Shown here: positions 1 through 38,609 of the stretch, one piece after another
How positions within the stretch are numbered: the stretch's first letter is position 1
How the letters are laid out: each line of letters starts with the position of its first letter
IMG/VR virus record: IMGVR_UViG_3300027826_000003
Span: 1-38,609 of that record
From: a virus
Length of the DNA: 38,609 nt
Reading direction: 5' to 3' (one strand)
Program-made: the position numbers and the translations under genes
Notes under the pieces: generated by a model
What the model saw: the letters and a program-made list of their open reading frames with translations, nothing else
Databases searched by the model: none
What the model was told of the DNA's origin: nothing

Positions 1-127
1 CACGACGCGGCCGCGCCGGTCGCGGCCGACGGGGCGATTCAAAAACTGCAACGCCTGCTGAGTCGTGAAGTCAAACGCCTGGTCGGCCGTCGCGCCCTGG
101 GCACGGGCCTGCGAGTAGATCGCTGCG
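1..127. repeat. Terminal direct repeat, copy A. It is identical to 38483..38609, which marks assembly overlap of a circular molecule.
   Basis: I compared both ends base by base. cacgacgcggccgcgccggtcgcggccgacggggcgattcaaaaactgcaacgcc...gcgagtagatcgctgcg occurs at both termini in the same orientation. Confidence 0.95.
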
Positions 128-2037
128 GCCTGGGCCGCGACGCCCGTCTGTTCGAACTTCTTACGCTCGGCCTTCCGTGCATCGTTTTCCTCTTTCGTGT
201 CGGCCTTGGCTTCCGTCGCGTCGGCCGCTTTCTGGGCCCGGCCCTCTTTCTTGACTTCCTTTATGTATTCGGCGACCTCCTGGCCGAGTGACGCCCAGAA
301 CTCCCGCGCCATCTTCTCGCCGGCCGCGCGCTCTTTCTTGAACGCGTGAATGTCCGCGTCGACCTCGTCCTCGATCCCCTTCCAGAACTCGTCGACCTTG
401 CGCTTCAGGACCGGGTTCGCCTGGTCGATCCGTGCGACCAGGTCGCCGAACATCACGGTCGTTTCGCGCGTGAGCCGGTCGAGCTGCCGAAAGGCCGATT
501 CCTCGCCGCGACTGAGCCGGATCATGAGATCCTCGGCGAGCTTCTCCGGCCGGTTCTGCGCCGACCGGAGGCCGTTCACGAGCGACTCGAACCGCTGCCA
601 CTCGCCGGCGACGAGCCGGGCTTTCTCCTCGTCCGTCTTGCCGCTCTGGCGAATGTCGAAGATCGCGTTCTCGGTCACGAGCCGCTGCTGGCGAATGTAG
701 TCCTCCTGGTCCTGGCGCAGCGCATCCGTGAGCGTCGCGAGCGTCTGCGGACCGCGGCCCTTGACCGCCTCCTGAAATCCCTTCGCCCGGCCCTCTTGCT
801 CCTCGCCGGGGGCCTCGAGCAATCGCTTGAGGTCGCGCTGCCGTTCCTGTTGATCGGCGATCTCTCGCTCGAGCTCGGCGGTCCGCGTCCGCAGCCGGTT
901 GTACTCCTCGAGCTGGGCCGCGTTGCCTTTGGCCGCCGCTTCCATCTTTTCGAGCGAGTCTTTCGCCCGGTCGAGCTCGCGCTTGAGGCCGTCGATATCG
1001 TCCGCGGCCTTCGGGAACGGGTTCCGCGTCTCCCAGAATCCCGCGAGCGTGTCCCAGTTGCGGTACAGCGCGACGCCGGCCGTCGCCGCGACCGATATCA
1101 CGGTGCCGAGGCCGCCCAGGCCGAGGAGCAGCGTGGGCAGGTTGTTGGTAATGCTGTTGAGCTTTTGCCCGACGTCGCCCGACGTGCTGACGAAGTCCTG
1201 GAACGCGAACGAGCCGGCCTGAATCTGCATATTCAAGGTCGACATGCCGGCCCGCGTGCCGCCGAGCGCCCCGCCGAGGCGGCCCTGCGCCGAGGTCGCG
1301 GCGGACACGTCGGCGGTGAACGCCTCGAGCGCCCGATCCTCGGCCCAGATAGCATTAGCGGCCTTGCCGGCCTCGGCCGCGAGCTGCTCTTGCTCGGCCT
1401 GCCAGGCGTTGTGCGCCGCGATCGCCCGCTCGATCGCCCGCAGCTCGGCGTCCTCGGCCGCGATCTTCTGGGCGATCGCCGCCGCGTCCTGGACGCTCGC
1501 CGTCGCGAGCTGCGCGTCGGACGCAATGAGCTGCTCTTGCGTGGCGACGATCCGGATCACTTCGCGGTCGACCGCCGCCAGCTCGAGCCGGAATGCTTCC
1601 TCGGCCGCCGCCGCGCGCTCGATCGCGGCGACGTCGAGCGCGGGCCCGGCCGTGCCTTGCTTCCGTGCCGCGGAGACCTCGCGCGCTGCCTCGGCCGCTT
1701 GGCGCTGCCCCGCGGCCCATTCCTCGGCCGCCTCGGCCGCGGCACGGTCCGCGGCCGCCGCCGCCTCGGCCGCTTCCGTGTTCGCCCTGGCCGTCGCGAT
1801 CGCCTCGTCGCGGATCGCGGCGTTCAGGATCTTGAGCGCGGCCTCGTTGGTCCTCAGGTCGCTGTTGAGCGACTTGAGCGCGGCCGCGAATTCCTCCTGG
1901 CTGATCTCCTCGCGGGCGTAGGACTGCGCGAGGTCGAGCATCGCGGCTTTGAGCGCCGCGACCTTCGCCGCGGTGTCGACCGCGGTTTGCTGCCCAGTCA
2001 GGGCGAGCTCGGCGCCGAACTGGAGATTGTTGCTCAT
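1..2037 (-). CDS. Tape-measure-like protein, N-terminal 679 codons. The ORF leaves the window at position 1 and continues across the circular junction into 38482..38189, for 776 aa in total.
   Basis: ATG at 2037..2035 sits in an ATGA overlap with the stop of 2034..2621. Manual translation gives MSNNLQFGAELALTGQQTAVDTAAKVAALKAAML... with no stop down to base 1. The protein is Ala/Glu/Arg-rich coiled coil with a hydrophobic segment LPTLLLGLGGLGTVISVAATAGVALY. The frame is continuous with ORF 38189..38533 (..QQALQFLNRPVGRDRRGRVV..). It is missing from the track because this piece has no stop. Confidence 0.75.
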   Translation of the reverse strand, partial: MSNNLQFGAELALTGQQTAVDTAAKVAALKAAMLDLAQSYAREEISQEEFAAALKSLNSDLRTNEAALKILNAAIRDEAIATARANTEAAEAAAAADRAAAEAAEEWAAGQRQAAEAAREVSAARKQGTAGPALDVAAIERAAAAEEAFRLELAAVDREVIRIVATQEQLIASDAQLATASVQDAAAIAQKIAAEDAELRAIERAIAAHNAWQAEQEQLAAEAGKAANAIWAEDRALEAFTADVSAATSAQGRLGGALGGTRAGMSTLNMQIQAGSFAFQDFVSTSGDVGQKLNSITNNLPTLLLGLGGLGTVISVAATAGVALYRNWDTLAGFWETRNPFPKAADDIDGLKRELDRAKDSLEKMEAAAKGNAAQLEEYNRLRTRTAELEREIADQQERQRDLKRLLEAPGEEQEGRAKGFQEAVKGRGPQTLATLTDALRQDQEDYIRQQRLVTENAIFDIRQSGKTDEEKARLVAGEWQRFESLVNGLRSAQNRPEKLAEDLMIRLSRGEESAFRQLDRLTRETTVMFGDLVARIDQANPVLKRKVDEFWKGIEDEVDADIHAFKKERAAGEKMAREFWASLGQEVAEYIKEVKKEGRAQKAADATEAKADTKEENDARKAERKKFEQTGVAAQAAAIYSQARAQGATADQAFDFTTQQALQFLNRPVGRDRRGRVV

Positions 2038-2621
2038 CGAAACGAGGCCCTCGCGTGTTCGTCGCCCCAGTCCTCGAGGTCGCGGAGGCACTCCGCTTGA
2101 CCTTGTGGACGGATGCCGCGGAGATCGCGCCGGGGGAGCCGGCCGCCGCCGGCGAAGTGATAGATGAGAAACGCGATCCCCTTGCCCGAGAGCACGTCGG
2201 CCCAGGCGCCGACCGCGTAATAAACCCGGCGTGCGCTGTCGTACCCCTGGCCGGTGTAGAGGTTCGTGATCACGCGCGAAAACTTCCCCCGCGGTGCGAG
2301 CGGCGGCCCGGCGAGCCGCCGGTACTGAGCGCCGGTGAGATTGTTGTGCGCCGTCTCCGCAAACTTGCCGCCGGTGAACACCGCACGGCGCTCGAGCTTG
2401 CGCTGTTCTTTCACGCCCCACTTGGACGTCTGCTTTCCGGGACGGTAGGTGACGGCGGCCATGTCGCGGCCGTCCTTGTCCTTGCCGTCGAGGATGCCGC
2501 GCGTGTTGTCGGCGACGATCCGCTTTTCCCACCGCGTCAGGAGCGGGCGAACGTCGGGCTTGCGAAAGCGCTCGATCTGCCCGCGAATCCGATCGAGCGC
2601 GTCGACGTTAAAACGACCCAT
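2034..2621 (-). CDS. Virion morphogenesis or tail-completion-like protein, with a Mu G / HK97 gp10-like C-terminal motif. The functional call is tentative.
   Basis: 195-aa ORF. GIAFLIYHFAGGGRLPRRDLRGI resembles the YA.IHqfGG...P.RpFLG motif of virion morphogenesis proteins. ATGA coupling to the downstream tape-measure-like gene. GC3 is high. Confidence 0.6.
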   Translation of the reverse strand: MGRFNVDALDRIRGQIERFRKPDVRPLLTRWEKRIVADNTRGILDGKDKDGRDMAAVTYRPGKQTSKWGVKEQRKLERRAVFTGGKFAETAHNNLTGAQYRRLAGPPLAPRGKFSRVITNLYTGQGYDSARRVYYAVGAWADVLSGKGIAFLIYHFAGGGRLPRRDLRGIRPQGQAECLRDLEDWGDEHARASFR

Positions 2622-3750
2622 AGCGGCCGAGCCTCACGAAATGCCACTCGCCGATACCCAGGGGGTGCGTCGTCTCGCTCGCGGCGACGGTGGCCGCGTC
2701 CATCGCCTCGACCATGTTCGCGCGGCTGAGGTCGAGATAGCGGGCGTTGGTCGCCAGCGCGAGCAACCGCTTGAACTCTGTCAGGCCGATCGGCCCGTAC
2801 CGGCGCACGTACGCCGCCCAGGCCGCGGAGATGAACACCTTGTCCGGCCCGAACCGTCCCGACTCGTCGACGGTCGCCGCGACCTCGAGCACGCGCCGGG
2901 CGAATTCCGCCAGGTCGGGCGGCGGTGTCGCGGGCTGCGGTTTCGGAGCCGGGGCCGGAGCCGCCGCGGGCTTCGGCTTCAGGCTCGCCGCGTGGAGCAC
3001 CGCGGGGGGCCGGGGCTTCGGCCTGGGCTTCGCCGCCGCCGCGGCCGGGGGTCGCGGCTTGCCGAGCTGGCGGAAGCCGGAAAAGTATCCCTCGTCGATC
3101 GACCGCCGGACCGTCTCGCGCTGCGCGCCGATGCCGAAGGTGAACCGATCGATATCGATCCGGCCGGTGACCCTGAACCGCACCGGCTCGCGCGTCGCGA
3201 GCTGTTTCATGCGCTCGGCCGGCAGCTCGAGCCGCTCGGCCGCCTCGGCGACGGCGATCGCGTTTCGGTAGCCGTGCCACCAGACCGCGCCATATTGCCG
3301 CAGCTCGGCGACGTCGTCGTCACTCCACCCGATCACGTCGCGGTAGAGACCGCGGCCCAGGCCGGCGCGGTGGTAGCCGAGGATCCGTCCCCAGTGCTTG
3401 CCCGTGACCTCGTCGACCGCCCAGTGCCATTCCGCGTGATCGACGAACCCGCGGCCGCGCAAGAGCTCCTCGGTCCGGGAGAGACCCATCGCCGGCACGA
3501 GCGGCGGGTTGTCGGCGGTGCCCTGGCCGGTGTGCGACCGCCAGCGCCCGCGCCGCCGAGTCGATTCGGCGATCGGGATCAGCGGTCGGCCGAAGCGGTC
3601 GAGCCCGCGGTTGCACCGTCGGCGAAAGACCTCGAGGCCCTTGCGCGCGACGAAGGCCCAGAACGCCCGCTTGACCGACTCGTCCGAACCGCGGAACGTA
3701 TTATCCGTGGGCTCGATTCCGCGCAGCCGGAATGCAAACGATTCGGCCAC
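2608..3750 (-). CDS. Hypothetical tail-module protein with two domains separated by a Pro/Lys/Ala-rich linker.
   Basis: 380-aa ORF with a GTG start at 3750. The linker is KPRPPAAAAAKPRPKPRPPAVLHAASLKPKPAAAPAPAPKPQPATPPP. It lies between the tube-like gene and the tape-measure-like gene. Confidence 0.65.
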   Translation of the reverse strand: MAESFAFRLRGIEPTDNTFRGSDESVKRAFWAFVARKGLEVFRRRCNRGLDRFGRPLIPIAESTRRRGRWRSHTGQGTADNPPLVPAMGLSRTEELLRGRGFVDHAEWHWAVDEVTGKHWGRILGYHRAGLGRGLYRDVIGWSDDDVAELRQYGAVWWHGYRNAIAVAEAAERLELPAERMKQLATREPVRFRVTGRIDIDRFTFGIGAQRETVRRSIDEGYFSGFRQLGKPRPPAAAAAKPRPKPRPPAVLHAASLKPKPAAAPAPAPKPQPATPPPDLAEFARRVLEVAATVDESGRFGPDKVFISAAWAAYVRRYGPIGLTEFKRLLALATNARYLDLSRANMVEAMDAATVAASETTHPLGIGEWHFVRLGRYGSF

Positions 3751-3776
3751 GTTCTATGGTCCTTACGGGAGATCCC

Positions 3777-4055
3777 ATGTCGCTCTACCTGGTGATGCTG
3801 CTCGCCGGCCTGGTCGGCGGCCTCGTCTTCGCGATGCTCGGCCGCTGGGTCGCCGACCAGAAACACCGCGACCCGAACGAGGGCGCCTTGCTCGGCTTCC
3901 TCCTCGGGCCGTTCGGCGTCCTGGTCGAGCTGCTCTTACCGACGAAGGAAGCGCCGAAGCGAAAGGCGGTCCGTCGCCTCGATCGATCGGGCTGGCAACC
4001 GCCGCGTGATGAGGCGTTCGACCAGGAAGCGGCCAACTGGATCACGCGAAACTGA
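3777..4055 (+). CDS. Small two-TM membrane protein encoded against the tail operon (moron-like).
   Basis: ATG at 3777 follows GGGAGA (3766-3771). The product is MSLYLVMLLAGLVGGLVFAMLGRW...LLGFLLGPFGVLVELLLP..., 92 aa with very high GC3. It lies 26 nt from the divergent GTG start at 3750, and its 3' end overlaps the 3' end of 4042..5025 by 14 nt. Confidence 0.6.
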   Translation: MSLYLVMLLAGLVGGLVFAMLGRWVADQKHRDPNEGALLGFLLGPFGVLVELLLPTKEAPKRKAVRRLDRSGWQPPRDEAFDQEAANWITRN

Positions 4056-5025
4056 ACGAGATATCGGCCGCCGCGGTCTGGTCGAACGTGTTGAGCAGGG
4101 TCATTTTTTGCGTGTACGCCTTGTCGAGCGGCAGATCGAACGGGAGATCCGTGACGACGTTCTGCGCGTTGAGCTGCACCGTAAGGTTTTGCCCCGTGAC
4201 GTTGTTCTGAAACGTCACGCTCGCGGCCTGGGGCGTCGAGAGCTCGAACGGCGAGCGATCGTCGGGTGTGCCCTTGAAATAGAGCGTCGTCTCGAGCGTG
4301 CTCTCGCGGCCGTACCAGTTGAGGATCGAAAGGCCCTGGGACTCGAACCACTGGCCGTCGAGCGCGTTGTTGACGGCGATCGCGAGGTCGCGGTACTGGG
4401 TCCGCGTCGCGCCGCCGATCGAGAGCTGGCCCGACGTCTGGTGGAACGTGTAGGGCGTGAGCGGCATCTCGACCTCGGTCGGGACCGGGAACGGCGTCGT
4501 CGACGGGTCGCCGGTGTCAGTGCCGTAGCCGGTTTGCGTGCACGCCGTCAGGCCGAGCGTGACCATCGCCGTCGTCGAGTCGGTCGAGACCTCGACGCGG
4601 AGCGACGAGACCTTGCAGCCGCTATACGTCTTGCGGTAGTACGTGCCGTCGCTCTTGCGGATCGCGTGGTAGACGGTGCAGCTCGCGAGGTCGCCGGCGA
4701 GCTCGGTCGTCGTCCAGGGCGACGTCTGGCCGGAGTTGATGCGGAGCAGTCCCCAGTTGAGTAAAAACTGGGCCTGCGCTGGATAGAGCTTCGTCTTGAG
4801 CTGGCCCTTGCACTCATAGTGATCGGAGATCACTTCCGACGCGATTGCCAGGCCGCCGCCGTAGGGAATCCGTTCCTGGATCGGCTTCGCGTACATGGTG
4901 AACGAGTTGCCGTCGATCAGACGGACGAAGATCGAATTCGTGCCGATCGTGGGCGACATCACGGGAGTACCGAGCGCCGACTCCTGCACGATGTAGAGAA
5001 ATTCACGGGCGGTGCTGTTGGCCAT
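4042..5025 (-). CDS. Putative major tail (tube) protein.
   Basis: 327-aa beta-rich ORF. The N-terminus ..EFLYIVQESALGTPV.. resembles tail-tube family starts. It sits downstream of a neck-like gene and upstream of assembly and tape-measure genes. GGAG lies 8 nt before the ATG. Confidence 0.5.
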   Translation of the reverse strand: MANSTAREFLYIVQESALGTPVMSPTIGTNSIFVRLIDGNSFTMYAKPIQERIPYGGGLAIASEVISDHYECKGQLKTKLYPAQAQFLLNWGLLRINSGQTSPWTTTELAGDLASCTVYHAIRKSDGTYYRKTYSGCKVSSLRVEVSTDSTTAMVTLGLTACTQTGYGTDTGDPSTTPFPVPTEVEMPLTPYTFHQTSGQLSIGGATRTQYRDLAIAVNNALDGQWFESQGLSILNWYGRESTLETTLYFKGTPDDRSPFELSTPQAASVTFQNNVTGQNLTVQLNAQNVVTDLPFDLPLDKAYTQKMTLLNTFDQTAAADISFSFA

Positions 5026-5048
5026 TTTTCAGGCTCCACGGGTGGTTG

Positions 5049-5561
5049 TTAAGTCGGCTGAACGGTGTTCACGATGCGCAGGTAAAAACGGCCCTCGCCG
5101 TACATGGTTCCTTCGGGGCTCGCTTCCGGCCGGGGTGCGATGCCGGGCGCGCCGAAAACGATTTCCCCCGTCTCGGCGCCGACCGCGGCCAGGTCGAGCC
5201 CGAACGACGTCCCGCCGCCGACCGAGGGACCATTCGGGAGCAATGCGCTTCGCAGCACTCCCCAGAGGTCCGTCACGTCATCGACGCACGTCGAGCTGAT
5301 CCCGAGCTCGACCTTGACCCAGAGCGTTTCCACGGCCGCGTCCGGGCTGTACCAGTCCTCGTCGACGGGGTTCGGCGTGAGGCGCACGACCGGGGCGTTC
5401 GCGCTCGGCGCAAACGGGCTCTTGTCGGCCGTCACGCCCTCCCACGATCGGAGGTTCGGCCCGACGAGCCGTTTCACGGTCGGGTCGTTTTTGAGCTGCT
5501 GAACGATCCGGCGAAAGACCTTCGTCTGGTTCGTCTCGGGTGTCTTCAGGCTTTTCCCCAC
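5049..5561 (-). CDS. Hypothetical virion protein, possibly a head-tail joining or tail-terminator type.
   Basis: 170-aa ORF with a GTG start 7 nt after GGGGAGG. Its position directly upstream of the tube-like gene supports the call. High GC3. Confidence 0.55.
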   Translation of the reverse strand: MGKSLKTPETNQTKVFRRIVQQLKNDPTVKRLVGPNLRSWEGVTADKSPFAPSANAPVVRLTPNPVDEDWYSPDAAVETLWVKVELGISSTCVDDVTDLWGVLRSALLPNGPSVGGGTSFGLDLAAVGAETGEIVFGAPGIAPRPEASPEGTMYGEGRFYLRIVNTVQPT

Positions 5562-5562
5562 G

Positions 5563-8500
5563 TCAGAACCTCCCCTTGCCGCGCTGGCCGCCGGCCGGTC
5601 GCGGCGGATTCGGTGCGGTGTCCGCGCGCGCCCTTCGCGGCCGCGCGTCGGGCGGTGCCGGGGCTCGTGCCGGCGTCGTCGGCGGCGGTCCCGCGGTCGG
5701 CGCGAGCGTCACGCTCGCGACCGCCGGCACCGGCGCCGTGATCGGAGGCGACGGATTCAGGACGAGCGGGCCGGCGTATTCGGCCTGCACAAGTTTTTGA
5801 CGGCGATCGAACGCGAAACGCCGGCGGGTCGGCGTTGGTGTCGGTGTGGGCGTTGGTGTCGGTGTGGGGGTGGGGGTTGGAGTCGGAGTCGGGGTCGGGG
5901 TCGGCGTCGGCGTGGGGCTCGGAATGCCCATGTAATAGAGCTCGGCCCCGCCGTCCTCCGGGACCATCGCCGCGACGTTCGCCGGGTTCGCGTTCTCGCC
6001 GATCGTGCCCGTGCCGACGCTCGTTTGCAGCGCCGACGGATACACGTTCCATGCCTGCCCGTAGCTCGGGCCGCCGAACCCGTCGATCGCAAACCGCGTG
6101 TATTCGGCGACATTCATCTGCTGATCGAGGTACTGTAGCTCGGCGAGATGCGCGCGGTAGAACCGTGGCGAGCGCTGGGTCGCATGCGCGTTTTTCGCGC
6201 GGAGCGCGAAGTTGTTTCTTGAAGTCGGGTCGTACGCGTAGTACGGATCGAGGTCGGACGGGCCCGCCTCGTAATTGCAGAGCTTCACATTGCTGAACTG
6301 CCCCACGTACTGGGGGGCCGACAACAGAGCGAGCTGGCCGGCAGAGATCGCGTACCGGCCCGAATAGAGCGAGGCGAGGCCGTAGAGGTCGACGAAGTCG
6401 TCGGGATAACACTGTTCCATCCACGCGGTGATCGTCCCGGACGATAGCGCGTTGTCGTAGTGCGCGGCGGTGGGGTTCGTGTCCTGGTATCCGTCCGGCG
6501 CGAATCGGTCGAACGTGCGGCCCGTCCACAGGCACCAGTCCCCGATCGCGGGGGGCACGGTAGATTGGCCGGTCCATCCTCCCATGATGCGAATGAGCTT
6601 CGCCGGGTCGCGGCCGGTCGTCGTGTACCCGGAGCCGCCGGCCGTCAGGGTCAGGCCGGTGACCACTCCCCCGCTAACGGTCGCGGTCGCGGTGGCGCCG
6701 CTGCCGTAGCCGCCGGCGATCCGGACCGTCGGCGTCGAGCCGTACCCGAGGCCCGGGTAGTCGAGCACGATCCCGGTCACGGCGCCGCCGGCGACCGTGA
6801 CGTGCCCGGTCGCGCGCCGCGGGGCGATCTGCACCGTCGGGGCCGACGTGTACCCGCTCCCCCCGGTATTGACCGTGATCGACGTCACATGGCCGCTGCC
6901 GTCGAGATTCGCGGTCGCCGTCGCGCCGGAGCCGCCGCCGCCGGAGATCACGACGGCCGGGGGCGACGTGTAGTAAATCCCCTCGTTCGTGACCGTGATT
7001 CCCGTCACGGCGCCGCCGGAGATCGTGGCGTACGCGATCGCCAGGGCGCCTGACTGGGCGAACCCACCGTCAATCTCGACCGAGGGAATCCCGGTCCACA
7101 TCGACATGGCCAGGGCGTGACACTGCGCCGCGCGGTGGGCGTAGTAATACGACCAGCTCGGCCCGGTCTGCGCACAGGGCCAGCCGGTGGCGCCGCTCGA
7201 CGCGAGCCACTGGCCAGTCAGGTCGTTCGAATTGAGCACCATCTGCGGCACGGGCGTTTCCGCGCCGCCGTTCCAGTGCTCGTTGGTGTACTCGAAAGCG
7301 ACCGACTCGCCGGCCGAAAGTACGGCGTTGACGTCGGCGAAGGCGTCCATCACGAAGCTGTCCGTGGCCCAGACGGGAACCTGGATCCACGGGATCATGC
7401 CGCACTCGTGCGCGATCTGGACGTGCTCCTTCGTCGGGGCCGCGCCCCCGCCCATCTCAAGGGTCAGGGTTCCCGCGCCGTCCGGAGTGTGCGAGGCGAG
7501 GAGCGTCGTCGGGTCGGGTCCGCCCGATGCCTGGCTATCGGAGTAGCTCTGAAGGATGAAATGCGTCGCGTCGAGCACATAGATAATGTGCGTCGAGTCG
7601 ATCTTGGTGCAGCCGAACGTGAGCGACTCGGTCGCGGTGACGCTCGCCGCGTTCTTCAAGGTGACCTGGGTCGATGAGTCTACCGATTGAATCTGGGTGT
7701 CATACGGAATGCCCGTTCCCAGGACTTCCATGCCGTTGCGAAGGCCAGTCGTCGAGGAGAGGCCCGTCACGACGGCCGTACCGTTGAGCGTGCCCGTGAG
7801 GATCACGGATCCGGTGTCGGCGAAAATCTGCGTGTTGACGTTGAATAGGACCTGGTGGCCGGTCGCGAGCCCGTGCGGCGACGCGCAGGTGACCTTGATC
7901 ACGGAATTGTTGACCGACTGCGGAAAGACCCGCTGCGCGATGGCGAGCGTCGTCGGGTCGCTACTCGTGACCGGGTCGAACGCCGTCACGCCGATGGTGA
8001 GGATCCGCGAATCGATGTAGTACGAAAGGTTGCTGGTCGAGTGCTCGTCCGAGTAATTGGCAAAATGCGAGTTGAGCACGCCGATAAAGTGCTGCCCGCG
8101 CAGGAAGCCGCCGGGGAACTTGCTCCCGGTGATCGCGTACGGATAGGTCGGGTTATACGTCGCCAGCCGGGCCAGAAAATGGGGGTGCGCGGTGTGCGGC
8201 CAGTCGTCCGGCGTGTCGGGGTCGTGAATCCAGTTGAGGTAAATGAAGTCGTCCGTGCTGCCGCTGGACGTGCAATTCAGTTGCAGCGCCGGGTTATAGA
8301 ACGGCTTGGGCTGGCTCGTGTAGTTCGGCGTCTGCCGCCAGATGATATTGGTACCGGGGCCGCCCGTGTACGGCGGATCGCTCGACACTCCGACCGCGCT
8401 CTGGCCGCCGTCCTCGATCGCGAGCGTCGGATTGCCGGATGTGTTGAAGTTGAACGACCACTGCCCCGTGCGGTTCGCCAGGGGGAAGCCGTAAGCGTCG

Positions 8501-10644
8501 TCGCCGGTTCCTAACACGTAGCAGTTGAGGAACTGGTAATTGCAGGTATCGCCGGGCGTCGCGCTCGCGAGCTGGAGTTGGGAATTGGCGTCGGTGGAGA
8601 CGGCGTTGGCGCCTCGCCAGTAGAACCCCAGTTTCATCCGGTTCGCGAATGCGACCTGGGGGAAACTGTCGGCGAGCTCGCCGATGTTGTAGCCGACCTT
8701 GAGGTTTCGCGAGGCGCTCGAGTCGAACGGGAAGAACGTCGTATCCGTGAGGATCGGGACCGAGCGGCTGCTTTCGGGGCCGACCGTGCCGGAGTGTGCC
8801 GTGATCCACGAGTCGAGCGCGTTCAGCACGAGCGTATCGCCCGTGCTGGCGAACTTGTCGGCGACGCGCTCGATCCGGATCGCGTCGGTCGGGGTGTTGC
8901 CCGACGCGTTGTTATTGGAGATCGTGACGGTGATCGTCCCGCTCGTCGAGGTGACCGTCGCCAGGTCGCTGAAGCGATACAGGAGGTCGTTGCGGTCCCA
9001 CGTCGGGGCCTGGGTCGGGTCGAGGTCGACGTGCGTCGTGCTGTCGGCCGTGATCGTGTAACGGACCGAATTCGACCAGCCGCCGGCGCCGACGTAGCCG
9101 CCGTAGAACGTGTCGGGAAGGTTCCGGCTGACGTAATAGCTGCCGGCCGGCACTCCGGTGAACGTGTACGTGGCGGTGGCGGTGTGGTCCGTCGTGTAGG
9201 ACAGGCCGCCCGAGCCGTCGCCGTTGAAGCTGAAGAGCTGGAACGTCGCCGACTGTGCCGTGTACGGGTTCCAGGTGCCGGTACTGGTCCATCCGGTGCC
9301 CTGGTCGTCGATGATCGCGGCATGCTTCGGACTGCCGACGTAGAAGCTGACGAAGTTGTCGCCGGCGCCGCCGCTGCCGCTATACAGCGCCTGGCCGAGC
9401 GATACGGGCGTGCCCCCGTTCTTCGTGATGGTGCAGCCGGTCGAGTTGGCGCCGACGACGGGCGTCGCGTGGCCGCTGCCATCCTTGACGCAAAGCGCGA
9501 GGATGTTGCCGCCGGGCAAGAGCCCGCAATTCGGGGCTGTCCAGTCGATCACCGCTTGCGGGCTGACGATCGTGAACGGGATCGCGAGCGGCAAGAGATT
9601 GCCGCCGTTCGACACGTTCACGGTATAGCCGCCGTTGCCGTGGCCCGAACCGATCGCGAGCGTCGCGGATTCCTGGTCGGAGCCCGTCGACGAGAGCGTG
9701 ATCGTCGTCGGCGTGAACGATCCTAAGGCGCTGGTCGGCGTGAAGACGACGGGCGATCCGGGGGCCGTCGCGCGGAGCCATCGGAGCGTGACCGTCAGGT
9801 TTCCCGGCGAGTGCGCCGTGCCGCCGAACGAGAGCGAATAGAGCGCGGCGTAAGCGGGCTTCGTCGGCGGCCCGCTGACGACCGACGTGCCCGTGACGCT
9901 CCCGGAGAGCGCGCCGAGGATGCCCAGCTCGGGGCTTGCCCCGGTGATGGGCACGGCGTCGAGCAAGGGCACCGTCGACGGGAGCGAGGCGGTCGGGATC
10001 GCCACGGCCTCGATCACTTCGGCCGGGTAGCCGGCCGCGAGGTTCGTGGTGTCGGCGGACGTGAAAACGGTCGCGGTCGCAATCTGGTTTGTCAGCGTCC
10101 AGAGGCCGAAGTCGGCGATCGACATTCCGACCGGCGCCGACCAGAAGCCGTTATAGCCGAGCACGAGGTGCGCGGTCGACGATGCGAGCGAGCTGACCCC
10201 GTTCGCCACGGTCCGCGTGATCGGCACGAGCACGCCGTCGAGCCAGATGTTGAGCGGGCCGCCGCCGCCGGAATAGCCGGTCGTTCCAAACGCGTTCCAG
10301 TCGACCTCGAGATAATGCCAGAGCCCGTCGCCGTCGAGTGCCGCGAATGTGTCGCTGTTGGATTGCCAGACCTGAAAAGCCGATGCGCCGTTGGTGACGA
10401 CGAACTGAAGACGGTTCGCCGCGGCGCCGCTGTCGTACTGATAGGTGAACCAGAGCGCATTATCCGGCGCGGAGTTCCCGAACTGCGAGACGAGATTCAA
10501 AAGCCCGCTCGTACCGATCGCCGTCGTGCCGCTGGCCAGGGTAAAGGCCAAGTGAAACGCGAACCCGACCGACCCGTTCAGGAGCGTCGACGCCCCGAAG
10601 TCGATCACGTCGGTCGTCGCGGTGAATTTGCGGGCGCTGGACAT
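5563..10644 (-). CDS. Giant 1693-aa multidomain virion protein. It has an N-terminal LamG-like lectin domain, beta-rich and CBM-like domains, a clan GH-A-like TIM-barrel glycanase interrupted by four repeat modules, a (PT)15 linker and a basic Pro-rich tail.
   Basis: Single uninterrupted ORF. The LamG-like signature is WHYLEVDW..LNIWLDGVLV..LVLGYNG. FEYTNEHWN (Glu codon 7279..7281) and CNYEAGP (Glu codon 6268..6270) resemble the acid/base and nucleophile motifs of clan GH-A enzymes. The repeat modules occupy 6613..7035. Confidence 0.8.
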   Translation of the reverse strand: MSSARKFTATTDVIDFGASTLLNGSVGFAFHLAFTLASGTTAIGTSGLLNLVSQFGNSAPDNALWFTYQYDSGAAANRLQFVVTNGASAFQVWQSNSDTFAALDGDGLWHYLEVDWNAFGTTGYSGGGGPLNIWLDGVLVPITRTVANGVSSLASSTAHLVLGYNGFWSAPVGMSIADFGLWTLTNQIATATVFTSADTTNLAAGYPAEVIEAVAIPTASLPSTVPLLDAVPITGASPELGILGALSGSVTGTSVVSGPPTKPAYAALYSLSFGGTAHSPGNLTVTLRWLRATAPGSPVVFTPTSALGSFTPTTITLSSTGSDQESATLAIGSGHGNGGYTVNVSNGGNLLPLAIPFTIVSPQAVIDWTAPNCGLLPGGNILALCVKDGSGHATPVVGANSTGCTITKNGGTPVSLGQALYSGSGGAGDNFVSFYVGSPKHAAIIDDQGTGWTSTGTWNPYTAQSATFQLFSFNGDGSGGLSYTTDHTATATYTFTGVPAGSYYVSRNLPDTFYGGYVGAGGWSNSVRYTITADSTTHVDLDPTQAPTWDRNDLLYRFSDLATVTSTSGTITVTISNNNASGNTPTDAIRIERVADKFASTGDTLVLNALDSWITAHSGTVGPESSRSVPILTDTTFFPFDSSASRNLKVGYNIGELADSFPQVAFANRMKLGFYWRGANAVSTDANSQLQLASATPGDTCNYQFLNCYVLGTGDDAYGFPLANRTGQWSFNFNTSGNPTLAIEDGGQSAVGVSSDPPYTGGPGTNIIWRQTPNYTSQPKPFYNPALQLNCTSSGSTDDFIYLNWIHDPDTPDDWPHTAHPHFLARLATYNPTYPYAITGSKFPGGFLRGQHFIGVLNSHFANYSDEHSTSNLSYYIDSRILTIGVTAFDPVTSSDPTTLAIAQRVFPQSVNNSVIKVTCASPHGLATGHQVLFNVNTQIFADTGSVILTGTLNGTAVVTGLSSTTGLRNGMEVLGTGIPYDTQIQSVDSSTQVTLKNAASVTATESLTFGCTKIDSTHIIYVLDATHFILQSYSDSQASGGPDPTTLLASHTPDGAGTLTLEMGGGAAPTKEHVQIAHECGMIPWIQVPVWATDSFVMDAFADVNAVLSAGESVAFEYTNEHWNGGAETPVPQMVLNSNDLTGQWLASSGATGWPCAQTGPSWSYYYAHRAAQCHALAMSMWTGIPSVEIDGGFAQSGALAIAYATISGGAVTGITVTNEGIYYTSPPAVVISGGGGSGATATANLDGSGHVTSITVNTGGSGYTSAPTVQIAPRRATGHVTVAGGAVTGIVLDYPGLGYGSTPTVRIAGGYGSGATATATVSGGVVTGLTLTAGGSGYTTTGRDPAKLIRIMGGWTGQSTVPPAIGDWCLWTGRTFDRFAPDGYQDTNPTAAHYDNALSSGTITAWMEQCYPDDFVDLYGLASLYSGRYAISAGQLALLSAPQYVGQFSNVKLCNYEAGPSDLDPYYAYDPTSRNNFALRAKNAHATQRSPRFYRAHLAELQYLDQQMNVAEYTRFAIDGFGGPSYGQAWNVYPSALQTSVGTGTIGENANPANVAAMVPEDGGAELYYMGIPSPTPTPTPTPTPTPTPTPTPTPTPTPTPTPTRRRFAFDRRQKLVQAEYAGPLVLNPSPPITAPVPAVASVTLAPTAGPPPTTPARAPAPPDARPRRARADTAPNPPRPAGGQRGKGRF
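5827..5916 (-). repeat. Coding (Pro-Thr)x15 linker inside the 1693-aa gene.
   Basis: Codon-by-codon reading gives 15 consecutive PT dipeptides. Codons are mixed synonymous, and the 18-nt unit cgttggtgtcggtgtggg occurs twice. Confidence 0.9.
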
Positions 10645-10710
10645 GGGGCGGCTCTATGTAAGGAGCTCCGTCTCTGTGTACCGAGCTCCGTCTCTGTGTA
10701 TGGAGTTCCC
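10645..10710 (-). repeat. Degenerate tandem array with a 20-bp period in the 5' leader of the 1693-aa gene.
   Basis: 10661..10680 (aggagctccgtctctgtgta) and 10681..10700 (ccgagctccgtctctgtgta) share 18 of 20 nt. Degenerate partial copies sit at 10645..10660 and 10701..10710. On the coding strand each unit reads TACACAGAGACGGAGCTC(C/G) and contains an SD-like GGAG. Confidence 0.85.
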
Positions 10711-10736
10711 GCCGCGGCCGGTCGCGCAAGGGAACG

Positions 10737-10764
10737 CCCGGCCCGGGAGAGGCCCCGGGCCGGG
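10737..10764 (-). terminator. GC-only 11-bp hairpin just downstream of the major capsid gene. It may be an attenuator, but the U-tract is weak.
   Basis: cccggcccggg-agaggc-cccgggccggg forms a perfect 11-bp stem with a 6-nt loop. On the minus strand it is followed by CGTTCCCTT. Confidence 0.4.
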
Positions 10765-10795
10765 GTCGGATCACTGGAGACTCAGACGATCGGCG

Positions 10796-11947
10796 TTACT
10801 GCGTGCAGAGCAGCGAGACGAGCCGCTTCGAATTCTCGGCCGCGACGAAGACGTCGTGGAGCAAGAGACCGCGGACGGCGTTCGCGAACGTCGTCTGCAG
10901 GCGAAGCGCCTCGATTTCGGTAATCTGCGCGGCGTAGCTGATCGCCTCGTTGTCGCCGAACAAGAGGTACTTGTTGCCGCCGCTTCGGGGAACGTGCGGC
11001 GTCTCGTACACCGCGAATCCGGCGACCATCCCGACGAAGCCGGGGGCCTCGGCCGCGGTGCGAGCGACTTCCTCGCCGCCGACCAGGCCGTACTGGACGA
11101 CCTTGTCGCCGAGCTCGCCGGCGCGCACGAAGTGCTCGGTATCCTGCAAGAGCAGACCCGTGGTGTCCGGGTCGACGATCGCCCACCGGCTCCCGGTCGT
11201 CGCCGGCACGTTGGCTTTCGAGAGGATCGACCGCGCCTGGACGAACTGCGGGTAAATGTCCGTGTTGGTCACGGTCGTACCCGTCGAGGTCGTCAGCGTC
11301 AGCGCGCTCGCGGTCGTCAGCACGACGTAGGGTGCGACGGTGTAGTTATTGCCGCCGGCCGTGATCGTGACGGTGTTGATTGCGCCGCCGGAGACGGTGC
11401 ACGTCGCGGTCGCGCCGTTGCCCGTGCCGCCGACGAACTGGATCACCGGGGCGGTGGTGTAGCCGCTGCCGCCGGAGTTGATCGTGACCGAGGTCACGGC
11501 CCCGCCGGAGATGACGGCCGTCAGGCTCGCGCCGGTGCCGGCGGTCGGAGCGCCGAGGGCGACGCCGGCCGACGAGTAGGCCGAGAGAAGCTTGGCCTCG
11601 ACCGTGTTGTTCATCGCGACGACGGCCCGCTTCATGTAGACGTCCATCGCGTTGACGTCCGACTGCGCCTTGTCGAGGTCGTCGACCTCGAACGCGAAAT
11701 ACTCGCCGTCGCTGACGGTGAAGCTTTCCTTCGTCGGCGTGAGGTCCTGGTAGCTGATCGTCGCTCCACGGGAATAGCTCCCCATGGAGATGTTGCCGGC
11801 GGTGCGGACCCACACCGTCTTGTTCTGACGGAGGTCGCCCTCCCAGTTGCGATTGACCAGGGGCAACATGACGTTGATCTGGTCGAGCTTGGTCACGAGC
11901 CGTTCGGACCACGCTTCTGAATTGAAAGCGGCCAGGTTGTTTGCCAC
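10796..11947 (-). CDS. Major capsid protein (HK97-fold, P22-coat-like N-terminus) with two inserted ~35-aa repeat modules.
   Basis: 383 aa with a GTG start 7 nt after AGGAGG. It lies immediately downstream of the scaffold-like gene. The N-terminus reads NLAAFNSEAWSERLVTKL..VNRNWEGDL..KTVWV. The inserted modules are at aa 135-210 (11318..11545). Confidence 0.8.
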   Translation of the reverse strand: MANNLAAFNSEAWSERLVTKLDQINVMLPLVNRNWEGDLRQNKTVWVRTAGNISMGSYSRGATISYQDLTPTKESFTVSDGEYFAFEVDDLDKAQSDVNAMDVYMKRAVVAMNNTVEAKLLSAYSSAGVALGAPTAGTGASLTAVISGGAVTSVTINSGGSGYTTAPVIQFVGGTGNGATATCTVSGGAINTVTITAGGNNYTVAPYVVLTTASALTLTTSTGTTVTNTDIYPQFVQARSILSKANVPATTGSRWAIVDPDTTGLLLQDTEHFVRAGELGDKVVQYGLVGGEEVARTAAEAPGFVGMVAGFAVYETPHVPRSGGNKYLLFGDNEAISYAAQITEIEALRLQTTFANAVRGLLLHDVFVAAENSKRLVSLLCTQ

Positions 11948-11963
11948 AACTTAGCCTCCTGTC

Positions 11964-12557
11964 TCACAGCCGGCCGGGAACACGTTCGCGGGCCGAGCTG
12001 CTACTTTCCGAGGTAACGGACTGGCCCCGCTCGGCGCCCGGGCCCGGCTTCCCGCTGGGCTGCGCCTGCGTTGCCCCGGCCGCTCCCGCGGCAGTCGTGG
12101 CCGCTCCCGCGGCCGGTGCGTCGACGAGCCAGGTACGGCCCTTCAGGGCCTCCTGAAACGCCGCCGCGATCTTCGTCTCGTCGGGCTCGTCGCCCTCGGG
12201 CTGGTACGCCGCGAGCTTGACCAGGTCCGCGAGCTTGGTCGGATCGTTGACCTTGAGACCCTTCGCGACCTTCGCGAAAACCTGCTCGTGCTTGAGGCCG
12301 CGGATCGTCGCCTGATGCTGCGCGAGCGTTTGCTTGAGGCCGTCGGGGTCGGCCTCGGCCTTGACCTTGAAGGTATCCCGCTCTTTCGCCAGCGCCTCGA
12401 GCTGATCCTTCAATGTCTTCGTCTCGTGCCGCCGATCGCGGGCCTCGCCGCGCACTTCTTTGAGATCGTCGTGCGCGCCGGCCAGGTCGCGGACGAGCTT
12501 CTGATTCTCGGCCTTCAAACGGTCGAGTTCTTTCTGGAGGTCGTCGATCTCTGCCAT
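11964..12557 (-). CDS. Scaffolding-like coiled-coil protein.
   Basis: MAEIDDLQKELDRLKAENQKLVRDL... is acidic and helical with an Ala/Gly-rich C-terminus, and it sits directly upstream of the capsid gene. I prefer ATG 12557 (GGGAGGG upstream). The track start is TTG 12581. Confidence 0.65.
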   Translation of the reverse strand: MAEIDDLQKELDRLKAENQKLVRDLAGAHDDLKEVRGEARDRRHETKTLKDQLEALAKERDTFKVKAEADPDGLKQTLAQHQATIRGLKHEQVFAKVAKGLKVNDPTKLADLVKLAAYQPEGDEPDETKIAAAFQEALKGRTWLVDAPAAGAATTAAGAAGATQAQPSGKPGPGAERGQSVTSESSSSARERVPGRL

Positions 12558-12614
12558 GATGCGAAATGCCCTCCCGGGCAAAACGTCGCCGCTCTCGCGG
12601 CATCCGGACGCCGA

Positions 12615-13688
12615 TCACGTCGCCGTGATCTGAAACGTCCGCGTGAGATGGTTCGTCCCGCAGCCGACGACGGCCGGCAGCGAGGATGTGAGCGTGACCG
12701 CGACGGTGAACGTCCCCGTTGCCAGCGTCGACCAGCTCAGGGTTGCCGTCGTCCCGCCCGAGTAGCTGATCGTGACGGCGAGCGGCGAATCGAACGGACC
12801 GGGGCTCGAGCTGAACGTGAGCGTCGCCGTCGGGTAGTCGGGCGAGGCCGCGATGCCGGTGATCGTGACGCTGCCGGTGATGTGCCCCGTCTGATTGGCG
12901 ATCGGGTCGAACGCCGGCGGGGTCGCCTGCTCGGAATACGTCGCGCTGAACGTCTTGATCGTCGTGTCGGAGCCGCTACAGCTCGTGCCGCCGTTGTCGT
13001 GGACCTTGACACTGATCGTCACGGTGCCCGGCGCCGTCCCCTTCATCACGAGCGTGCCGGTCGCGTTGGGGTTCGTGTAGGTGATCGTCGGGTTCGGGAT
13101 GATCGAGGTATTGGAGCTCGTCGCGCTGATCGTGACGACCTGGGTCCCGCCGTCGCCGTCGGAGATGCCCGAGAGGGCGACGTTGTACGTGGTACCCGGT
13201 ACCTGGCAAAACGACTGCGTCGAGATGCTGTTGATCGTCGGGGCGTGGTTCACGATCGGCGTCGGTGCGATCGAGCCGAGCGTGTTACTGCCGCAAAACA
13301 GCGTGAACGCCGAGACCGAGTCGAGATAGTTCGGGATGCCCGTCGTCGTCAGGTGTACCGACTGCATCGGCGAGCGGATCGTGACACTGCCGGAGAACGC
13401 CCCGAACGTCGTCGTCGTGACGTGGCCGAGCGTGACGCTCGTTGTCGCGTCCATTACGCTGATCACGTACCCGACCAGGCCGGCGCCGGTGCAGCCGACC
13501 AGGTTCCCCGAGAAATTCGCGGTGCAGATCGGGGCCGGCCCGCCCAACTCGCTCCACGTCTGCCAGATGTCCTGTTCGAGCTGCACGAGCTGGCGGCTGA
13601 AATTCGCGAGCGCGTCGTCGAGCCGCTCTTGCTTCCGCTCGAGGGCGAGCACGCGCGTCTCTTGCGGCCCGAGCGCGTCCTCGCTCAC
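12615..13688 (-). CDS. Coiled-coil plus Ig-like-domain virion protein (fibre or decoration type).
   Basis: GTG 13688 lies in a GTGA overlap with the stop of a 43-codon ORF. The product starts with a coiled coil (VSEDALGPQETRVLALERKQERLDDALANF..), followed by Ig-like repeats (..VVTISATSSNTSIIPNPTITYTNPNATGTLVMKGTAPGTVTISVKVHDNGG..). The 404-aa track model (start 13829) has low GC3 in its first 47 codons. Confidence 0.65.
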   Translation of the reverse strand: MSEDALGPQETRVLALERKQERLDDALANFSRQLVQLEQDIWQTWSELGGPAPICTANFSGNLVGCTGAGLVGYVISVMDATTSVTLGHVTTTTFGAFSGSVTIRSPMQSVHLTTTGIPNYLDSVSAFTLFCGSNTLGSIAPTPIVNHAPTINSISTQSFCQVPGTTYNVALSGISDGDGGTQVVTISATSSNTSIIPNPTITYTNPNATGTLVMKGTAPGTVTISVKVHDNGGTSCSGSDTTIKTFSATYSEQATPPAFDPIANQTGHITGSVTITGIAASPDYPTATLTFSSSPGPFDSPLAVTISYSGGTTATLSWSTLATGTFTVAVTLTSSLPAVVGCGTNHLTRTFQITAT

Positions 13689-13816
13689 TTGATACTCCGG
13701 ATCTGATTGAGCTGCTGTTGCGCCGCGACGAGCCGGCGATTGAGCTCGCGGATCGTGCGGAGGAATCGCTCGGTCCGCCGTTCGCAGCCGAGCAGCCGTC
13801 GCCAGAAAGCGCCCAT
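13685..13816 (-). CDS. Small 43-aa basic helical protein, not in the ORF track.
   Basis: ATG 13816..13814. The product is MGAFWRRLLGCERRTERFLRTIRELNRRLVAAQQQLNQIRSIK. About 35 of 43 third positions are G/C, against roughly half in the overlapping frame used by the 404-aa model. Confidence 0.5.
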   Translation of the reverse strand: MGAFWRRLLGCERRTERFLRTIRELNRRLVAAQQQLNQIRSIK

Positions 13817-13825
13817 CGTTTCGCC

Positions 13826-14644
13826 TCACGCCATCATTGGATCAGTGCACGAGCAGTCGATGTTGACGTCGGCGAACCCGTCGCCGTTCGTGTCGAGCGA
13901 GAGCGTCAGGCACGTCGCCAGGTAATCGGCCTGCGAGTGATACATGCGGGCGAGCCGGGCGTACGCCGCCGATCCCTCGCTCGTCCCGATCTGCCCCTCG
14001 CACACGAGCGCGAGCGCCTTTTTCGCCGCCGCCTCGCGGATCTGATCCGTGAGCATGAGCGTGTTGGCGTCGAGCTGCTCTTGGAGCCAGGTCGAACGAG
14101 CGCCCGACCGCCGCGGGCCGAACGCCTGCGAGCCGATCACCATCGTCATTGCGGCGACGCGGTAGTGCGCGTGCGCGATGTCCTCGATCCACGAGCGGGC
14201 CCGGCCGAGCTGCTCGGCGAAGCCGGCCTCGTCGTCGCTCGTCTGAAGCTGGCGCAGCCAGGCCCGGCCGTATTTCAGGAGGTCGGCGTAGCTGCAATAG
14301 GTCGTCGGCGCCGCCGTCGAGCCGGGCGTCGGCATGACGTCGAGCTGCGCGATCAGGATCGCGACCGGGTCCTCGGCCGACGCCGTGAGCGTCGAGTAGA
14401 CCTCGTACCGGCCGAGCGCGAGTCCGGTCGTCTGCGCGGCCGTGATCGCGATCTGTACCTTACCCTCGGTATGGTCGATCCAGGTCGTCGTCGGGCTGAA
14501 CGAGTCGGCCCGGTTGCCGCCGGGCCAGACCTCGGTCGCGAGCGTCTCGCTCCCGGTGTACGTGGTGATCACGTTGCCGTTGCCGTCGGAAATCTGAAAC
14601 GTGATCGCCAGGGCGCTCCCCTGGAAAGCTTCGTAGACGAGCAT
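13826..14644 (-). CDS. Hypothetical virion protein with an Ig-like N-terminal half and a helical C-terminal half that faintly resembles gp6-type head-tail adaptors.
   Basis: 272-aa ORF. The segment ..TTYCSYADLLKYGRAWLRQLQTSDDEAGFAEQLGRARSWIEDIA.. resembles connector-family N-termini. The functional call is weak. Confidence 0.55.
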   Translation of the reverse strand: MLVYEAFQGSALAITFQISDGNGNVITTYTGSETLATEVWPGGNRADSFSPTTTWIDHTEGKVQIAITAAQTTGLALGRYEVYSTLTASAEDPVAILIAQLDVMPTPGSTAAPTTYCSYADLLKYGRAWLRQLQTSDDEAGFAEQLGRARSWIEDIAHAHYRVAAMTMVIGSQAFGPRRSGARSTWLQEQLDANTLMLTDQIREAAAKKALALVCEGQIGTSEGSAAYARLARMYHSQADYLATCLTLSLDTNGDGFADVNIDCSCTDPMMA

Positions 14645-14647
14645 AGT

Positions 14648-14815
14648 TCAGCTCCCGAGGCCCGTGGGGTCGATCGCGCGATAGGGGTCGGGCCGCACGG
14701 TCGCGTCGATCGCACGGTAAGGGTCGGGCTGGATTGTGGGGACGACCGCGACCGCCGCCAGGCCCCCCGTGACGAGGAGCTGGGGGCTCAACATGCCGCC
14801 GACGATGATCGTCAC
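14648..14815 (-). CDS. Small 55-aa membrane protein with a duplicated PDPYRAID motif, not in the ORF track.
   Basis: GTG 14815, with AGGAG 10 nt upstream. The product is VTIIVGGMLSPQLLVTGGLAAVAVVPTIQPDPYRAIDATVRPDPYRAIDPTGLGS. GC3 is very high. The ORF fills the gap between 14822 and 14644. Confidence 0.5.
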   Translation of the reverse strand: MTIIVGGMLSPQLLVTGGLAAVAVVPTIQPDPYRAIDATVRPDPYRAIDPTGLGS

Positions 14816-14821
14816 GGTGGG

Positions 14822-15616
14822 TTAGCTCCTCGTGCTCGGGCTCGTGCCGCTGTCGAGCGTGAACGACCGGATCGTCGTCCCGGTGCTCGGCGTCTGGACG
14901 GTGTACGTGGTGCCGGAGACCGATTCCTTACCCGCCGCCGCGCAGATCGCGGCGACCAGGGCGTCGCCGATCGTCAGTTGGTTATCCGCGACCGATCCGA
15001 GGTTGCGGGGTGTGAATCCCGTCTGGCTCAGACTGATCGTGACGGCGGACGCGACGCTACCCACGGAGCCGATCACGTTGCCGGCGACGCTCCCGACCGA
15101 TCCGCCGACGTTGCCGGTCACGCTCCCGACGGAGCCGGCCAGGTTGCCGCCGACATTGCCCGTGACGCTCGCGACGGAGCCGCCGACGTTGCCGGTGACG
15201 GCCGCGACGGAGCCGGCGACGCTTCCCAGCACGTTGCCGCCGACGTTGCCGGTGACCGATGCCACTGCCCCGCCGGCGTAGGTCGAGCGGGTCGAGATTG
15301 CGGCGTCGAGGTTCGTGAGTCCGAGGCTCGTGCCGTTCGTCGGGTCGGCCGCGGTGGTGACGATCGTTTTCTCGGCCGGGACGGCTGAGGCGGCGGTGAA
15401 CAGGTAGCTGATCTGATTGCCGTTCGTGTCGGCCTGGCTCGGAGCAAAGTTGTACTGGCCATGGCCGAGCTCGGTCACGCTCCCGGTCGCCGACGCCTGC
15501 GCGGCGCCGTCGATCGAGCGGTAGGCGGTCACGGTCGCGCCGGTCAGCGCCCCGCCGGTCGTCGCGTTGATCAGCACGAAGCCGAGATTCTGCCCGGCGG
15601 TGTTCTTTCGGTACAT
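14822..15616 (-). CDS. Tail-fibre-like protein with an irregular G-[SN]-V-x / S-V-x short-repeat tract.
   Basis: The start MYRKNTAGQNLGF at ATG 15616 lies in a TGATG overlap with the upstream stop. The repeat tract is VASVTGNVGGNVLGSVAGSVAAVTGNVGGSVASVTGNVGGNLAGSVGSVTGNVGGSVGSVAGNVIGSVGSVASAV (15046..15270). Confidence 0.7.
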   Translation of the reverse strand: MYRKNTAGQNLGFVLINATTGGALTGATVTAYRSIDGAAQASATGSVTELGHGQYNFAPSQADTNGNQISYLFTAASAVPAEKTIVTTAADPTNGTSLGLTNLDAAISTRSTYAGGAVASVTGNVGGNVLGSVAGSVAAVTGNVGGSVASVTGNVGGNLAGSVGSVTGNVGGSVGSVAGNVIGSVGSVASAVTISLSQTGFTPRNLGSVADNQLTIGDALVAAICAAAGKESVSGTTYTVQTPSTGTTIRSFTLDSGTSPSTRS

Positions 15617-16470
15617 CAGTAGACTCCGATGCCGAGCGTGGAGGAAGGCGCGATCCATCCGGGGAGGAATGTGGGCGGCGGTGTCGCCGTCCCCGCCAGC
15701 ACGGCCGACCGCTGTTTGCCGGGGCGAAGGCGCCAGAATGGATTCGTGTAGAGCCGATAGACCTGAACGGCGCTGATCGGGTAACCGAAGATCGCCACGT
15801 TATCGATCACGCCGGGAAACGGATCGCCGAACGGCGATGATCCGTAATCGGCGCCCAGCATGATCGGCGTTGACGTGTAAACCAGCGGCCCCGTGACGTT
15901 CGTCACCGCGCCGACTTGCTTGCCGTTGAAGTAGCCTATGAGCGTGGTTCCGTCGTAGGTCAGGGCGACGTGATTCCAAGCGCCCGATACCAGCGTCGGG
16001 ACCGTGAACACGCCCGTGGGTGGCGAGCCGCCCGAATAGCTTGAGCCGTTGCTGATGTCGTATTCGATCGACGTGCTGTCATTGATGCGGATCAGCCACG
16101 TCATGTACGGGCTGGACCACGGCGGACCGCTGGCGGGCTTGCAGATGACCGCCGCGAACGATGGCGTAGCTGAGAGACAGAACCACGCCGAGAGCGATAC
16201 GGTGTCGCTATGAATGGCCGCGGTATCCGGGCTCGTCACGTAGCCGGTCGATCCGTTGAACGAGAGGGCATTCCCGAATTGCCCCGATGTCCAGGTGCAG
16301 CCGCCGTGGCGCGTGCCGGCCGAGACGTTTCCCGTGATGTCCGCGACGTCGCCCGTGTCCCCCCGGAACGTGCCGCGCGCGGTGTCCATCAGGAACCACG
16401 CCACCGGACCGCGCTCGCGGTGGTAAATCCGCGGCAGCGTCGGTTTTTTCGGGAACGCCGTGAGGCTCAC
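15616..16470 (-). CDS. LamG / concanavalin-A-like lectin domain protein, a candidate receptor-binding protein.
   Basis: 284 aa. The motifs GQFGNALSFNGSTGYVTS, WNHVALTYDGTTLIGYFNGKQVG and VIDNVAIFGYPISAVQV are the classic Laminin_G_3 pattern. Confidence 0.75.
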   Translation of the reverse strand: MSLTAFPKKPTLPRIYHRERGPVAWFLMDTARGTFRGDTGDVADITGNVSAGTRHGGCTWTSGQFGNALSFNGSTGYVTSPDTAAIHSDTVSLSAWFCLSATPSFAAVICKPASGPPWSSPYMTWLIRINDSTSIEYDISNGSSYSGGSPPTGVFTVPTLVSGAWNHVALTYDGTTLIGYFNGKQVGAVTNVTGPLVYTSTPIMLGADYGSSPFGDPFPGVIDNVAIFGYPISAVQVYRLYTNPFWRLRPGKQRSAVLAGTATPPPTFLPGWIAPSSTLGIGVY

Positions 16471-16856
16471 AGGTTGCTACTCGCGAGGGTCGTCGCCGCT
16501 GCCCAGGCCGTGATCGAGACGCTACCGCCGTCGTTGTTCGTGATCGTGATCTGCGCTTTCTTCGCTGCCATCGGTGGCAGGTACGGGCCGACGTAAAACG
16601 TCGTCGATGCCGTGGTCGGCAGCGTGATCGCCCCGCCGTCGTTGAAGTAGTTCGTGCCGTCGAGCGAGTAGCCGAACTGCACGGTCGGTCCGGCGCTCGG
16701 CGAGCTGCCGATCGTGACCTGCGCGCCGATCTCGGCCTCGAACGTCCCGGCCGTGGTCGTCAGGTCCACGGCCCCGGAAGAATTGCCGCCGGCCGCGATG
16801 GACGCGGGCGAGGCGTGCGTGCCGATCAGATCGCTTTCAGTGCGCGTCAAAGACAC
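16467..16856 (-). CDS. Small beta-rich virion protein (hypothetical).
   Basis: 129-aa ORF with an ATGA overlap to the downstream gene. Ser/Thr/Gly-rich with a beta-sandwich-like composition. Confidence 0.6.
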   Translation of the reverse strand: MSLTRTESDLIGTHASPASIAAGGNSSGAVDLTTTAGTFEAEIGAQVTIGSSPSAGPTVQFGYSLDGTNYFNDGGAITLPTTASTTFYVGPYLPPMAAKKAQITITNNDGGSVSITAWAAATTLASSNL

Positions 16857-16859
16857 GAG

Positions 16860-17303
16860 TTAGCTCCCCTGCGGCCGTGCCGCGATCACGTCTGCCAGCG
16901 TCGCCGGACGCCCGAGGTTTGCCGCCGCCCATGAAATCTGCGCGGGCCACGATGGATCGAGCTCCGTCGCCGTGATCACCGCCCCCACCGCGGCGGCCTC
17001 GCCGCTCGTGATCAAAGCCGGCGGGGAGCTCAGCGCCGCCAGCCAGTTGCCGATCGACACCACGTCGCGGAGGTTGATCGCCGTGATCAGTTGCGTCGCC
17101 GTGGCGAGCGACCGCACATTCGCGACCGACGCCGCCGAGAGGCAGCCCATCACATCGGCGAACGCGAACGGCTTCGCGACGGTCGGTTGTGGCGTCGGAT
17201 TGGCGACGGACGGCGCGTTCAGCGCCGTGAGAATCGCGTTGTTCGTCGGCGTCCAGTCGGTGATAAAGCCCTGAATCATAGCTGTCGGGTTCGTGCTCGG
17301 CAT
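16860..17303 (-). CDS. Hypothetical virion-module protein.
   Basis: I prefer ATG 17303 (MPSTNPTAMIQGF...), which lies 5 nt after the stop of 17309..17560. The track start at 17372 would overlap that gene by 64 nt. Confidence 0.55.
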   Translation of the reverse strand: MPSTNPTAMIQGFITDWTPTNNAILTALNAPSVANPTPQPTVAKPFAFADVMGCLSAASVANVRSLATATQLITAINLRDVVSIGNWLAALSSPPALITSGEAAAVGAVITATELDPSWPAQISWAAANLGRPATLADVIAARPQGS

Positions 17304-17308
17304 CAGAA

Positions 17309-17560
17309 TCAATCCCCCGTCATTCGATCCCGCCACCCGGAATCCCACGGCCACATTCGTTCGGCGGTCCATCGCGCGAGGTTCGCGACCGCTTCGTCGG
17401 GCGTCCTGCCGCTATGCCAGATGCCGCCGTCGTGCGGACCGATGCGCGCGATCCAGAAGCCGAGCGGCCGTTCGAATCGCTCGACCCGGATCACGTTCGC
17501 GAGCGGGATCTCATCGGCCACGGTCGGCGCTCGGCTTTCGGCTTGGCGATCGGGGATCAT
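17309..17560 (-). CDS. HicB/UPF0150-like small protein (tentative).
   Basis: 83 aa. ..IRVERFERPLGFWIARIGPHDGGIWHSGRTPDEAVANLARW.. follows the HicB N-domain pattern (x-V-x-I-E..G-x-Y-x-A..P..G..-G-x-T-x-E-E-A..N). High GC3. No obvious SD before ATG 17560. Confidence 0.45.
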   Translation of the reverse strand: MIPDRQAESRAPTVADEIPLANVIRVERFERPLGFWIARIGPHDGGIWHSGRTPDEAVANLARWTAERMWPWDSGWRDRMTGD

Positions 17561-17571
17561 TGGCGTAAGTT
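17543..17571 (+). promoter_or_regulatory. Sigma-70-like promoter for the embedded plus-strand gene.
   Basis: TTGGCG (17543-17548), a 17-nt spacer, then TAAGTT (17566-17571). The strong SD AAAGGAGGG follows at 17581-17589. Confidence 0.4.
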
Positions 17572-17593
17572 GTGCGTCAGAAAGGAGGGCGTT

Positions 17594-17824
17594 ATGCCCG
17601 CTACTTGGTCTGTCGAGAATGTCGCGACCGACTCTCAGGTGCGGATCTGCTACGGCGATCTCTGCACCGAAATGCCGTACTCTCAGGCGACGAAATTCGC
17701 CCAGCGCATCCTCGGGTTCACCGGGAGCCTTCCGCCGAACGGCCGAACGGCCGGCGCGACGAGCCGAAGCATGAAGGCCGCCGGCGGGAAGAAGGGCGGG
17801 AAGCGCGGCGGTAAGGCGTGCTGA
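17594..17824 (+). CDS. Small 76-aa protein with a Lys/Gly-rich basic tail, encoded against the late operon (moron-like).
   Basis: ATG 17594 follows AAAGGAGGG by 4 nt. The product is MPATWSVENVATDSQVRICYGDLCTEMPYSQATKFAQRILGF...KAAGGKKGGKRGGKAC. GC3 is mostly G/C. It has its own promoter-like element and a downstream hairpin. Confidence 0.6.
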   Translation: MPATWSVENVATDSQVRICYGDLCTEMPYSQATKFAQRILGFTGSLPPNGRTAGATSRSMKAAGGKKGGKRGGKAC

Positions 17825-17836
17825 CAGGTGTCACCG

Positions 17837-17871
17837 CGCCGTCCGTCGCCGACCACGGGCGACGGACGGCG
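17837..17871. terminator. Perfect 14-bp hairpin between convergent genes. It has no U-tract on either strand.
   Basis: cgccgtccgtcgcc-gaccacg-ggcgacggacggcg lies between the stop at 17824 (+) and the stop at 17880 (-). Confidence 0.45.
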
Positions 17872-17879
17872 CTCGAACG

Positions 17880-18533
17880 TTAGAAGTTTTGCGCGACGGT
17901 CGCGTAGAACGTCGTCGCCGTGATCGCGCGGAGCGTGACGATATCGGCCTTTGCAGCGGTCGTCGTGAGCGTCGGTGCGCTGCCGCCGGACCACTTGATT
18001 CCGCTGAACCACGTCACGGTACGCGAGCCCGTCCCGTCCTGGACCAGCGTCAGCTCGATCTTTTGACCGGGCGTCACGTTCGCCAGCGCGAGCGTCCGGT
18101 TTCCCGCGAGCGTCACGGTGTGGCGGTTGCTGACGCTGCAATCAAACGTGATCGTCGATCCGTCGGTATCGACCACGAGCGGCTCGTACGAGCTGTTGAT
18201 CCCCAGGAGGTTCGCCGTCCCTCCTGTCGCGAGCACGACGCTTTCGGGGAATTGCAGCACGTCGCCGGCGTTCACATTCGCGTCGACGTAGCCGGCCGGG
18301 GCGGTCGAGCTGACGGTCAGCGTCTGCGCCGACCAGGCCGTCACGTTCAGCGCCGTGATGAGCGCGCCCGAGCGAAGCACGAGCGCGTTGCAAGGGAACG
18401 AGAAGTCGCCCGACGGTCCGCAGTTGACCGATACGCTGGTGCCGCCGCTCGAACGGGCGGCGGTGACGATCGGCTGGGCGTGGATCACGTCTTCGTGAAC
18501 TTGAGTTGCCAAGGTCAGGTCTCCGTGCCCCAC
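17880..18533 (-). CDS. Beta-rich virion protein (hypothetical) immediately downstream of the portal gene.
   Basis: 217-aa ORF. The GTG 18533 start overlaps the portal end. An alternative TTG at 18512 lies 7 nt after GGAGA. Confidence 0.6.
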   Translation of the reverse strand: MGHGDLTLATQVHEDVIHAQPIVTAARSSGGTSVSVNCGPSGDFSFPCNALVLRSGALITALNVTAWSAQTLTVSSTAPAGYVDANVNAGDVLQFPESVVLATGGTANLLGINSSYEPLVVDTDGSTITFDCSVSNRHTVTLAGNRTLALANVTPGQKIELTLVQDGTGSRTVTWFSGIKWSGGSAPTLTTTAAKADIVTLRAITATTFYATVAQNF

Positions 18534-20245
18534 GAGCCATAGCCTGGCGTCGCGGGGAGAATAAGGGGTGCTGCGGGAATCGGCATCTGCGGGTCGACCG
18601 CGACGGTAACACTCACGTTCGGCGCGCTATCGGCCTTCGGCGGCGCCTGGCCGCTCGGCGAGCCGGACGGGCCGGCGAGGCCCATGTCCACGTTTTCCCC
18701 GCCGTCGATCCCGAGCTTGTCGCCGTCGTCGTCAAGCTCGGTCGTCTGGTCGTCGGGCGGCGGCGGGACGACGGCGGTCGGGTCGGCCTGCAGCGCCGCG
18801 GCGATCTGCTTCCGGCGCTGGATCGCGCGATACGCTTCGATCGCTTCCTCCTCGGTCAAGCCCTGGCGGCGCATCAGGAGCTCGATCGGGTCGGTGAGGT
18901 CGTATGACAATTCGAACGTATCGGCGTTGTCGCGTTCCGGTCCGGGGAGGTCGATCGAGGGCTCGGGCCAGGCGACGCGGAGCGACGGATCGTCCGCGAA
19001 CGCGGCCAGCTCGCCGGCCAGGCCCGGCAGTCCCGCGGCGGGGCACGCCCCGATCCGGCACACGAGCTGGGCGAGCTTCGTCTCGTGCAATTCGAACAGC
19101 GGTTGCCGGCCCTTCGCGTACGTGATCAGGTCGGCGTCCTGCGCGGCGATCGACACGCCCGACGCGAGCCGCGCACCGCCGCCGCCATCGGCCGCGACGT
19201 CGATCGAGATGGGGATATCGAGCTCTTTCAAGGCCGCGTTGGCCTGGCCGCGGACGTATTCGACGATCGCCGGGATATCGAGGCTCGACTCGAGGTACTT
19301 GGCTTCGGGTAAGACCGGCGCGCCCTCCGTGTTGTCGAGCTTCGCGACCAGGGGCACGAAGCCGCCGTCGATGAAACGCGGCCGCCATTCGGGGCCGACG
19401 CCGGAGACGAATCCCAGCGGCCGGGCGTAATGGTGGACCCACAGAGCGAGGTTCGAGAGGTCGATGTTGAGCGCGCGGTTGATCTTGCTCAGGAGGCCGC
19501 CGAGGCCGTGCATATGCAAGTCGGTCGTCGGCAGCTCGTGCGTGATCATCACGAACGGGAGCACGCCGTACGGGTGCGGGCCGCTCTGGTCGGGCATGAA
19601 CCGAATCTTCGTCTGCCCATTGGTTTCGTACCCCCAGTTTTTCGAGCGGACGAAGGTGTAATAGTGCGTCCGCGTCCAGAGGCGGTACCGGATCGATTCC
19701 GGCCCGGCCTTCGTGATCGTGCAAACGGCGGTCGGTACGCGCGGCTCGTCGGGCGAGGCCCAGAACGCGAAGTCGTAGCGCGGGAAGAGATGGTAATTAA
19801 TCGGCCTGGCCGGGTTCCCGGTCGGGTAGACGCCGATCGCGCAAAGGCCGTGGAGCGTCGCGAGCCGGTCGGCGTGCTGCATCAGACCATTGAGCTGGAT
19901 ATCCTGCGCGACGCGGTTGTACCACGCGTCGACGTCGGGGCTCGCGGTGATGCGCCGCTTGCGCGGGCCGGGCTTGTAGAGATGCGACGTGAGCTTGTTG
20001 ACGGCCTGCCTGGTGATGAAGCTCACGCGTTTCGGCCGCGTCAACCACGAGAGCGCGTCCTCGGCCGGTCGGAACGCGACGTATTTTTCCGACTCGCCCT
20101 CGTACCAGTCCTTGAGCTCGCGGGCCTTGACGAGGTGGCGCTCGTGACTTGCGCAGCCGGCCTTGACGTCGGCGAGGATCGCGCGAAGCGACGGCGTCTC
20201 GTCGCCGGCGTAGGGCTCGACCGGGTTTGGTTGATAGTCCGCCAT
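18515..20245 (-). CDS. Portal protein (putative).
   Basis: 576 aa. The call rests on its position downstream of terL, its size, and an acidic then Pro-rich C-terminal tail. No family motif was verified. Confidence 0.65.
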   Translation of the reverse strand: MADYQPNPVEPYAGDETPSLRAILADVKAGCASHERHLVKARELKDWYEGESEKYVAFRPAEDALSWLTRPKRVSFITRQAVNKLTSHLYKPGPRKRRITASPDVDAWYNRVAQDIQLNGLMQHADRLATLHGLCAIGVYPTGNPARPINYHLFPRYDFAFWASPDEPRVPTAVCTITKAGPESIRYRLWTRTHYYTFVRSKNWGYETNGQTKIRFMPDQSGPHPYGVLPFVMITHELPTTDLHMHGLGGLLSKINRALNIDLSNLALWVHHYARPLGFVSGVGPEWRPRFIDGGFVPLVAKLDNTEGAPVLPEAKYLESSLDIPAIVEYVRGQANAALKELDIPISIDVAADGGGGARLASGVSIAAQDADLITYAKGRQPLFELHETKLAQLVCRIGACPAAGLPGLAGELAAFADDPSLRVAWPEPSIDLPGPERDNADTFELSYDLTDPIELLMRRQGLTEEEAIEAYRAIQRRKQIAAALQADPTAVVPPPPDDQTTELDDDGDKLGIDGGENVDMGLAGPSGSPSGQAPPKADSAPNVSVTVAVDPQMPIPAAPLILPATPGYGSWGTET

Positions 20246-20248
20246 GCC

Positions 20249-20674
20249 TTATCCGATCGCCGGAAGGTCGTATCGAGTGAGACCGTCGTACATGCGCTCG
20301 AGAGCCGCGACGCAGCGCTCGAGCGAGTGCGTCAGCACGCGGCCGAGGACGTCGCCGATCGGCCCGTTCGAGTCGAGCTGCTCGACCGCGCTCGAGTAGA
20401 GGTCGATCGGCGCGAGCACGACGTGGTAGAGCTCGTGCCGGAGGGTCCGGAGGACGTCGGCCTCGCTGTCGAACGCGTCGGGGTTGAGCACGATGTGCGC
20501 CGACTGGTAATCGACGAGCCGGCTGCACTCGCCGCGCGTGGTGTTATCGCTGTCGTCGCCGCGGCCGAGGCCGGGATCGTAGCTCACGCTCAGCTCCCAC
20601 GAGCCAAGGCCGAGCTGCCGCGAGAGGTGCGGAAGATGATCAATCACGACACGCTCGACGACCGATCGATCCAT
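20249..20674 (-). CDS. SprT-like / zincin HExxH metallopeptidase-domain protein.
   Basis: 141 aa. ..GSWELSVSY...RGECSRLVDYQSAHIVLNPDAF.SEADVLRTLRHELYHVV.. matches the SprT-like layout (W-x-v..G-x-c....I-x-L-n......L-x-HE-x-x-H). Confidence 0.5.
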   Translation of the reverse strand: MDRSVVERVVIDHLPHLSRQLGLGSWELSVSYDPGLGRGDDSDNTTRGECSRLVDYQSAHIVLNPDAFDSEADVLRTLRHELYHVVLAPIDLYSSAVEQLDSNGPIGDVLGRVLTHSLERCVAALERMYDGLTRYDLPAIG

Positions 20675-21096
20675 CAGAGACCGCCCTGGCCGGATCGGCC
20701 GCGGCTCGCGTCCGGATAGCTCGCCGGCCGCTCGCGGTAGCGGGCGACCTGGTCGCTCTCGGCGGCGCGCGCGGCGCCGTTCACGCTGTACGCGTCGCTA
20801 CAGCGCTCGATCGGGACGGCGTTCGGCCGCGGGTCGGACGGGATCGAGGCGGTGTCGATTCGGTAGGGGTCCATCGATGGCCACTCCGATTTCGTAAGAG
20901 CCGACTTCACGTCGTCGAGGTGAATGCATTCCTTCAGATTCGGGCACACGTCGCCCGAACTAATGAGCGCGAGCTTGCCGTTGCAGTAGTCGTTCCCCGG
21001 CTTCGCGTCGTAGAGGATTCCGATCACGGAACACCAGTCGTTGATCAGAGCCACCTTGTCGCCGTTCTTGGCCTCACGGCCGTTCTTGTAGTGCAC
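20674..21096 (-). CDS. Hypothetical protein whose N-terminal ~65 codons have lower GC.
   Basis: 140-aa ORF, MHYKNGREAKNGDKVALINDWCSVIGILYDAKPGNDYCNGKLA... It overlaps the downstream start by 1 nt and begins 4 nt after the terL stop. Confidence 0.6.
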   Translation of the reverse strand: MHYKNGREAKNGDKVALINDWCSVIGILYDAKPGNDYCNGKLALISSGDVCPNLKECIHLDDVKSALTKSEWPSMDPYRIDTASIPSDPRPNAVPIERCSDAYSVNGAARAAESDQVARYRERPASYPDASRGRSGQGGL

Positions 21097-21099
21097 AGC

Positions 21100-22653
21100 T
21101 CACTCCGAAAAGGTGAACGTCATCAACAGCGCGTCGAGAAGGTCGGGCGATCGGTGCAACCGAGCGGCCAGGTCCTCCTTGTTTTCGAGGACCTGCTTTA
21201 CCTGGCCCTCTTCCATCTCCATCGTCGGGGCCCGGAGCTCGCCGAGCTCCTGGCGCAGTGCCGGCCACTCCGGGTGCCCGCCGCAGTAGAACGGCACATG
21301 GCCCTCGCGGTGCGGGTCGAGCCGGGCGCGAAGCGCGAAGGCGTTCGCGGTCCGGCGATTGACGAAGAGCTTGCCCCCCTTGCCGGCGCCGAAATAGCCG
21401 ATCGCGCCGTCGAACGCTCGCGGCTGCGTCCGCTCGACCCAGCTCGCGGGCTGGTCTACGTGCTGGGCGCGGTAGGCGGTGATTCGCCGCTGGGCCTCGG
21501 CGGCCAGGTAGCTGCCGAACGATCTGCCGATCCCGGCCTTGTCGTACACGAGGTGATCGGCAGTGACGCCGAACTTGCTGGCGAGGTCGAGTACCAGAGG
21601 TTCAAGCCGGTGCTTCGCGTCGTCGAGCACGCCGTGCCACTCCGAGGCGATGAGTGCGAGCAGCCGCTTGCGATCGCGCACGACCACGACGCTACGATCA
21701 GCGCCGACGCCGCCGCCGACGTCGACGCCCATGAACGCCGGCCCGGCCGGGTATTCGCGCCAGAGGTCATCATCGAGGATCGTCTCCCGGGTGCACGCGT
21801 CGACCCAAGCGGAGGGAATGAACCGGACCGTCTCGGCGCCGGGGAACTGGCCGAGGATGTTCGACTTCCACCACGGCGATTCCTCGCCGTGAATCGTCCT
21901 CATCTGATGCAAAAACGACCGCGAGACGGCGCCGATCGGCGAGTAGTCGAGCTGCGCGTGCGGGTGATCGAGACAGGAGATCGGGACGGTGTTGATCGCG
22001 TCCGCGCCCTTCGCGGCGATGTCGTGGAGCTCGCGAAAGTGGCAGTCGTACCGGATCGGGTTGCCGCACACGACGAGCCGCGTCGCCGCGAGTCCGTGGA
22101 TCGCGGTCCAGATATCGGCGTGCACGCCCGAGGCCTCGTCGACGATCACGAGCAGCTCGCCGGCGTGCTGGCCCGAAAACCCTTCGCTCGACTGCGCCGC
22201 GAAGCCCAGCGCTCCCCAGTCGCCTTTCGACCGGACCGTGAGCCGCTGGGGTGACGAGTAGCCTTGCGTCAAGTGGTCGTAACCAAGTCGGGCACGGCTC
22301 GCACGGATCGCCCGCCGGATCTCTTTCCAGAGGACGCTAACAACCTGGCGGTGATCGGGGCCCGTCGTGATGACGAGCGAGTTGGGCCGCGTGTAGAGCC
22401 ACCAGAGGACGACCCCGGCGAGCAAGTAGCTCTTGCCGACCGCCCGGCCCGCGGGGACGACGGTCGTCGGGTACCGAACGATCGAGTCGCAGACGGCGGC
22501 CTGCTTATTCCAGAGGCGCCGGCCGAGGATCCTCTCCTGAAACTCGACCGGTCTCCACTTCAGGTGCTCGAGGACCTTCCGGGCCGGCGGCTCCGTCGGC
22601 TTCGGCGCCGGCTTCGGCTTCGATTTCGGCGAGCAGCTCGGGCCAGGCGTCAC
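21100..22653 (-). CDS. terL: Terminase large subunit.
   Basis: Walker A is VVPAGRAVGKS and Walker B is ELLVIVDEAS. The C-terminal nuclease-like region reads FMGVDVGGGVGADRSVVVV. The track start (GTG 22653) overlaps terS by 149 nt, so the true start is uncertain. Confidence 0.9.
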   Translation of the reverse strand: MTPGPSCSPKSKPKPAPKPTEPPARKVLEHLKWRPVEFQERILGRRLWNKQAAVCDSIVRYPTTVVPAGRAVGKSYLLAGVVLWWLYTRPNSLVITTGPDHRQVVSVLWKEIRRAIRASRARLGYDHLTQGYSSPQRLTVRSKGDWGALGFAAQSSEGFSGQHAGELLVIVDEASGVHADIWTAIHGLAATRLVVCGNPIRYDCHFRELHDIAAKGADAINTVPISCLDHPHAQLDYSPIGAVSRSFLHQMRTIHGEESPWWKSNILGQFPGAETVRFIPSAWVDACTRETILDDDLWREYPAGPAFMGVDVGGGVGADRSVVVVRDRKRLLALIASEWHGVLDDAKHRLEPLVLDLASKFGVTADHLVYDKAGIGRSFGSYLAAEAQRRITAYRAQHVDQPASWVERTQPRAFDGAIGYFGAGKGGKLFVNRRTANAFALRARLDPHREGHVPFYCGGHPEWPALRQELGELRAPTMEMEEGQVKQVLENKEDLAARLHRSPDLLDALLMTFTFSE

Positions 22654-23005
22654 GCGCTTCGGGCTCCGTCGGTTTTTCGGGTCGATCGAGGCCGAGCAAT
22701 TTGCGTTCGTCCGCCATCGCGCCGCGGATCTCTTTCAGCAAGCGAGCGTCGGCGCCGTCCTCTTGCAGCTCCCAGGCGCCGGCGAGCTGGTCGATGATCC
22801 ACTCCAGCCGGGCGAGCTGCCGCCCGCGAGCGGCCGCGGTGCGGCGGGCGAGACGGTCCAGGGTCCGCTCATTAACGCGCGCCAGCGCTCGGCTAACCGA
22901 GCTCTGATGGACGCCCAGTTGCTCGGCAATTCGAAGCTGCGTCCAGCAACGGGCCTGAAGCCGGACGGCCTCGGCGAGCTGCTCGGGTGTGAGGTGCGCG
23001 GCCAC
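22505..23005 (-). CDS. terS: Terminase small subunit (HTH).
   Basis: 166 aa with a GTG start after AGGGAGG. The N-terminal HTH is WTQLRIAEQLGVHQSSVSRALARV, followed by an acidic C-terminal half. It lies directly upstream of terL. Confidence 0.65.
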   Translation of the reverse strand: MAAHLTPEQLAEAVRLQARCWTQLRIAEQLGVHQSSVSRALARVNERTLDRLARRTAAARGRQLARLEWIIDQLAGAWELQEDGADARLLKEIRGAMADERKLLGLDRPEKPTEPEARDAWPELLAEIEAEAGAEADGAAGPEGPRAPEVETGRVSGEDPRPAPLE

Positions 23006-23038
23006 ACTGGTTTCGCCTCCCTTGCGCCGGTCGATCGA

Positions 23039-23305
23039 TCAATTCTGCCCGTCGAGCTTCGGCATGCGCAAGGTCGAGCAGCAACCGAGCCGGGCCCGGT
23101 GTTCGGCCTCGGCGTGGCGGCGCTGCTGCGCACCGCGGGCCCATGCGTTCGCCGCTCCGATCAACGATCCGAGGCCGGCGAGGATCGCCGGCACGAGCTC
23201 CCACCGCGGCCCGTAGCGCGCGACCTGGTCCAAAACCCAGAACCCGGCGACCGCCGCGTTCGCGCCGAAAATCGCGCCGTCGTGGTGATGGGAGAGGTGT
23301 ACCAT
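23039..23305 (-). CDS. Holin-like membrane protein with two TM segments and a basic C-terminus.
   Basis: 88 aa. The hydrophobic segments are AIFGANAAVAGFWVL and LVPAILAGLGSLIGAANAW, followed by RGAQQRRHAEAEHRAR... Confidence 0.55.
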   Translation of the reverse strand: MVHLSHHHDGAIFGANAAVAGFWVLDQVARYGPRWELVPAILAGLGSLIGAANAWARGAQQRRHAEAEHRARLGCCSTLRMPKLDGQN

Positions 23306-23316
23306 CGTCGCTCAGA

Positions 23317-23481
23317 TCACTTCGCCGGCGGCCCGCTGTTCGCCGCTTGCCCGATCCCGAACGCAGCCGCGAACGCGGTCGACGCGCCGACCAGATCGCC
23401 CGTCGTGAGGTGGTAGATCGCGAGGCCGACCAGGCCGACCGACGCGAGGTAGGATCCGATTGTGGCGGGGGAGAGGATCAC
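23317..23481 (-). CDS. Small 54-aa membrane protein (holin/antiholin-like), not listed as its own ORF.
   Basis: GTG 23481 lies in a GTGA overlap with the metzincin stop. The product is VILSPATIGSYLASVGLVGLAIYHLTTGDLVGASTAFAAAFGIGQAANSGPPAK. This is the only protein-like part of the otherwise Arg-rich 374-aa track ORF. Confidence 0.5.
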   Translation of the reverse strand: MILSPATIGSYLASVGLVGLAIYHLTTGDLVGASTAFAAAFGIGQAANSGPPAK

Positions 23482-24101
23482 GAGATTCTCCGGACAAAGA
23501 CCTGGTAATCTCCCGGCGACGCGAAATCGAGCTCGAGCCCGATCGGCCCCGGTGTGAGGACGTGAAGCGTGGTTGCCGGCGCGTCGACCGGCGGTGCGGC
23601 GGGCGGGTATCGGAGCTGGGCCTGCTCGACGTCCCATTGCTGCGGGCCGACCAGGTCCGGGTTGTAGATCGGCGCCATCACCGCGACGACGGCGGCCGGC
23701 GAGTGCTCGAGGCCGAGCGCGTGCCCGAACTCGTGCATCGCGACCTGCGCCAGCTCCTCGTCGGTCCACTGGTCGTCGAGGTTCAGGCGCAGGAGCAATT
23801 GCGGCTCGCCGGCCGGGAGATCCGTGAGGCCGAGCTCGACGCCGCTCGGGTCGAGCGCGGTGAACACCGCGACGACCTTCGCCGCGGTCGGGTCCTCGGT
23901 CGATTCGATCGCGACTCCGCAGACGGCCGACCACACGGCGATGCCGGCGCCGATGGCGCCCGCGGCGGTGTCGCGGGTCATCCCGGCCGGAAGGGGAGAG
24001 GTCGGCGCGAGGCACCACGTCACGACGGTTCCCGGCGGCCAGGCGTAGAGCCGGGCCGAGTCGGCGAGCGCGGGCCGCGCACAGCGGGCGCTTGGACGCA
24101 T
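23478..24101 (-). CDS. Matrixin-type metzincin zinc metalloprotease (peptidase M10-like catalytic domain only).
   Basis: HEFGHALGLEH (HExxHxxGxxH) is followed by a Met-turn, VMAPIY. Upstream matrixin-like segments are VTWCLAP, AIGAGIAVWSAV and LNLDDQWTDEE. ATG 24101 lies 8 nt after AGGAG. Confidence 0.85.
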   Translation of the reverse strand: MRPSARCARPALADSARLYAWPPGTVVTWCLAPTSPLPAGMTRDTAAGAIGAGIAVWSAVCGVAIESTEDPTAAKVVAVFTALDPSGVELGLTDLPAGEPQLLLRLNLDDQWTDEELAQVAMHEFGHALGLEHSPAAVVAVMAPIYNPDLVGPQQWDVEQAQLRYPPAAPPVDAPATTLHVLTPGPIGLELDFASPGDYQVFVRRIS

Positions 24102-24104
24102 CAA

Positions 24105-24635
24105 TCAGGCTCCTGCTCGTGCTCGGGTCGATCGGACGCTCTCGAACGCGCGGGCGAGTCGATCGCGCACGCAGCTCCGCGAGAAGCCGACCGACTTCGC
24201 GAGCGCGGTGAGCGTGTCGTGCTCGAGAAAGAGGTAGATCAATGCCCGGCTTGTCGGGGGGAACTGGTCGATGAGCGCGTGGATCTTCCGCCCGTCCTCG
24301 TCCTCGTCGTAACAGCTCGGGTCGACGAGATAGAGCTGGTGATCGCGCGTGATCGGCGTCTCGTGCTCGCGGCGCCTCTGTTCGCGGCGGTACTCGGTCC
24401 GCAGCGCATAGATGATCCGCAGCGTCGCATACGTGCCCCACGATGCCCCGCGATTAGCGCGATAGTCCTGTGCCGCGCGGCAGAGCTCGAGGTACGCGAC
24501 GCACCGGTAATCGTCGGCGAGCCCGCGGTGCGCGCGGCCGAACGGTCGCGCGAGCGAATTCGCGAGCGGCACGTACCGGTCGGCCAGCGCGCGCTCGGCG
24601 GCCGTCATCTCTCGGGTCGGTTTTGCGGGGGGCAT
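24105..24635 (-). CDS. Sigma-70 family factor with regions 2 and 4 only (ECF-like).
   Basis: Region 2 is ADDYRCVAYLELCRAAQDYRANRGASWGTYATLRIIYALRTEYRRE. The region 4 HTH is PPTSRALIYLFLEHDTLTALAKSVGFSRSCVRDRLARAFESV. 176 aa. Confidence 0.8.
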   Translation of the reverse strand: MPPAKPTREMTAAERALADRYVPLANSLARPFGRAHRGLADDYRCVAYLELCRAAQDYRANRGASWGTYATLRIIYALRTEYRREQRRREHETPITRDHQLYLVDPSCYDEDEDGRKIHALIDQFPPTSRALIYLFLEHDTLTALAKSVGFSRSCVRDRLARAFESVRSTRARAGA

Positions 24636-24705
24636 CGATTACCCCTGGCCTGGGTGCGTCGCGAGGTGTGCTTCCAATAGGTACTATCGAAAAAGTCGCC
24701 GGGTC

Positions 24706-24744
24706 GAGAAAACCGGCGGCCCGTCGGCGTCGACGGGCCGCCGG
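24706..24744 (-). terminator. Rho-independent terminator downstream of the membrane-protein operon and upstream of the sigma gene.
   Basis: On the minus strand, CCGGCGGCCCGTCG-ACGC-CGACGGGCCGCCGG forms a perfect 14-bp stem and is followed by TTTTCTC. It starts 13 nt after the stop at 24758. Confidence 0.75.
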
Positions 24745-24757
24745 CCCGGTGCCAAAC

Positions 24758-24946
24758 TCAGAAGAGCCGAAGCGGCTCCCAGAACCCCCCCCACCAGAGA
24801 ATCGAGGCCTCTATGGCGGTCCCTATCAGCAAACGAAAGAGCGAATAAAAGCCGGGCTCCGTTTGAGGCATAGGCCTGCCATCCCTCGCAAGCTCGGCGC
24901 CGAGGTTCAGCGCCATCAGGGCGAGCATGATGCACTGAGGTGCCAT
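24758..24946 (-). CDS. Small 62-aa membrane protein with two hydrophobic segments.
   Basis: ATG 24946. The product is MAPQCIMLALMALNLGAELARDGRPMPQTEPGFYSLFRLLIGTAIEASILWWGGFWEPLRLF. This is the protein-like tail of an otherwise Arg-rich track ORF. Confidence 0.5.
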   Translation of the reverse strand: MAPQCIMLALMALNLGAELARDGRPMPQTEPGFYSLFRLLIGTAIEASILWWGGFWEPLRLF

Positions 24947-24975
24947 CGGTCGACGCTCCGGGGGCGAAAAGAAGA

Positions 24976-25578
24976 TCAGCGCCGGAAGAGCAGGCTCCGG
25001 ATCCCCGAGGCCGGGGCCTGCGGACTCGCCATCACCGGTTGTGGGGCCGGTGCTGGCGGTGCTTGCACTTGATAGACGACGACGGCCTGGGGCGTCGGCT
25101 TCGACGCCGGCGGTACGACGACGTGGTCGTACCCGACCCGGGCCAGTCGATCGCCGAGTGCGCCGATCGCGCGGCGCATCGGGCCAGCCGGCCGCAGCTC
25201 GGCCGCAACGGGGGCCGGTGCCGGCGCCGGCGGGGCAGTGGTCGCGCTGGCCCCGCTCGTCGTGACGTGGAGCTGGATCGTCTGGGGCGGCGCCGGCGCG
25301 GCCGGTGGTACGGCGATGTGGATCACGGCCGAGGTCGGCGCCGCGGGGGTTGTCGGCGGCGCCAGCTCGGCCTCGTGCGGTTGCTGGATCGGTCGGAGGT
25401 CGTATTGCTGGACCGGGCCGACGTAGGGACTCGCTTTGACCGCGGCTTGCGGCGACGGTTTCGGAGGCGGCGGGCCGACGCCGCCGTCGTCGGCGCGCAC
25501 GACCAGGCTCAGGACCGCGACCAGCGCGGCCCCCGCGATGAGCCAGAGGAGACCACGACTCCACCGCAAAGACGTCAT
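24976..25578 (-). CDS. N-terminally anchored proline-rich membrane or exported protein.
   Basis: ATG 25578. The N-terminus MTSLRWSRGLLWLIAGAALVAVLSLVV acts as a signal-anchor. The rest is about 170 aa of Pro/Ala-rich sequence (PPPPKPSPQAAV.., APPAPAPAPVAAE.., APPAPAPQPV..). Confidence 0.6.
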   Translation of the reverse strand: MTSLRWSRGLLWLIAGAALVAVLSLVVRADDGGVGPPPPKPSPQAAVKASPYVGPVQQYDLRPIQQPHEAELAPPTTPAAPTSAVIHIAVPPAAPAPPQTIQLHVTTSGASATTAPPAPAPAPVAAELRPAGPMRRAIGALGDRLARVGYDHVVVPPASKPTPQAVVVYQVQAPPAPAPQPVMASPQAPASGIRSLLFRR

Positions 25579-25638
25579 ATCCCCACCCCCTATCGAGCTC
25601 GGCGTACAGCAGCGCAACGCCAAACCCTACCACACCTT

Positions 25639-25664
25639 TTATCGGCCGGCGGGGCATCTCCCCC
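25639..25664 (+). repeat. Intergenic motif copy 1, TTATCGGCCGGCGGGGCATCTCCCC.
   Basis: It shares TTATCGGCCGG plus GGGG..TCTCCCC with 26052..26071, and TTATCGGCCGGC with 31544..31555. All three copies are intergenic and on the same strand. Confidence 0.8.
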
Positions 25665-26051
25665 CTACCCTTTTCCTAACCGGCCGGGCGGGGCCGGCAG
25701 ACGGGGTTTTGTCCTCGGGTCGGGCTCCCCCTTCGGTCTGGGTAAAAAGGGCAGGGGGTGTACGCCCGTCCGTCACGATCGACCGCGCATGAATAAGCCC
25801 GGCCGGGGGTCAGAGTCCCCGTACCGGGCCGTGAGAGCTGACTACGTGCACGCGCGTCGCCGATGGTACCGAGCTGCCGCCGATCGGTCGAGTCGAGTCG
25901 AGCCGGCCGAACTCGGCCGCGTCGGGTCGCGCCGTGAGCGCCTGAACTATGCGATTTATGCGTTTCGCCACCGCGCTCGCGCCGCGCGCACGGGAAGGCC
26001 CCGGAACGGCAACGAGCCGGGCCGGGGCCTCGAGGGTGTCTCGCCAAAGTG

Positions 26052-26078
26052 TTATCGGCCGGGGTCTCCCCTGCCGAT
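26052..26078 (-). terminator. Motif copy 2, which is also a terminator-like hairpin abutting the stop of the XRE gene.
   Basis: TTATCGGCCGGGGTCTCCCCTGCCGAT folds with ATCGGC/GCCGAT and GGGG/CCCC stems. The minus-strand tail AACACTTTGG is a weak U-tract. Confidence 0.4.
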
Positions 26079-26305
26079 CAATCGAGGTCGCTCCACTGGC
26101 GGCCGAGCGCGGCGAGCACGCGAGCGACGGTCTCGATCGAGGGATTGCGACGGATGCCGAGCAACACCTGCGAGAGCTGCGAGCGGCTCATGCCGGCCTC
26201 GGCCGCGATCGCGGCGACCGAGCGGCCGTCGTGCTCGACCAGGTCGCGGAGCTGGTCGAGCGCGTCGGGGGCGTGGGGGGCGGATTTGGTGCTGCGGGTG
26301 GGCAT
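26078..26305 (-). CDS. XRE/Cro-CI family HTH regulator, a candidate prophage repressor.
   Basis: 75 aa. ..SVAAIAAEAGMSRSQLSQVLLGIRRNPSIETVARVLAALG.. is a typical HTH_3 domain. Confidence 0.85.
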   Translation of the reverse strand: MPTRSTKSAPHAPDALDQLRDLVEHDGRSVAAIAAEAGMSRSQLSQVLLGIRRNPSIETVARVLAALGRQWSDLD

Positions 26306-26316
26306 GCTTCGCGTCC

Positions 26317-26790
26317 TCAGTTAGAGCGGCGGGCCGCCTCGGCCGCCGCCTCGACGACCGACGGGTGATCGAGGTAATGATCGGGCGCGCGCCGCAGCGT
26401 CGGCCAATCCACGACCCACATGCCAAGGACCTCGCTCACACGCTCGCCGACCGGCCGCCTCGACCAGTCAGCAAGGGTACGCTCGTCGGCGTCGCGGGCC
26501 TGCGCGTCAGAGACCGCCAGGGAGGCGGCCTGCCACCGCTGATACAGCGGCTCGCGCTCTCCCTGGTTTTCCCCGCGGCCAGTGCCGGCAAACACTCCCG
26601 CCGTGACGACCTCGACGGCTGGCACGCCCCTGACAATATCGCCCGTGCCATAGGGCGTGTCGTCGCCGTCAACGAGCAGCACGGGCACACCGTAGCCGCT
26701 AGCCGGGTGATCCGTCGTAAGCCGCCCGCCGCTCCAGGTCAGAGTTGCCATCGTCGTCTCTCCATCTCGTCCGTCGTCCTGCGAGCCCAT
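26317..26790 (-). CDS. Hypothetical protein co-transcribed with the XRE regulator.
   Basis: 157-aa ORF with its ATG about 18 nt downstream of a near-consensus promoter. An alternative start is MATLTWSG at 26752. Confidence 0.6.
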   Translation of the reverse strand: MGSQDDGRDGETTMATLTWSGGRLTTDHPASGYGVPVLLVDGDDTPYGTGDIVRGVPAVEVVTAGVFAGTGRGENQGEREPLYQRWQAASLAVSDAQARDADERTLADWSRRPVGERVSEVLGMWVVDWPTLRRAPDHYLDHPSVVEAAAEAARRSN

Positions 26791-26807
26791 TGCCCGCCTC
26801 TGAAATA

Positions 26808-26849
26808 AGTATAGCGATCGCTAACGCAGTGTCAAGCGATCGATAACGC
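26808..26849 (-). promoter_or_regulatory. Near-consensus sigma-70 promoter with a duplicated operator-like motif.
   Basis: On the minus strand: TTGACA (26835..26830), a 16-nt spacer, then TATACT (26813..26808). The perfect palindrome TAGCGATCGCTA lies in the spacer. The direct repeat AGCGATCG(C/A)TAACGC occurs at 26813..26827 and 26835..26849. Confidence 0.55.
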
Positions 26850-26871
26850 GACTGGCGCGATTTTTTGACGA

Positions 26872-27465
26872 TCAGTTGGCCGCCCCCTCGAGCGCCCGGC
26901 ACGCTTCCGCGTGCCCGTTCGCGATTTCGCTTTCGGTCCAATCGACGAACAGGGCCGGAAGCTCGTTGATTTTGGCCCATCCGTTGATATACCGGACGAG
27001 CCCCTCCGCGCCCCTTTCCTCTTCCTGGCTCTTGAGCCACGCGAAGAATGCCTTGCCGCTCCGCGGCACGCCGCGGTCGCCGCCGCCGCGGCGATCACCG
27101 CCCCGACCGCCGCCGCTCCCCTGCTGCCGCGGCCCCGCCGTCTCCCACGTCAACCGGGCCTTGCCGCCGTGTCCGTTCGACCCGTTCGCGTTCGACGCCG
27201 CCGCCGGCCGGCGATCGGGCTCCGCGGCCGGCGCGGGCTGCACCGGCTCGTCGTCCTGCTGCTGCGGAGCGCGCATCCGTTCGAGCTCGAGGTTGACGGC
27301 CGTCTCGCACTCCGAGTAGGCGCCCCGAAGCGCCTCGCGAAACCGGTCGACGTCGTCGACCAGGAGCGATGAATCGAGCTCGAGCTCGAGCTCGAGCGAA
27401 GCCTGGATGCTGCTGTAGTTCGGTTGTCCGACCGTTCGCCGGACGCCGACGCGTGCCTTGATCAT
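26872..27465 (-). CDS. Hypothetical early protein with a central RGG/Gly-Arg-rich disordered segment.
   Basis: 197-aa ORF with GGAG 8 nt upstream. The central segment is ..QQGSGGGRGGDRRGGGDRG.., flanked by two folded-looking domains. Confidence 0.6.
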   Translation of the reverse strand: MIKARVGVRRTVGQPNYSSIQASLELELELDSSLLVDDVDRFREALRGAYSECETAVNLELERMRAPQQQDDEPVQPAPAAEPDRRPAAASNANGSNGHGGKARLTWETAGPRQQGSGGGRGGDRRGGGDRGVPRSGKAFFAWLKSQEEERGAEGLVRYINGWAKINELPALFVDWTESEIANGHAEACRALEGAAN

Positions 27466-27480
27466 GGCCGTTGCTCCGAT

Positions 27481-27702
27481 TCAGATTCCGTCGTCGATTG
27501 AGGATTGAGGGTCGTCGAGTCGAGTCGAGTCGTCGGGACGGCCCCGGCCGTGGAACCGCTCGCGCAGCTCGGCCGGGGTCGTGCAGTCGATGCAGATCGA
27601 GCGGCGTGCGATCTCCTCGCGGCGGCGGGATCGCTGAATGTACGCGAGCCCGAACCATCCGAGAGAGCAGCCGCACCGCTTGCAGATGAGCTTGATCGCC
27701 AT
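27481..27702 (-). CDS. Small zinc-finger (CxxC...CxxC) protein.
   Basis: 73 aa. The pattern is MAIKLICKRCGCSLG...SICIDCTTPAE. Confidence 0.6.
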   Translation of the reverse strand: MAIKLICKRCGCSLGWFGLAYIQRSRRREEIARRSICIDCTTPAELRERFHGRGRPDDSTRLDDPQSSIDDGI

Positions 27703-27736
27703 GTTGTCTCAGGCTCCCAAGTGTCCTATCACGATT

Positions 27737-28051
27737 CTACGCGCGCGACGAGTCGAACCCGTCGAGGACCTCGTCGGCGAACAGATCGAGCCGGTCGTGG
27801 AGCTCGTGCAGCTCGGCGTCCGCCGCCGCGAGCTGGGTCCGTGCGCGGACCAGCTCGAGGTAGAGCCGGCCGTACGCCGACGACCAGGCCCCGACGAGGT
27901 AGGGATACTTCGGGTCCTCGGCGGCGGGCGAGGCGGCCCACAGCTCGGCGCGGTAGCGCTCGAGCGAGCGCTCGATCGACGCCTGGACGGCGGCGGGGTC
28001 GAGCGGGTCGGATGGCTTGATCGCGGGCTCGATCGTCTGTAGAGTCGTCAT
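27737..28051 (-). CDS. First gene of the leftward early operon (hypothetical, helical).
   Basis: 104-aa ORF. ATG 28051 is preceded by GGAGCACAATGCA. Confidence 0.6.
   Translation of the reverse strand: MTTLQTIEPAIKPSDPLDPAAVQASIERSLERYRAELWAASPAAEDPKYPYLVGAWSSAYGRLYLELVRARTQLAAADAELHELHDRLDLFADEVLDGFDSSRA
28017..28045 (+). promoter_or_regulatory. Candidate promoter of an antisense small RNA.
   Basis: TTGATC (28017-28022), a 17-nt spacer, then TAGAGT (28040-28045). It lies inside the 5' end of the minus-strand gene 27737..28051. Confidence 0.35.
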
Positions 28052-28108
28052 TGCATTGTGCTCCGTTTGGTGCCCCGTCGGCCGGTTCAGCGGCCGGCGG
28101 GGTTTTTT
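28051..28108 (+). ncRNA. Candidate ~58-nt cis-antisense sRNA with a ~20-nt single-stranded 5' region and an intrinsic terminator.
   Basis: The terminator is ccccgtcggccg-gttcag-cggccggcgggg (12 bp including one G-U pair, 28073..28102) followed by TTTTTT (28103..28108). No plus-strand gene lies upstream to terminate. The 5' part, ttgcattgtgctccgtttggtg, is complementary to the SD and start region of 27737..28051. Confidence 0.4.
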
Positions 28109-28144
28109 CGTGCGCTCGCGGCGACGTGCCCGAGCGACACGAGC

Positions 28145-28172
28145 ATCATACGTTGTACGTACAGAGTGTCAA
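28145..28172 (-). promoter_or_regulatory. Leftward early promoter (PL-like) with a palindromic operator in the spacer.
   Basis: On the minus strand: TTGACA (28172..28167), a 16-nt spacer, then TATGAT (28150..28145). The perfect palindrome TGTACGTACA (28154..28163) lies in the spacer. Confidence 0.55.
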
Positions 28173-28201
28173 TAGGGTGGTACAAATTTTCTAGCGGAGT
28201 C

Positions 28202-28230
28202 TTGCCGGTCGTGTACGCCCGGCGTATGAT
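28202..28230 (+). promoter_or_regulatory. Rightward early promoter 1.
   Basis: TTGCCG (28202-28207), a 17-nt spacer containing GTGTAC, then TATGAT (28225-28230). Confidence 0.45.
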
Positions 28231-28246
28231 CGATATCAGTACAGCG

Positions 28247-28275
28247 TTGGCCGCCCGTTTGAGGCGTGCTATGAT
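28247..28275 (+). promoter_or_regulatory. Rightward early promoter 2.
   Basis: TTGGCC (28247-28252), a 17-nt spacer, then TATGAT (28270-28275). It lies about 30 nt upstream of the RHH gene. Confidence 0.45.
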
Positions 28276-28303
28276 CCGCGCTGCGTTGCGGACTGGAGGA
28301 CTG

Positions 28304-28516
28304 ATGGACGGTACGGCGGTGGGACTGATGGCGAATCCGAAAAAGGCGCGGGCTCTCGCTGACAAGACGGTCGCGTTTCGCGTGTCGAGGGCCTATTCCA
28401 AATGGCTCGACGAGCTCGCGAAACGCAACCGGACGTCCATCTCCGCGCTGCTCGACCAGGCGTTGACCGAGTATGCGAAGTCGATCGGCTTCGAAAAGGA
28501 GGCGCCGGAGCGGTGA
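28304..28516 (+). CDS. Ribbon-helix-helix (Arc/CopG-like) regulator, Cro-like by position.
   Basis: ..KTVAFRVSRAYSKWLDELAKRNRTSISALLDQALTEYAK.. shows the beta-strand plus two helices of an RHH fold. ATG 28304 follows GGAGGA. An alternative ATG at 28328 exists. The track ORF (28058) extends implausibly far upstream through the promoters. Confidence 0.7.
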   Translation: MDGTAVGLMANPKKARALADKTVAFRVSRAYSKWLDELAKRNRTSISALLDQALTEYAKSIGFEKEAPER

Positions 28517-28605
28517 GACGAGCACTCGAGATACTCGAAGGCTTCGCCGTCATCGGCGGTTCGGCCGTCCTGTATGCATGGCTGCGGCGGCAGCGCCCAC
28601 GGTAA
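28513..28605 (+). CDS. Possible 30-aa hydrophobic peptide (weak call).
   Basis: GTG lies in a GTGA overlap with the RHH stop. The product is VRRALEILEGFAVIGGSAVLYAWLRRQRPR. GC3 is only moderate. Confidence 0.25.
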   Translation: MRRALEILEGFAVIGGSAVLYAWLRRQRPR

Positions 28606-28609
28606 CCGA

Positions 28610-28638
28610 TTGACGACGGCGAGAGCCGTCGATACCGT
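28610..28638 (+). promoter_or_regulatory. Sigma-70-like promoter with an inverted repeat filling the spacer.
   Basis: TTGACG (28610-28615), a 17-nt spacer, then TACCGT (28633-28638). The spacer holds CGACGGC-GAGA-GCCGTCG (28614..28631). Confidence 0.4.
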
Positions 28639-28738
28639 TTCGGATTGGGCCCGGCAGCCCTCTCCTTGCTTGTGCCGATCCTAGTCCGCGAGCCAGTGCC
28701 GGTAATGGCTCGTGGGCGTTACACCAGGTGACCGCGGA

Positions 28739-28786
28739 CCACTGACCAAGTTCTCCGCGTCGCCGCTGACTAAAGGCTAATGCGAC
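28739..28786 (+). repeat. 48-bp imperfect direct repeat, copy 1, in the leader of the 65-aa/Rep-like operon.
   Basis: The sequence is CCACTGACCAAGTTCTCCGCGTCGCCGCTGACTAAAGGCTAATGCGAC. It shares an exact 15-mer (CCACTGACCAAGTTC), AAAGGCT and GCGAC with 29945..29992. Confidence 0.75.
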
Positions 28787-28984
28787 ATGCGAGACCGAGA
28801 AGCGAGGCGTAGCGCTGATGCGCTGCGCAAGGGGCTCTGCGCGCCCACGTTCCGCACGCTCAGCGACGACCGTTGCCGCGAGTTATACCGTCAGTGGGAG
28901 TCGCGCGCTCGAGCCCGCGTGATCCGCGAACTGTCCAGGCTCGAGCAGATCGTCGACGAGATCCTCGCGGAAGGGGGTGACTGA
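28787..28984 (+). CDS. Small hypothetical helical protein.
   Basis: 65-aa ORF with a TGATG overlap to the downstream gene. Confidence 0.55.
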   Translation: MRDREARRSADALRKGLCAPTFRTLSDDRCRELYRQWESRARARVIRELSRLEQIVDEILAEGGD

Positions 28985-30036
28985 TGCGCACCCATCCCCG
29001 CGCCGGCATCGATGCCCGGCCGCACCAGCTCGAGCTCTCGTTCGACGGATCACTGACAGCGTCGGCCCGGCTGATCCTGCTCGGACTCGCCGCGGACGTC
29101 GACCGCTCGTCGCCGGTCGTGACGGCGACCGACCGCGAGCTGTCCGACCGGCACGGCGTCTCGGAGCGGACGATCCGCGGGGCGCTGGCCGCGGGCGAGC
29201 GAGCCGGGTGGGTCCGGCGCTACCAACGGCGGGACATGGCCGAGGCGGTTCCCGTGATCGCCCGCCGCGCCCCGCCCATGAGGGCGCGGCGGTATGTGGT
29301 GCTCCTCTGGCTGCTCGCGCCGGCTGAAGCGGCAAAAATGCGCCGGCAGCCGGTTGCCGGCCCGCGGCCTGCTTGCGGCGCCGATTTGCCGGCTCAGCCG
29401 GGGATTCCGGCACCGATTTGCCGCCCCCTCGCGTGCGCGCGGTCCGATTTCGAACAGAAGACGTACGAGGAATCTACGTACGTCCCCCCTCCGTCTCCCC
29501 CCCCGATTGAGCAGCCGCTATTCACCGGGCTTCCGCGGCCGGTGGCAGAGCGGCTTCGTCGGCAGCTCGAGGCGGCGGCCGAGCGGGAGGCCCGGGCCGA
29601 TTACGTGCCGCCCCCGGAGTTCTGGGAGCCGGCCGCCGCGGCTCCCACGCGCACGGTCCGCGTCCAGGTCGACGAGATGGTCGCGGCCTGCGTTGGCCCC
29701 GACGCGGAGGCCGGGATTGCCGCGCTATTGCTCTGGCTCGCCCGGGAGCTGCGGGACGATAAGCCGCTGAGCCGCGAGTGCTGGTCAAGGGGCGTGCGGC
29801 AGGCGCTATGCTCGGCCGAGGGGTTCGGCCGGCTGGTCGACCTGGTCGTCGAGGCCCGGCGGAAGCGCTACCCCTCGCGGTGGTTTTCTGCCTGCATGGC
29901 CGCGGAAGCCCGCGGCCAACCGGGAAAAAAACTGACCCCCGGGGCCACTGACCAAGTTCCCCCGGGGGCCAGCCAAAGGCTTCCTACGCGACGACTCGCT
30001 CCTAATCACAATCATACACGGGGGGTGAACCCGTGA
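28984..30036 (+). CDS. Winged-helix DNA-binding protein, a candidate replication initiator or regulator.
   Basis: 350 aa. The N-terminal wHTH is LTASARLILLGLAADVD...TDRELSDRHGVSERTIRGALAAGERAGWVRR. The last ~40 codons (GKKLTPGATDQVPPGASQRLPTRRLAPNHNHTRGVNP) look non-globular and overlap repeat copy 2. Confidence 0.6.
   Translation: MRTHPRAGIDARPHQLELSFDGSLTASARLILLGLAADVDRSSPVVTATDRELSDRHGVSERTIRGALAAGERAGWVRRYQRRDMAEAVPVIARRAPPMRARRYVVLLWLLAPAEAAKMRRQPVAGPRPACGADLPAQPGIPAPICRPLACARSDFEQKTYEESTYVPPPSPPPIEQPLFTGLPRPVAERLRRQLEAAAEREARADYVPPPEFWEPAAAAPTRTVRVQVDEMVAACVGPDAEAGIAALLLWLARELRDDKPLSRECWSRGVRQALCSAEGFGRLVDLVVEARRKRYPSRWFSACMAAEARGQPGKKLTPGATDQVPPGASQRLPTRRLAPNHNHTRGVNP
29945..29992 (+). 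repeat. 48-bp imperfect direct repeat, copy 2.
   Basis: The sequence is CCACTGACCAAGTTCCCCCGGGGGCCAGCCAAAGGCTTCCTACGCGAC. It is preceded by another ACTGACC and a CCCCGGGG palindrome, and lies about 100 bp from the attP core candidate. Confidence 0.75.
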
Positions 30037-30090
30037 TAACCGATCATCGAAGCGGCGTAGCGTCGGACCGCGCCTGCGACAGGACACGGA

Positions 30091-30142
<52 letters not shown>

Positions 30143-30162
30143 ATTTCAGGCCCCCAAGGGCA

Positions 30163-30205
30163 GGATAACCTTCGGTTACAACAACCGATGGTTATCCCCG
30201 TTTTT
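30163..30205 (+). terminator. Rho-independent terminator-like hairpin that copies the arms of the adjacent tRNA anticodon stem.
   Basis: GGATAACCTTCGGTT-ACAAC-AACCGATGGTTATCC forms 14 bp with one mismatch, followed by CCGTTTTT. 30167..30192 matches 30116..30141 at 20 of 26 positions, and all the differences fall in the central 6 nt. Confidence 0.55.
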
Positions 30206-30282
30206 CCCCGCAAAAACAAGGGTCGTTCGAAGCGCACAATTTCGGGGTTCCGCCCTTAACTCTTTTGACGAGGAGACAGGCA

Positions 30283-31227
30283 ATGCCGCCCGTCACCTTT
30301 GCGCGCTTCGAACGGGAGATCCTCGATCTGTACCGGCCGCCCCAACGGCGCAAGGCCACGCTCGCCAAGATGGCGAAGGTTCTCGACGAGATTCACGAGC
30401 TCGGCGTGCGCCGCACGTCCGACCTCACGCCAGGCACCATTGTGCGCTGGCTGGCCGCGCATGCCGAGCGCCGGCCGGCGACGAACCGGTCATATCTCGG
30501 CTCGCTCCGCGCGGCCGTCAACATCGGCCGGAAGCTCGGGTATCTCCGGGTGAGTCCGTGGGATGTCCGGTCCGACTGGATCCCGCTCGACGTCGAGGAC
30601 GACGCGGTACCGACCGTCCGGCGTCATCTCACGCTCGACGAGGTCGGCCTGGTGCTCGACCAGGCCGACGCCGAGGCGATCGCCGGGAGCTGGCCCGCGG
30701 GCCGGCTTCAGGCGCTGGTCTACACGTACGCGTTCACCGGTCTCCGGAAGGCCGAGGCGCTGGGGCTCCTCGTCGCCGACCTGAACCTCGCCGGCCGGTA
30801 TCTCGAGGTCCGCGGCCGGCGCAGCCGCCGGCTGAAGACCAGGTCCTCGCGCCGGAGGGTGGCAATCCATCCGGAGCTGGCCGTGATTCTCTCGCGCTGG
30901 ATCTCACGGACCGGTTCCGAATGGCTCTTTCCTACCCTCCGGCGCGAAGGCCCGTGGCTTCACGGCCCGAACGGCGGGAAAGCGCTCGACCAGGTCAAGG
31001 CGCTCTGCATGCGGTGCGGGATCGAGGGCGTGACGATCCAGGCGTTCCGCCGCTCGCTCGCGACGCACGCCCGGCGGTTCGGTCTCGGCCCGCTCGAGGT
31101 CCGCGATCTGCTCGGCCACACGAGCGAGCGTACCCAGGAGTGGTATCTCGAGGACGACCTCGAAGATCAGCGGGCCGCGGTCGGGAAGATCGCGTACCGT
31201 CCCGCCGCGTCCGCCGCCCGTCTCTGA
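30283..31227 (+). CDS. int: Tyrosine integrase.
   Basis: ATG 30283 follows GAGGAGA. The recombinase motifs are AFTGLRKAEALGL (Arg I), IQAFRRSLATH (box II Arg) and LLGHTSERTQEWYL (His and Tyr nucleophile). It is adjacent to the tRNA fragment. Confidence 0.9.
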   Translation: MPPVTFARFEREILDLYRPPQRRKATLAKMAKVLDEIHELGVRRTSDLTPGTIVRWLAAHAERRPATNRSYLGSLRAAVNIGRKLGYLRVSPWDVRSDWIPLDVEDDAVPTVRRHLTLDEVGLVLDQADAEAIAGSWPAGRLQALVYTYAFTGLRKAEALGLLVADLNLAGRYLEVRGRRSRRLKTRSSRRRVAIHPELAVILSRWISRTGSEWLFPTLRREGPWLHGPNGGKALDQVKALCMRCGIEGVTIQAFRRSLATHARRFGLGPLEVRDLLGHTSERTQEWYLEDDLEDQRAAVGKIAYRPAASAARL

Positions 31228-31247
31228 CGTGTCCTCTCCCCTGCCGG

Positions 31248-31484
31248 TCAGGCCGCGTCGGTGTCGACGCTCCCCTCGGCCGATCGGCGGCGGCGGCGGT
31301 CGTCGACCAGGTCCATCACGACCTCACTCGGGGTCGTGTGATCGGACACCGCCCAGCGCTCGAGCTGCTGCGCGTAGCTGTCGAGCAGCGTCACGCGGAG
31401 CGCTCGCCGGACGCCGACGCGCTTCGCGCGGCGGCGGACGTAGGCGACGGGCGCTTTCGCGGTCGGTCGCTTCGGCGCTGCCAT
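31248..31484 (-). CDS. RHH-like small DNA-binding protein, a candidate excisionase/RDF or regulator.
   Basis: ATG 31484 lies 8 nt after GGAGA. The product is MAAPKRPTAKAPVAYVRRRAKRVGVRRALRVTLLDSYAQQLERWAVSDHTTPSEVVMDLV... The longer 213-aa track ORF is implausible upstream of this Met. Confidence 0.5.
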   Translation of the reverse strand: MAAPKRPTAKAPVAYVRRRAKRVGVRRALRVTLLDSYAQQLERWAVSDHTTPSEVVMDLVDDRRRRRSAEGSVDTDAA

Positions 31485-31508
31485 GGTCGGGATCTCCGTG
31501 TCCTCATG

Positions 31509-31526
31509 TATCGCGAGTATCGCGAG
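31509..31526. promoter_or_regulatory. Tandem 9-bp operator-like repeat, TATCGCGAG x2, in a divergent intergenic region.
   Basis: tatcgcgagtatcgcgag. Each unit contains the palindrome TCGCGA. It lies between the divergent starts at 31484 (-) and 31569 (+). Confidence 0.6.
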
Positions 31527-31568
31527 CGTGGACGCTCGTAGGTTTATCGGCCGGCAGGGACGCGGGGC

Positions 31569-31868
31569 GTGAAAGGATGGCAAGTCGTGGGTTCGCTCCA
31601 GCTCCAGTCGAGGCAGCTCCAGGCCCGGTGCCTCGAGGTAATCCAGTCGTTTGCCGGGGCCGGTAAAACGCTCTCGGTCGGCAATCTCGAGTGTTTGCTC
31701 GGGACGAAGCCGGGCCGCGTCCGCAACGCGCTCGAGGCCCTCGAGCGCGACGCGTTGATCGCGATCGAGCCGTTTCCGGACGCTCAGAAGCACGAGCCGA
31801 AGAACCGGATAAAGCTCCTGACCGCAGCCGGAAAGGGGGTCGATCGTGAGCGTCGAAAGAGTTCCTGA
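31569..31868 (+). CDS. Winged-helix (MarR/LexA-N-like) small DNA-binding protein, first gene of the rightward operon.
   Basis: 99 aa with a GTG start. The DNA-binding segment is ..LSVGNLECLLGTKPGRVRNALEALERDALIAIEP.. Confidence 0.55.
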   Translation: MKGWQVVGSLQLQSRQLQARCLEVIQSFAGAGKTLSVGNLECLLGTKPGRVRNALEALERDALIAIEPFPDAQKHEPKNRIKLLTAAGKGVDRERRKSS

Positions 31869-32199
31869 CGCCGACGTCCGAGCAATCATTCTCGCGCGGG
31901 TCGCCGCGGCTGCGGTCGCCGGCGTGGCCGTCGACCTCGATGCGCTCGCCAGCTCGATACGGTGTGCCCGCGAGTGCCGGGTGCGGCGAATTATCGACGA
32001 GCTGGTCGCCGCCGGCGAGCTGCTCGTGCGCGACGAGCCGCCGGCGGCCCGGTGGCCGCACTGGACCGATGTCCTGCGCTACGCGCCGGGGCCGGCGGGG
32101 GCCGCGAGCTGGCCGGCGTGGACCGACGAGCTCCGGGTCGCGGTCGTAGCGCCGACGCGTGCCCGGGCCCGGCGACAACACGCGGAGGCCACACCGTGA
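31846..32199 (+). CDS. Hypothetical protein.
   Basis: 117 aa. GTG 31846 lies 6 nt after GGAAAGGGGG and overlaps the upstream gene by 23 nt. Confidence 0.5.
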   Translation: MSVERVPDADVRAIILARVAAAAVAGVAVDLDALASSIRCARECRVRRIIDELVAAGELLVRDEPPAARWPHWTDVLRYAPGPAGAASWPAWTDELRVAVVAPTRARARRQHAEATP

Positions 32200-32480
32200 A
32201 GCACTATCCGCCGATGATCTGCCCGGCATGCGGGGCGAACGTCTTCGCGGGCGTCGAGCAGGACGGCCGTGTCGACCTTCAGGCGACGGGCCGGATGCCG
32301 ATCTGCCGCGAGTGTGCCGAGCTCTGCCTCGTCGACCGAGGCCGGCTCCGGCCGCTCGATCGGGACGAGCTCGAGTCGCTCGAGCGGCGCGGGCTGCTCG
32401 AGGAGATCCGCACCGTCCAGCAATGCGTGATCGAGTCGAATCTCGGGCTCGATCCGCTCCTGCGACTGAGGCTCCGATGA
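32196..32480 (+). CDS. Zinc-ribbon protein (CxxC...CxxC).
   Basis: GTG lies in a GTGA overlap, 7 nt after GGAGG. The product begins VKHYPPMICPACGANVFAG...MPICRECAELCLV... It is the protein-like tail of a longer junk track ORF. Confidence 0.55.
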   Translation: MKHYPPMICPACGANVFAGVEQDGRVDLQATGRMPICRECAELCLVDRGRLRPLDRDELESLERRGLLEEIRTVQQCVIESNLGLDPLLRLRLR

Positions 32481-32686
32481 GCAGCCGCAAGGCGAAACCA
32501 AAACCGCCGGCCGACCCGGCCGTCGCACCGGCGCGGCGGGTGTGGGTGTTGATGCCCGGTGCGATGCCCGTCGAGCTCGGCCGCCGCCGGCGGTCGATCG
32601 ACGAGGTCGACGGGGCCACTCACTGGGCTTACGAGGGTGACCAGATGTGGCGGCCGATCGCCACGCTTTTTGCGAAGGGAGGATGA
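32477..32686 (+). CDS. Small hypothetical protein.
   Basis: ATGA overlap with the upstream stop. The product is MSSRKAKPKPPADPAVAPARRVWVLMPGAMPVELGRRRRSIDEVDGATHWAYEGDQMWRPIATLFAKGG. Confidence 0.5.
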   Translation: MSSRKAKPKPPADPAVAPARRVWVLMPGAMPVELGRRRRSIDEVDGATHWAYEGDQMWRPIATLFAKGG

Positions 32687-32689
32687 GCG

Positions 32690-32908
32690 TTGAAGATCAC
32701 GATTGAGTCGACGGACCGGATCACCAAGTTCAACGGCGCCGAGGTGCGCGTCTGGAACGGAACGACTGAGCAGGGTACGCCGTGCCTCGTCTTCGTCAAA
32801 GCGATTGCGGCCCTCGCTGCCTGCGACACTTCAGAGCTCGATCGTCAGCTCGAATCTGTGCCCGAACCATCCGAGGCGAGAGTTATTCCACTCAGGAATA
32901 TCCTTTGA
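32690..32908 (+). CDS. Small hypothetical protein.
   Basis: 72 aa. The TTG start lies 6 nt beyond GGAGGATGAGCG. The product begins MKITIESTDRITKFNGAEVRVWNGTTEQGTPCLVFVK... Confidence 0.5.
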   Translation: MKITIESTDRITKFNGAEVRVWNGTTEQGTPCLVFVKAIAALAACDTSELDRQLESVPEPSEARVIPLRNIL

Positions 32909-32915
32909 GGATCCC

Positions 32916-34814
32916 ATGAACGACGAACCAATGACGTCCGGCCGTCTCGCCGACGAGCTCAACGCGCTGGCGTTCACGCTCGCCAGGCTCACGATCAAAG
33001 CGCGGGGTCTGCGGATCCATCTCGCCCCGAACCCGGCTTTCGGGGTCTGCGTCGATCAGATCCGGAACTCGGCCTACATCGCGGCGGACCTTGCGGCCGG
33101 CGTGCGGATCGGGAGTATCGCCATCGCGCACGCCGACCCCGACTCGCCGGGCTCGCGTCCGCTCCTCGACGCGATCGAGTCGCGGTCCGAGCCGCCGTCC
33201 GCCGAGGCCCAGGCCGAGGCCGAGCCGGCGCCGAGGCGCCGGGGCCGCCGGCCCCGGGCCGCCGGGGCCGATCCCCCGGCGGCCAGCGCCGCCGAACCGC
33301 GGAACGGGCTCGTCGAGCTGCCGGCCGACCAGGCCGGCGACTGGCGCTCGGTCAGCGTTGCCGAGCTCGAGCTCGACCAGAAGGATATCCGCGCGATGCT
33401 TGAGAAGCTCGAGCTCCGGACGCTCGGCGAGCTGGCCGACTACTTGAAAAAGGATGGGTTCCGCGAACTGTGCTTCAACAAAACCGCGAGCGTGCGGTTT
33501 CACGACGCGCGAAAGGTGCTCGCCGCGCTATCCCTCTGGTGGATCGAGAATCGTAGCGGCCCCGTCCCCGTCAGCGAGGACAATCTGGCCGACCGCATCC
33601 GGAACGATTTACTGATCGACTGGCTCCGTCGGAGGCGCGTCGGCGACGTAGACGCGGCATGCGACCGATGGAGCGAGTTCGAGGTCCGTCTGACTGACGG
33701 CCGAACGGTGGACGTGGTCTATGATCCGGCAGACACGCGGTTAGCGCGGGGAGAAGCGATGGTGCGGCTTGAGTTCTACGGCCCCCTCACGTCGACCGGT
33801 TACCGGTCGCACCATGCTCGATATAGCGACTTGAAATCGGAGCCGCTAGTGAAAGTCGCGCAGGCAATCGCGCTCGAGGTGCACGCCGAGACCCTGAAGA
33901 AAGAAGCGAGTCAAGCGCGGTTTGAGAAGCGCGAAGCGAAGAAGAAGGCCGCTGAGACGAAACCGCCGGCTGCTGAGACGAAACCCGCGGCCGAGGCCCG
34001 GGTCGAGCAGCTCGCCGAGACGAAACCCGCCGCCGGCGACACGACCCGAACCTGGGAAGTTTTCGACTCGCGCCACAAGCTCGACGTCTTCGACGAGGGA
34101 CGCCCGGGGAAAAAGCTCGGCGAGGTCCCCGGCGCGAACATGACGCGCGCGGTGCTCGCCGCGGAGACGGCCTGGCCCGACGTCCCGAAACGCTCGCTCG
34201 AGCTGCGCGAGAAAGGCGCCCGTACCCGCCGCCCTCGCACTAAGCCGGCGGCGCCCACTCCCCCGCCGGCCGAGACGAATGGCGAAACGGTCGAGGCGGC
34301 GGCGTGCAACCGCTGCAACGAGGTACGGCCGTTGACGGTCGCCCGGTGCCCCCAGTGCCAGTCGCCCGAGTACCGGATCGTCGTAAAGCAACGATGGCAC
34401 GCGTACGACACGAGCAAGCGTCCGCACCGGGCGCTCGGCGAGGTCGAGGCGTTCACGGACGACTTCGCGCGATCCAAGGCGCGCGAGCAATGGCCCGACG
34501 TCCTTCCGGGGCATCTCGACCTGGTCCTGGTTTCGGATTCGAACTCGGCCGCCCCCGATCCCGAGCTCGCCGCCGCCCGCCGCGCCTGGGAAGCCGCGGA
34601 CGAGCAGGCGCAAGCCGAGCTCGAGCGCCGGCCCGCCGAACCCGATCCGGATCCCGATCCCGAACCCGACGGCGGAATCGACGTCGCCGCCGAGCTCGGC
34701 CGGACGCTCGATCGGCACGACCAGGCCGAGGCCGAGCGGCGCGAGCGGAAGCGAGCGCGCGACCGCGAGTACCAGGAGCGGCGGCGCCGGAGCCGTCAGG
34801 AGGCGCCGGCGTGA
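32916..34814 (+). CDS. 632-aa multidomain ORFan and the largest early protein. It contains an HhH-like segment, an AETKP repeat, an internal domain duplication and a zinc ribbon.
   Basis: ATG 32916 follows GAGGA. The HhH-like segment is ELELDQKDIRAMLEKLELRTLGELADYL. AETKP(P/A)A occurs three times. The zinc ribbon is CNRCNEV..CPQCQSP. Two similar ~45-aa segments end in WPDV. The C-terminus is an acidic (DP)n stretch followed by an Arg-rich tail. Confidence 0.7.
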   Translation: MNDEPMTSGRLADELNALAFTLARLTIKARGLRIHLAPNPAFGVCVDQIRNSAYIAADLAAGVRIGSIAIAHADPDSPGSRPLLDAIESRSEPPSAEAQAEAEPAPRRRGRRPRAAGADPPAASAAEPRNGLVELPADQAGDWRSVSVAELELDQKDIRAMLEKLELRTLGELADYLKKDGFRELCFNKTASVRFHDARKVLAALSLWWIENRSGPVPVSEDNLADRIRNDLLIDWLRRRRVGDVDAACDRWSEFEVRLTDGRTVDVVYDPADTRLARGEAMVRLEFYGPLTSTGYRSHHARYSDLKSEPLVKVAQAIALEVHAETLKKEASQARFEKREAKKKAAETKPPAAETKPAAEARVEQLAETKPAAGDTTRTWEVFDSRHKLDVFDEGRPGKKLGEVPGANMTRAVLAAETAWPDVPKRSLELREKGARTRRPRTKPAAPTPPPAETNGETVEAAACNRCNEVRPLTVARCPQCQSPEYRIVVKQRWHAYDTSKRPHRALGEVEAFTDDFARSKAREQWPDVLPGHLDLVLVSDSNSAAPDPELAAARRAWEAADEQAQAELERRPAEPDPDPDPEPDGGIDVAAELGRTLDRHDQAEAERRERKRARDREYQERRRRSRQEAPA

Positions 34815-35023
34815 TCACGACCATCGTGAAACTCTCGTGCGATAACTGCGGAGTGCAGTTTCGCGACGTGACCCTGATCGACGATCGGACCGCGCTTCGC
34901 CGCGACGGCGAGATGCTCCGCGAGTCGGCCCGCGCCGAAGGCTGGCGGTATCTCCGTCCATCGCTGACGAAGGGGCTAGGCGACTACTGCCGGAGCTGTA
35001 GCGAGATCGTCGCCGCCATGTGA
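34811..35023 (+). CDS. Zinc-ribbon protein (CxxC...CxxC).
   Basis: GTG lies in a GTGA overlap. The product is VITTIVKLSCDNCGVQFRDV...LGDYCRSCSEIVAAM. Confidence 0.55.
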   Translation: MITTIVKLSCDNCGVQFRDVTLIDDRTALRRDGEMLRESARAEGWRYLRPSLTKGLGDYCRSCSEIVAAM

Positions 35024-35247
35024 AAGGAGTGGGCCCATTGACACCCGACGTCTTACAGCTCTGGTCGATCGACCGCGGCCCGGCCGAGCACCGGTACACC
35101 GCGCAGATCGTGCTCATGATGTGGTCGGCGCTCGAGGAGATCGCGACCACGATCCCGACGACGCCGCGCGAAGCGCGCGCCGTCCGGATCGCGAGCGAGA
35201 CGATCGCGAAGCTCAATGCGCTGGCGGCCGAGCGGAGTGGGAAGTGA
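35020..35247 (+). CDS. Small hypothetical protein.
   Basis: High GC3. The likely start is the in-frame TTG 35038, 8 nt after AAAGGAG. The track start is GTG 35020. Confidence 0.55.
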   Translation: MKGVGPLTPDVLQLWSIDRGPAEHRYTAQIVLMMWSALEEIATTIPTTPREARAVRIASETIAKLNALAAERSGK

Positions 35248-35339
35248 GGCGGGTGTGTGCGGCGGTGTGGCGAGCGGTCGTCCGCGTCGTCGCGGCAATC
35301 GCGCTGGCCATCGCGCCCGATCACGATCTCGACGAGTGA
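35244..35339 (+). CDS. Possible 31-aa hydrophobic peptide.
   Basis: GTG lies in a GTGA overlap. The product is VRRVCAAVWRAVVRVVAAIALAIAPDHDLDE. Confidence 0.3.
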   Translation: MRRVCAAVWRAVVRVVAAIALAIAPDHDLDE

Positions 35340-35455
35340 CGCGGAAAAACCCGACCCCTGGGTCTATTCCCTGACCCTCAGGACCAAGAGTCGCGATTCC
35401 GTGGCCTGTCCGGGGCCGGGTGAACTGCGCTGTTCAACCGGGAGCATAACGAAAG

Positions 35456-35587
35456 ATGGGTAATATGGGAACACCGATGGTGGGTGACGTGGAAGAGCTC
35501 GTTGTGATGGGCGTTCTCGCGGTGGGCCTGCTCGCGTGGGGGGCCTTTCTCGTCGGGTGGTGGTGGCGCGCGTGGAGGCGGAAGTGA
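35456..35587 (+). CDS. Possible 43-aa single-pass membrane peptide.
   Basis: The product is MGNMGTPMVGDVEELVVMGVLAVGLLAWGAFLVGWWWRAWRRK. GGAG lies 11 nt upstream. It is not in the ORF track because it is shorter than 60 aa. Confidence 0.35.
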   Translation: MGNMGTPMVGDVEELVVMGVLAVGLLAWGAFLVGWWWRAWRRK

Positions 35588-35636
35588 TGTCCGACGTTCA
35601 CGGCTCGTTGCTGGTGGCGATCGATGTTCTGAGCGC

Positions 35637-38192
35637 TCACTCGCCGTCGTCTTCCCCGCCCATCTCGCCGCCGAGCTGACGCCGGCCGGCGGTGGGTCCC
35701 TCGCTCGGCGCGCCGAAGCCGAGGCCGAACGCGGCGGCCGGCGCCGACGAGAACACCGCCGGCGCCTCCGCGATCCCGAACGGCTGCCCCACGATCGACG
35801 GCCGCTGCAGCGCCGCGCCGCTGAACGGTGCCCGACGGTTCGAGAACGTCAGCGTCGTCACGTACGACGTCGCGCCCGACCGCTCGCGGTACTCGAGGTC
35901 GACCGCGATCACCGGCACGTCGAACGAGTCCCATCCGGTGCTATACGTGCTGCCGGTGATCGAAAGTTTGTGCCCGATCAGGAGCGACGACGCGAGGAGC
36001 CCAAAGTAAGGGATCGAGCCCTCGTACACGACGTCCTTGACCGAGTCCAAAAACTCGGCCGCGAACGTGGTCATATTCGTGGCGTTCGACCCGTCCCGCC
36101 AGTCGTTGCAGGAAATCACCTTGGTGCGTTGAATCCCGAGCGCGCTGTACGACGTGCCGGCGTAGCCGCTCGACGGCTGCACGACACTGAGCGCGCCCGT
36201 GTGGACCGGCACGAACGCCTGAAAGTCATTCACCGGCGCCGGCGTCACGCCATCGACCGAGAAGACGAGCGCCGTCGGCCGGGCCGTGAGCACCGTCCCG
36301 CTCTCCGGGTCGACCGCGACGCCGATGTAGCTCTGCTGATAGGGTGCCATACCGAGCGGCGAATAAAACACCGTCCCCGCCGGCGTGCTCGTGAGCGTCG
36401 CCGCGGTGCCGTCCGAGTTCCGGAACGCGACCGGGTACGGGAAATAGTTCGCAAGCTGCGCCGCGATCGCGGCGTTCGTCACCTTGTACCGTCGGTAGAC
36501 GTAGCTCGCGCCGCCGGCGGTGCCATAGATTTGATACGACGTGTAAGAGGTCGTCGGCGCCGGCGTGTCGAGCGTGAGCGTCGACGTCCCGCCGGCCGAG
36601 AGCGCCGTGTTCGACACGATCCGCGCGGTGAAATACTGCGTGTAGGCGCTGATCGCGTCCTGACGGAGCACGATCACGCCCTGGTGCCCAGTCGGCGAGT
36701 AATCCCAGTAGTCGGAGACCCACTGGGCCTTGGTGTTTTGCGACTGCACCGTGACCTGCGTCGTCGACGGCATCGTCGTGATGGTGCCGAGGTCCGACTG
36801 GCCGACCGCCGGGCCCGTGAGCGTCACGGTCGGCGAGCTGCTGTAGCTCGAGCCGCCGGCCGTGACCGTGATGCCCGTCACGGCCCCGCCGGAGATCGTC
36901 GCCGTCGCCGTCGCGCCGGAGCCTGTCGCGTCCGTGATCTGCACCGTCGGCGCGGCGGTGTAATTGTAGCCGCTGATAATGACGGCGATCGATGCGATCG
37001 AGCCGCTCGAGACCGTGGCCTGCGCCGTCGCCGTGCCCTGGCTCTGGGTCGGCGTGGTGAAGTCGCTGGCCTGCCACTGGGATTTGGCCTGCGCGTTGGT
37101 GAGGCCGTCGTGGGCGAAGTCCTCCGAGAGCCCTCCGTCGGCGTCGCCGGAGCCCGGCCACGGCTTGAGCGAGAGCGTCACGGGCACGACCAGGTCGTGC
37201 CCCCGGATCTCACACCGCGAGTAACAGCTCGACCAGTCGGCCGTCACGCTCGGCCGCCCGACGCGCGGGTCTGATCCGTCCATCGTCAGCGTGATATCGG
37301 CCGACCAGGTCCGCGGGTCGTGAAACCGGATGTTCCCCTGCGGGTCGACCTGGACGAAGTGGTTCGGGTGGCACGATTGCACGACGCCCTCGAGCGACTG
37401 CAAGATCCGCTCGCCCTGGACGTCGATTTCAAACGGCGGAATTATCGTGAGCGCCGCGAGGTCCGTGAGCGTCGCGCTCGGCAGCGTCGAGAGGATCACG
37501 ATCGGGGCCGTCGTGTACCCGGAGCCGCCGGAGCCGAGCGTGATTCCCGTCACGGCGCCGCCGCTGACGGTCGCGGTCGCGGTCGCGCCCGATCCCCCGC
37601 CTCCGGCCAGGAGCACCGTCGGAGCGACCGCATAAGACGAGCCGCCGGCGACGATGGTAAACGAGCTCTGGACGACGCCGCCGGAGATCGTGCACGTCGC
37701 CTCGGCGCCGGTGCCGGCGCTCGAGTAATTGCCGATCCCGACGGCCGAGAGCGCGACCTTGTTCTGGCTCATCTCGAGCACGTCGGCGACGATCTGCCCC
37801 ATCGTCCGGCCGGCGCGACTCGCGATGAAGTCCGGGTCGTCCGATGCGACATTGAAGCGGGCGGTGTCCGTGAGCGTGTTCGAGTCCGTCATCGGGATGT
37901 ACTCGGCCCGCTTCGCGAGGCCGTAGCACGTCCACTCCCGGACCCACCCCAGGTGATCGTCATAGTGCGTCAGGTGCGAGCCCGTGTCGCCGCTGAAGAT
38001 CAGCGTACCGTCCTGCGTGAGCGTCACGGGCTGCGCGTCCCACGGGTCGGGGCCCGACGTCAGCGCGCCGATCGACCGCGCGAACGACAACATCGGGTAG
38101 CCGTCCTTGGCATACGGCCGGCACGTCAGGAGCGTCGTCCGGGTCGCGACGCGGTCGATCGTGGTCGAGTTGATGACGAGGACGGCGCTCAA
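35637..38192 (-). CDS. 851-aa distal tail / baseplate-hub-like protein carrying four copies of the shared repeat module.
   Basis: The TTG start lies in a TTGA overlap with the tape-measure-like stop. The repeat modules are at 37491..37715 and 36813..37025. It is the last gene of the late operon. Confidence 0.75.
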   Translation of the reverse strand: MSAVLVINSTTIDRVATRTTLLTCRPYAKDGYPMLSFARSIGALTSGPDPWDAQPVTLTQDGTLIFSGDTGSHLTHYDDHLGWVREWTCYGLAKRAEYIPMTDSNTLTDTARFNVASDDPDFIASRAGRTMGQIVADVLEMSQNKVALSAVGIGNYSSAGTGAEATCTISGGVVQSSFTIVAGGSSYAVAPTVLLAGGGGSGATATATVSGGAVTGITLGSGGSGYTTAPIVILSTLPSATLTDLAALTIIPPFEIDVQGERILQSLEGVVQSCHPNHFVQVDPQGNIRFHDPRTWSADITLTMDGSDPRVGRPSVTADWSSCYSRCEIRGHDLVVPVTLSLKPWPGSGDADGGLSEDFAHDGLTNAQAKSQWQASDFTTPTQSQGTATAQATVSSGSIASIAVIISGYNYTAAPTVQITDATGSGATATATISGGAVTGITVTAGGSSYSSSPTVTLTGPAVGQSDLGTITTMPSTTQVTVQSQNTKAQWVSDYWDYSPTGHQGVIVLRQDAISAYTQYFTARIVSNTALSAGGTSTLTLDTPAPTTSYTSYQIYGTAGGASYVYRRYKVTNAAIAAQLANYFPYPVAFRNSDGTAATLTSTPAGTVFYSPLGMAPYQQSYIGVAVDPESGTVLTARPTALVFSVDGVTPAPVNDFQAFVPVHTGALSVVQPSSGYAGTSYSALGIQRTKVISCNDWRDGSNATNMTTFAAEFLDSVKDVVYEGSIPYFGLLASSLLIGHKLSITGSTYSTGWDSFDVPVIAVDLEYRERSGATSYVTTLTFSNRRAPFSGAALQRPSIVGQPFGIAEAPAVFSSAPAAAFGLGFGAPSEGPTAGRRQLGGEMGGEDDGE

Positions 38193-38609
38193 TTCGGGCC
38201 CCCATTCAGTAAGGCGGTCGGCCCTTGCTCGTCGGCTCGACGGGCGAGCCGTGCGCCATTTTGCTGAAGGCGCCGGGCGTTGCCCTCGACCTTCGCGAGC
38301 CGCGCCATCACGCGCGCGAGCGCCTCTTGCGTCGCCGCCATCGCCTGCTGGGTCGCCTCGACGCCGGTCACGCCCTGCGCCTGCGCCGTGGCGATTTCAT
38401 CCTGGAAACCGCGCCGGCCCTGCGAGGCGATCCGGGTCGCCAGGAGGTTCGTCTGCTCTTCGCTCATGCCGGCGTTCGCCCGCACGACGCGGCCGCGCCG
38501 GTCGCGGCCGACGGGGCGATTCAAAAACTGCAACGCCTGCTGAGTCGTGAAGTCAAACGCCTGGTCGGCCGTCGCGCCCTGGGCACGGGCCTGCGAGTAG
38601 ATCGCTGCG
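38189..38609 (-). CDS. C-terminal part of the tape-measure-like protein. It is the same gene as 1..2037, and 38483..38609 duplicates 1..127.
   Basis: The frame stays open from the window end down to TGA at 38189..38191. The sequence ..ADQAFDFTTQQALQFLNRPVGRDRRGRVVRANAGMSEEQTNLL... is identical across the overlap to the reverse translation of 1..127. Confidence 0.75.
   Translation of the reverse strand, partial: AAIYSQARAQGATADQAFDFTTQQALQFLNRPVGRDRRGRVVRANAGMSEEQTNLLATRIASQGRRGFQDEIATAQAQGVTGVEATQQAMAATQEALARVMARLAKVEGNARRLQQNGARLARRADEQGPTALLNGGPN
38483..38609. repeat. Terminal direct repeat, copy B (identical to 1..127).
   Basis: See copy A. Confidence 0.95.

What the first reader, a model, noticed from the sequence alone, without database searches (positions are those of the whole stretch)
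11318..11545. One ~35-aa repeat module is shared by the major capsid protein and two tail proteins (10 copies in all)
The consensus is G-[ST]-G-A-T-A-T-[AC]-x-[VI]-S-G-G-[AV]-[VI]-T-[GS]-[IV]-T-[VIL]-x(2)-G-G-[SN]-x-Y-T-x-A-P-x-V-x-[ILF].
- The major capsid protein has two copies (aa 135-210).
- The 1693-aa fibre has four (6613..7035).
- The 851-aa distal tail protein has two pairs (37491..37715 and 36813..37025).
In the capsid protein the pair interrupts an otherwise P22/HK97-like sequence, in the way an insertion domain does. DNA identity between copies is limited to short stretches such as gtcacggcgccgcc and acggtcgcggtcgcggt, so the copies are old and kept at the protein level. One surface module displayed on both head and tail suggests a common ligand, for example weak glycan adherence, or a common assembly or stabilising role.
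Basis: seen in the sequence. Interest (0 to 1): 0.65.

Follow-up and report, generated by a model that had tools for sequence, protein, structure and literature searches.

The report
Accessory beta-domain inserted in phage capsid protein
A small two-repeat beta domain, very common in phage tail and bacterial surface proteins but never catalogued or solved, has been spliced into this phage's capsid protein as an optional extra, much as antibody-like domains are on other phages.

Summary
A profile built from six copies finds exactly ten copies in the six-frame translation. All lie in three minus-strand genes: the capsid protein (2), a 1693-aa fibre-like protein (4) and an 851-aa virion protein (2+2).

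The working unit is a pair of repeats (~76 aa), predicted with high confidence as a compact six-strand beta domain. In the capsid protein (HK97 fold, sequence relative of mycobacteriophage Che8 gp6) the pair sits just after the spine helix.

About half of 120 related capsid-protein clusters lack it cleanly, at up to 78% identity elsewhere. It was gained or lost roughly 6-13 times, evolves faster than the shell and has no charged residue.

The domain is not special to this phage. The profile hits 15,812 protein clusters, including cyanophage baseplate and neck proteins, an E. coli phage tail sheath, Pseudomonas tail-tube proteins and secreted bacterial giants. It has no Pfam or NCBIfam model and no PDB match.

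The best reading is a promiscuous, dispensable, probably surface-displayed accessory domain, analogous to phage Ig-like domains. Outward orientation, a "common ligand" and the labels "fibre" and "distal tail protein" are untested. This is a new variant of a known kind, of moderate interest.

The parts
10796..11947 (-). Major capsid protein gene (383 aa), HK97 fold of the Che8-like type
   Evidence: PHROG 267/283 'major head protein'. AlphaFold2 model pLDDT 86.6, with Foldseek top hits all phage capsids. Profile hit to Che8 gp6, PDB 8E16, E = 3.6e-19.
11318..11548 (-). The finding: a two-repeat (~76 aa) accessory beta domain inserted after the spine helix (aa 134-210)
   Evidence: HMM domains at i-E 4e-18 and 1e-18. 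pLDDT 92-97 in the full model. Absent from about half of the homologous clusters at exactly this site. No D/E/K/R residues.
5563..10644 (-). 1693-aa fibre-like virion protein immediately downstream of the capsid gene (function not verified)
   Evidence: Only module-based PHROG hits and no Pfam hit. No PDB sequence relative.
6613..7059 (-). Four tandem repeats (two pair-domains), aa 1196-1344 of the 1693-aa protein
   Evidence: HMM domains. The whole array is missing from the homologous protein of relative L001.
35637..38192 (-).
   Evidence: Only module-based family hits. Conserved family in related ~38-kb phages.
37491..37718 (-). Pair-domain 1 of the 851-aa protein (aa 159-234); the closest relative of the capsid insert
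   Evidence: HMM. Position conserved in homologues down to ~50% identity. 57% identical to the capsid pair, against 43% for the other pairs.
36819..37031 (-). Pair-domain 2 of the 851-aa protein (aa 388-458)
   Evidence: HMM. Position conserved in homologues.

Best explanation
The interval encodes a compact ~76-residue all-beta domain made of two ~38-residue repeats, each a long hairpin plus a short strand. [quoted passage not shown] The phage is a complete, temperate, ~38.5-kb genome whose nearest genomic relative is a prophage in an Isosphaeraceae (Planctomycetota) genome.

The domain belongs to a very large, uncatalogued family. That family is attached to many virion scaffolds (capsid, sheath, tube, baseplate wedge, neck, fibres) and to secreted bacterial surface proteins.

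Shown:
- In the capsid protein it is a dispensable cassette.
- It was probably acquired once, perhaps from the first pair of the lineage's 851-aa virion protein, and then lost or exchanged repeatedly.

Inferred:
- It projects from the outer capsid surface, at about 415 copies if T=7, as a built-in decoration.
- Like the Ig-like domains of Hoc, phi29 gp8 or lambda gpV, it gives weak multivalent adhesion to polysaccharide-rich surfaces, with at most a secondary stabilising role.
For: - Ten copies in three genes, and only there.
- The pair is the unit. Counts are 2, 4 and 2+2. The pair alone folds at pLDDT 88, and BFVD models superpose at TM 0.75-0.89 and rmsd about 1-2 A.
- Clean presence/absence at one site. 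63-65 of 120 capsid clusters carry the insert and 55 lack it, at up to 78% identity elsewhere.
- 8 state changes on a flank-only NJ tree (6-13 over 30 bootstraps), against 31 for shuffled states.
- The insert evolves faster than the shell: 53% versus 69% mean pairwise identity, and lower in 88% of pairs. It has 0 charged residues, against 57 in the rest of the protein.
- The same family occurs in a phage tail sheath (Alux-21, Pfam PF04984 + PF17482) in a circularly permuted register, which implies adjacent termini.
- It also occurs in Pseudomonas tail-tube proteins, in cyanophage gp7/gp8 baseplate and neck proteins, and in about 20 PHROG families.
- 33 of the 150 top carriers have signal or lipoprotein peptides, so the domain is extracellular in bacteria.
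- Extra domains of sheath proteins lie away from the tube-contact side (PMC9230969).
- Ig-like domains show the same five-class distribution and are linked to carbohydrate adhesion (PMC7602432).
- The end of the spine helix is a known variable site: the G-loop and the Appa-like loops (10.1101/2022.09.09.507160).
- Capsid inserts are closest to pair 1 of the 851-aa family: 0.50-0.55 identity, against 0.39 to unrelated pairs.
Against: - Orientation, outside or inside, could not be computed because model coordinates are not exposed.
- No binding data exist.
- Family-wide conserved positions look structural, with no evident ligand site.
- The site is equivalent to the G-loop, which in HK97 takes part in assembly contacts. 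A stabilising role is therefore not excluded.
- In long bacterial arrays the copy number is not consistently even. The 'pair = domain' rule may not hold everywhere.
Confidence: 0.6

Rival explanations
1. Capsid-stabilising insertion domain. The pair contacts neighbouring subunits, for example the E-loop of the adjacent subunit. It would substitute for cross-links or cement proteins, as the P22 I-domain or the T4 gp23 insertion domain do.
For: - The site is at the end of the spine helix, equivalent to the HK97 G-loop, which matters for assembly (10.1101/2022.09.09.507160).
- The Che8-type shell has no cross-links or decoration proteins (same paper).
- No separate decoration gene is evident next to the capsid gene.
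- The capsid subgroup has its own conserved signature (IQFVGG.GNGATATC, GGNNYT[VI]AP), which could be a docking surface.
Against: - Relatives at 78% identity with genomes of the same size (38.8 kb) lack it entirely, and it was lost or gained several times.
- It evolves faster than the shell.
- Che8 itself shows the bare fold is sufficient.
Confidence: 0.2
2. Functionally neutral passenger or spacer. It is a very foldable, termini-adjacent mini-domain that spreads by recombination among virion genes. It is tolerated wherever a surface loop accepts it. In tail proteins it serves only as a rigid spacer.
For: - Huge promiscuity and long tandem arrays, with up to 42 profile matches in a single protein.
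- Conserved positions are all core or turn residues.
- Frequent loss from the capsid protein and from the fibre.
Against: - It is retained at the same capsid site across lineages down to ~50% flank identity. It is retained in the 851-aa family at fixed positions down to ~50% identity. This argues for selection.
- Displaying ~415 extra domains per particle has a cost.
Confidence: 0.15
3. Compositional artefact. A G/T/A/V-rich low-complexity or beta-helix-like stretch in a high-GC genome is mistaken for a domain.
For: 67% GC genome. The insert is 20% Gly and 20% Thr.
Against: - Position-specific conservation: G3, G26, Y29 and P33 are each 95% or more conserved over 1,921 repeats.
- No hits in the other five frames or in other genes.
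- Confident discrete fold.
- Also found in low-GC cyanophages and E. coli phages.
Confidence: 0.02
4. Interior-facing domain that interacts with DNA, scaffold or ejection proteins.
For: None directly. Orientation was not computed.
Against: - No charged residues.
- The same domain sits on exterior positions of sheath proteins and on secreted bacterial proteins (PMC9230969).
- As far as I recall, every characterised capsid-protein insertion domain is external.
Confidence: 0.03

Closest known systems
Ig-like accessory domains of tailed phages (I-set, FN3 and Big_2; the survey summarised in PMC7602432; for example T4 Hoc, phi29 gp8 BIG2, lambda gpV C-terminus)
   Same: - Small all-beta domain.
- Found on the same classes of virion protein: tail fibres, baseplate wedge initiators, major tail proteins, capsid-protein insertions.
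- Also found on bacterial surface proteins.
- Dispensable, and horizontally shuffled.
   Different: - No Pfam Ig-family hit at E <= 1.
- Six strands built from an internal duplication, rather than a 7-9-strand sandwich.
- No significant PDB structural match, including to Ig folds.
- No binding data.
P22 coat protein I-domain and other capsid-protein insertion domains (T4 gp23/gp24)
   Same: A genetically inserted, autonomously folding extra domain in an HK97-fold capsid protein.
   Different: - No sequence or fold similarity.
- The site is the end of the spine helix rather than within the A-domain (the P22 site is from memory).
- Here, near relatives lack the domain, whereas as far as I recall the I-domain is fixed in P22-like phages.
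Mycobacteriophage Che8 gp6 capsid protein (PDB 8E16; Pfam PF25209 Phage_capsid_4)
   Same: Sequence-detectable homologue of the shell part (E = 3.6e-19) and best structural match. A minimal HK97 fold with a continuous spine helix (10.1101/2022.09.09.507160).
   Different: - Che8 has no insertion or embellishment.
- The window protein scores below the PF25209 gathering cut-off (20.1 versus 27 bits), because the insert splits the match.
HK97 G-loop and the variable loop of Appa-like capsid proteins at the end of the spine helix (10.1101/2022.09.09.507160)
   Same: Same topological position, known to tolerate variable-length elaborations.
   Different: Those are loops or hairpins of a few to a few tens of residues, not a folded 76-residue domain.
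Additional domains of phage tail sheath proteins (PMC9230969)
   Same: The same module is inserted in the Alux-21 sheath between the N-terminal part and the PF04984 domain. Such domains lie away from the tube-contact side and are considered non-essential.
   Different: The additional sheath domains described in that paper are mostly Ig-like sandwiches. This module is not described there, as far as the passages retrieved show.

Membership tests
HK97-fold major capsid protein (Che8-like, PF25209) | HK97 fold: N-arm, E-loop, spine helix, P- and A-domains | tested here: met
   AlphaFold2 model pLDDT 86.6. All 50 Foldseek hits shown are HK97-fold shell proteins: phage and viral capsids, a gene transfer agent capsid and encapsulins. 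The best is Che8 8E16 at E = 1.7e-10.
HK97-fold major capsid protein (Che8-like, PF25209) | Sequence homology to a solved member | tested here: met
   Profile of 95 homologues against PDB: Che8 gp6 at E = 3.6e-19, covering profile positions 7-297.
HK97-fold major capsid protein (Che8-like, PF25209) | Pfam PF25209 score at or above the gathering cut-off | tested here: not met
   20.1 bits against a 27-bit cut-off for the window protein. Many homologues, with and without the insert, carry a precomputed PF25209 hit. The shortfall is probably because the insert splits the match.
Capsid-protein insertion (I-) domain | A contiguous segment within a loop of the fold that is absent from otherwise colinear relatives | tested here: met
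   Alignments A1, A3 and A4. 55 of 120 clusters lack aa ~134-211 cleanly.
Capsid-protein insertion (I-) domain | Autonomously folded domain | tested here: met
   Prediction only. The pair alone gives pLDDT 88 and pTM 0.75, with the same strand pattern as in the full protein.
Capsid-protein insertion (I-) domain | Located on the outer capsid surface | not testable with these tools
It is inferred from composition, from the other contexts of the domain and from precedent.
Phage Ig-like domains (I-set, FN3, Big_2) | Match to an Ig-like Pfam family, or an Ig beta-sandwich fold | tested here: not met
   No Pfam hit at E <= 1. Foldseek against PDB gives a best E of 2.6, with TCR hits at probability about 0.1. 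The topology is six strands from an internal repeat.
Phage Ig-like domains (I-set, FN3, Big_2) | Promiscuous occurrence on fibres, baseplate, major tail proteins, capsid proteins and bacterial surface proteins | tested here: met
Carbohydrate-binding module or lectin | Homology to a known CBM or lectin family, or demonstrated glycan binding | tested here: not met
   No Pfam, NCBIfam or PDB match. Binding itself cannot be tested here.
Beta-helix / low-complexity solenoid repeat | A continuous solenoid of short coils without discrete domain boundaries | tested here: not met
   The predicted structure is two hairpin-plus-strand units forming a discrete domain. Copies in this phage come in twos. 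Viral models superpose on the 78-residue unit. Parity is inconsistent in long bacterial arrays.

The most novel reading that the evidence does not exclude
The pair-domain is a previously unrecognised glycan- or surface-binding fold. In this planctomycete phage lineage it acts as a mobile cassette that moves between tail, fibre and capsid genes. This switches whole-particle multivalent adhesion on and off: about 415 head copies plus the tail copies. The repeated gain and loss among close relatives would then reflect selection by host envelope or environment.
Probability: 0.2. Interest if true: 0.7.

Novelty: new variant of a known kind. Interest (0 to 1): 0.42.

Why it matters
It defines a very large domain family (at least 15,800 clusters at 50% identity) that has no Pfam or NCBIfam model and no solved structure. 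That family decorates many kinds of phage virion protein as well as bacterial surface proteins.

This phage lineage offers a natural experiment. Close relatives exist with and without the domain in the capsid protein and in the fibre. Its role in adhesion, stability or neither can therefore be tested directly.

It also adds a second insertion site, the end of the spine helix, to the catalogue of ways the HK97 fold is embellished. It also gives a compact domain with apparently adjacent termini that could be useful for capsid display.

Tried and rejected
- Sequence searches of the PDB with the capsid pair and with a 27-sequence pair profile gave only chance-level hits (designed Pizza proteins, an antibody light chain).
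- Foldseek of the pair model against the PDB found nothing significant. The weak resemblance to the N-terminal beta-barrel of F1-ATPase subunits (TM 0.35-0.42, probability <= 0.13) is not evidence.
- Pfam and NCBIfam scans of the three proteins and of nine other carriers found no model for the module.
- A full-text search for the motif 'GSGYT' with 'phage', and three topical literature searches, found no description of the domain or of this phage group.
- The Jabs preprint was read for capsid insertions but only concerns Dit insertions.
- I looked for model coordinates to compute inside/outside orientation. None are exposed.
- A nucleotide alignment of insert boundaries between insert-plus and insert-minus relatives was too diverged to show how deletion occurs.
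- PDB sequence searches of the 1693-aa and 851-aa proteins gave nothing useful, so their 'fibre' and 'distal tail' roles remain unverified.
- The last large-database search, with the pair profile, was biased to short proteins. It yielded few names beyond 'phage tail tube protein'.

Full report

Yes. GC3 analysis picks them as the true genes.

A profile HMM from six copies was run against all stop-to-stop segments of all six frames. It finds ten significant copies, with independent E-values from 1e-18 to 1e-4. There are two in the 383-aa capsid protein, four contiguous in the 1693-aa protein, and two separate pairs in the 851-aa protein. The next best hit anywhere has E = 0.2.

The two quoted DNA strings exist, with 3 and 2 occurrences against about 0 expected. 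They occur only in the fibre and 851-aa genes. They encode the GGAVT and TATATV motifs, so they are what codon bias gives for a conserved peptide.

**2. Anatomy**

Even-numbered copies are close to the consensus (GSGATATATVSGG...), while odd-numbered copies are more diverged. In this phage the copies always come in twos.

AlphaFold2 models the capsid protein at mean pLDDT 86.6, with the insert at 92-97. Each repeat is a long beta hairpin plus a short strand. The pair alone folds the same way, at pLDDT 88.

Predicted structures of viral proteins (BFVD) superpose on the 78-residue unit at TM 0.75-0.89 and rmsd about 1-2 A. So the functional unit is a ~76-residue, six-strand domain with an internal duplication.

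The insert has no Asp, Glu, Lys or Arg, against 57 in the rest of the protein.

**3. The host protein**

The capsid protein has an HK97 fold. It is a sequence-detectable relative of mycobacteriophage Che8 gp6 (8E16, E = 3.6e-19). Che8 gp6 is described as a minimal HK97 fold with a continuous spine helix and no embellishments (10.1101/2022.09.09.507160).

The insert follows the spine helix (H98-126 in the model) and precedes the first A-domain helix (H231-244). This is the position where HK97 has its G-loop and where Appa-like capsid proteins have a variable loop (same paper).

**4. The insert is an optional cassette**

Of 120 homologous clusters, 63-65 carry two copies at this site and 55 lack the segment cleanly. 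Those lacking it are about 305 aa and up to 78% identical over the shared residues.

On a tree built from flank columns only, presence and absence are interleaved. There are 8 parsimony changes (6-13 in 30 bootstraps), against about 31 for shuffled states.

The insert evolves faster than the shell. Mean pairwise identity is 53% versus 69%, and it is lower in 88% of pairs.

Capsid inserts form a coherent group (0.70 mean identity). They are nearest to pair 1 of the 851-aa family (0.50-0.55), compared with unrelated pairs (0.39). This fits one old acquisition, possibly from within the genome, followed by repeated loss or allele exchange.

**5. The other two proteins**

Homologues of the 851-aa protein keep both pairs at fixed positions down to about 50% identity. 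Some have 6-8 copies.

The relative carrying the insert-less capsid allele is P0050, on a 38,769-bp contig. Three things hold for it:
- It still has four copies in its 851-aa homologue.
- Its fibre homologue lacks the whole four-copy array. tblastn aligns window residues 1020-1174 and 1344-1557 to adjacent stretches of L001.
- The HMM finds no module anywhere in L001.

So head and fibre copies are facultative, while those in the 851-aa protein are fixed.

Outside the modules, neither large protein matches any Pfam, PHROG or PDB entry. The labels 'fibre' and 'distal tail protein' are therefore unverified.

**6. How widespread is the domain?**

A profile of the five window pairs was searched against 1.84 billion representatives. 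It hit 15,812 proteins at E <= 1e-3, and 914 at E <= 1e-30. A single protein can have up to 42 matches.

About 20 PHROG families contain the domain: baseplate wedge, neck, tail fibre and 'virion structural protein'.

Among cultured phages it is mostly in T4-like cyanophages (gp7/gp8 baseplate proteins). It is also in Ralstonia RP13, Serratia MQ-4 and E. coli phage Alux-21.

The Alux-21 carrier is a tail sheath protein (PF04984 + PF17482). The module is inserted there in a circularly permuted register, which implies adjacent termini, as an insertion domain requires. Pseudomonas 'phage tail tube proteins' (PF16460) also carry a pair.

33 of the 150 top carriers have signal or lipoprotein peptides. 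One Chryseobacterium protein is just a signal peptide plus one pair. The domain is therefore also extracellular in bacteria.

There is no Pfam or NCBIfam model and no PDB match by sequence or fold.

**7. Mechanism**

Shown:
- It is a discrete, dispensable, fast-evolving, uncharged insertion domain.
- It belongs to a promiscuous extracellular/virion family.

Inferred:
- It is displayed on the outer capsid surface. Extra domains of sheath proteins lie away from the tube side (PMC9230969), and known capsid-protein insertions are external.
- It acts like the phage Ig-like domains. Those occur on the same five classes of virion protein and are linked to weak carbohydrate adhesion (PMC7602432).

Against a single 'common ligand': the family-wide conserved positions are Gly turns, alternating small or hydrophobic residues, one Tyr and one Pro. 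That is a fold signature.

A stabilising role remains a live rival because the site is equivalent to the G-loop. The existence of same-sized insert-less relatives argues against necessity.

**8. Context**

The window is a complete circular genome. Bases 1-127 repeat at 38483-38609. It is temperate, with an integrase at 30265-31227. Its nearest genomic relative is a prophage in an Isosphaeraceae MAG at 67% capsid-protein identity.

**9. Verdict**

This is a new variant of a known kind: a promiscuous accessory domain used as a capsid-protein insertion. What sets it apart is a different, uncatalogued fold, a different insertion site, and an unusually clear natural presence/absence series. Interest is moderate.

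Noticed in passing
window 1-127 and 38483-38609: The first 127 bases are repeated exactly at the end. The window is therefore a circularly closed, complete genome of about 38,482 bp. The 851-aa gene lies downstream of the structural module across the junction.
   Followed up: yes
window 30265-31227 (+); L003: A tyrosine integrase (PF00589) marks a temperate phage. The closest genomic locus is a prophage in a 685-kb contig of an uncultured Isosphaeraceae (Planctomycetota) MAG, which also has a pair in its capsid protein and a pair in a 477-aa downstream protein.
   Followed up: partly
window 24105-24635 (-) and 23478-24104 (-): The phage encodes a sigma-70/ECF-like factor (weak hits to regions 2 and 4, both just under Pfam's cut-offs) next to a matrixin-like M10 zinc metallopeptidase. 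Both lie upstream of the terminase.
   Followed up: no
window 12615-18533 (-): A ~5.9-kb block of genes sits between portal and scaffold. It includes a ConA-like/Laminin_G_3 protein (15616-16470) and a 217-aa ORF with PHROG hits to tail-fibre C-termini (17880-18533). Relatives L001 and L003 run from portal to scaffold with at most one small ORF between. One block gene (13826-14644) has its homologue downstream of the fibre in L003.
   Followed up: partly
window 5827-5916 (-) and about 7270-7300 (-): The 1693-aa protein has a (PT)15 linker (aa 1577-1606) followed by a Pro/Arg-rich tail. It also has a 'FEYTNEHWN' motif just before the module array, which resembles the NEP motif of clan-A glycosidases. 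This hints at a depolymerase domain, but no family hit supports it.
   Followed up: no
L083 5554-6978 (Escherichia phage Alux-21, PQ589898): The annotated 'tail protein' is a tail sheath protein (PF04984 + PF17482). It carries the same module at aa ~150-225 in a circularly permuted register.
   Followed up: yes
P0424, P0402 (Pseudomonas 'phage tail tube protein', PF16460); P0430 (Chryseobacterium): Short tail-tube proteins begin with a module pair. A 131-aa bacterial protein consists of a signal peptide plus a single pair, the smallest natural form of the domain seen here.
   Followed up: partly
P0274, P0304, P0305, P0318 (homologues of the 851-aa protein): Some homologues have expanded to 6-8 copies, and others have only 2. 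Copy number in this protein family also varies, though the two core positions are fixed.
   Followed up: no

Follow-up and report, generated by a model that had tools for sequence, protein, structure and literature searches.

Can a matrixin-type protease take the place of a muralytic endolysin in phage lysis? The question is raised by a block of three genes at 23039-24101 on the minus strand of the window, the whole 38,609-nucleotide stretch that was analysed. The window is a complete circular genome of a temperate phage (38.5-kb, with a 127-bp terminal repeat). The block encodes a 207-aa protease and two small membrane proteins of 54 and 88 aa. A preliminary description of this DNA had proposed it as a candidate protease-based lysis cassette.

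The protease gene occupies 23478-24101, with an ATG start at 24101 and a TTG at 24104, one codon upstream. On the reverse-complemented DNA, HEFGHALGLEH (residues 123-133) is encoded at 23703-23735 and Met142 of the Met-turn at 23676-23678. The matrixin (M10A-like) catalytic domain, delimited by Pfam PF00413 and Foldseek, covers residues ~21-165 (23607..24041). PF00413 (Peptidase_M10) matched with E=1.1e-10, 42 bits versus a gathering cutoff of 24, over profile positions 6-150 of 159. All Pfam matches of the protease were limited to M10 and other metzincin families; Pfam recognized no muralytic class, including M15, M23, CHAP and NlpC, and no M78, and PHROGs gave zero matches. Searched against the PDB, the family profile retrieved MMP-11 (4e-13) and MMP-1 (2e-12). 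When the AF2 model (pLDDT 83.5) was compared with the PDB by Foldseek, the best 50 matches were all MMPs or karilysin (probability 1.0, E ~1e-8). MMP-1/-3/-10/-11/-13 and karilysin were among the structural matches, and the target-normalised TM to MMPs and karilysin was 0.70-0.78, far above chance. H123, E124, H127, H133 and M142 are invariant in the nine family sequences aligned. The full metzincin signature read from the letters is thus borne out by both the HMM search and the predicted structure, and these data indicate that the 207-aa protein is a genuine matrixin with a true MMP fold of a five-stranded sheet and three helices, as judged from sequence and model. It lacks the S-loop structural-zinc histidines of MMPs: no His is found between residues 60 and 115, only ALDPSGVELGLTDLP is left of the S-loop, and the second zinc/calcium site expected of M10A is missing. 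Since the S-loop zinc/calcium sites are a vertebrate MMP feature, we class the protein as a minimal matrixin-like member.

The protein is not a catalytic domain alone, as had been thought, since a ~20-aa N-terminal leader and a ~40-aa C-terminal extension are also present. The C-terminal extension (~42 aa after a Pro-rich linker, 23481..23606, minus strand) was defined by the family alignment. It is kept in one family branch, and the leaderless branch has a helical extension instead. In the related locus L009 it persists alone as a 61-aa ORF (5594-5779), whose match to the M10 profile is confined to this region. In the AF2 model it has a pLDDT of 65-85 and no DSSP secondary structure. This extension could be a targeting domain. 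A prohead protease role was also considered for the enzyme and rejected, as the gene lies outside the head module, and loci L116 and L002 carry a separate Peptidase_S78.

The 20-residue leader (MRPSARCARPALADSARLYA, 24042..24101, minus strand) contains Cys7 (codon 24081-24083) in a cysteine-switch-like motif, RCARPALAD (RC7ARPALAD). A Cys-containing leader of 10-33 aa exists in 34 of the 44 full-length M10 family members collected at E<=1e-30. The motifs include RCAHPE.LA, WCGVPDH, HCGVPEA and FCNLPEH, where the MMP switch reads PRCG(V/N)PD; WCGVPDH and HCGVPEA are nearly canonical. None of these 44 close members has a signal peptide, and no hydrophobic signal was seen in the leaders. The ~80-aa PG_binding_1-type prodomain is absent from the window protease and present in more distant relatives, as in secreted pro-MMPs. 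DSSP assigned isolated beta-bridges in the AF2 model at residues 6 and 145 (just past the Met-turn), with a leader pLDDT of only 46-56. The leader is a putative minimal cysteine-switch propeptide rather than a signal peptide, and such a leader without a signal peptide suggests that the protease is a zymogen kept latent in the cytoplasm. To our knowledge, this minimal pro-MMP would be the smallest cysteine-switch zymogen architecture.

The genes on the minus strand are ordered sigma, protease, 54-aa, 88-aa, terS and terL, and the order from protease to terS had been correctly described earlier, together with the GTGA overlap. Directly upstream, a 176-aa sigma-70-family protein with regions 2 and 4 (24105..24635) matches Sigma70_r2 (E=3.6e-5) and Sigma70_r4 (E=5.6e-4) in Pfam and PHROG 351, 'RNA polymerase sigma factor' (E=2.6e-8). 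Its stop lies 3 nt ahead of the protease ATG, and it is likely a late-gene regulator. The protease stop and the 54-aa start overlap in GTGA at 23478-23481, with GGAG ~7 nt upstream. The following spacers are 11 nt (54-aa stop to 88-aa start) and 33 nt. No minus-strand terminator was found between 26800 and 22500, and the protease gene has neither a promoter nor a terminator of its own. The terS-like product (166 aa, 22505..23005, minus strand) has an N-terminal HTH with HTH_23 and Sigma70_r4_2-type matches, and shares 64% identity with the ORF ahead of the Terminase_6N/Terminase_3 gene of L004. From its position, it is a candidate small terminase and downstream border of the cassette. The large terminase gene (21100..22653, minus strand) matches phrog_2, 'terminase large subunit' (E=8e-25), and its product is ~30% identical to annotated phage terminases by tblastn.

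Upstream of the sigma gene, a 215-aa protein (24976..25623, minus strand) combines a TM anchor at its N-terminus with a long region rich in Pro and Ala. L001 encodes a homologue, and Pfam, PHROGs and NCBIfam gave no family match. Similar TM and Pro-rich proteins are found at 5645-6055 of L117 and as the N-terminus of a 518-aa protein of L010; these counterparts sit in cysteine-protease cassettes. The 215-aa protein is a possible accessory envelope-spanning component, and its membership of the cassette is uncertain.

Two small membrane proteins follow the protease. The 54-aa protein (TM54 family, 23317..23481, minus strand) starts with GTG and is a candidate holin partner or antiholin. The 88-aa protein (TM88 family, 23039..23305, minus strand) is a candidate holin. 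Two TM helices had been described for the 88-aa protein and two hydrophobic segments for the 54-aa protein, and a count of two TM helices is only partly secure. One robust TM segment stands for each protein, and the second is a weaker, Gly/Ala-rich hydrophobic segment: the family mean hydropathy (KD) peaks at 2.0 and 0.9 in the 88-aa family, and the corresponding peaks in the 54-aa family are 1.5 and 0.6. Proteins of the TM88 family (39 clusters) comprise a helix of weak hydrophobicity, a turn with invariant RxGPxWxxxP, a strong TM (~residues 35-55) and a C-tail containing DGAQxRRHxExH. To call this tail highly basic was an overstatement; it is rich in charges, and the median for the family is +7/-4 over 29 residues. 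Homologues of TM54 adjoin the M10 or the 88-aa gene in L001, L004, L009, L011, L123 and L008 (frameshifted). The 88-aa protein matched no holin model in Pfam, PHROGs or NCBIfam. The 54-aa protein had no match in Pfam or NCBIfam and only a weak one in PHROGs, to a family of unknown function (phrog_21126, E=0.025). The size and topology are those of holins (<150 aa, at least one TM, a charged hydrophilic C-terminus). Together with the charged tail and the gene position, this marks the 88-aa protein as a candidate holin, or the two proteins as a candidate holin/antiholin pair. Because no described holin family was matched, the two proteins would form a new family if they are holins.

No lysozyme, amidase, transglycosylase, CHAP, M15 or M23 domain was detected genome-wide (~40 ORFs) in Pfam, PHROGs and a PDB sequence screen. 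The earlier remark that the 38.5 kb holds no other lysin was therefore upheld by HMM searches, with three libraries and a complete genome. In L001, an M10-bearing relative, no lysin domain was found either in ~38 kb of the 44-kb contig. PHROG 'tail lysozyme' matches to the 1693-aa, 851-aa and capsid proteins were rejected as hidden lysins, as they map to a common Ig-like repeat. The orphan ORFs (4,890 residues) gave 0 matches to the PDB by phmmer at E<=0.1, and structure prediction among them covered one fold. Since ORFs without a Pfam or PHROGs family match form the majority of the genome, a novel muralytic enzyme could hide among them. No spanin or spanin pair was recognizable in the window.

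The cassette recurs in related phages. In every locus with context, the TM88 gene is the last gene of the cassette and lies directly upstream of terS/terL. M10, membrane proteins and terminase occur together in at least 10 distinct loci, which agrees with the idea that the block is conserved upstream of terS. It accompanies at least four terminase/portal types (Terminase_6N+6C; Terminase_3; Terminase_4+TerL_ATPase; DUF5681+Terminase_6N). The slot before TM88 is occupied by M10 in 10 distinct loci and by an unrelated papain/cathepsin-fold cysteine protease in 5, and no canonical lysin was seen in this slot at these loci. The fold of the cysteine protease surfaced only by structure prediction on the family of the L010 518-aa protein, which matched nothing in PDB, Pfam or PHROGs sequence searches. 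The predicted structure is a full two-lobed C1 cathepsin-like fold, neither CHAP nor NlpC, and the catalytic Gln/Cys/His/(Q)SWG residues are invariant. A hydrophobic segment is absent from all 83 short forms, and 6 of the 8 long forms have an N-terminal TM anchor. Endolysins show a similar split into soluble and signal-anchored kinds, which suggests that the enzyme works beyond the cytoplasmic membrane. In mosaic phages, endolysin slots typically stay in place while non-orthologous genes replace one another in them. Some loci depart from the pattern. L008 and L009 keep the membrane proteins and miss the M10 catalytic domain; both stem from long-read assemblies, which are prone to indels, and may represent prophages in decay. 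In L005 the M10 gene is present and an 88-aa gene was not detected. Among the 50,697 deposited phage genomes of INPHARED, no similar M10 or cysteine protease was found.

The host was approached through this sister cassette. The cysteine-protease family has prophage copies in chromosomes of Singulisphaera (Planctomycetota), so the hosts are probably Planctomycetota. The Singulisphaera proteins are AGA28405.1 of Singulisphaera acidiphila DSM 18658 and WP_422932069.1 of Singulisphaera sp. PoT, and the M10 cassette of L011 lies on contig JAWVGY010002546.1 of MAG GCA_040384185.1. Through the common 88-aa family, the host of the window phage is probably a member of this phylum too. Planctomycetota have long been described with protein-dominated walls, and the Singulisphaera prophages lend support to the earlier idea that the envelope of the host depends on protein. 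With the M10 profile, the GTDB species genomes yielded only distant M10 genes (<=35% identity), never with the membrane-protein families nearby. No PLSDB plasmid matched the M10 protein, the 88-aa protein or the cysteine protease; terL showed only ~30% identity to Bacillus and Clostridioides elements in PLSDB. The window has a tRNA-Arg element at 30088-30162, and no tRNA-Arg was present in the 22 loci compared with it. A prepilin-motif protein of L001 was rejected as host flank, as it is bordered by phage genes and lacks the PVC-specific H-X9-DG tail.

With these data, the reading we lean towards, with modest confidence, is that a holin-released matrixin protease would act as the endolysin-equivalent in the cassette at 23039-24101. 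The block would be the lysis cassette of a temperate siphovirus-like phage, in which the matrixin replaces the muralytic endolysin. The protease would be made late from one operon; the layout is observed and the timing is presumed from it. Lacking a signal peptide, it would stay in the cytoplasm and accumulate there with the Cys7 thiolate capping the catalytic zinc, as in pro-MMPs. The 88-aa protein, possibly together with the 54-aa protein, would permeabilise the cytoplasmic membrane at a set time. The more oxidising periplasm would then open the switch, and the enzyme would cut a peptide-bonded, load-bearing component of the envelope, leading to lysis. The substrate could be peptidoglycan, at its stem peptides or its cross-links, or else proteins of the envelope and its tethers.

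The proposal of a protease-based lysis cassette is supported by the lack of a detectable lysin, by the recurrence of the block, and by the non-orthologous replacement in its slot. The placement is also endolysin-like: the protease adjoins the inferred holin genes in a late operon without a signal peptide, and enzymes without one would need a holin for export. Several observations speak against a holin-released protease: curated holin families contain no match to the two membrane proteins, each of these has only one strongly hydrophobic TM segment, the leader has low model confidence, and L008, L009 and L005 depart from the pattern. We know of no matrixin that cleaves stem peptides with D-amino acids. 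A wider version is possible but more doubtful, in which the phages of Planctomycetota, perhaps along with those that infect related soil bacteria, swapped muralytic endolysins for classical proteinases combined with a new holin family; the proteinase would be either a cysteine-switch-latent mini-MMP or a cathepsin/papain-like enzyme.

An unlikely but serious alternative is that the protease is an accessory lysis factor. Released by the holin, it would strip proteins from the envelope, for instance the tethers between outer membrane and wall or an outer layer rich in protein, as a spanin- or disruptin-like last step, and an unrecognised enzyme from an orphan ORF would cut the peptidoglycan. Lysis of Gram-negative cells takes three steps, and the window has no recognizable spanin. 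The MMP and papain folds both belong to protein-degrading enzymes, and with family matches missing for the majority of ORFs a hidden lysin is conceivable. Planctomycetes possess real, lysozyme-sensitive DAP-type peptidoglycan (PMC4432640), so a protease is not obviously sufficient for their lysis. The Listeria Mtz/Tim pair sensitises cells to the holin-lysin and does not replace the lysin (PMC8235301). In contrast, no muralytic domain was found with three libraries in the complete genome, nor in the ~38 kb of L001, and the protease holds the usual position of the endolysin beside the holin-like genes, both of which speak against an accessory role.

It is distinctly improbable that the protease serves regulation or host takeover in the cytoplasm instead of lysis. 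In such a role it would act like ImmA/IrrE with the adjacent sigma/HTH gene and cleave a repressor, an anti-sigma factor or host proteins, and the membrane proteins would be functionally separate. The missing signal peptide is consistent with this, and prophages are known to place HEXXH proteases beside HTH regulators (ImmA/IrrE). Each locus also has a sigma-70-like or HTH gene directly upstream; an HTH or sigma-r4 gene precedes M10 in L001, L002, L004, L005, L006, L009 and L119. However, the upstream regulator type varies between loci, whereas the downstream membrane protein is constant, and GTGA translational coupling joins the protease to the membrane proteins. The fold is matrixin rather than M78, and the upstream gene is sigma-like rather than XRE. 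A cysteine-switch leader would imply latency in the reducing cytoplasm and so defeat a cytoplasmic role, and in other loci the slot is taken by a papain-fold protease, the long forms of which have a membrane anchor.

Slightly less probable still is a moron, lysogenic-conversion or exclusion factor, exported either to destroy surface receptors and so prevent superinfection, an alternative already raised in the preliminary description, or to attack competitors or extracellular substrates. In its favour, secreted MMP-like enzymes (karilysin, insect-virus MMPs) act extracellularly and the more distant relatives carry the PG_binding_1 prodomain of secreted pro-MMPs, but a signal peptide is absent in 44/44 close relatives, the gene lies inside a late operon from regulator to terminase without its own promoter or terminator, and, unlike typical morons, it keeps its position and its coupling to the membrane-protein genes although the genomes are mosaic.

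Should the protease prove to be the lysis enzyme, it would be the first matrixin-family endolysin-equivalent, with the papain C1 family as its sister. A lysin would then be kept harmless in the cytoplasm by a cysteine switch of 10-30 residues, a new alternative to tethering through a SAR domain or to compartmentation alone. In the wider version, there would be two new endolysin classes, one of them with a redox-operated zymogen switch, and the load-bearing, rate-limiting element of the envelope at lysis would be joined by ordinary peptide bonds, in envelope proteins or in an unusual peptide-rich wall. Whether the planctomycete envelope is dominated by protein or peptidoglycan has been disputed for decades, and in that case phages would reopen the old question of the 'proteinaceous' wall. 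What holds a planctomycete cell together would be revealed by the natural substrate of these enzymes, and the enzymes could be used as lysis reagents for notoriously hard-to-lyse bacteria. The phage biology of planctomycetes is almost unstudied, with phages mentioned once in the 2025 centenary review of Planctomycetota (PMC12673574), and the cassette offers a genetic and biochemical entry. Planctopirus limnophila and Gemmata are genetically tractable members of the group (PMC5394234).

Known systems resemble the cassette in part. Karilysin of Tannerella forsythia (PDB 2xs4, 4r3v) shares the fold, HEXXHXXGXXH and the Met-turn with the window protein, which has Ser after the third His. With its very short propeptide of 14 residues, karilysin is likewise a minimal MMP, and the highest query-normalised TM (0.64) was that of 4r3v, which contains propeptide and catalytic domain. 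The switch residue of karilysin is reportedly Asp, where the phage family has Cys. Compared with MMPs and karilysin (MEROPS M10A), the window leader has its Cys in a PRCGxPD-like context, but the protease has no signal peptide, ~80-aa prodomain, hemopexin domain or S-loop histidines, and it has an extra ~40-aa C-terminal domain and sits in a phage late operon beside holin-like genes. The best viral structural neighbours are the MMPs of insect viruses (granulovirus, ascovirus, entomopoxvirus, iridovirus and hytrosavirus), with Foldseek BFVD E-values of 5e-10 to 1e-6 and a sequence identity of 14-23%. The MMPs of baculoviruses are late proteins that degrade a proteinaceous host barrier and aid virus release. 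In contrast to the window protease, the insect-virus enzymes belong to eukaryotic viruses, are secreted, act on basement membrane or tissue, and have no holin cassette.

No metzincin endolysin was found in the literature, and a 2025 paper on horizontal MMP gene transfer does not mention phages. Peptidase endolysins (M15/VanY L-Ala-D-Glu, M23 LytM-type, CHAP and NlpC/P60) are likewise peptide-bond hydrolases, commonly lack a signal peptide and depend on a holin. They differ in having a LAS fold (HxxxD...HxH) or a small NlpC/CHAP fold and in acting on stem peptides with D-amino acids, whereas the window enzyme is a metzincin. In Listeria monocytogenes, Mtz/Tim is a phage-remnant metzincin with a TIMP-like lipoprotein, whose expression alters the wall and boosts phage holin-lysin-mediated lysis (PMC8235301). 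This sets a precedent for the promotion of phage lysis by a metzincin of phage origin. Mtz also has HEXXHXXGXXH/D and a Met-turn, and no sequence relationship between Mtz and the window protease was detected. Unlike the window protease, Mtz has a Sec signal peptide, a TIMP-like lipoprotein substrate and a CI/Cro switch, is a chromosomal remnant, and works alongside a normal endolysin in a Gram-positive host without linkage to holin or terminase genes.

The closest parallel in gene layout is the lambdoid cassette, in which Q is followed by holin S, endolysin R and the spanins Rz/Rz1, directly upstream of Nu1/A. The window differs in that its enzyme is a matrixin rather than a transglycosylase, lysozyme or amidase, that the enzyme precedes the membrane proteins, that these fall outside the described holin families, and that a recognizable spanin pair is missing. 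In both, a late regulator, an enzyme with small charged-tail membrane proteins, terS and terL are tightly packed on one strand.

Every gene of the cassette lies on the minus strand. The 207-aa M10 protease (23478–24101) carries HEFGHALGLEH at 23703–23735 and the Met-turn methionine, Met142, at 23676–23678, so the metzincin signature read in the preliminary description is in place. The end of a sigma-70-family gene (24105–24635) lies 3 nt upstream of the protease ATG. As described earlier, the protease stop overlaps the GTG start of the 54-aa ORF (GTGA, 23478–23481; GGAG about 7 nt upstream), and the 88-aa ORF (23039–23305), which starts 11 nt past the 54-aa stop, is followed by a terS-like HTH gene (22505–23005); terL lies at 21100–22653 (phrog_2, E=8e-25). 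Each small protein had been credited with two hydrophobic segments; by hydropathy one is strong and the other weak. The C-terminal tail of the 88-aa protein is charge-rich, but calling it highly basic was an overstatement.

The assignment of the protease to the matrixins is solid. Pfam profile PF00413, which has its gathering cutoff at 24 bits, matches the protease with 42 bits and is covered nearly in full, and the family profile matches MMP-11 (4e-13) and MMP-1 (2e-12) in the PDB. Consistently, the AF2 model (pLDDT 83.5, pTM 0.74) resembles bacterial karilysin as well as MMP-1/-3/-10/-11/-13, at target-normalised TM scores of 0.70–0.78. Profile search and structure prediction, both proposed earlier as checks, thus return a matrixin. 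The histidines of the MMP structural-zinc site are absent from it. The protein is not the catalytic domain alone, as had been thought, since an N-terminal leader of about 20 residues precedes that domain and a conserved extension of some 40 residues follows it at the C-terminus.

A Cys-containing leader of 10–33 residues opens 34 of the 44 full-length close relatives. Its motifs (RCAHPE.LA, WCGVPDH, HCGVPEA, FCNLPEH) are essentially the same as the MMP cysteine switch PRCG(V/N)PD, and lie 13–17 residues ahead of the conserved (R)WPxGT with which the catalytic domain begins, the same spacing as in pro-MMP-1. More distant relatives have a full PG_binding_1 prodomain in front of M10, and the phage type therefore resembles, by sequence, a pro-MMP with only the switch peptide left of its prodomain. 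The AF2 model has one beta-bridge at residue 6 and a second just after the Met-turn; confidence is low there, and the bridges would fit a leader that occupies the active-site cleft. In two relatives the leader lacks Cys; eight lack the leader altogether and instead have a helical extension at the C-terminus. The leaderless branch (P0007, P0186, P0197, P0198, P0207; L002 8507–9319, L006 3944–4804, L119 6033–6896) starts at MGRWPxG, its extension of 100–200 aa includes a hydrophobic helix, and the 54-aa gene is absent at these loci, which suggests a different way to control or target the enzyme.

A word-indexed search returned 7 relatives of the protease, and the exhaustive HMMER library gave 44 clusters at E<=1e-30; with the cutoff at E<=1e-10 it gave 1,114 generic M10 proteins. 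The close relatives are all metagenomic, and neither the 50,697 phage records of GenBank nor the 72,556 plasmids searched contain anything similar. At every locus with context a small sigma-r4/HTH gene comes first, followed in constant order by M10, small membrane proteins, terS and terL. The 88-aa family comprises 39 clusters; the RxGPxWxxxP turn between its two hydrophobic segments is invariant, and its tail reads DGAQxRRHxExH. Homologues of the 54-aa protein occur in six other loci. All loci carrying the 88-aa family were classified by local HMM for the gene in the slot upstream of it. M10 occupies the slot in 10 distinct loci (the window, L001, L002, L004, L006, L011, L116, L119, L121, L131), a second enzyme family in 5 (L010, L117/L127, L125, L128, L129), and no catalytic domain is present in 2 (L008, L009). 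Conservation of the block upstream of terS is thus borne out for M10 and the membrane proteins, but not for the 54-aa gene in the leaderless branch, nor for the catalytic domain in L008 and L009. These two are indel-prone long-read assemblies that keep the 54-aa and 88-aa genes; the M10 catalytic domain is missing (L008 ~5400–6000), and in L009 only the C-terminal ~60 residues remain, as a separate ORF (5594–5779). They are either decaying prophages or a sign that the protease is dispensable.

The second slot enzyme (L117, 295 aa; L010, 518 aa) has no sequence match in Pfam, PHROG, NCBIfam or PDB, and its family counts 375 relatives. An AF2 model from a 32-sequence alignment (pLDDT 89.7, pTM 0.90) has the papain/cathepsin (C1) fold, not that of CHAP or NlpC/P60. 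Its Foldseek matches include xylellain (3e-9) and, at probability 1.0, cathepsins B, L, S and K. Gln62, Cys67, His215 and the tryptophan of the (Q)SWG motif do not vary. A single fixed position next to the 88-aa membrane protein is thus filled by either of two classical proteinases with no relation to each other. None of 83 short forms has a hydrophobic segment and 6 of 8 long forms have an N-terminal TM anchor, a split similar to that between soluble and signal-anchored endolysins, which by analogy speaks for an enzyme acting outside the cytoplasmic membrane. Some members (P0066, P0078, relatives of L117 4758–5645) contain inteins (Hint_2, Intein_splicing, Hom_end_hint), an uncommon feature in a lysis enzyme and a hint that the gene is strongly conserved. 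In the neighbourhood of both cassette types, proteins recur in which an N-terminal TM anchor is followed by a long Pro/Ala-rich region (window 24976–25623, minus strand; L117 5645–6055; L010 4155–4800; L009 3401–4330); their architecture recalls TonB or spanins, and they are possible periplasm-spanning lysis accessories.

The window has an exact 127-bp terminal direct repeat (1–127 = 38483–38609) and is therefore a complete circular genome of ~38,482 bp (GC 68%) encoding capsid protein, portal and tail tube. About 40 ORFs were called by GC3 and all scanned with Pfam and PHROGs; no lysozyme, glycoside hydrolase, transglycosylase, amidase, CHAP, NlpC/P60, M15 or M23 domain was found, in agreement with the earlier impression that no canonical lysin lies elsewhere. 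Orphan ORFs, concatenated to 4,890 residues, had zero matches at E<=0.1 in a phmmer search of all PDB sequences. Precomputed Pfam tables list no muralytic domain within 6–10 kb of the cassette, and ~38 kb walked of the 44-kb contig behind L001 contain no lysin domain. Most window ORFs are orphans, among which there may be a novel muralytic fold; a reading in which the protease is a spanin-like accessory, while a hidden hydrolase cuts the peptidoglycan, is unlikely, though conceivable.

PHROG 'tail lysozyme' matches were rejected, as they fall on an Ig-like repeat common to the major capsid protein (10796–11947), where it appears to be an inserted domain, and two giant structural proteins, of 1693 aa (5563–10644) and 851 aa (35637–38192), all on the minus strand and matching the same PHROG families (460, 701, 708, 19630 and others). 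A tape-measure-like coiled-coil ORF spans the circular junction (minus strand, ~2034 through 1 = 38483 to 38189). Between terL and the portal gene, a 141-aa orphan ORF (20249–20674, minus) has its own HEXXH (LRHELYHVV) and a weak match to a PHROG family of unknown function, and could be a second, unrelated mini-zincin. A 107-aa membrane protein (3732–4055, plus), on the opposite strand within the tail module, is a possible moron or superinfection-exclusion gene. The closest long relative, L115 (IMGVR_UViG_3300037258_000330), encodes, between phage genes, a 368-aa protein (17401–18507, minus) with a prepilin-type N-methylation motif (N_methyl), which appears to be pseudopilin-like and encoded by the phage.

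The region of strong divergent promoters is likely the lysis/lysogeny switch. Near-consensus sigma-70 promoters (11/12 matches) lie at 26808–26835 (minus), 28145–28172 (minus) and 28202–28275 (plus), beside an Arc/RHH-like gene (28058–28516, plus) and upstream of a Cro-like HTH gene (26078–26305, minus); 4 such sites were observed, where shuffled sequence leads one to expect 0.4. A tRNA-Arg(ACG)-like element (30088–30162, minus) directly adjoins the tyrosine integrase (30265–31227, plus) and is the probable attP, which implies integration into a host tRNA-Arg gene and gives a possible handle for finding the host.

The protease-lysis reading, cautiously put in the preliminary description, is supported and considerably strengthened by the comparative evidence. 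The protease would be expressed from a lambda-like late operon and build up in the cytoplasm as a latent zymogen; a signal peptide is absent from all 44 close relatives of full length. The membrane lesion would be formed by the 88-aa protein, alone or together with the 54-aa protein, and the exported protease would shed its thiol cap and cleave a peptide-bonded envelope component, either stem peptides or envelope proteins. A regulatory protease that stays in the cytoplasm is improbable beside the recurrent pairing with membrane proteins. The M10 cassette is accompanied by at least four terminase/portal types and therefore acts like a mobile module. That the protease serves as a moron or exclusion factor is very improbable.

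The named papain-fold family members are all Planctomycetota (Singulisphaera acidiphila DSM 18658, chromosomal; Singulisphaera sp. PoT; a Phycisphaerales MAG), and a 93%-identical copy sits on a 10.9-Mb replicon. The window has many mosaic genes in common with M10-type loci and only the 88-aa family (~40% identity) with papain-type loci, so a planctomycete host, somewhat favoured, is inferred by association. Planctomycete envelopes were long considered proteinaceous and are now known to have lysozyme-sensitive DAP-type peptidoglycan (PMC4432640; PMC12673574).

The cassette belongs to no known endolysin class or described holin family, and is likened in its working to the lambdoid lysis cassette. 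In the literature, the sole published link of a phage-derived metzincin to lysis is Listeria Mtz/Tim, in which Mtz is Sec-secreted and merely sensitises cells to the normal lysin (PMC8235301). With its putative functions, the cassette would combine a new enzyme class with a new holin-like family. By fold and motifs the protease is a matrixin, but a minimal one, without the structural zinc site, full prodomain and hemopexin domain. Its nearest analogue in bacteria is karilysin. Among viral proteins, the closest structures are those of insect-virus MMPs, which also provide a parallel in function: there a viral matrixin breaks down a protein barrier late in infection.

Follow-up and report, generated by a model that had tools for sequence, protein, structure and literature searches.

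A predicted cis-antisense RNA over the ribosome-binding site of the first leftward gene of an uncultivated soil phage, and elements of the same design in related phages

The divergent control region of the phage genome

The window, by which we mean the whole stretch of 38,609 nt of viral DNA that was analysed, is a circular assembly in which bases 1-127 are repeated at 38483-38609, and the phage genome itself is 38,482 bp with 68% G+C. It carries the tailed-phage genes for a large terminase, a portal, a major head protein and a tail tube, and an integrase and a tRNA-Arg are also encoded. Three assemblies of DNA metagenome data from a single soil sample gave the identical sequence. When positions 26000-30300 were compared with GenBank phages by blastn there was no match, and a tblastn search with TerL gave none above 32% identity. 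An analysis of GC3 placed all confident genes at 1-28051 and at 35637-38533 on the minus strand and the confident genes from 28304 to about 35247 on the plus strand. Between the leftward and the rightward operons lies a divergent control region, and the antisense element that is the subject of this report sits there. The leftward operon begins with gp104, which is followed by a Zn-ribbon protein, other early proteins, an HTH protein, a sigma factor and then the structural genes, and the rightward side begins with a 70-aa ribbon-helix-helix (RHH; Arc/CopG-like) protein, after which come a replication-initiator-like protein and the integrase.

The gene for gp104 (27737..28051, minus strand, GC3 0.94) was called in all three assemblies and encodes a helical protein of 104 aa. 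The protein had no sequence match in Pfam, PHROG, NCBIfam or PDB and no homologue but itself among 5.8 billion proteins, and its relatives surfaced only through translated neighbours. The AF2 model is a two-helix hairpin with a pLDDT of 73, for which Foldseek found no match in PDB. Family members were recognised in the related loci L029, L007 and L010, and the alignment of the family has the consensus DPMSP...GAYRV.Y.RL. The L010 protein is 45% identical to that of L007 (E = 1.5e-13) and weakly similar to gp104. A scan of viral_contigs with gp104, gp197, gp350 and the RHH alignment returned nothing.

On the minus strand at 28145..28172 there is a strong P_L-like promoter, TTGACA-16-TATGAT, which matches the consensus at 11 of 12 positions. 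Its spacer holds the palindrome TGTACGTACA (28155..28164), a candidate operator to which the RHH protein may bind. This promoter, with TGTACGTACA or AGTACGTACA as the spacer palindrome, is conserved in L007, L009, L010 and L029. The RHH protein is encoded divergently at 28304..28516 on the plus strand and is presumed to be a repressor; it matched the PHROG Arc-like repressor with E = 3.6e-5 and Pfam RHH_1 with E = 1.1e-3, the latter below the family cut-off. Rightward promoter-like sites are found at 28202-28230 and 28247-28275. When metagenome_contigs and genome_contigs were scanned with the RHH alignment and the operator pattern ATACNNTGTACGTACANNGTGTCAA nothing was found, and this pattern is too strict, since L009 and L010 with their AGTACGTACA variant fall outside it.

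A terminator-like hairpin and a promoter-like element antisense to gp104

Read on the plus strand, positions 28073..28102 form a hairpin of 12 bp, 11 of them Watson-Crick pairs and one a U·G pair, with the 6-nt loop GUUCAG, and directly 3' of the stem is a T6 tract (28103..28108) that would be the U-tail of an intrinsic terminator. The arms of the stem are 28073-28084 and 28091-28102, the loop GTTCAG is at 28085-28090, the wobble pair is T28078·G28097, and G28072·T28103 is an optional 13th pair. The RHH gene begins 196 nt from the terminator. A simple terminator scan ranked this hairpin first in the region, with 13 pairs of which 11 are G-C, and across the whole window it was the sole long-stem match of that scan. 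An energy-based census gave three comparable or stronger T-tailed hairpins, all of them on the minus strand (29972-29932, 24745-24712 and 25830-25796), and 28073-28108 is the strongest terminator-like hairpin on the plus strand of the genome. Its ΔG is -29.9 kcal/mol on the plus strand compared to -23.0 kcal/mol on the minus strand, where the stability is lower because the U·G pair turns into a C·A mismatch. In the first 10 nt past the stem there are 7 T on the plus side and none on the minus side. Both parts of an intrinsic terminator, a G/C-rich stem-loop and a U tract on the transcribed strand, are thus found here, and by its sequence 28073-28108 is a predicted intrinsic terminator, at which the transcript would be released.

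Upstream of the hairpin on the same strand is a promoter-like element, here called P_as, that lies within the coding sequence of gp104. Its -35-like hexamer TTGATC (28017..28022) is inside gp104 codons 10-12, and its -10-like hexamer TAGAGT (28040..28045) is the reverse complement of codons 3-4 (ACT CTA). The hexamers are 17 nt apart, and between the -10 and the complement of the ATG (28049-28051) there are 3 nt. P_as faces the P_L-like promoter, and the inferred start sites of the two are about 86 bp apart. An earlier note on this DNA had described the textbook terminator, the TTGATC-17-TAGAGT element and the P_L-like promoter, and all three were recovered at the positions that it gave. It had also said that no plus-strand gene lies within 3 kb upstream of the hairpin, which proved to be an understatement, as the confident genes of 1-28051 are all leftward and the assembly is circular.

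P_as matches the consensus at 8 of 12 positions, and this sigma-70-type consensus may not be that of the host. It falls below the threshold of 9/12 that was used in the promoter scan and is far weaker than the 11/12 promoters of the phage itself. Over the 1,070 nt that precede the hairpin no other plus-strand site reaches 8/12. In 16-nt zones drawn at random from these genomes a score of at least 8/12 occurs with P = 0.0125, and because of this chance level the match alone is weak evidence. More can be learnt from the codons in which the -10 is written. Only 2.2% of the Thr codons of this phage are ACT and only 1.4% of its Leu codons are CTA, and when the synonymous codons were resampled the observed promoter score was attained in 0.28% of the trials (P = 0.0028). 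The codon-usage null is somewhat too strict because N-terminal codons are generally less GC-rich (in control genes the GC3 of codons 2-6 is 0.75).

Elements of the same design in related phages

Related loci were reached through homologues of the adjacent RHH protein and through one match to the operator pattern. Among these loci L007, L009, L029, L008 and L013 have the same tripartite element in the same orientation, and the first three of them share the operator and the promoter of the window and have a gp104-family gene in first position. L007 has TTGCTG-17-TACAGT, 3 nt before CAT, with a 12-bp hairpin of wholly different stem sequence and the tail TTTTTCTTT; L009 has TTGATC-17-TACGAT, 3 nt before CAC, with a 12-bp hairpin and the tail TTTTTT; and L029 has TTGATG-17-TAGAGT, 3 nt before CAT, with a hairpin of 12-13 bp and the tail ATTTTCAT. 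In the more distant L008 and L013 the element is TTGGCG-16-TAGACT, 4 nt before CAT, with about 13-14 pairs and T-rich tails; the -35 is off the end of the contig in L008, and the stem sequences of these two loci differ. Altogether 16 elements of the same design were found in 12 related loci, on both operons, so that the conservation of hairpin and promoter in relatives, which the earlier note had proposed as a check, was borne out. What they share is an antisense promoter-like element over the first codons, a stretch of 20-48 nt that covers the Shine-Dalgarno sequence (SD), a hairpin of 11-15 bp, and a T-rich tail on the antisense side only. The terminator is canonical in the window, L007, L009, L020, L012-1160 and L016-4476 and weaker elsewhere, and in several relatives the T tract is poor and broken up by other bases (ACCTCTTTGC, ACTCTCATTC). 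YUNR motifs were seen in those loops that were looked at by eye, at a chance expectation too high for them to count as evidence. Since the loci are related, the elements are not fully independent. Of two loci related by TerL, L005 has a different early region in which no hairpin was found, and the contig of L004 ends just short of the control region.

L010 is instructive because its gene order differs. It has the operator and promoter of the window, but its first leftward gene encodes the Zn-ribbon protein, and the promoter-proximal leader of about 33 nt is without a hairpin. The gp104-family gene is second, and it is this gene that is preceded by TGGACG-17-TAGACT, 3 nt before CAT, and a 12-bp hairpin. 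As judged from the sequence, upon the change in gene order the element travels with the gene and not with the promoter. The same design is found before the second leftward gene in L012, L016, L020, L022 and L030.

The promoter-like part recurs with the hairpin. In the 16-nt zone at the start codon, all nine evaluable elements of the first set scored 7-9/12, against a background P of 0.039 for at least 7/12, and in six of the nine the spacer is 17 nt long and the complement of the start codon follows after 3 nt, a geometry that L029 and L030, which were added later, have too. These scores are higher than those at 75 other gene starts of the same loci (Mann-Whitney p = 2e-5). Only four of these control starts reached at least 8/12, and each of them proved to have a leader with the same hairpin and T tail; two of these four genes are replication-initiator-like and one is AAA_25 primase/helicase-like. 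When the synonymous resampling was combined over nine loci the Fisher P was 5e-6. The rare ACT CTA recurs in L029, though the proteins of L029 and the window are only about 35% identical over 48 aligned residues, and codons 3-4 are ACT GTA in L007 and AGT CTA in L010. The -10 counterparts TAGAGT (L029), TACAGT (L007), TACGAT (L009) and TAGACT (L010) are each 3 nt before the complement of the start codon, and L007, L009 and L029 have a TTG that is likewise 17 nt away; in some relatives the first -10 position is G and not T (GAGACT, GATAAT). That P_as is a promoter is therefore probable and not proven, and its start sites are predicted.

The strand that carries the selected structure

A hairpin in DNA can be read from either strand, and the first 14 elements were used for the strand measures. 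Of the 140 positions that make up the 10 nt past each stem, 85 were T on the antisense side and 33 on the sense side, with a background of 17%; this is a mean of 6.1 T per 10 nt compared to 2.4, and the antisense count was the higher one in 14 of 14 elements (Wilcoxon 5e-4). The 14 hairpins have 10 G·U pairs on the antisense strand, and there is no position with a G·U pair on the sense strand only. The antisense hairpin is the more stable one in 12 of the 14 elements, and in 13 of 16 when L029 and L030 are added. When the stems of the window, L009 and L007 are stacked on each other, 4-7 of the 12 positions are changed on both sides and 0-1 on one side. These stem pairs were counted by a script, as the MAFFT alignment of the hairpins was out of structural register, and such hairpins, being generic terminators, do not form a homologous family that would warrant a covariance model. 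The T tails, the G·U bias, the stability and the covariation together argue that the selected structure is an RNA read from the antisense strand, and the 3' side of this RNA looks like an intrinsic terminator.

The predicted antisense RNA and its proposed action

Transcription from P_as would start at about 28051-28053, about 7 nt after the -10, and end at the terminator. In the fold of the predicted RNA 28052-28108 the 5' part of about 20 nt is essentially open and is followed by the hairpin (MFE -31.2 kcal/mol; z = -3.67 compared to shuffles). The open tail, 28052..28072 on the plus strand, is complementary to the spacer and SD of gp104; the SD GGAG, at 28064-28061 on the minus strand, is inside the predicted RNA, and the start codon of gp104 abuts its 5' end. 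In the fold of the sense leader the SD is unpaired. The predicted folds thus show two features expected of a countertranscript, namely overlap with the SD and an accessible single-stranded region for first pairing. A 2-codon uORF overlapping the gp104 start was also considered and was rejected as a feature, since it is not conserved in L007.

The reading that we prefer, with a probability of about 60%, is that a cis-encoded antisense RNA of about 55-58 nt runs from the weak P_as to the 28073-28108 terminator and blocks the ribosome-binding site of gp104, in a control that is layered with the RHH repressor. The earlier note had proposed such a small antisense RNA, with an unstructured 5' segment of about 20 nt complementary to the SD region of gp104. 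The segment agrees with the predicted fold and the geometry, and the interpretation gains support from the comparative data, that is, the conserved elements, the strand asymmetry and the codon bias; the RNA itself is a prediction. We infer that the RNA is produced, where its 5' end lies, that it leads to a block of translation or to decay, and that it acts in interplay with the repressor.

A probable course of events is as follows. The weak sigma-70-type P_as within the first 12 codons of gp104 would drive transcription of the plus strand, starting beside the complement of the gp104 start codon and ending at the terminator. The open tail of about 20 nt would pair perfectly with the SD and spacer of the gp104 mRNA, and the terminator hairpin would face the complementary stem-loop in the leader of that mRNA. 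Once paired with the antisense RNA, the gp104 mRNA would no longer be loaded with ribosomes, and as part of a duplex it would probably be open to double-strand-specific cleavage. There would then be two layers of control, in which the RHH repressor sets transcription and transcripts that leak through are neutralised by the antisense RNA. Firing of the strong leftward promoter would yield more mRNA than the antisense RNA can titrate, and convergent leftward transcription from about 86 bp away would probably interfere with the weak P_as. The block, the cleavage and the interference are modelled on established antisense systems.

Other readings of the element

The same hairpin is necessarily part of the leftward mRNA, and a function on that strand has to be weighed: the stem-loop could be an RNase III site, a stabiliser, a translational operator, or a terminator or attenuator that lacks a U tract, with the antisense features as by-products. 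The hairpin is always within the sense transcript, 20-48 nt upstream of start codons, the operon-internal hairpins begin 7-12 nt after the upstream stop codon, the fold is still strong at -23 kcal/mol and could serve some purpose by itself, and a further hairpin is found at the 5' end of the leader. What makes this reading unlikely is that there is no T tract past the stem on this strand (in the window not one T in 10 nt), that each of the 10 wobbles is a pair on the antisense strand and a mismatch in the mRNA, that the A-rich run which the mRNA has 5' of the hairpin has no known function on that strand, and that the promoter-like element and its rare codons are left unexplained. A role as 5' stabiliser of the leftward mRNA, in particular, was rejected as the main explanation because the element is operon-internal in L010 and other loci; that it moved with the gp104-family gene to second position in L010 speaks against it. 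A sense-strand function is otherwise compatible with the antisense RNA, because the hairpin of the mRNA would be the pairing partner of the antisense hairpin. One could also accept the terminator and dispense with the RNA, in which case the hairpin would stop stray plus-strand transcription before the control region or the RHH gene, and the promoter would be irrelevant and no dedicated small RNA made. The terminator is indeed far better supported than the promoter and its antisense-strand orientation is firmly established. We nevertheless regard this as decidedly unlikely, as the promoter-like element accompanies the hairpins at a recurring distance and is built from rare codons, and as it would be simpler to lose a spurious promoter than to evolve a terminator against it. 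Moreover, in L010, L012, L016, L020, L022 and L030 the element is operon-internal, where there is no control region to shield, and for this reason an insulator terminator for the control region was rejected as the main explanation.

A function of the DNA itself, as a G/C-rich inverted repeat that is bound by a protein or extrudes as a cruciform, for example at a replication, packaging or recombination site, would fit a repeat that is a perfect DNA palindrome bar one position and that lies near the control region. The stems, however, differ between loci and between sites within one genome while the pairing is kept, which points to RNA structure and not to a sequence-specific binding site, and the G·U asymmetry and the one-sided T tail would be meaningless for duplex DNA, so that we hold this to be very improbable. 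As to chance, a hairpin, a T run and a weak promoter match could come together without function in a genome of 68% G+C, and the promoter match by itself loses significance when the size of the search space is taken into account. Against this stand the z of the hairpin, its recurrence with covariation in 12 loci and the combined statistics, which exclude chance, and on these comparative sequence data the chance reading is effectively refuted.

Implications for the control of early genes

Judged from its sequence, the phage element is best read as a real but classical kind of control, a cis-antisense countertranscript on a translation-initiation region. It gains in interest through the recurrence of this cap, which is found on several early genes within a group of uncultivated phages. 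Provided that the RNA exists, this phage would have a lytic switch of two layers, with an RHH repressor on a near-consensus promoter and a countertranscript on the ribosome-binding site of the first gene. Such a combination is already known from small plasmids (CopG/RNAII) and from the immI side-module of P22, and we know of no description of it at the head of the main early or lytic operon of a tailed phage. The gp104 family, small helical proteins without known relatives, is flagged by this as a tightly controlled early function.

It is tempting, although this is a tentative and rather doubtful extension, to see in a portable 'antisense cap' a general regulatory device of uncultivated high-G+C soil phages, and in the element of the window one instance of a multi-target cis-antisense network. 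The cap would consist of a weak promoter written into the first codons and a reverse-oriented terminator in the leader, and it would have been placed independently on unrelated early genes of both operons, such as those of the gp104 family and the replication-initiator-like and primase/helicase-like genes. Together with the RHH repressor it could form an RNA layer of immunity or threshold control, and possibly it sets heteroimmunity as c4 does in P1/P7. To our knowledge, a multi-target cis-antisense network has not been described for any phage group. The comparative set of 16 elements, several of them on replication genes, leads to a testable rule for metagenomic phage genomes that come without transcriptomes: one may look 20-50 nt upstream of a start codon for a terminator in reverse orientation and, in the same gene, for an antisense TAnnnT that rare codons 3-4 encode.

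Comparison with known antisense systems

Antisense regulation of mobile elements is classical, as with RNA-OUT and RNA-IN of IS10. A type I toxin is small, usually under 60 aa, and hydrophobic, and its translation is blocked by an antisense RNA; a type I toxin-antitoxin system was rejected here, as gp104, of 104 aa, is predicted to fold into a soluble hairpin of two helices and the other capped genes, among them Rep-like and AAA_25 genes, encode proteins of 127-523 aa. In a search of the window against Rfam only the tRNA passed the gathering threshold, and the best scores of a permissive search, 17.4 bits for Spot_42 (threshold 80) and 14.9 bits for PtaRNA1 (threshold 47), were at chance level. 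OOP, PaQ, sar and c4 are listed as phage antisense RNAs (PMC5415839, PMC12197685). IS10 RNA-OUT, lambda OOP/paQ and P1/P7 c4 are antisense regulators of mobile elements on a 5' region or ribosome-binding site of a gene, and the predicted phage RNA would be like them in this. The phage element differs from OOP, which pairs with the 3' end of cII, from c4, which is processed from a same-sense transcript and acts in trans, and from RNA-OUT, which is a longer stem-loop RNA, and none of RNA-OUT, OOP, paQ and c4 shares sequence with it. By analogy, then, the phage element would work like the known antisense systems but is not homologous to them. The earlier note had drawn a parallel with the antisense RNAs of P22 and lambdoid phages, and this parallel stands as one of design; as one of homology it does not, and the closest structural analogue was found elsewhere, in RNAII of pMV158.

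Among phages the closest analogue of the predicted RNA is sar of the Salmonella phage P22, which belongs to the immI region with mnt, arc and ant. This RNA is said, in work of 1987 by Liao et al. and by Wu et al., to start at the beginning of its target gene, to run back over the ribosome-binding site and to end at a terminator, and this placement matches that of the phage element. sar is a small antisense RNA that controls ant, which is also under the RHH repressors Arc and Mnt (PMC2629481, PMC5415839), and RHH repressors in the same region are thus a further likeness. The differences are that gp104 has no similarity to Ant, that there is no Rfam match, that the target of sar lies in a side 'moron' whereas gp104 heads the main leftward operon toward the structural genes, and that the host of the phage described here is not enterobacterial.

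By build, the closest structural analogue is RNAII of pMV158, which has a 17-nt single-stranded 5' tail and one G/C terminator hairpin with a 6-nt loop and a U tail, and which inhibits the translation of repB jointly with the RHH repressor CopG (PMC4485353). There is no sequence or Rfam relationship between the two, and the phage RNA, which has a longer stem and comes from a genome of high G+C, is known from sequence alone. pMV158 is a rolling-circle plasmid and not a tailed temperate phage, its RHH gene is co-transcribed with the target whereas that of the phage is divergent, and its target is a Rep protein whereas gp104 has no similarity to Rep proteins, so that the phage element falls outside the pMV158 type on the identity of the target and on the layout of the operon. 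The likenesses are close all the same. The phage RNA, with a predicted tail of about 20 nt, a stem of 12 bp, a loop of 6 nt and U6, would have almost the identical build, RNAII is, and the phage RNA would be, a countertranscript of the stretch that directly precedes a gene start, an RHH repressor is part of the same control module so that control would be dual in both, and relatives of the phage carry the element on replication-initiator-like genes.

Genome form and control region

The 127-nt stretches at positions 1-127 and 38483-38609 were found to be identical when the ends of the window were compared, and therefore the window is a circular assembly of a phage genome of 38,482 bp. Contigs of 38.5-38.6 kb were obtained from three independent assemblies of a single soil sample. 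Between 28145 and 28280 lies a set of candidate operators made up of GTAC-containing sites, namely the palindrome TGTACGTACA at 28155-28164 and further sites at 28180, 28213, and 28239, together with a 19-nt inverted repeat (28145-28163 and 28212-28230) that connects the -10 region of the leftward promoter with that of the first rightward one. This set is kept in four related phage loci, L007, L009, L010, and L029.

Leftward operon and other genes

When the start of gp104, the first gene of the main leftward operon, was examined, an upstream ORF of two codons, AUG-CAA-UGA (28048-28056, minus strand), was seen to overlap the gp104 start codon (AUGA). The conservation check found no counterpart of it in L007 and thus it is probably incidental. 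L010 (640-1233) and the window (27481-28051) are close relatives with swapped gene order, the Zn-ribbon gene preceding the gp104-family gene in L010 and following gp104 in the window; the predicted antisense element remains with the gp104-family gene.

Further along the operon, a second near-consensus promoter on the minus strand, TTGACA-16-TATACT (11/12, 26808-26835), precedes gp157 and the HTH gene at 26078-26305. There are also two conventional sense-strand terminator-like hairpins on the minus strand, one at 25796-25830 (-25.8 kcal/mol) and one at 24712-24745 (-35.4 kcal/mol). The latter comes shortly before the gene for the phage sigma factor (24105-24635), a position that suggests an early/middle boundary. 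The sigma factor is ECF-like, with regions 2 and 4, and its gene adjoins one for an M10 (matrixin-type) metallopeptidase (23478-24635 in all, minus strand); such a pair upstream of packaging genes is unusual. The leftward gene at 14822-15658 contains at least seven degenerate tandem repeats of 33-nt period (15028-15278). Intergenic sequence on the plus strand contains a sense-oriented hairpin with CTTTTT after it (32646-32675), which may be an attenuator. The hairpin lies before a large rightward gene whose end is at 34814 and whose start is called at 32703 or 32916 depending on the pipeline.

tRNA region and further candidate antisense elements

A tRNA-Arg(ACG) on the minus strand within 30088-30197 adjoins the integrase gene (30265-31227), and immediately upstream of it is a 35-nt hairpin, GGATAACC...GGTTATCC (30163-30197), composed of copied segments of the tRNA anticodon arm; 30088-30197 is a candidate attP region. 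The minus strand also carries a promoter-like element, TTATCA-17-TATGAT (30039-30011), and after it a very strong hairpin (-31.7 kcal/mol, 29972-29932) and T7. The whole arrangement (29925-30039) falls within the 3' end of the plus-strand gene at 28984-30036, which is replication-initiator-like. It represents either the tRNA gene's terminator or a second RNA of about 80 nt that would be antisense to the 3' end of this gene, a possibility paralleled by OOP, which is antisense to cII.

The predicted antisense promoter and reverse terminator design of the window also precedes other genes in three related loci. In L012 it lies at 1136-1200 and 4124-4201, before replication-initiator-like genes (176-1135 and 4202-5404, respectively), in L016 at 4437-4519, before an AAA_25 primase/helicase-like gene (4520-6091), and in L022 at 1758-1830, before a gene (945-1757) whose 270-aa product is of unknown function. 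Antisense elements before such genes echo the control of plasmid copy number by countertranscripts.
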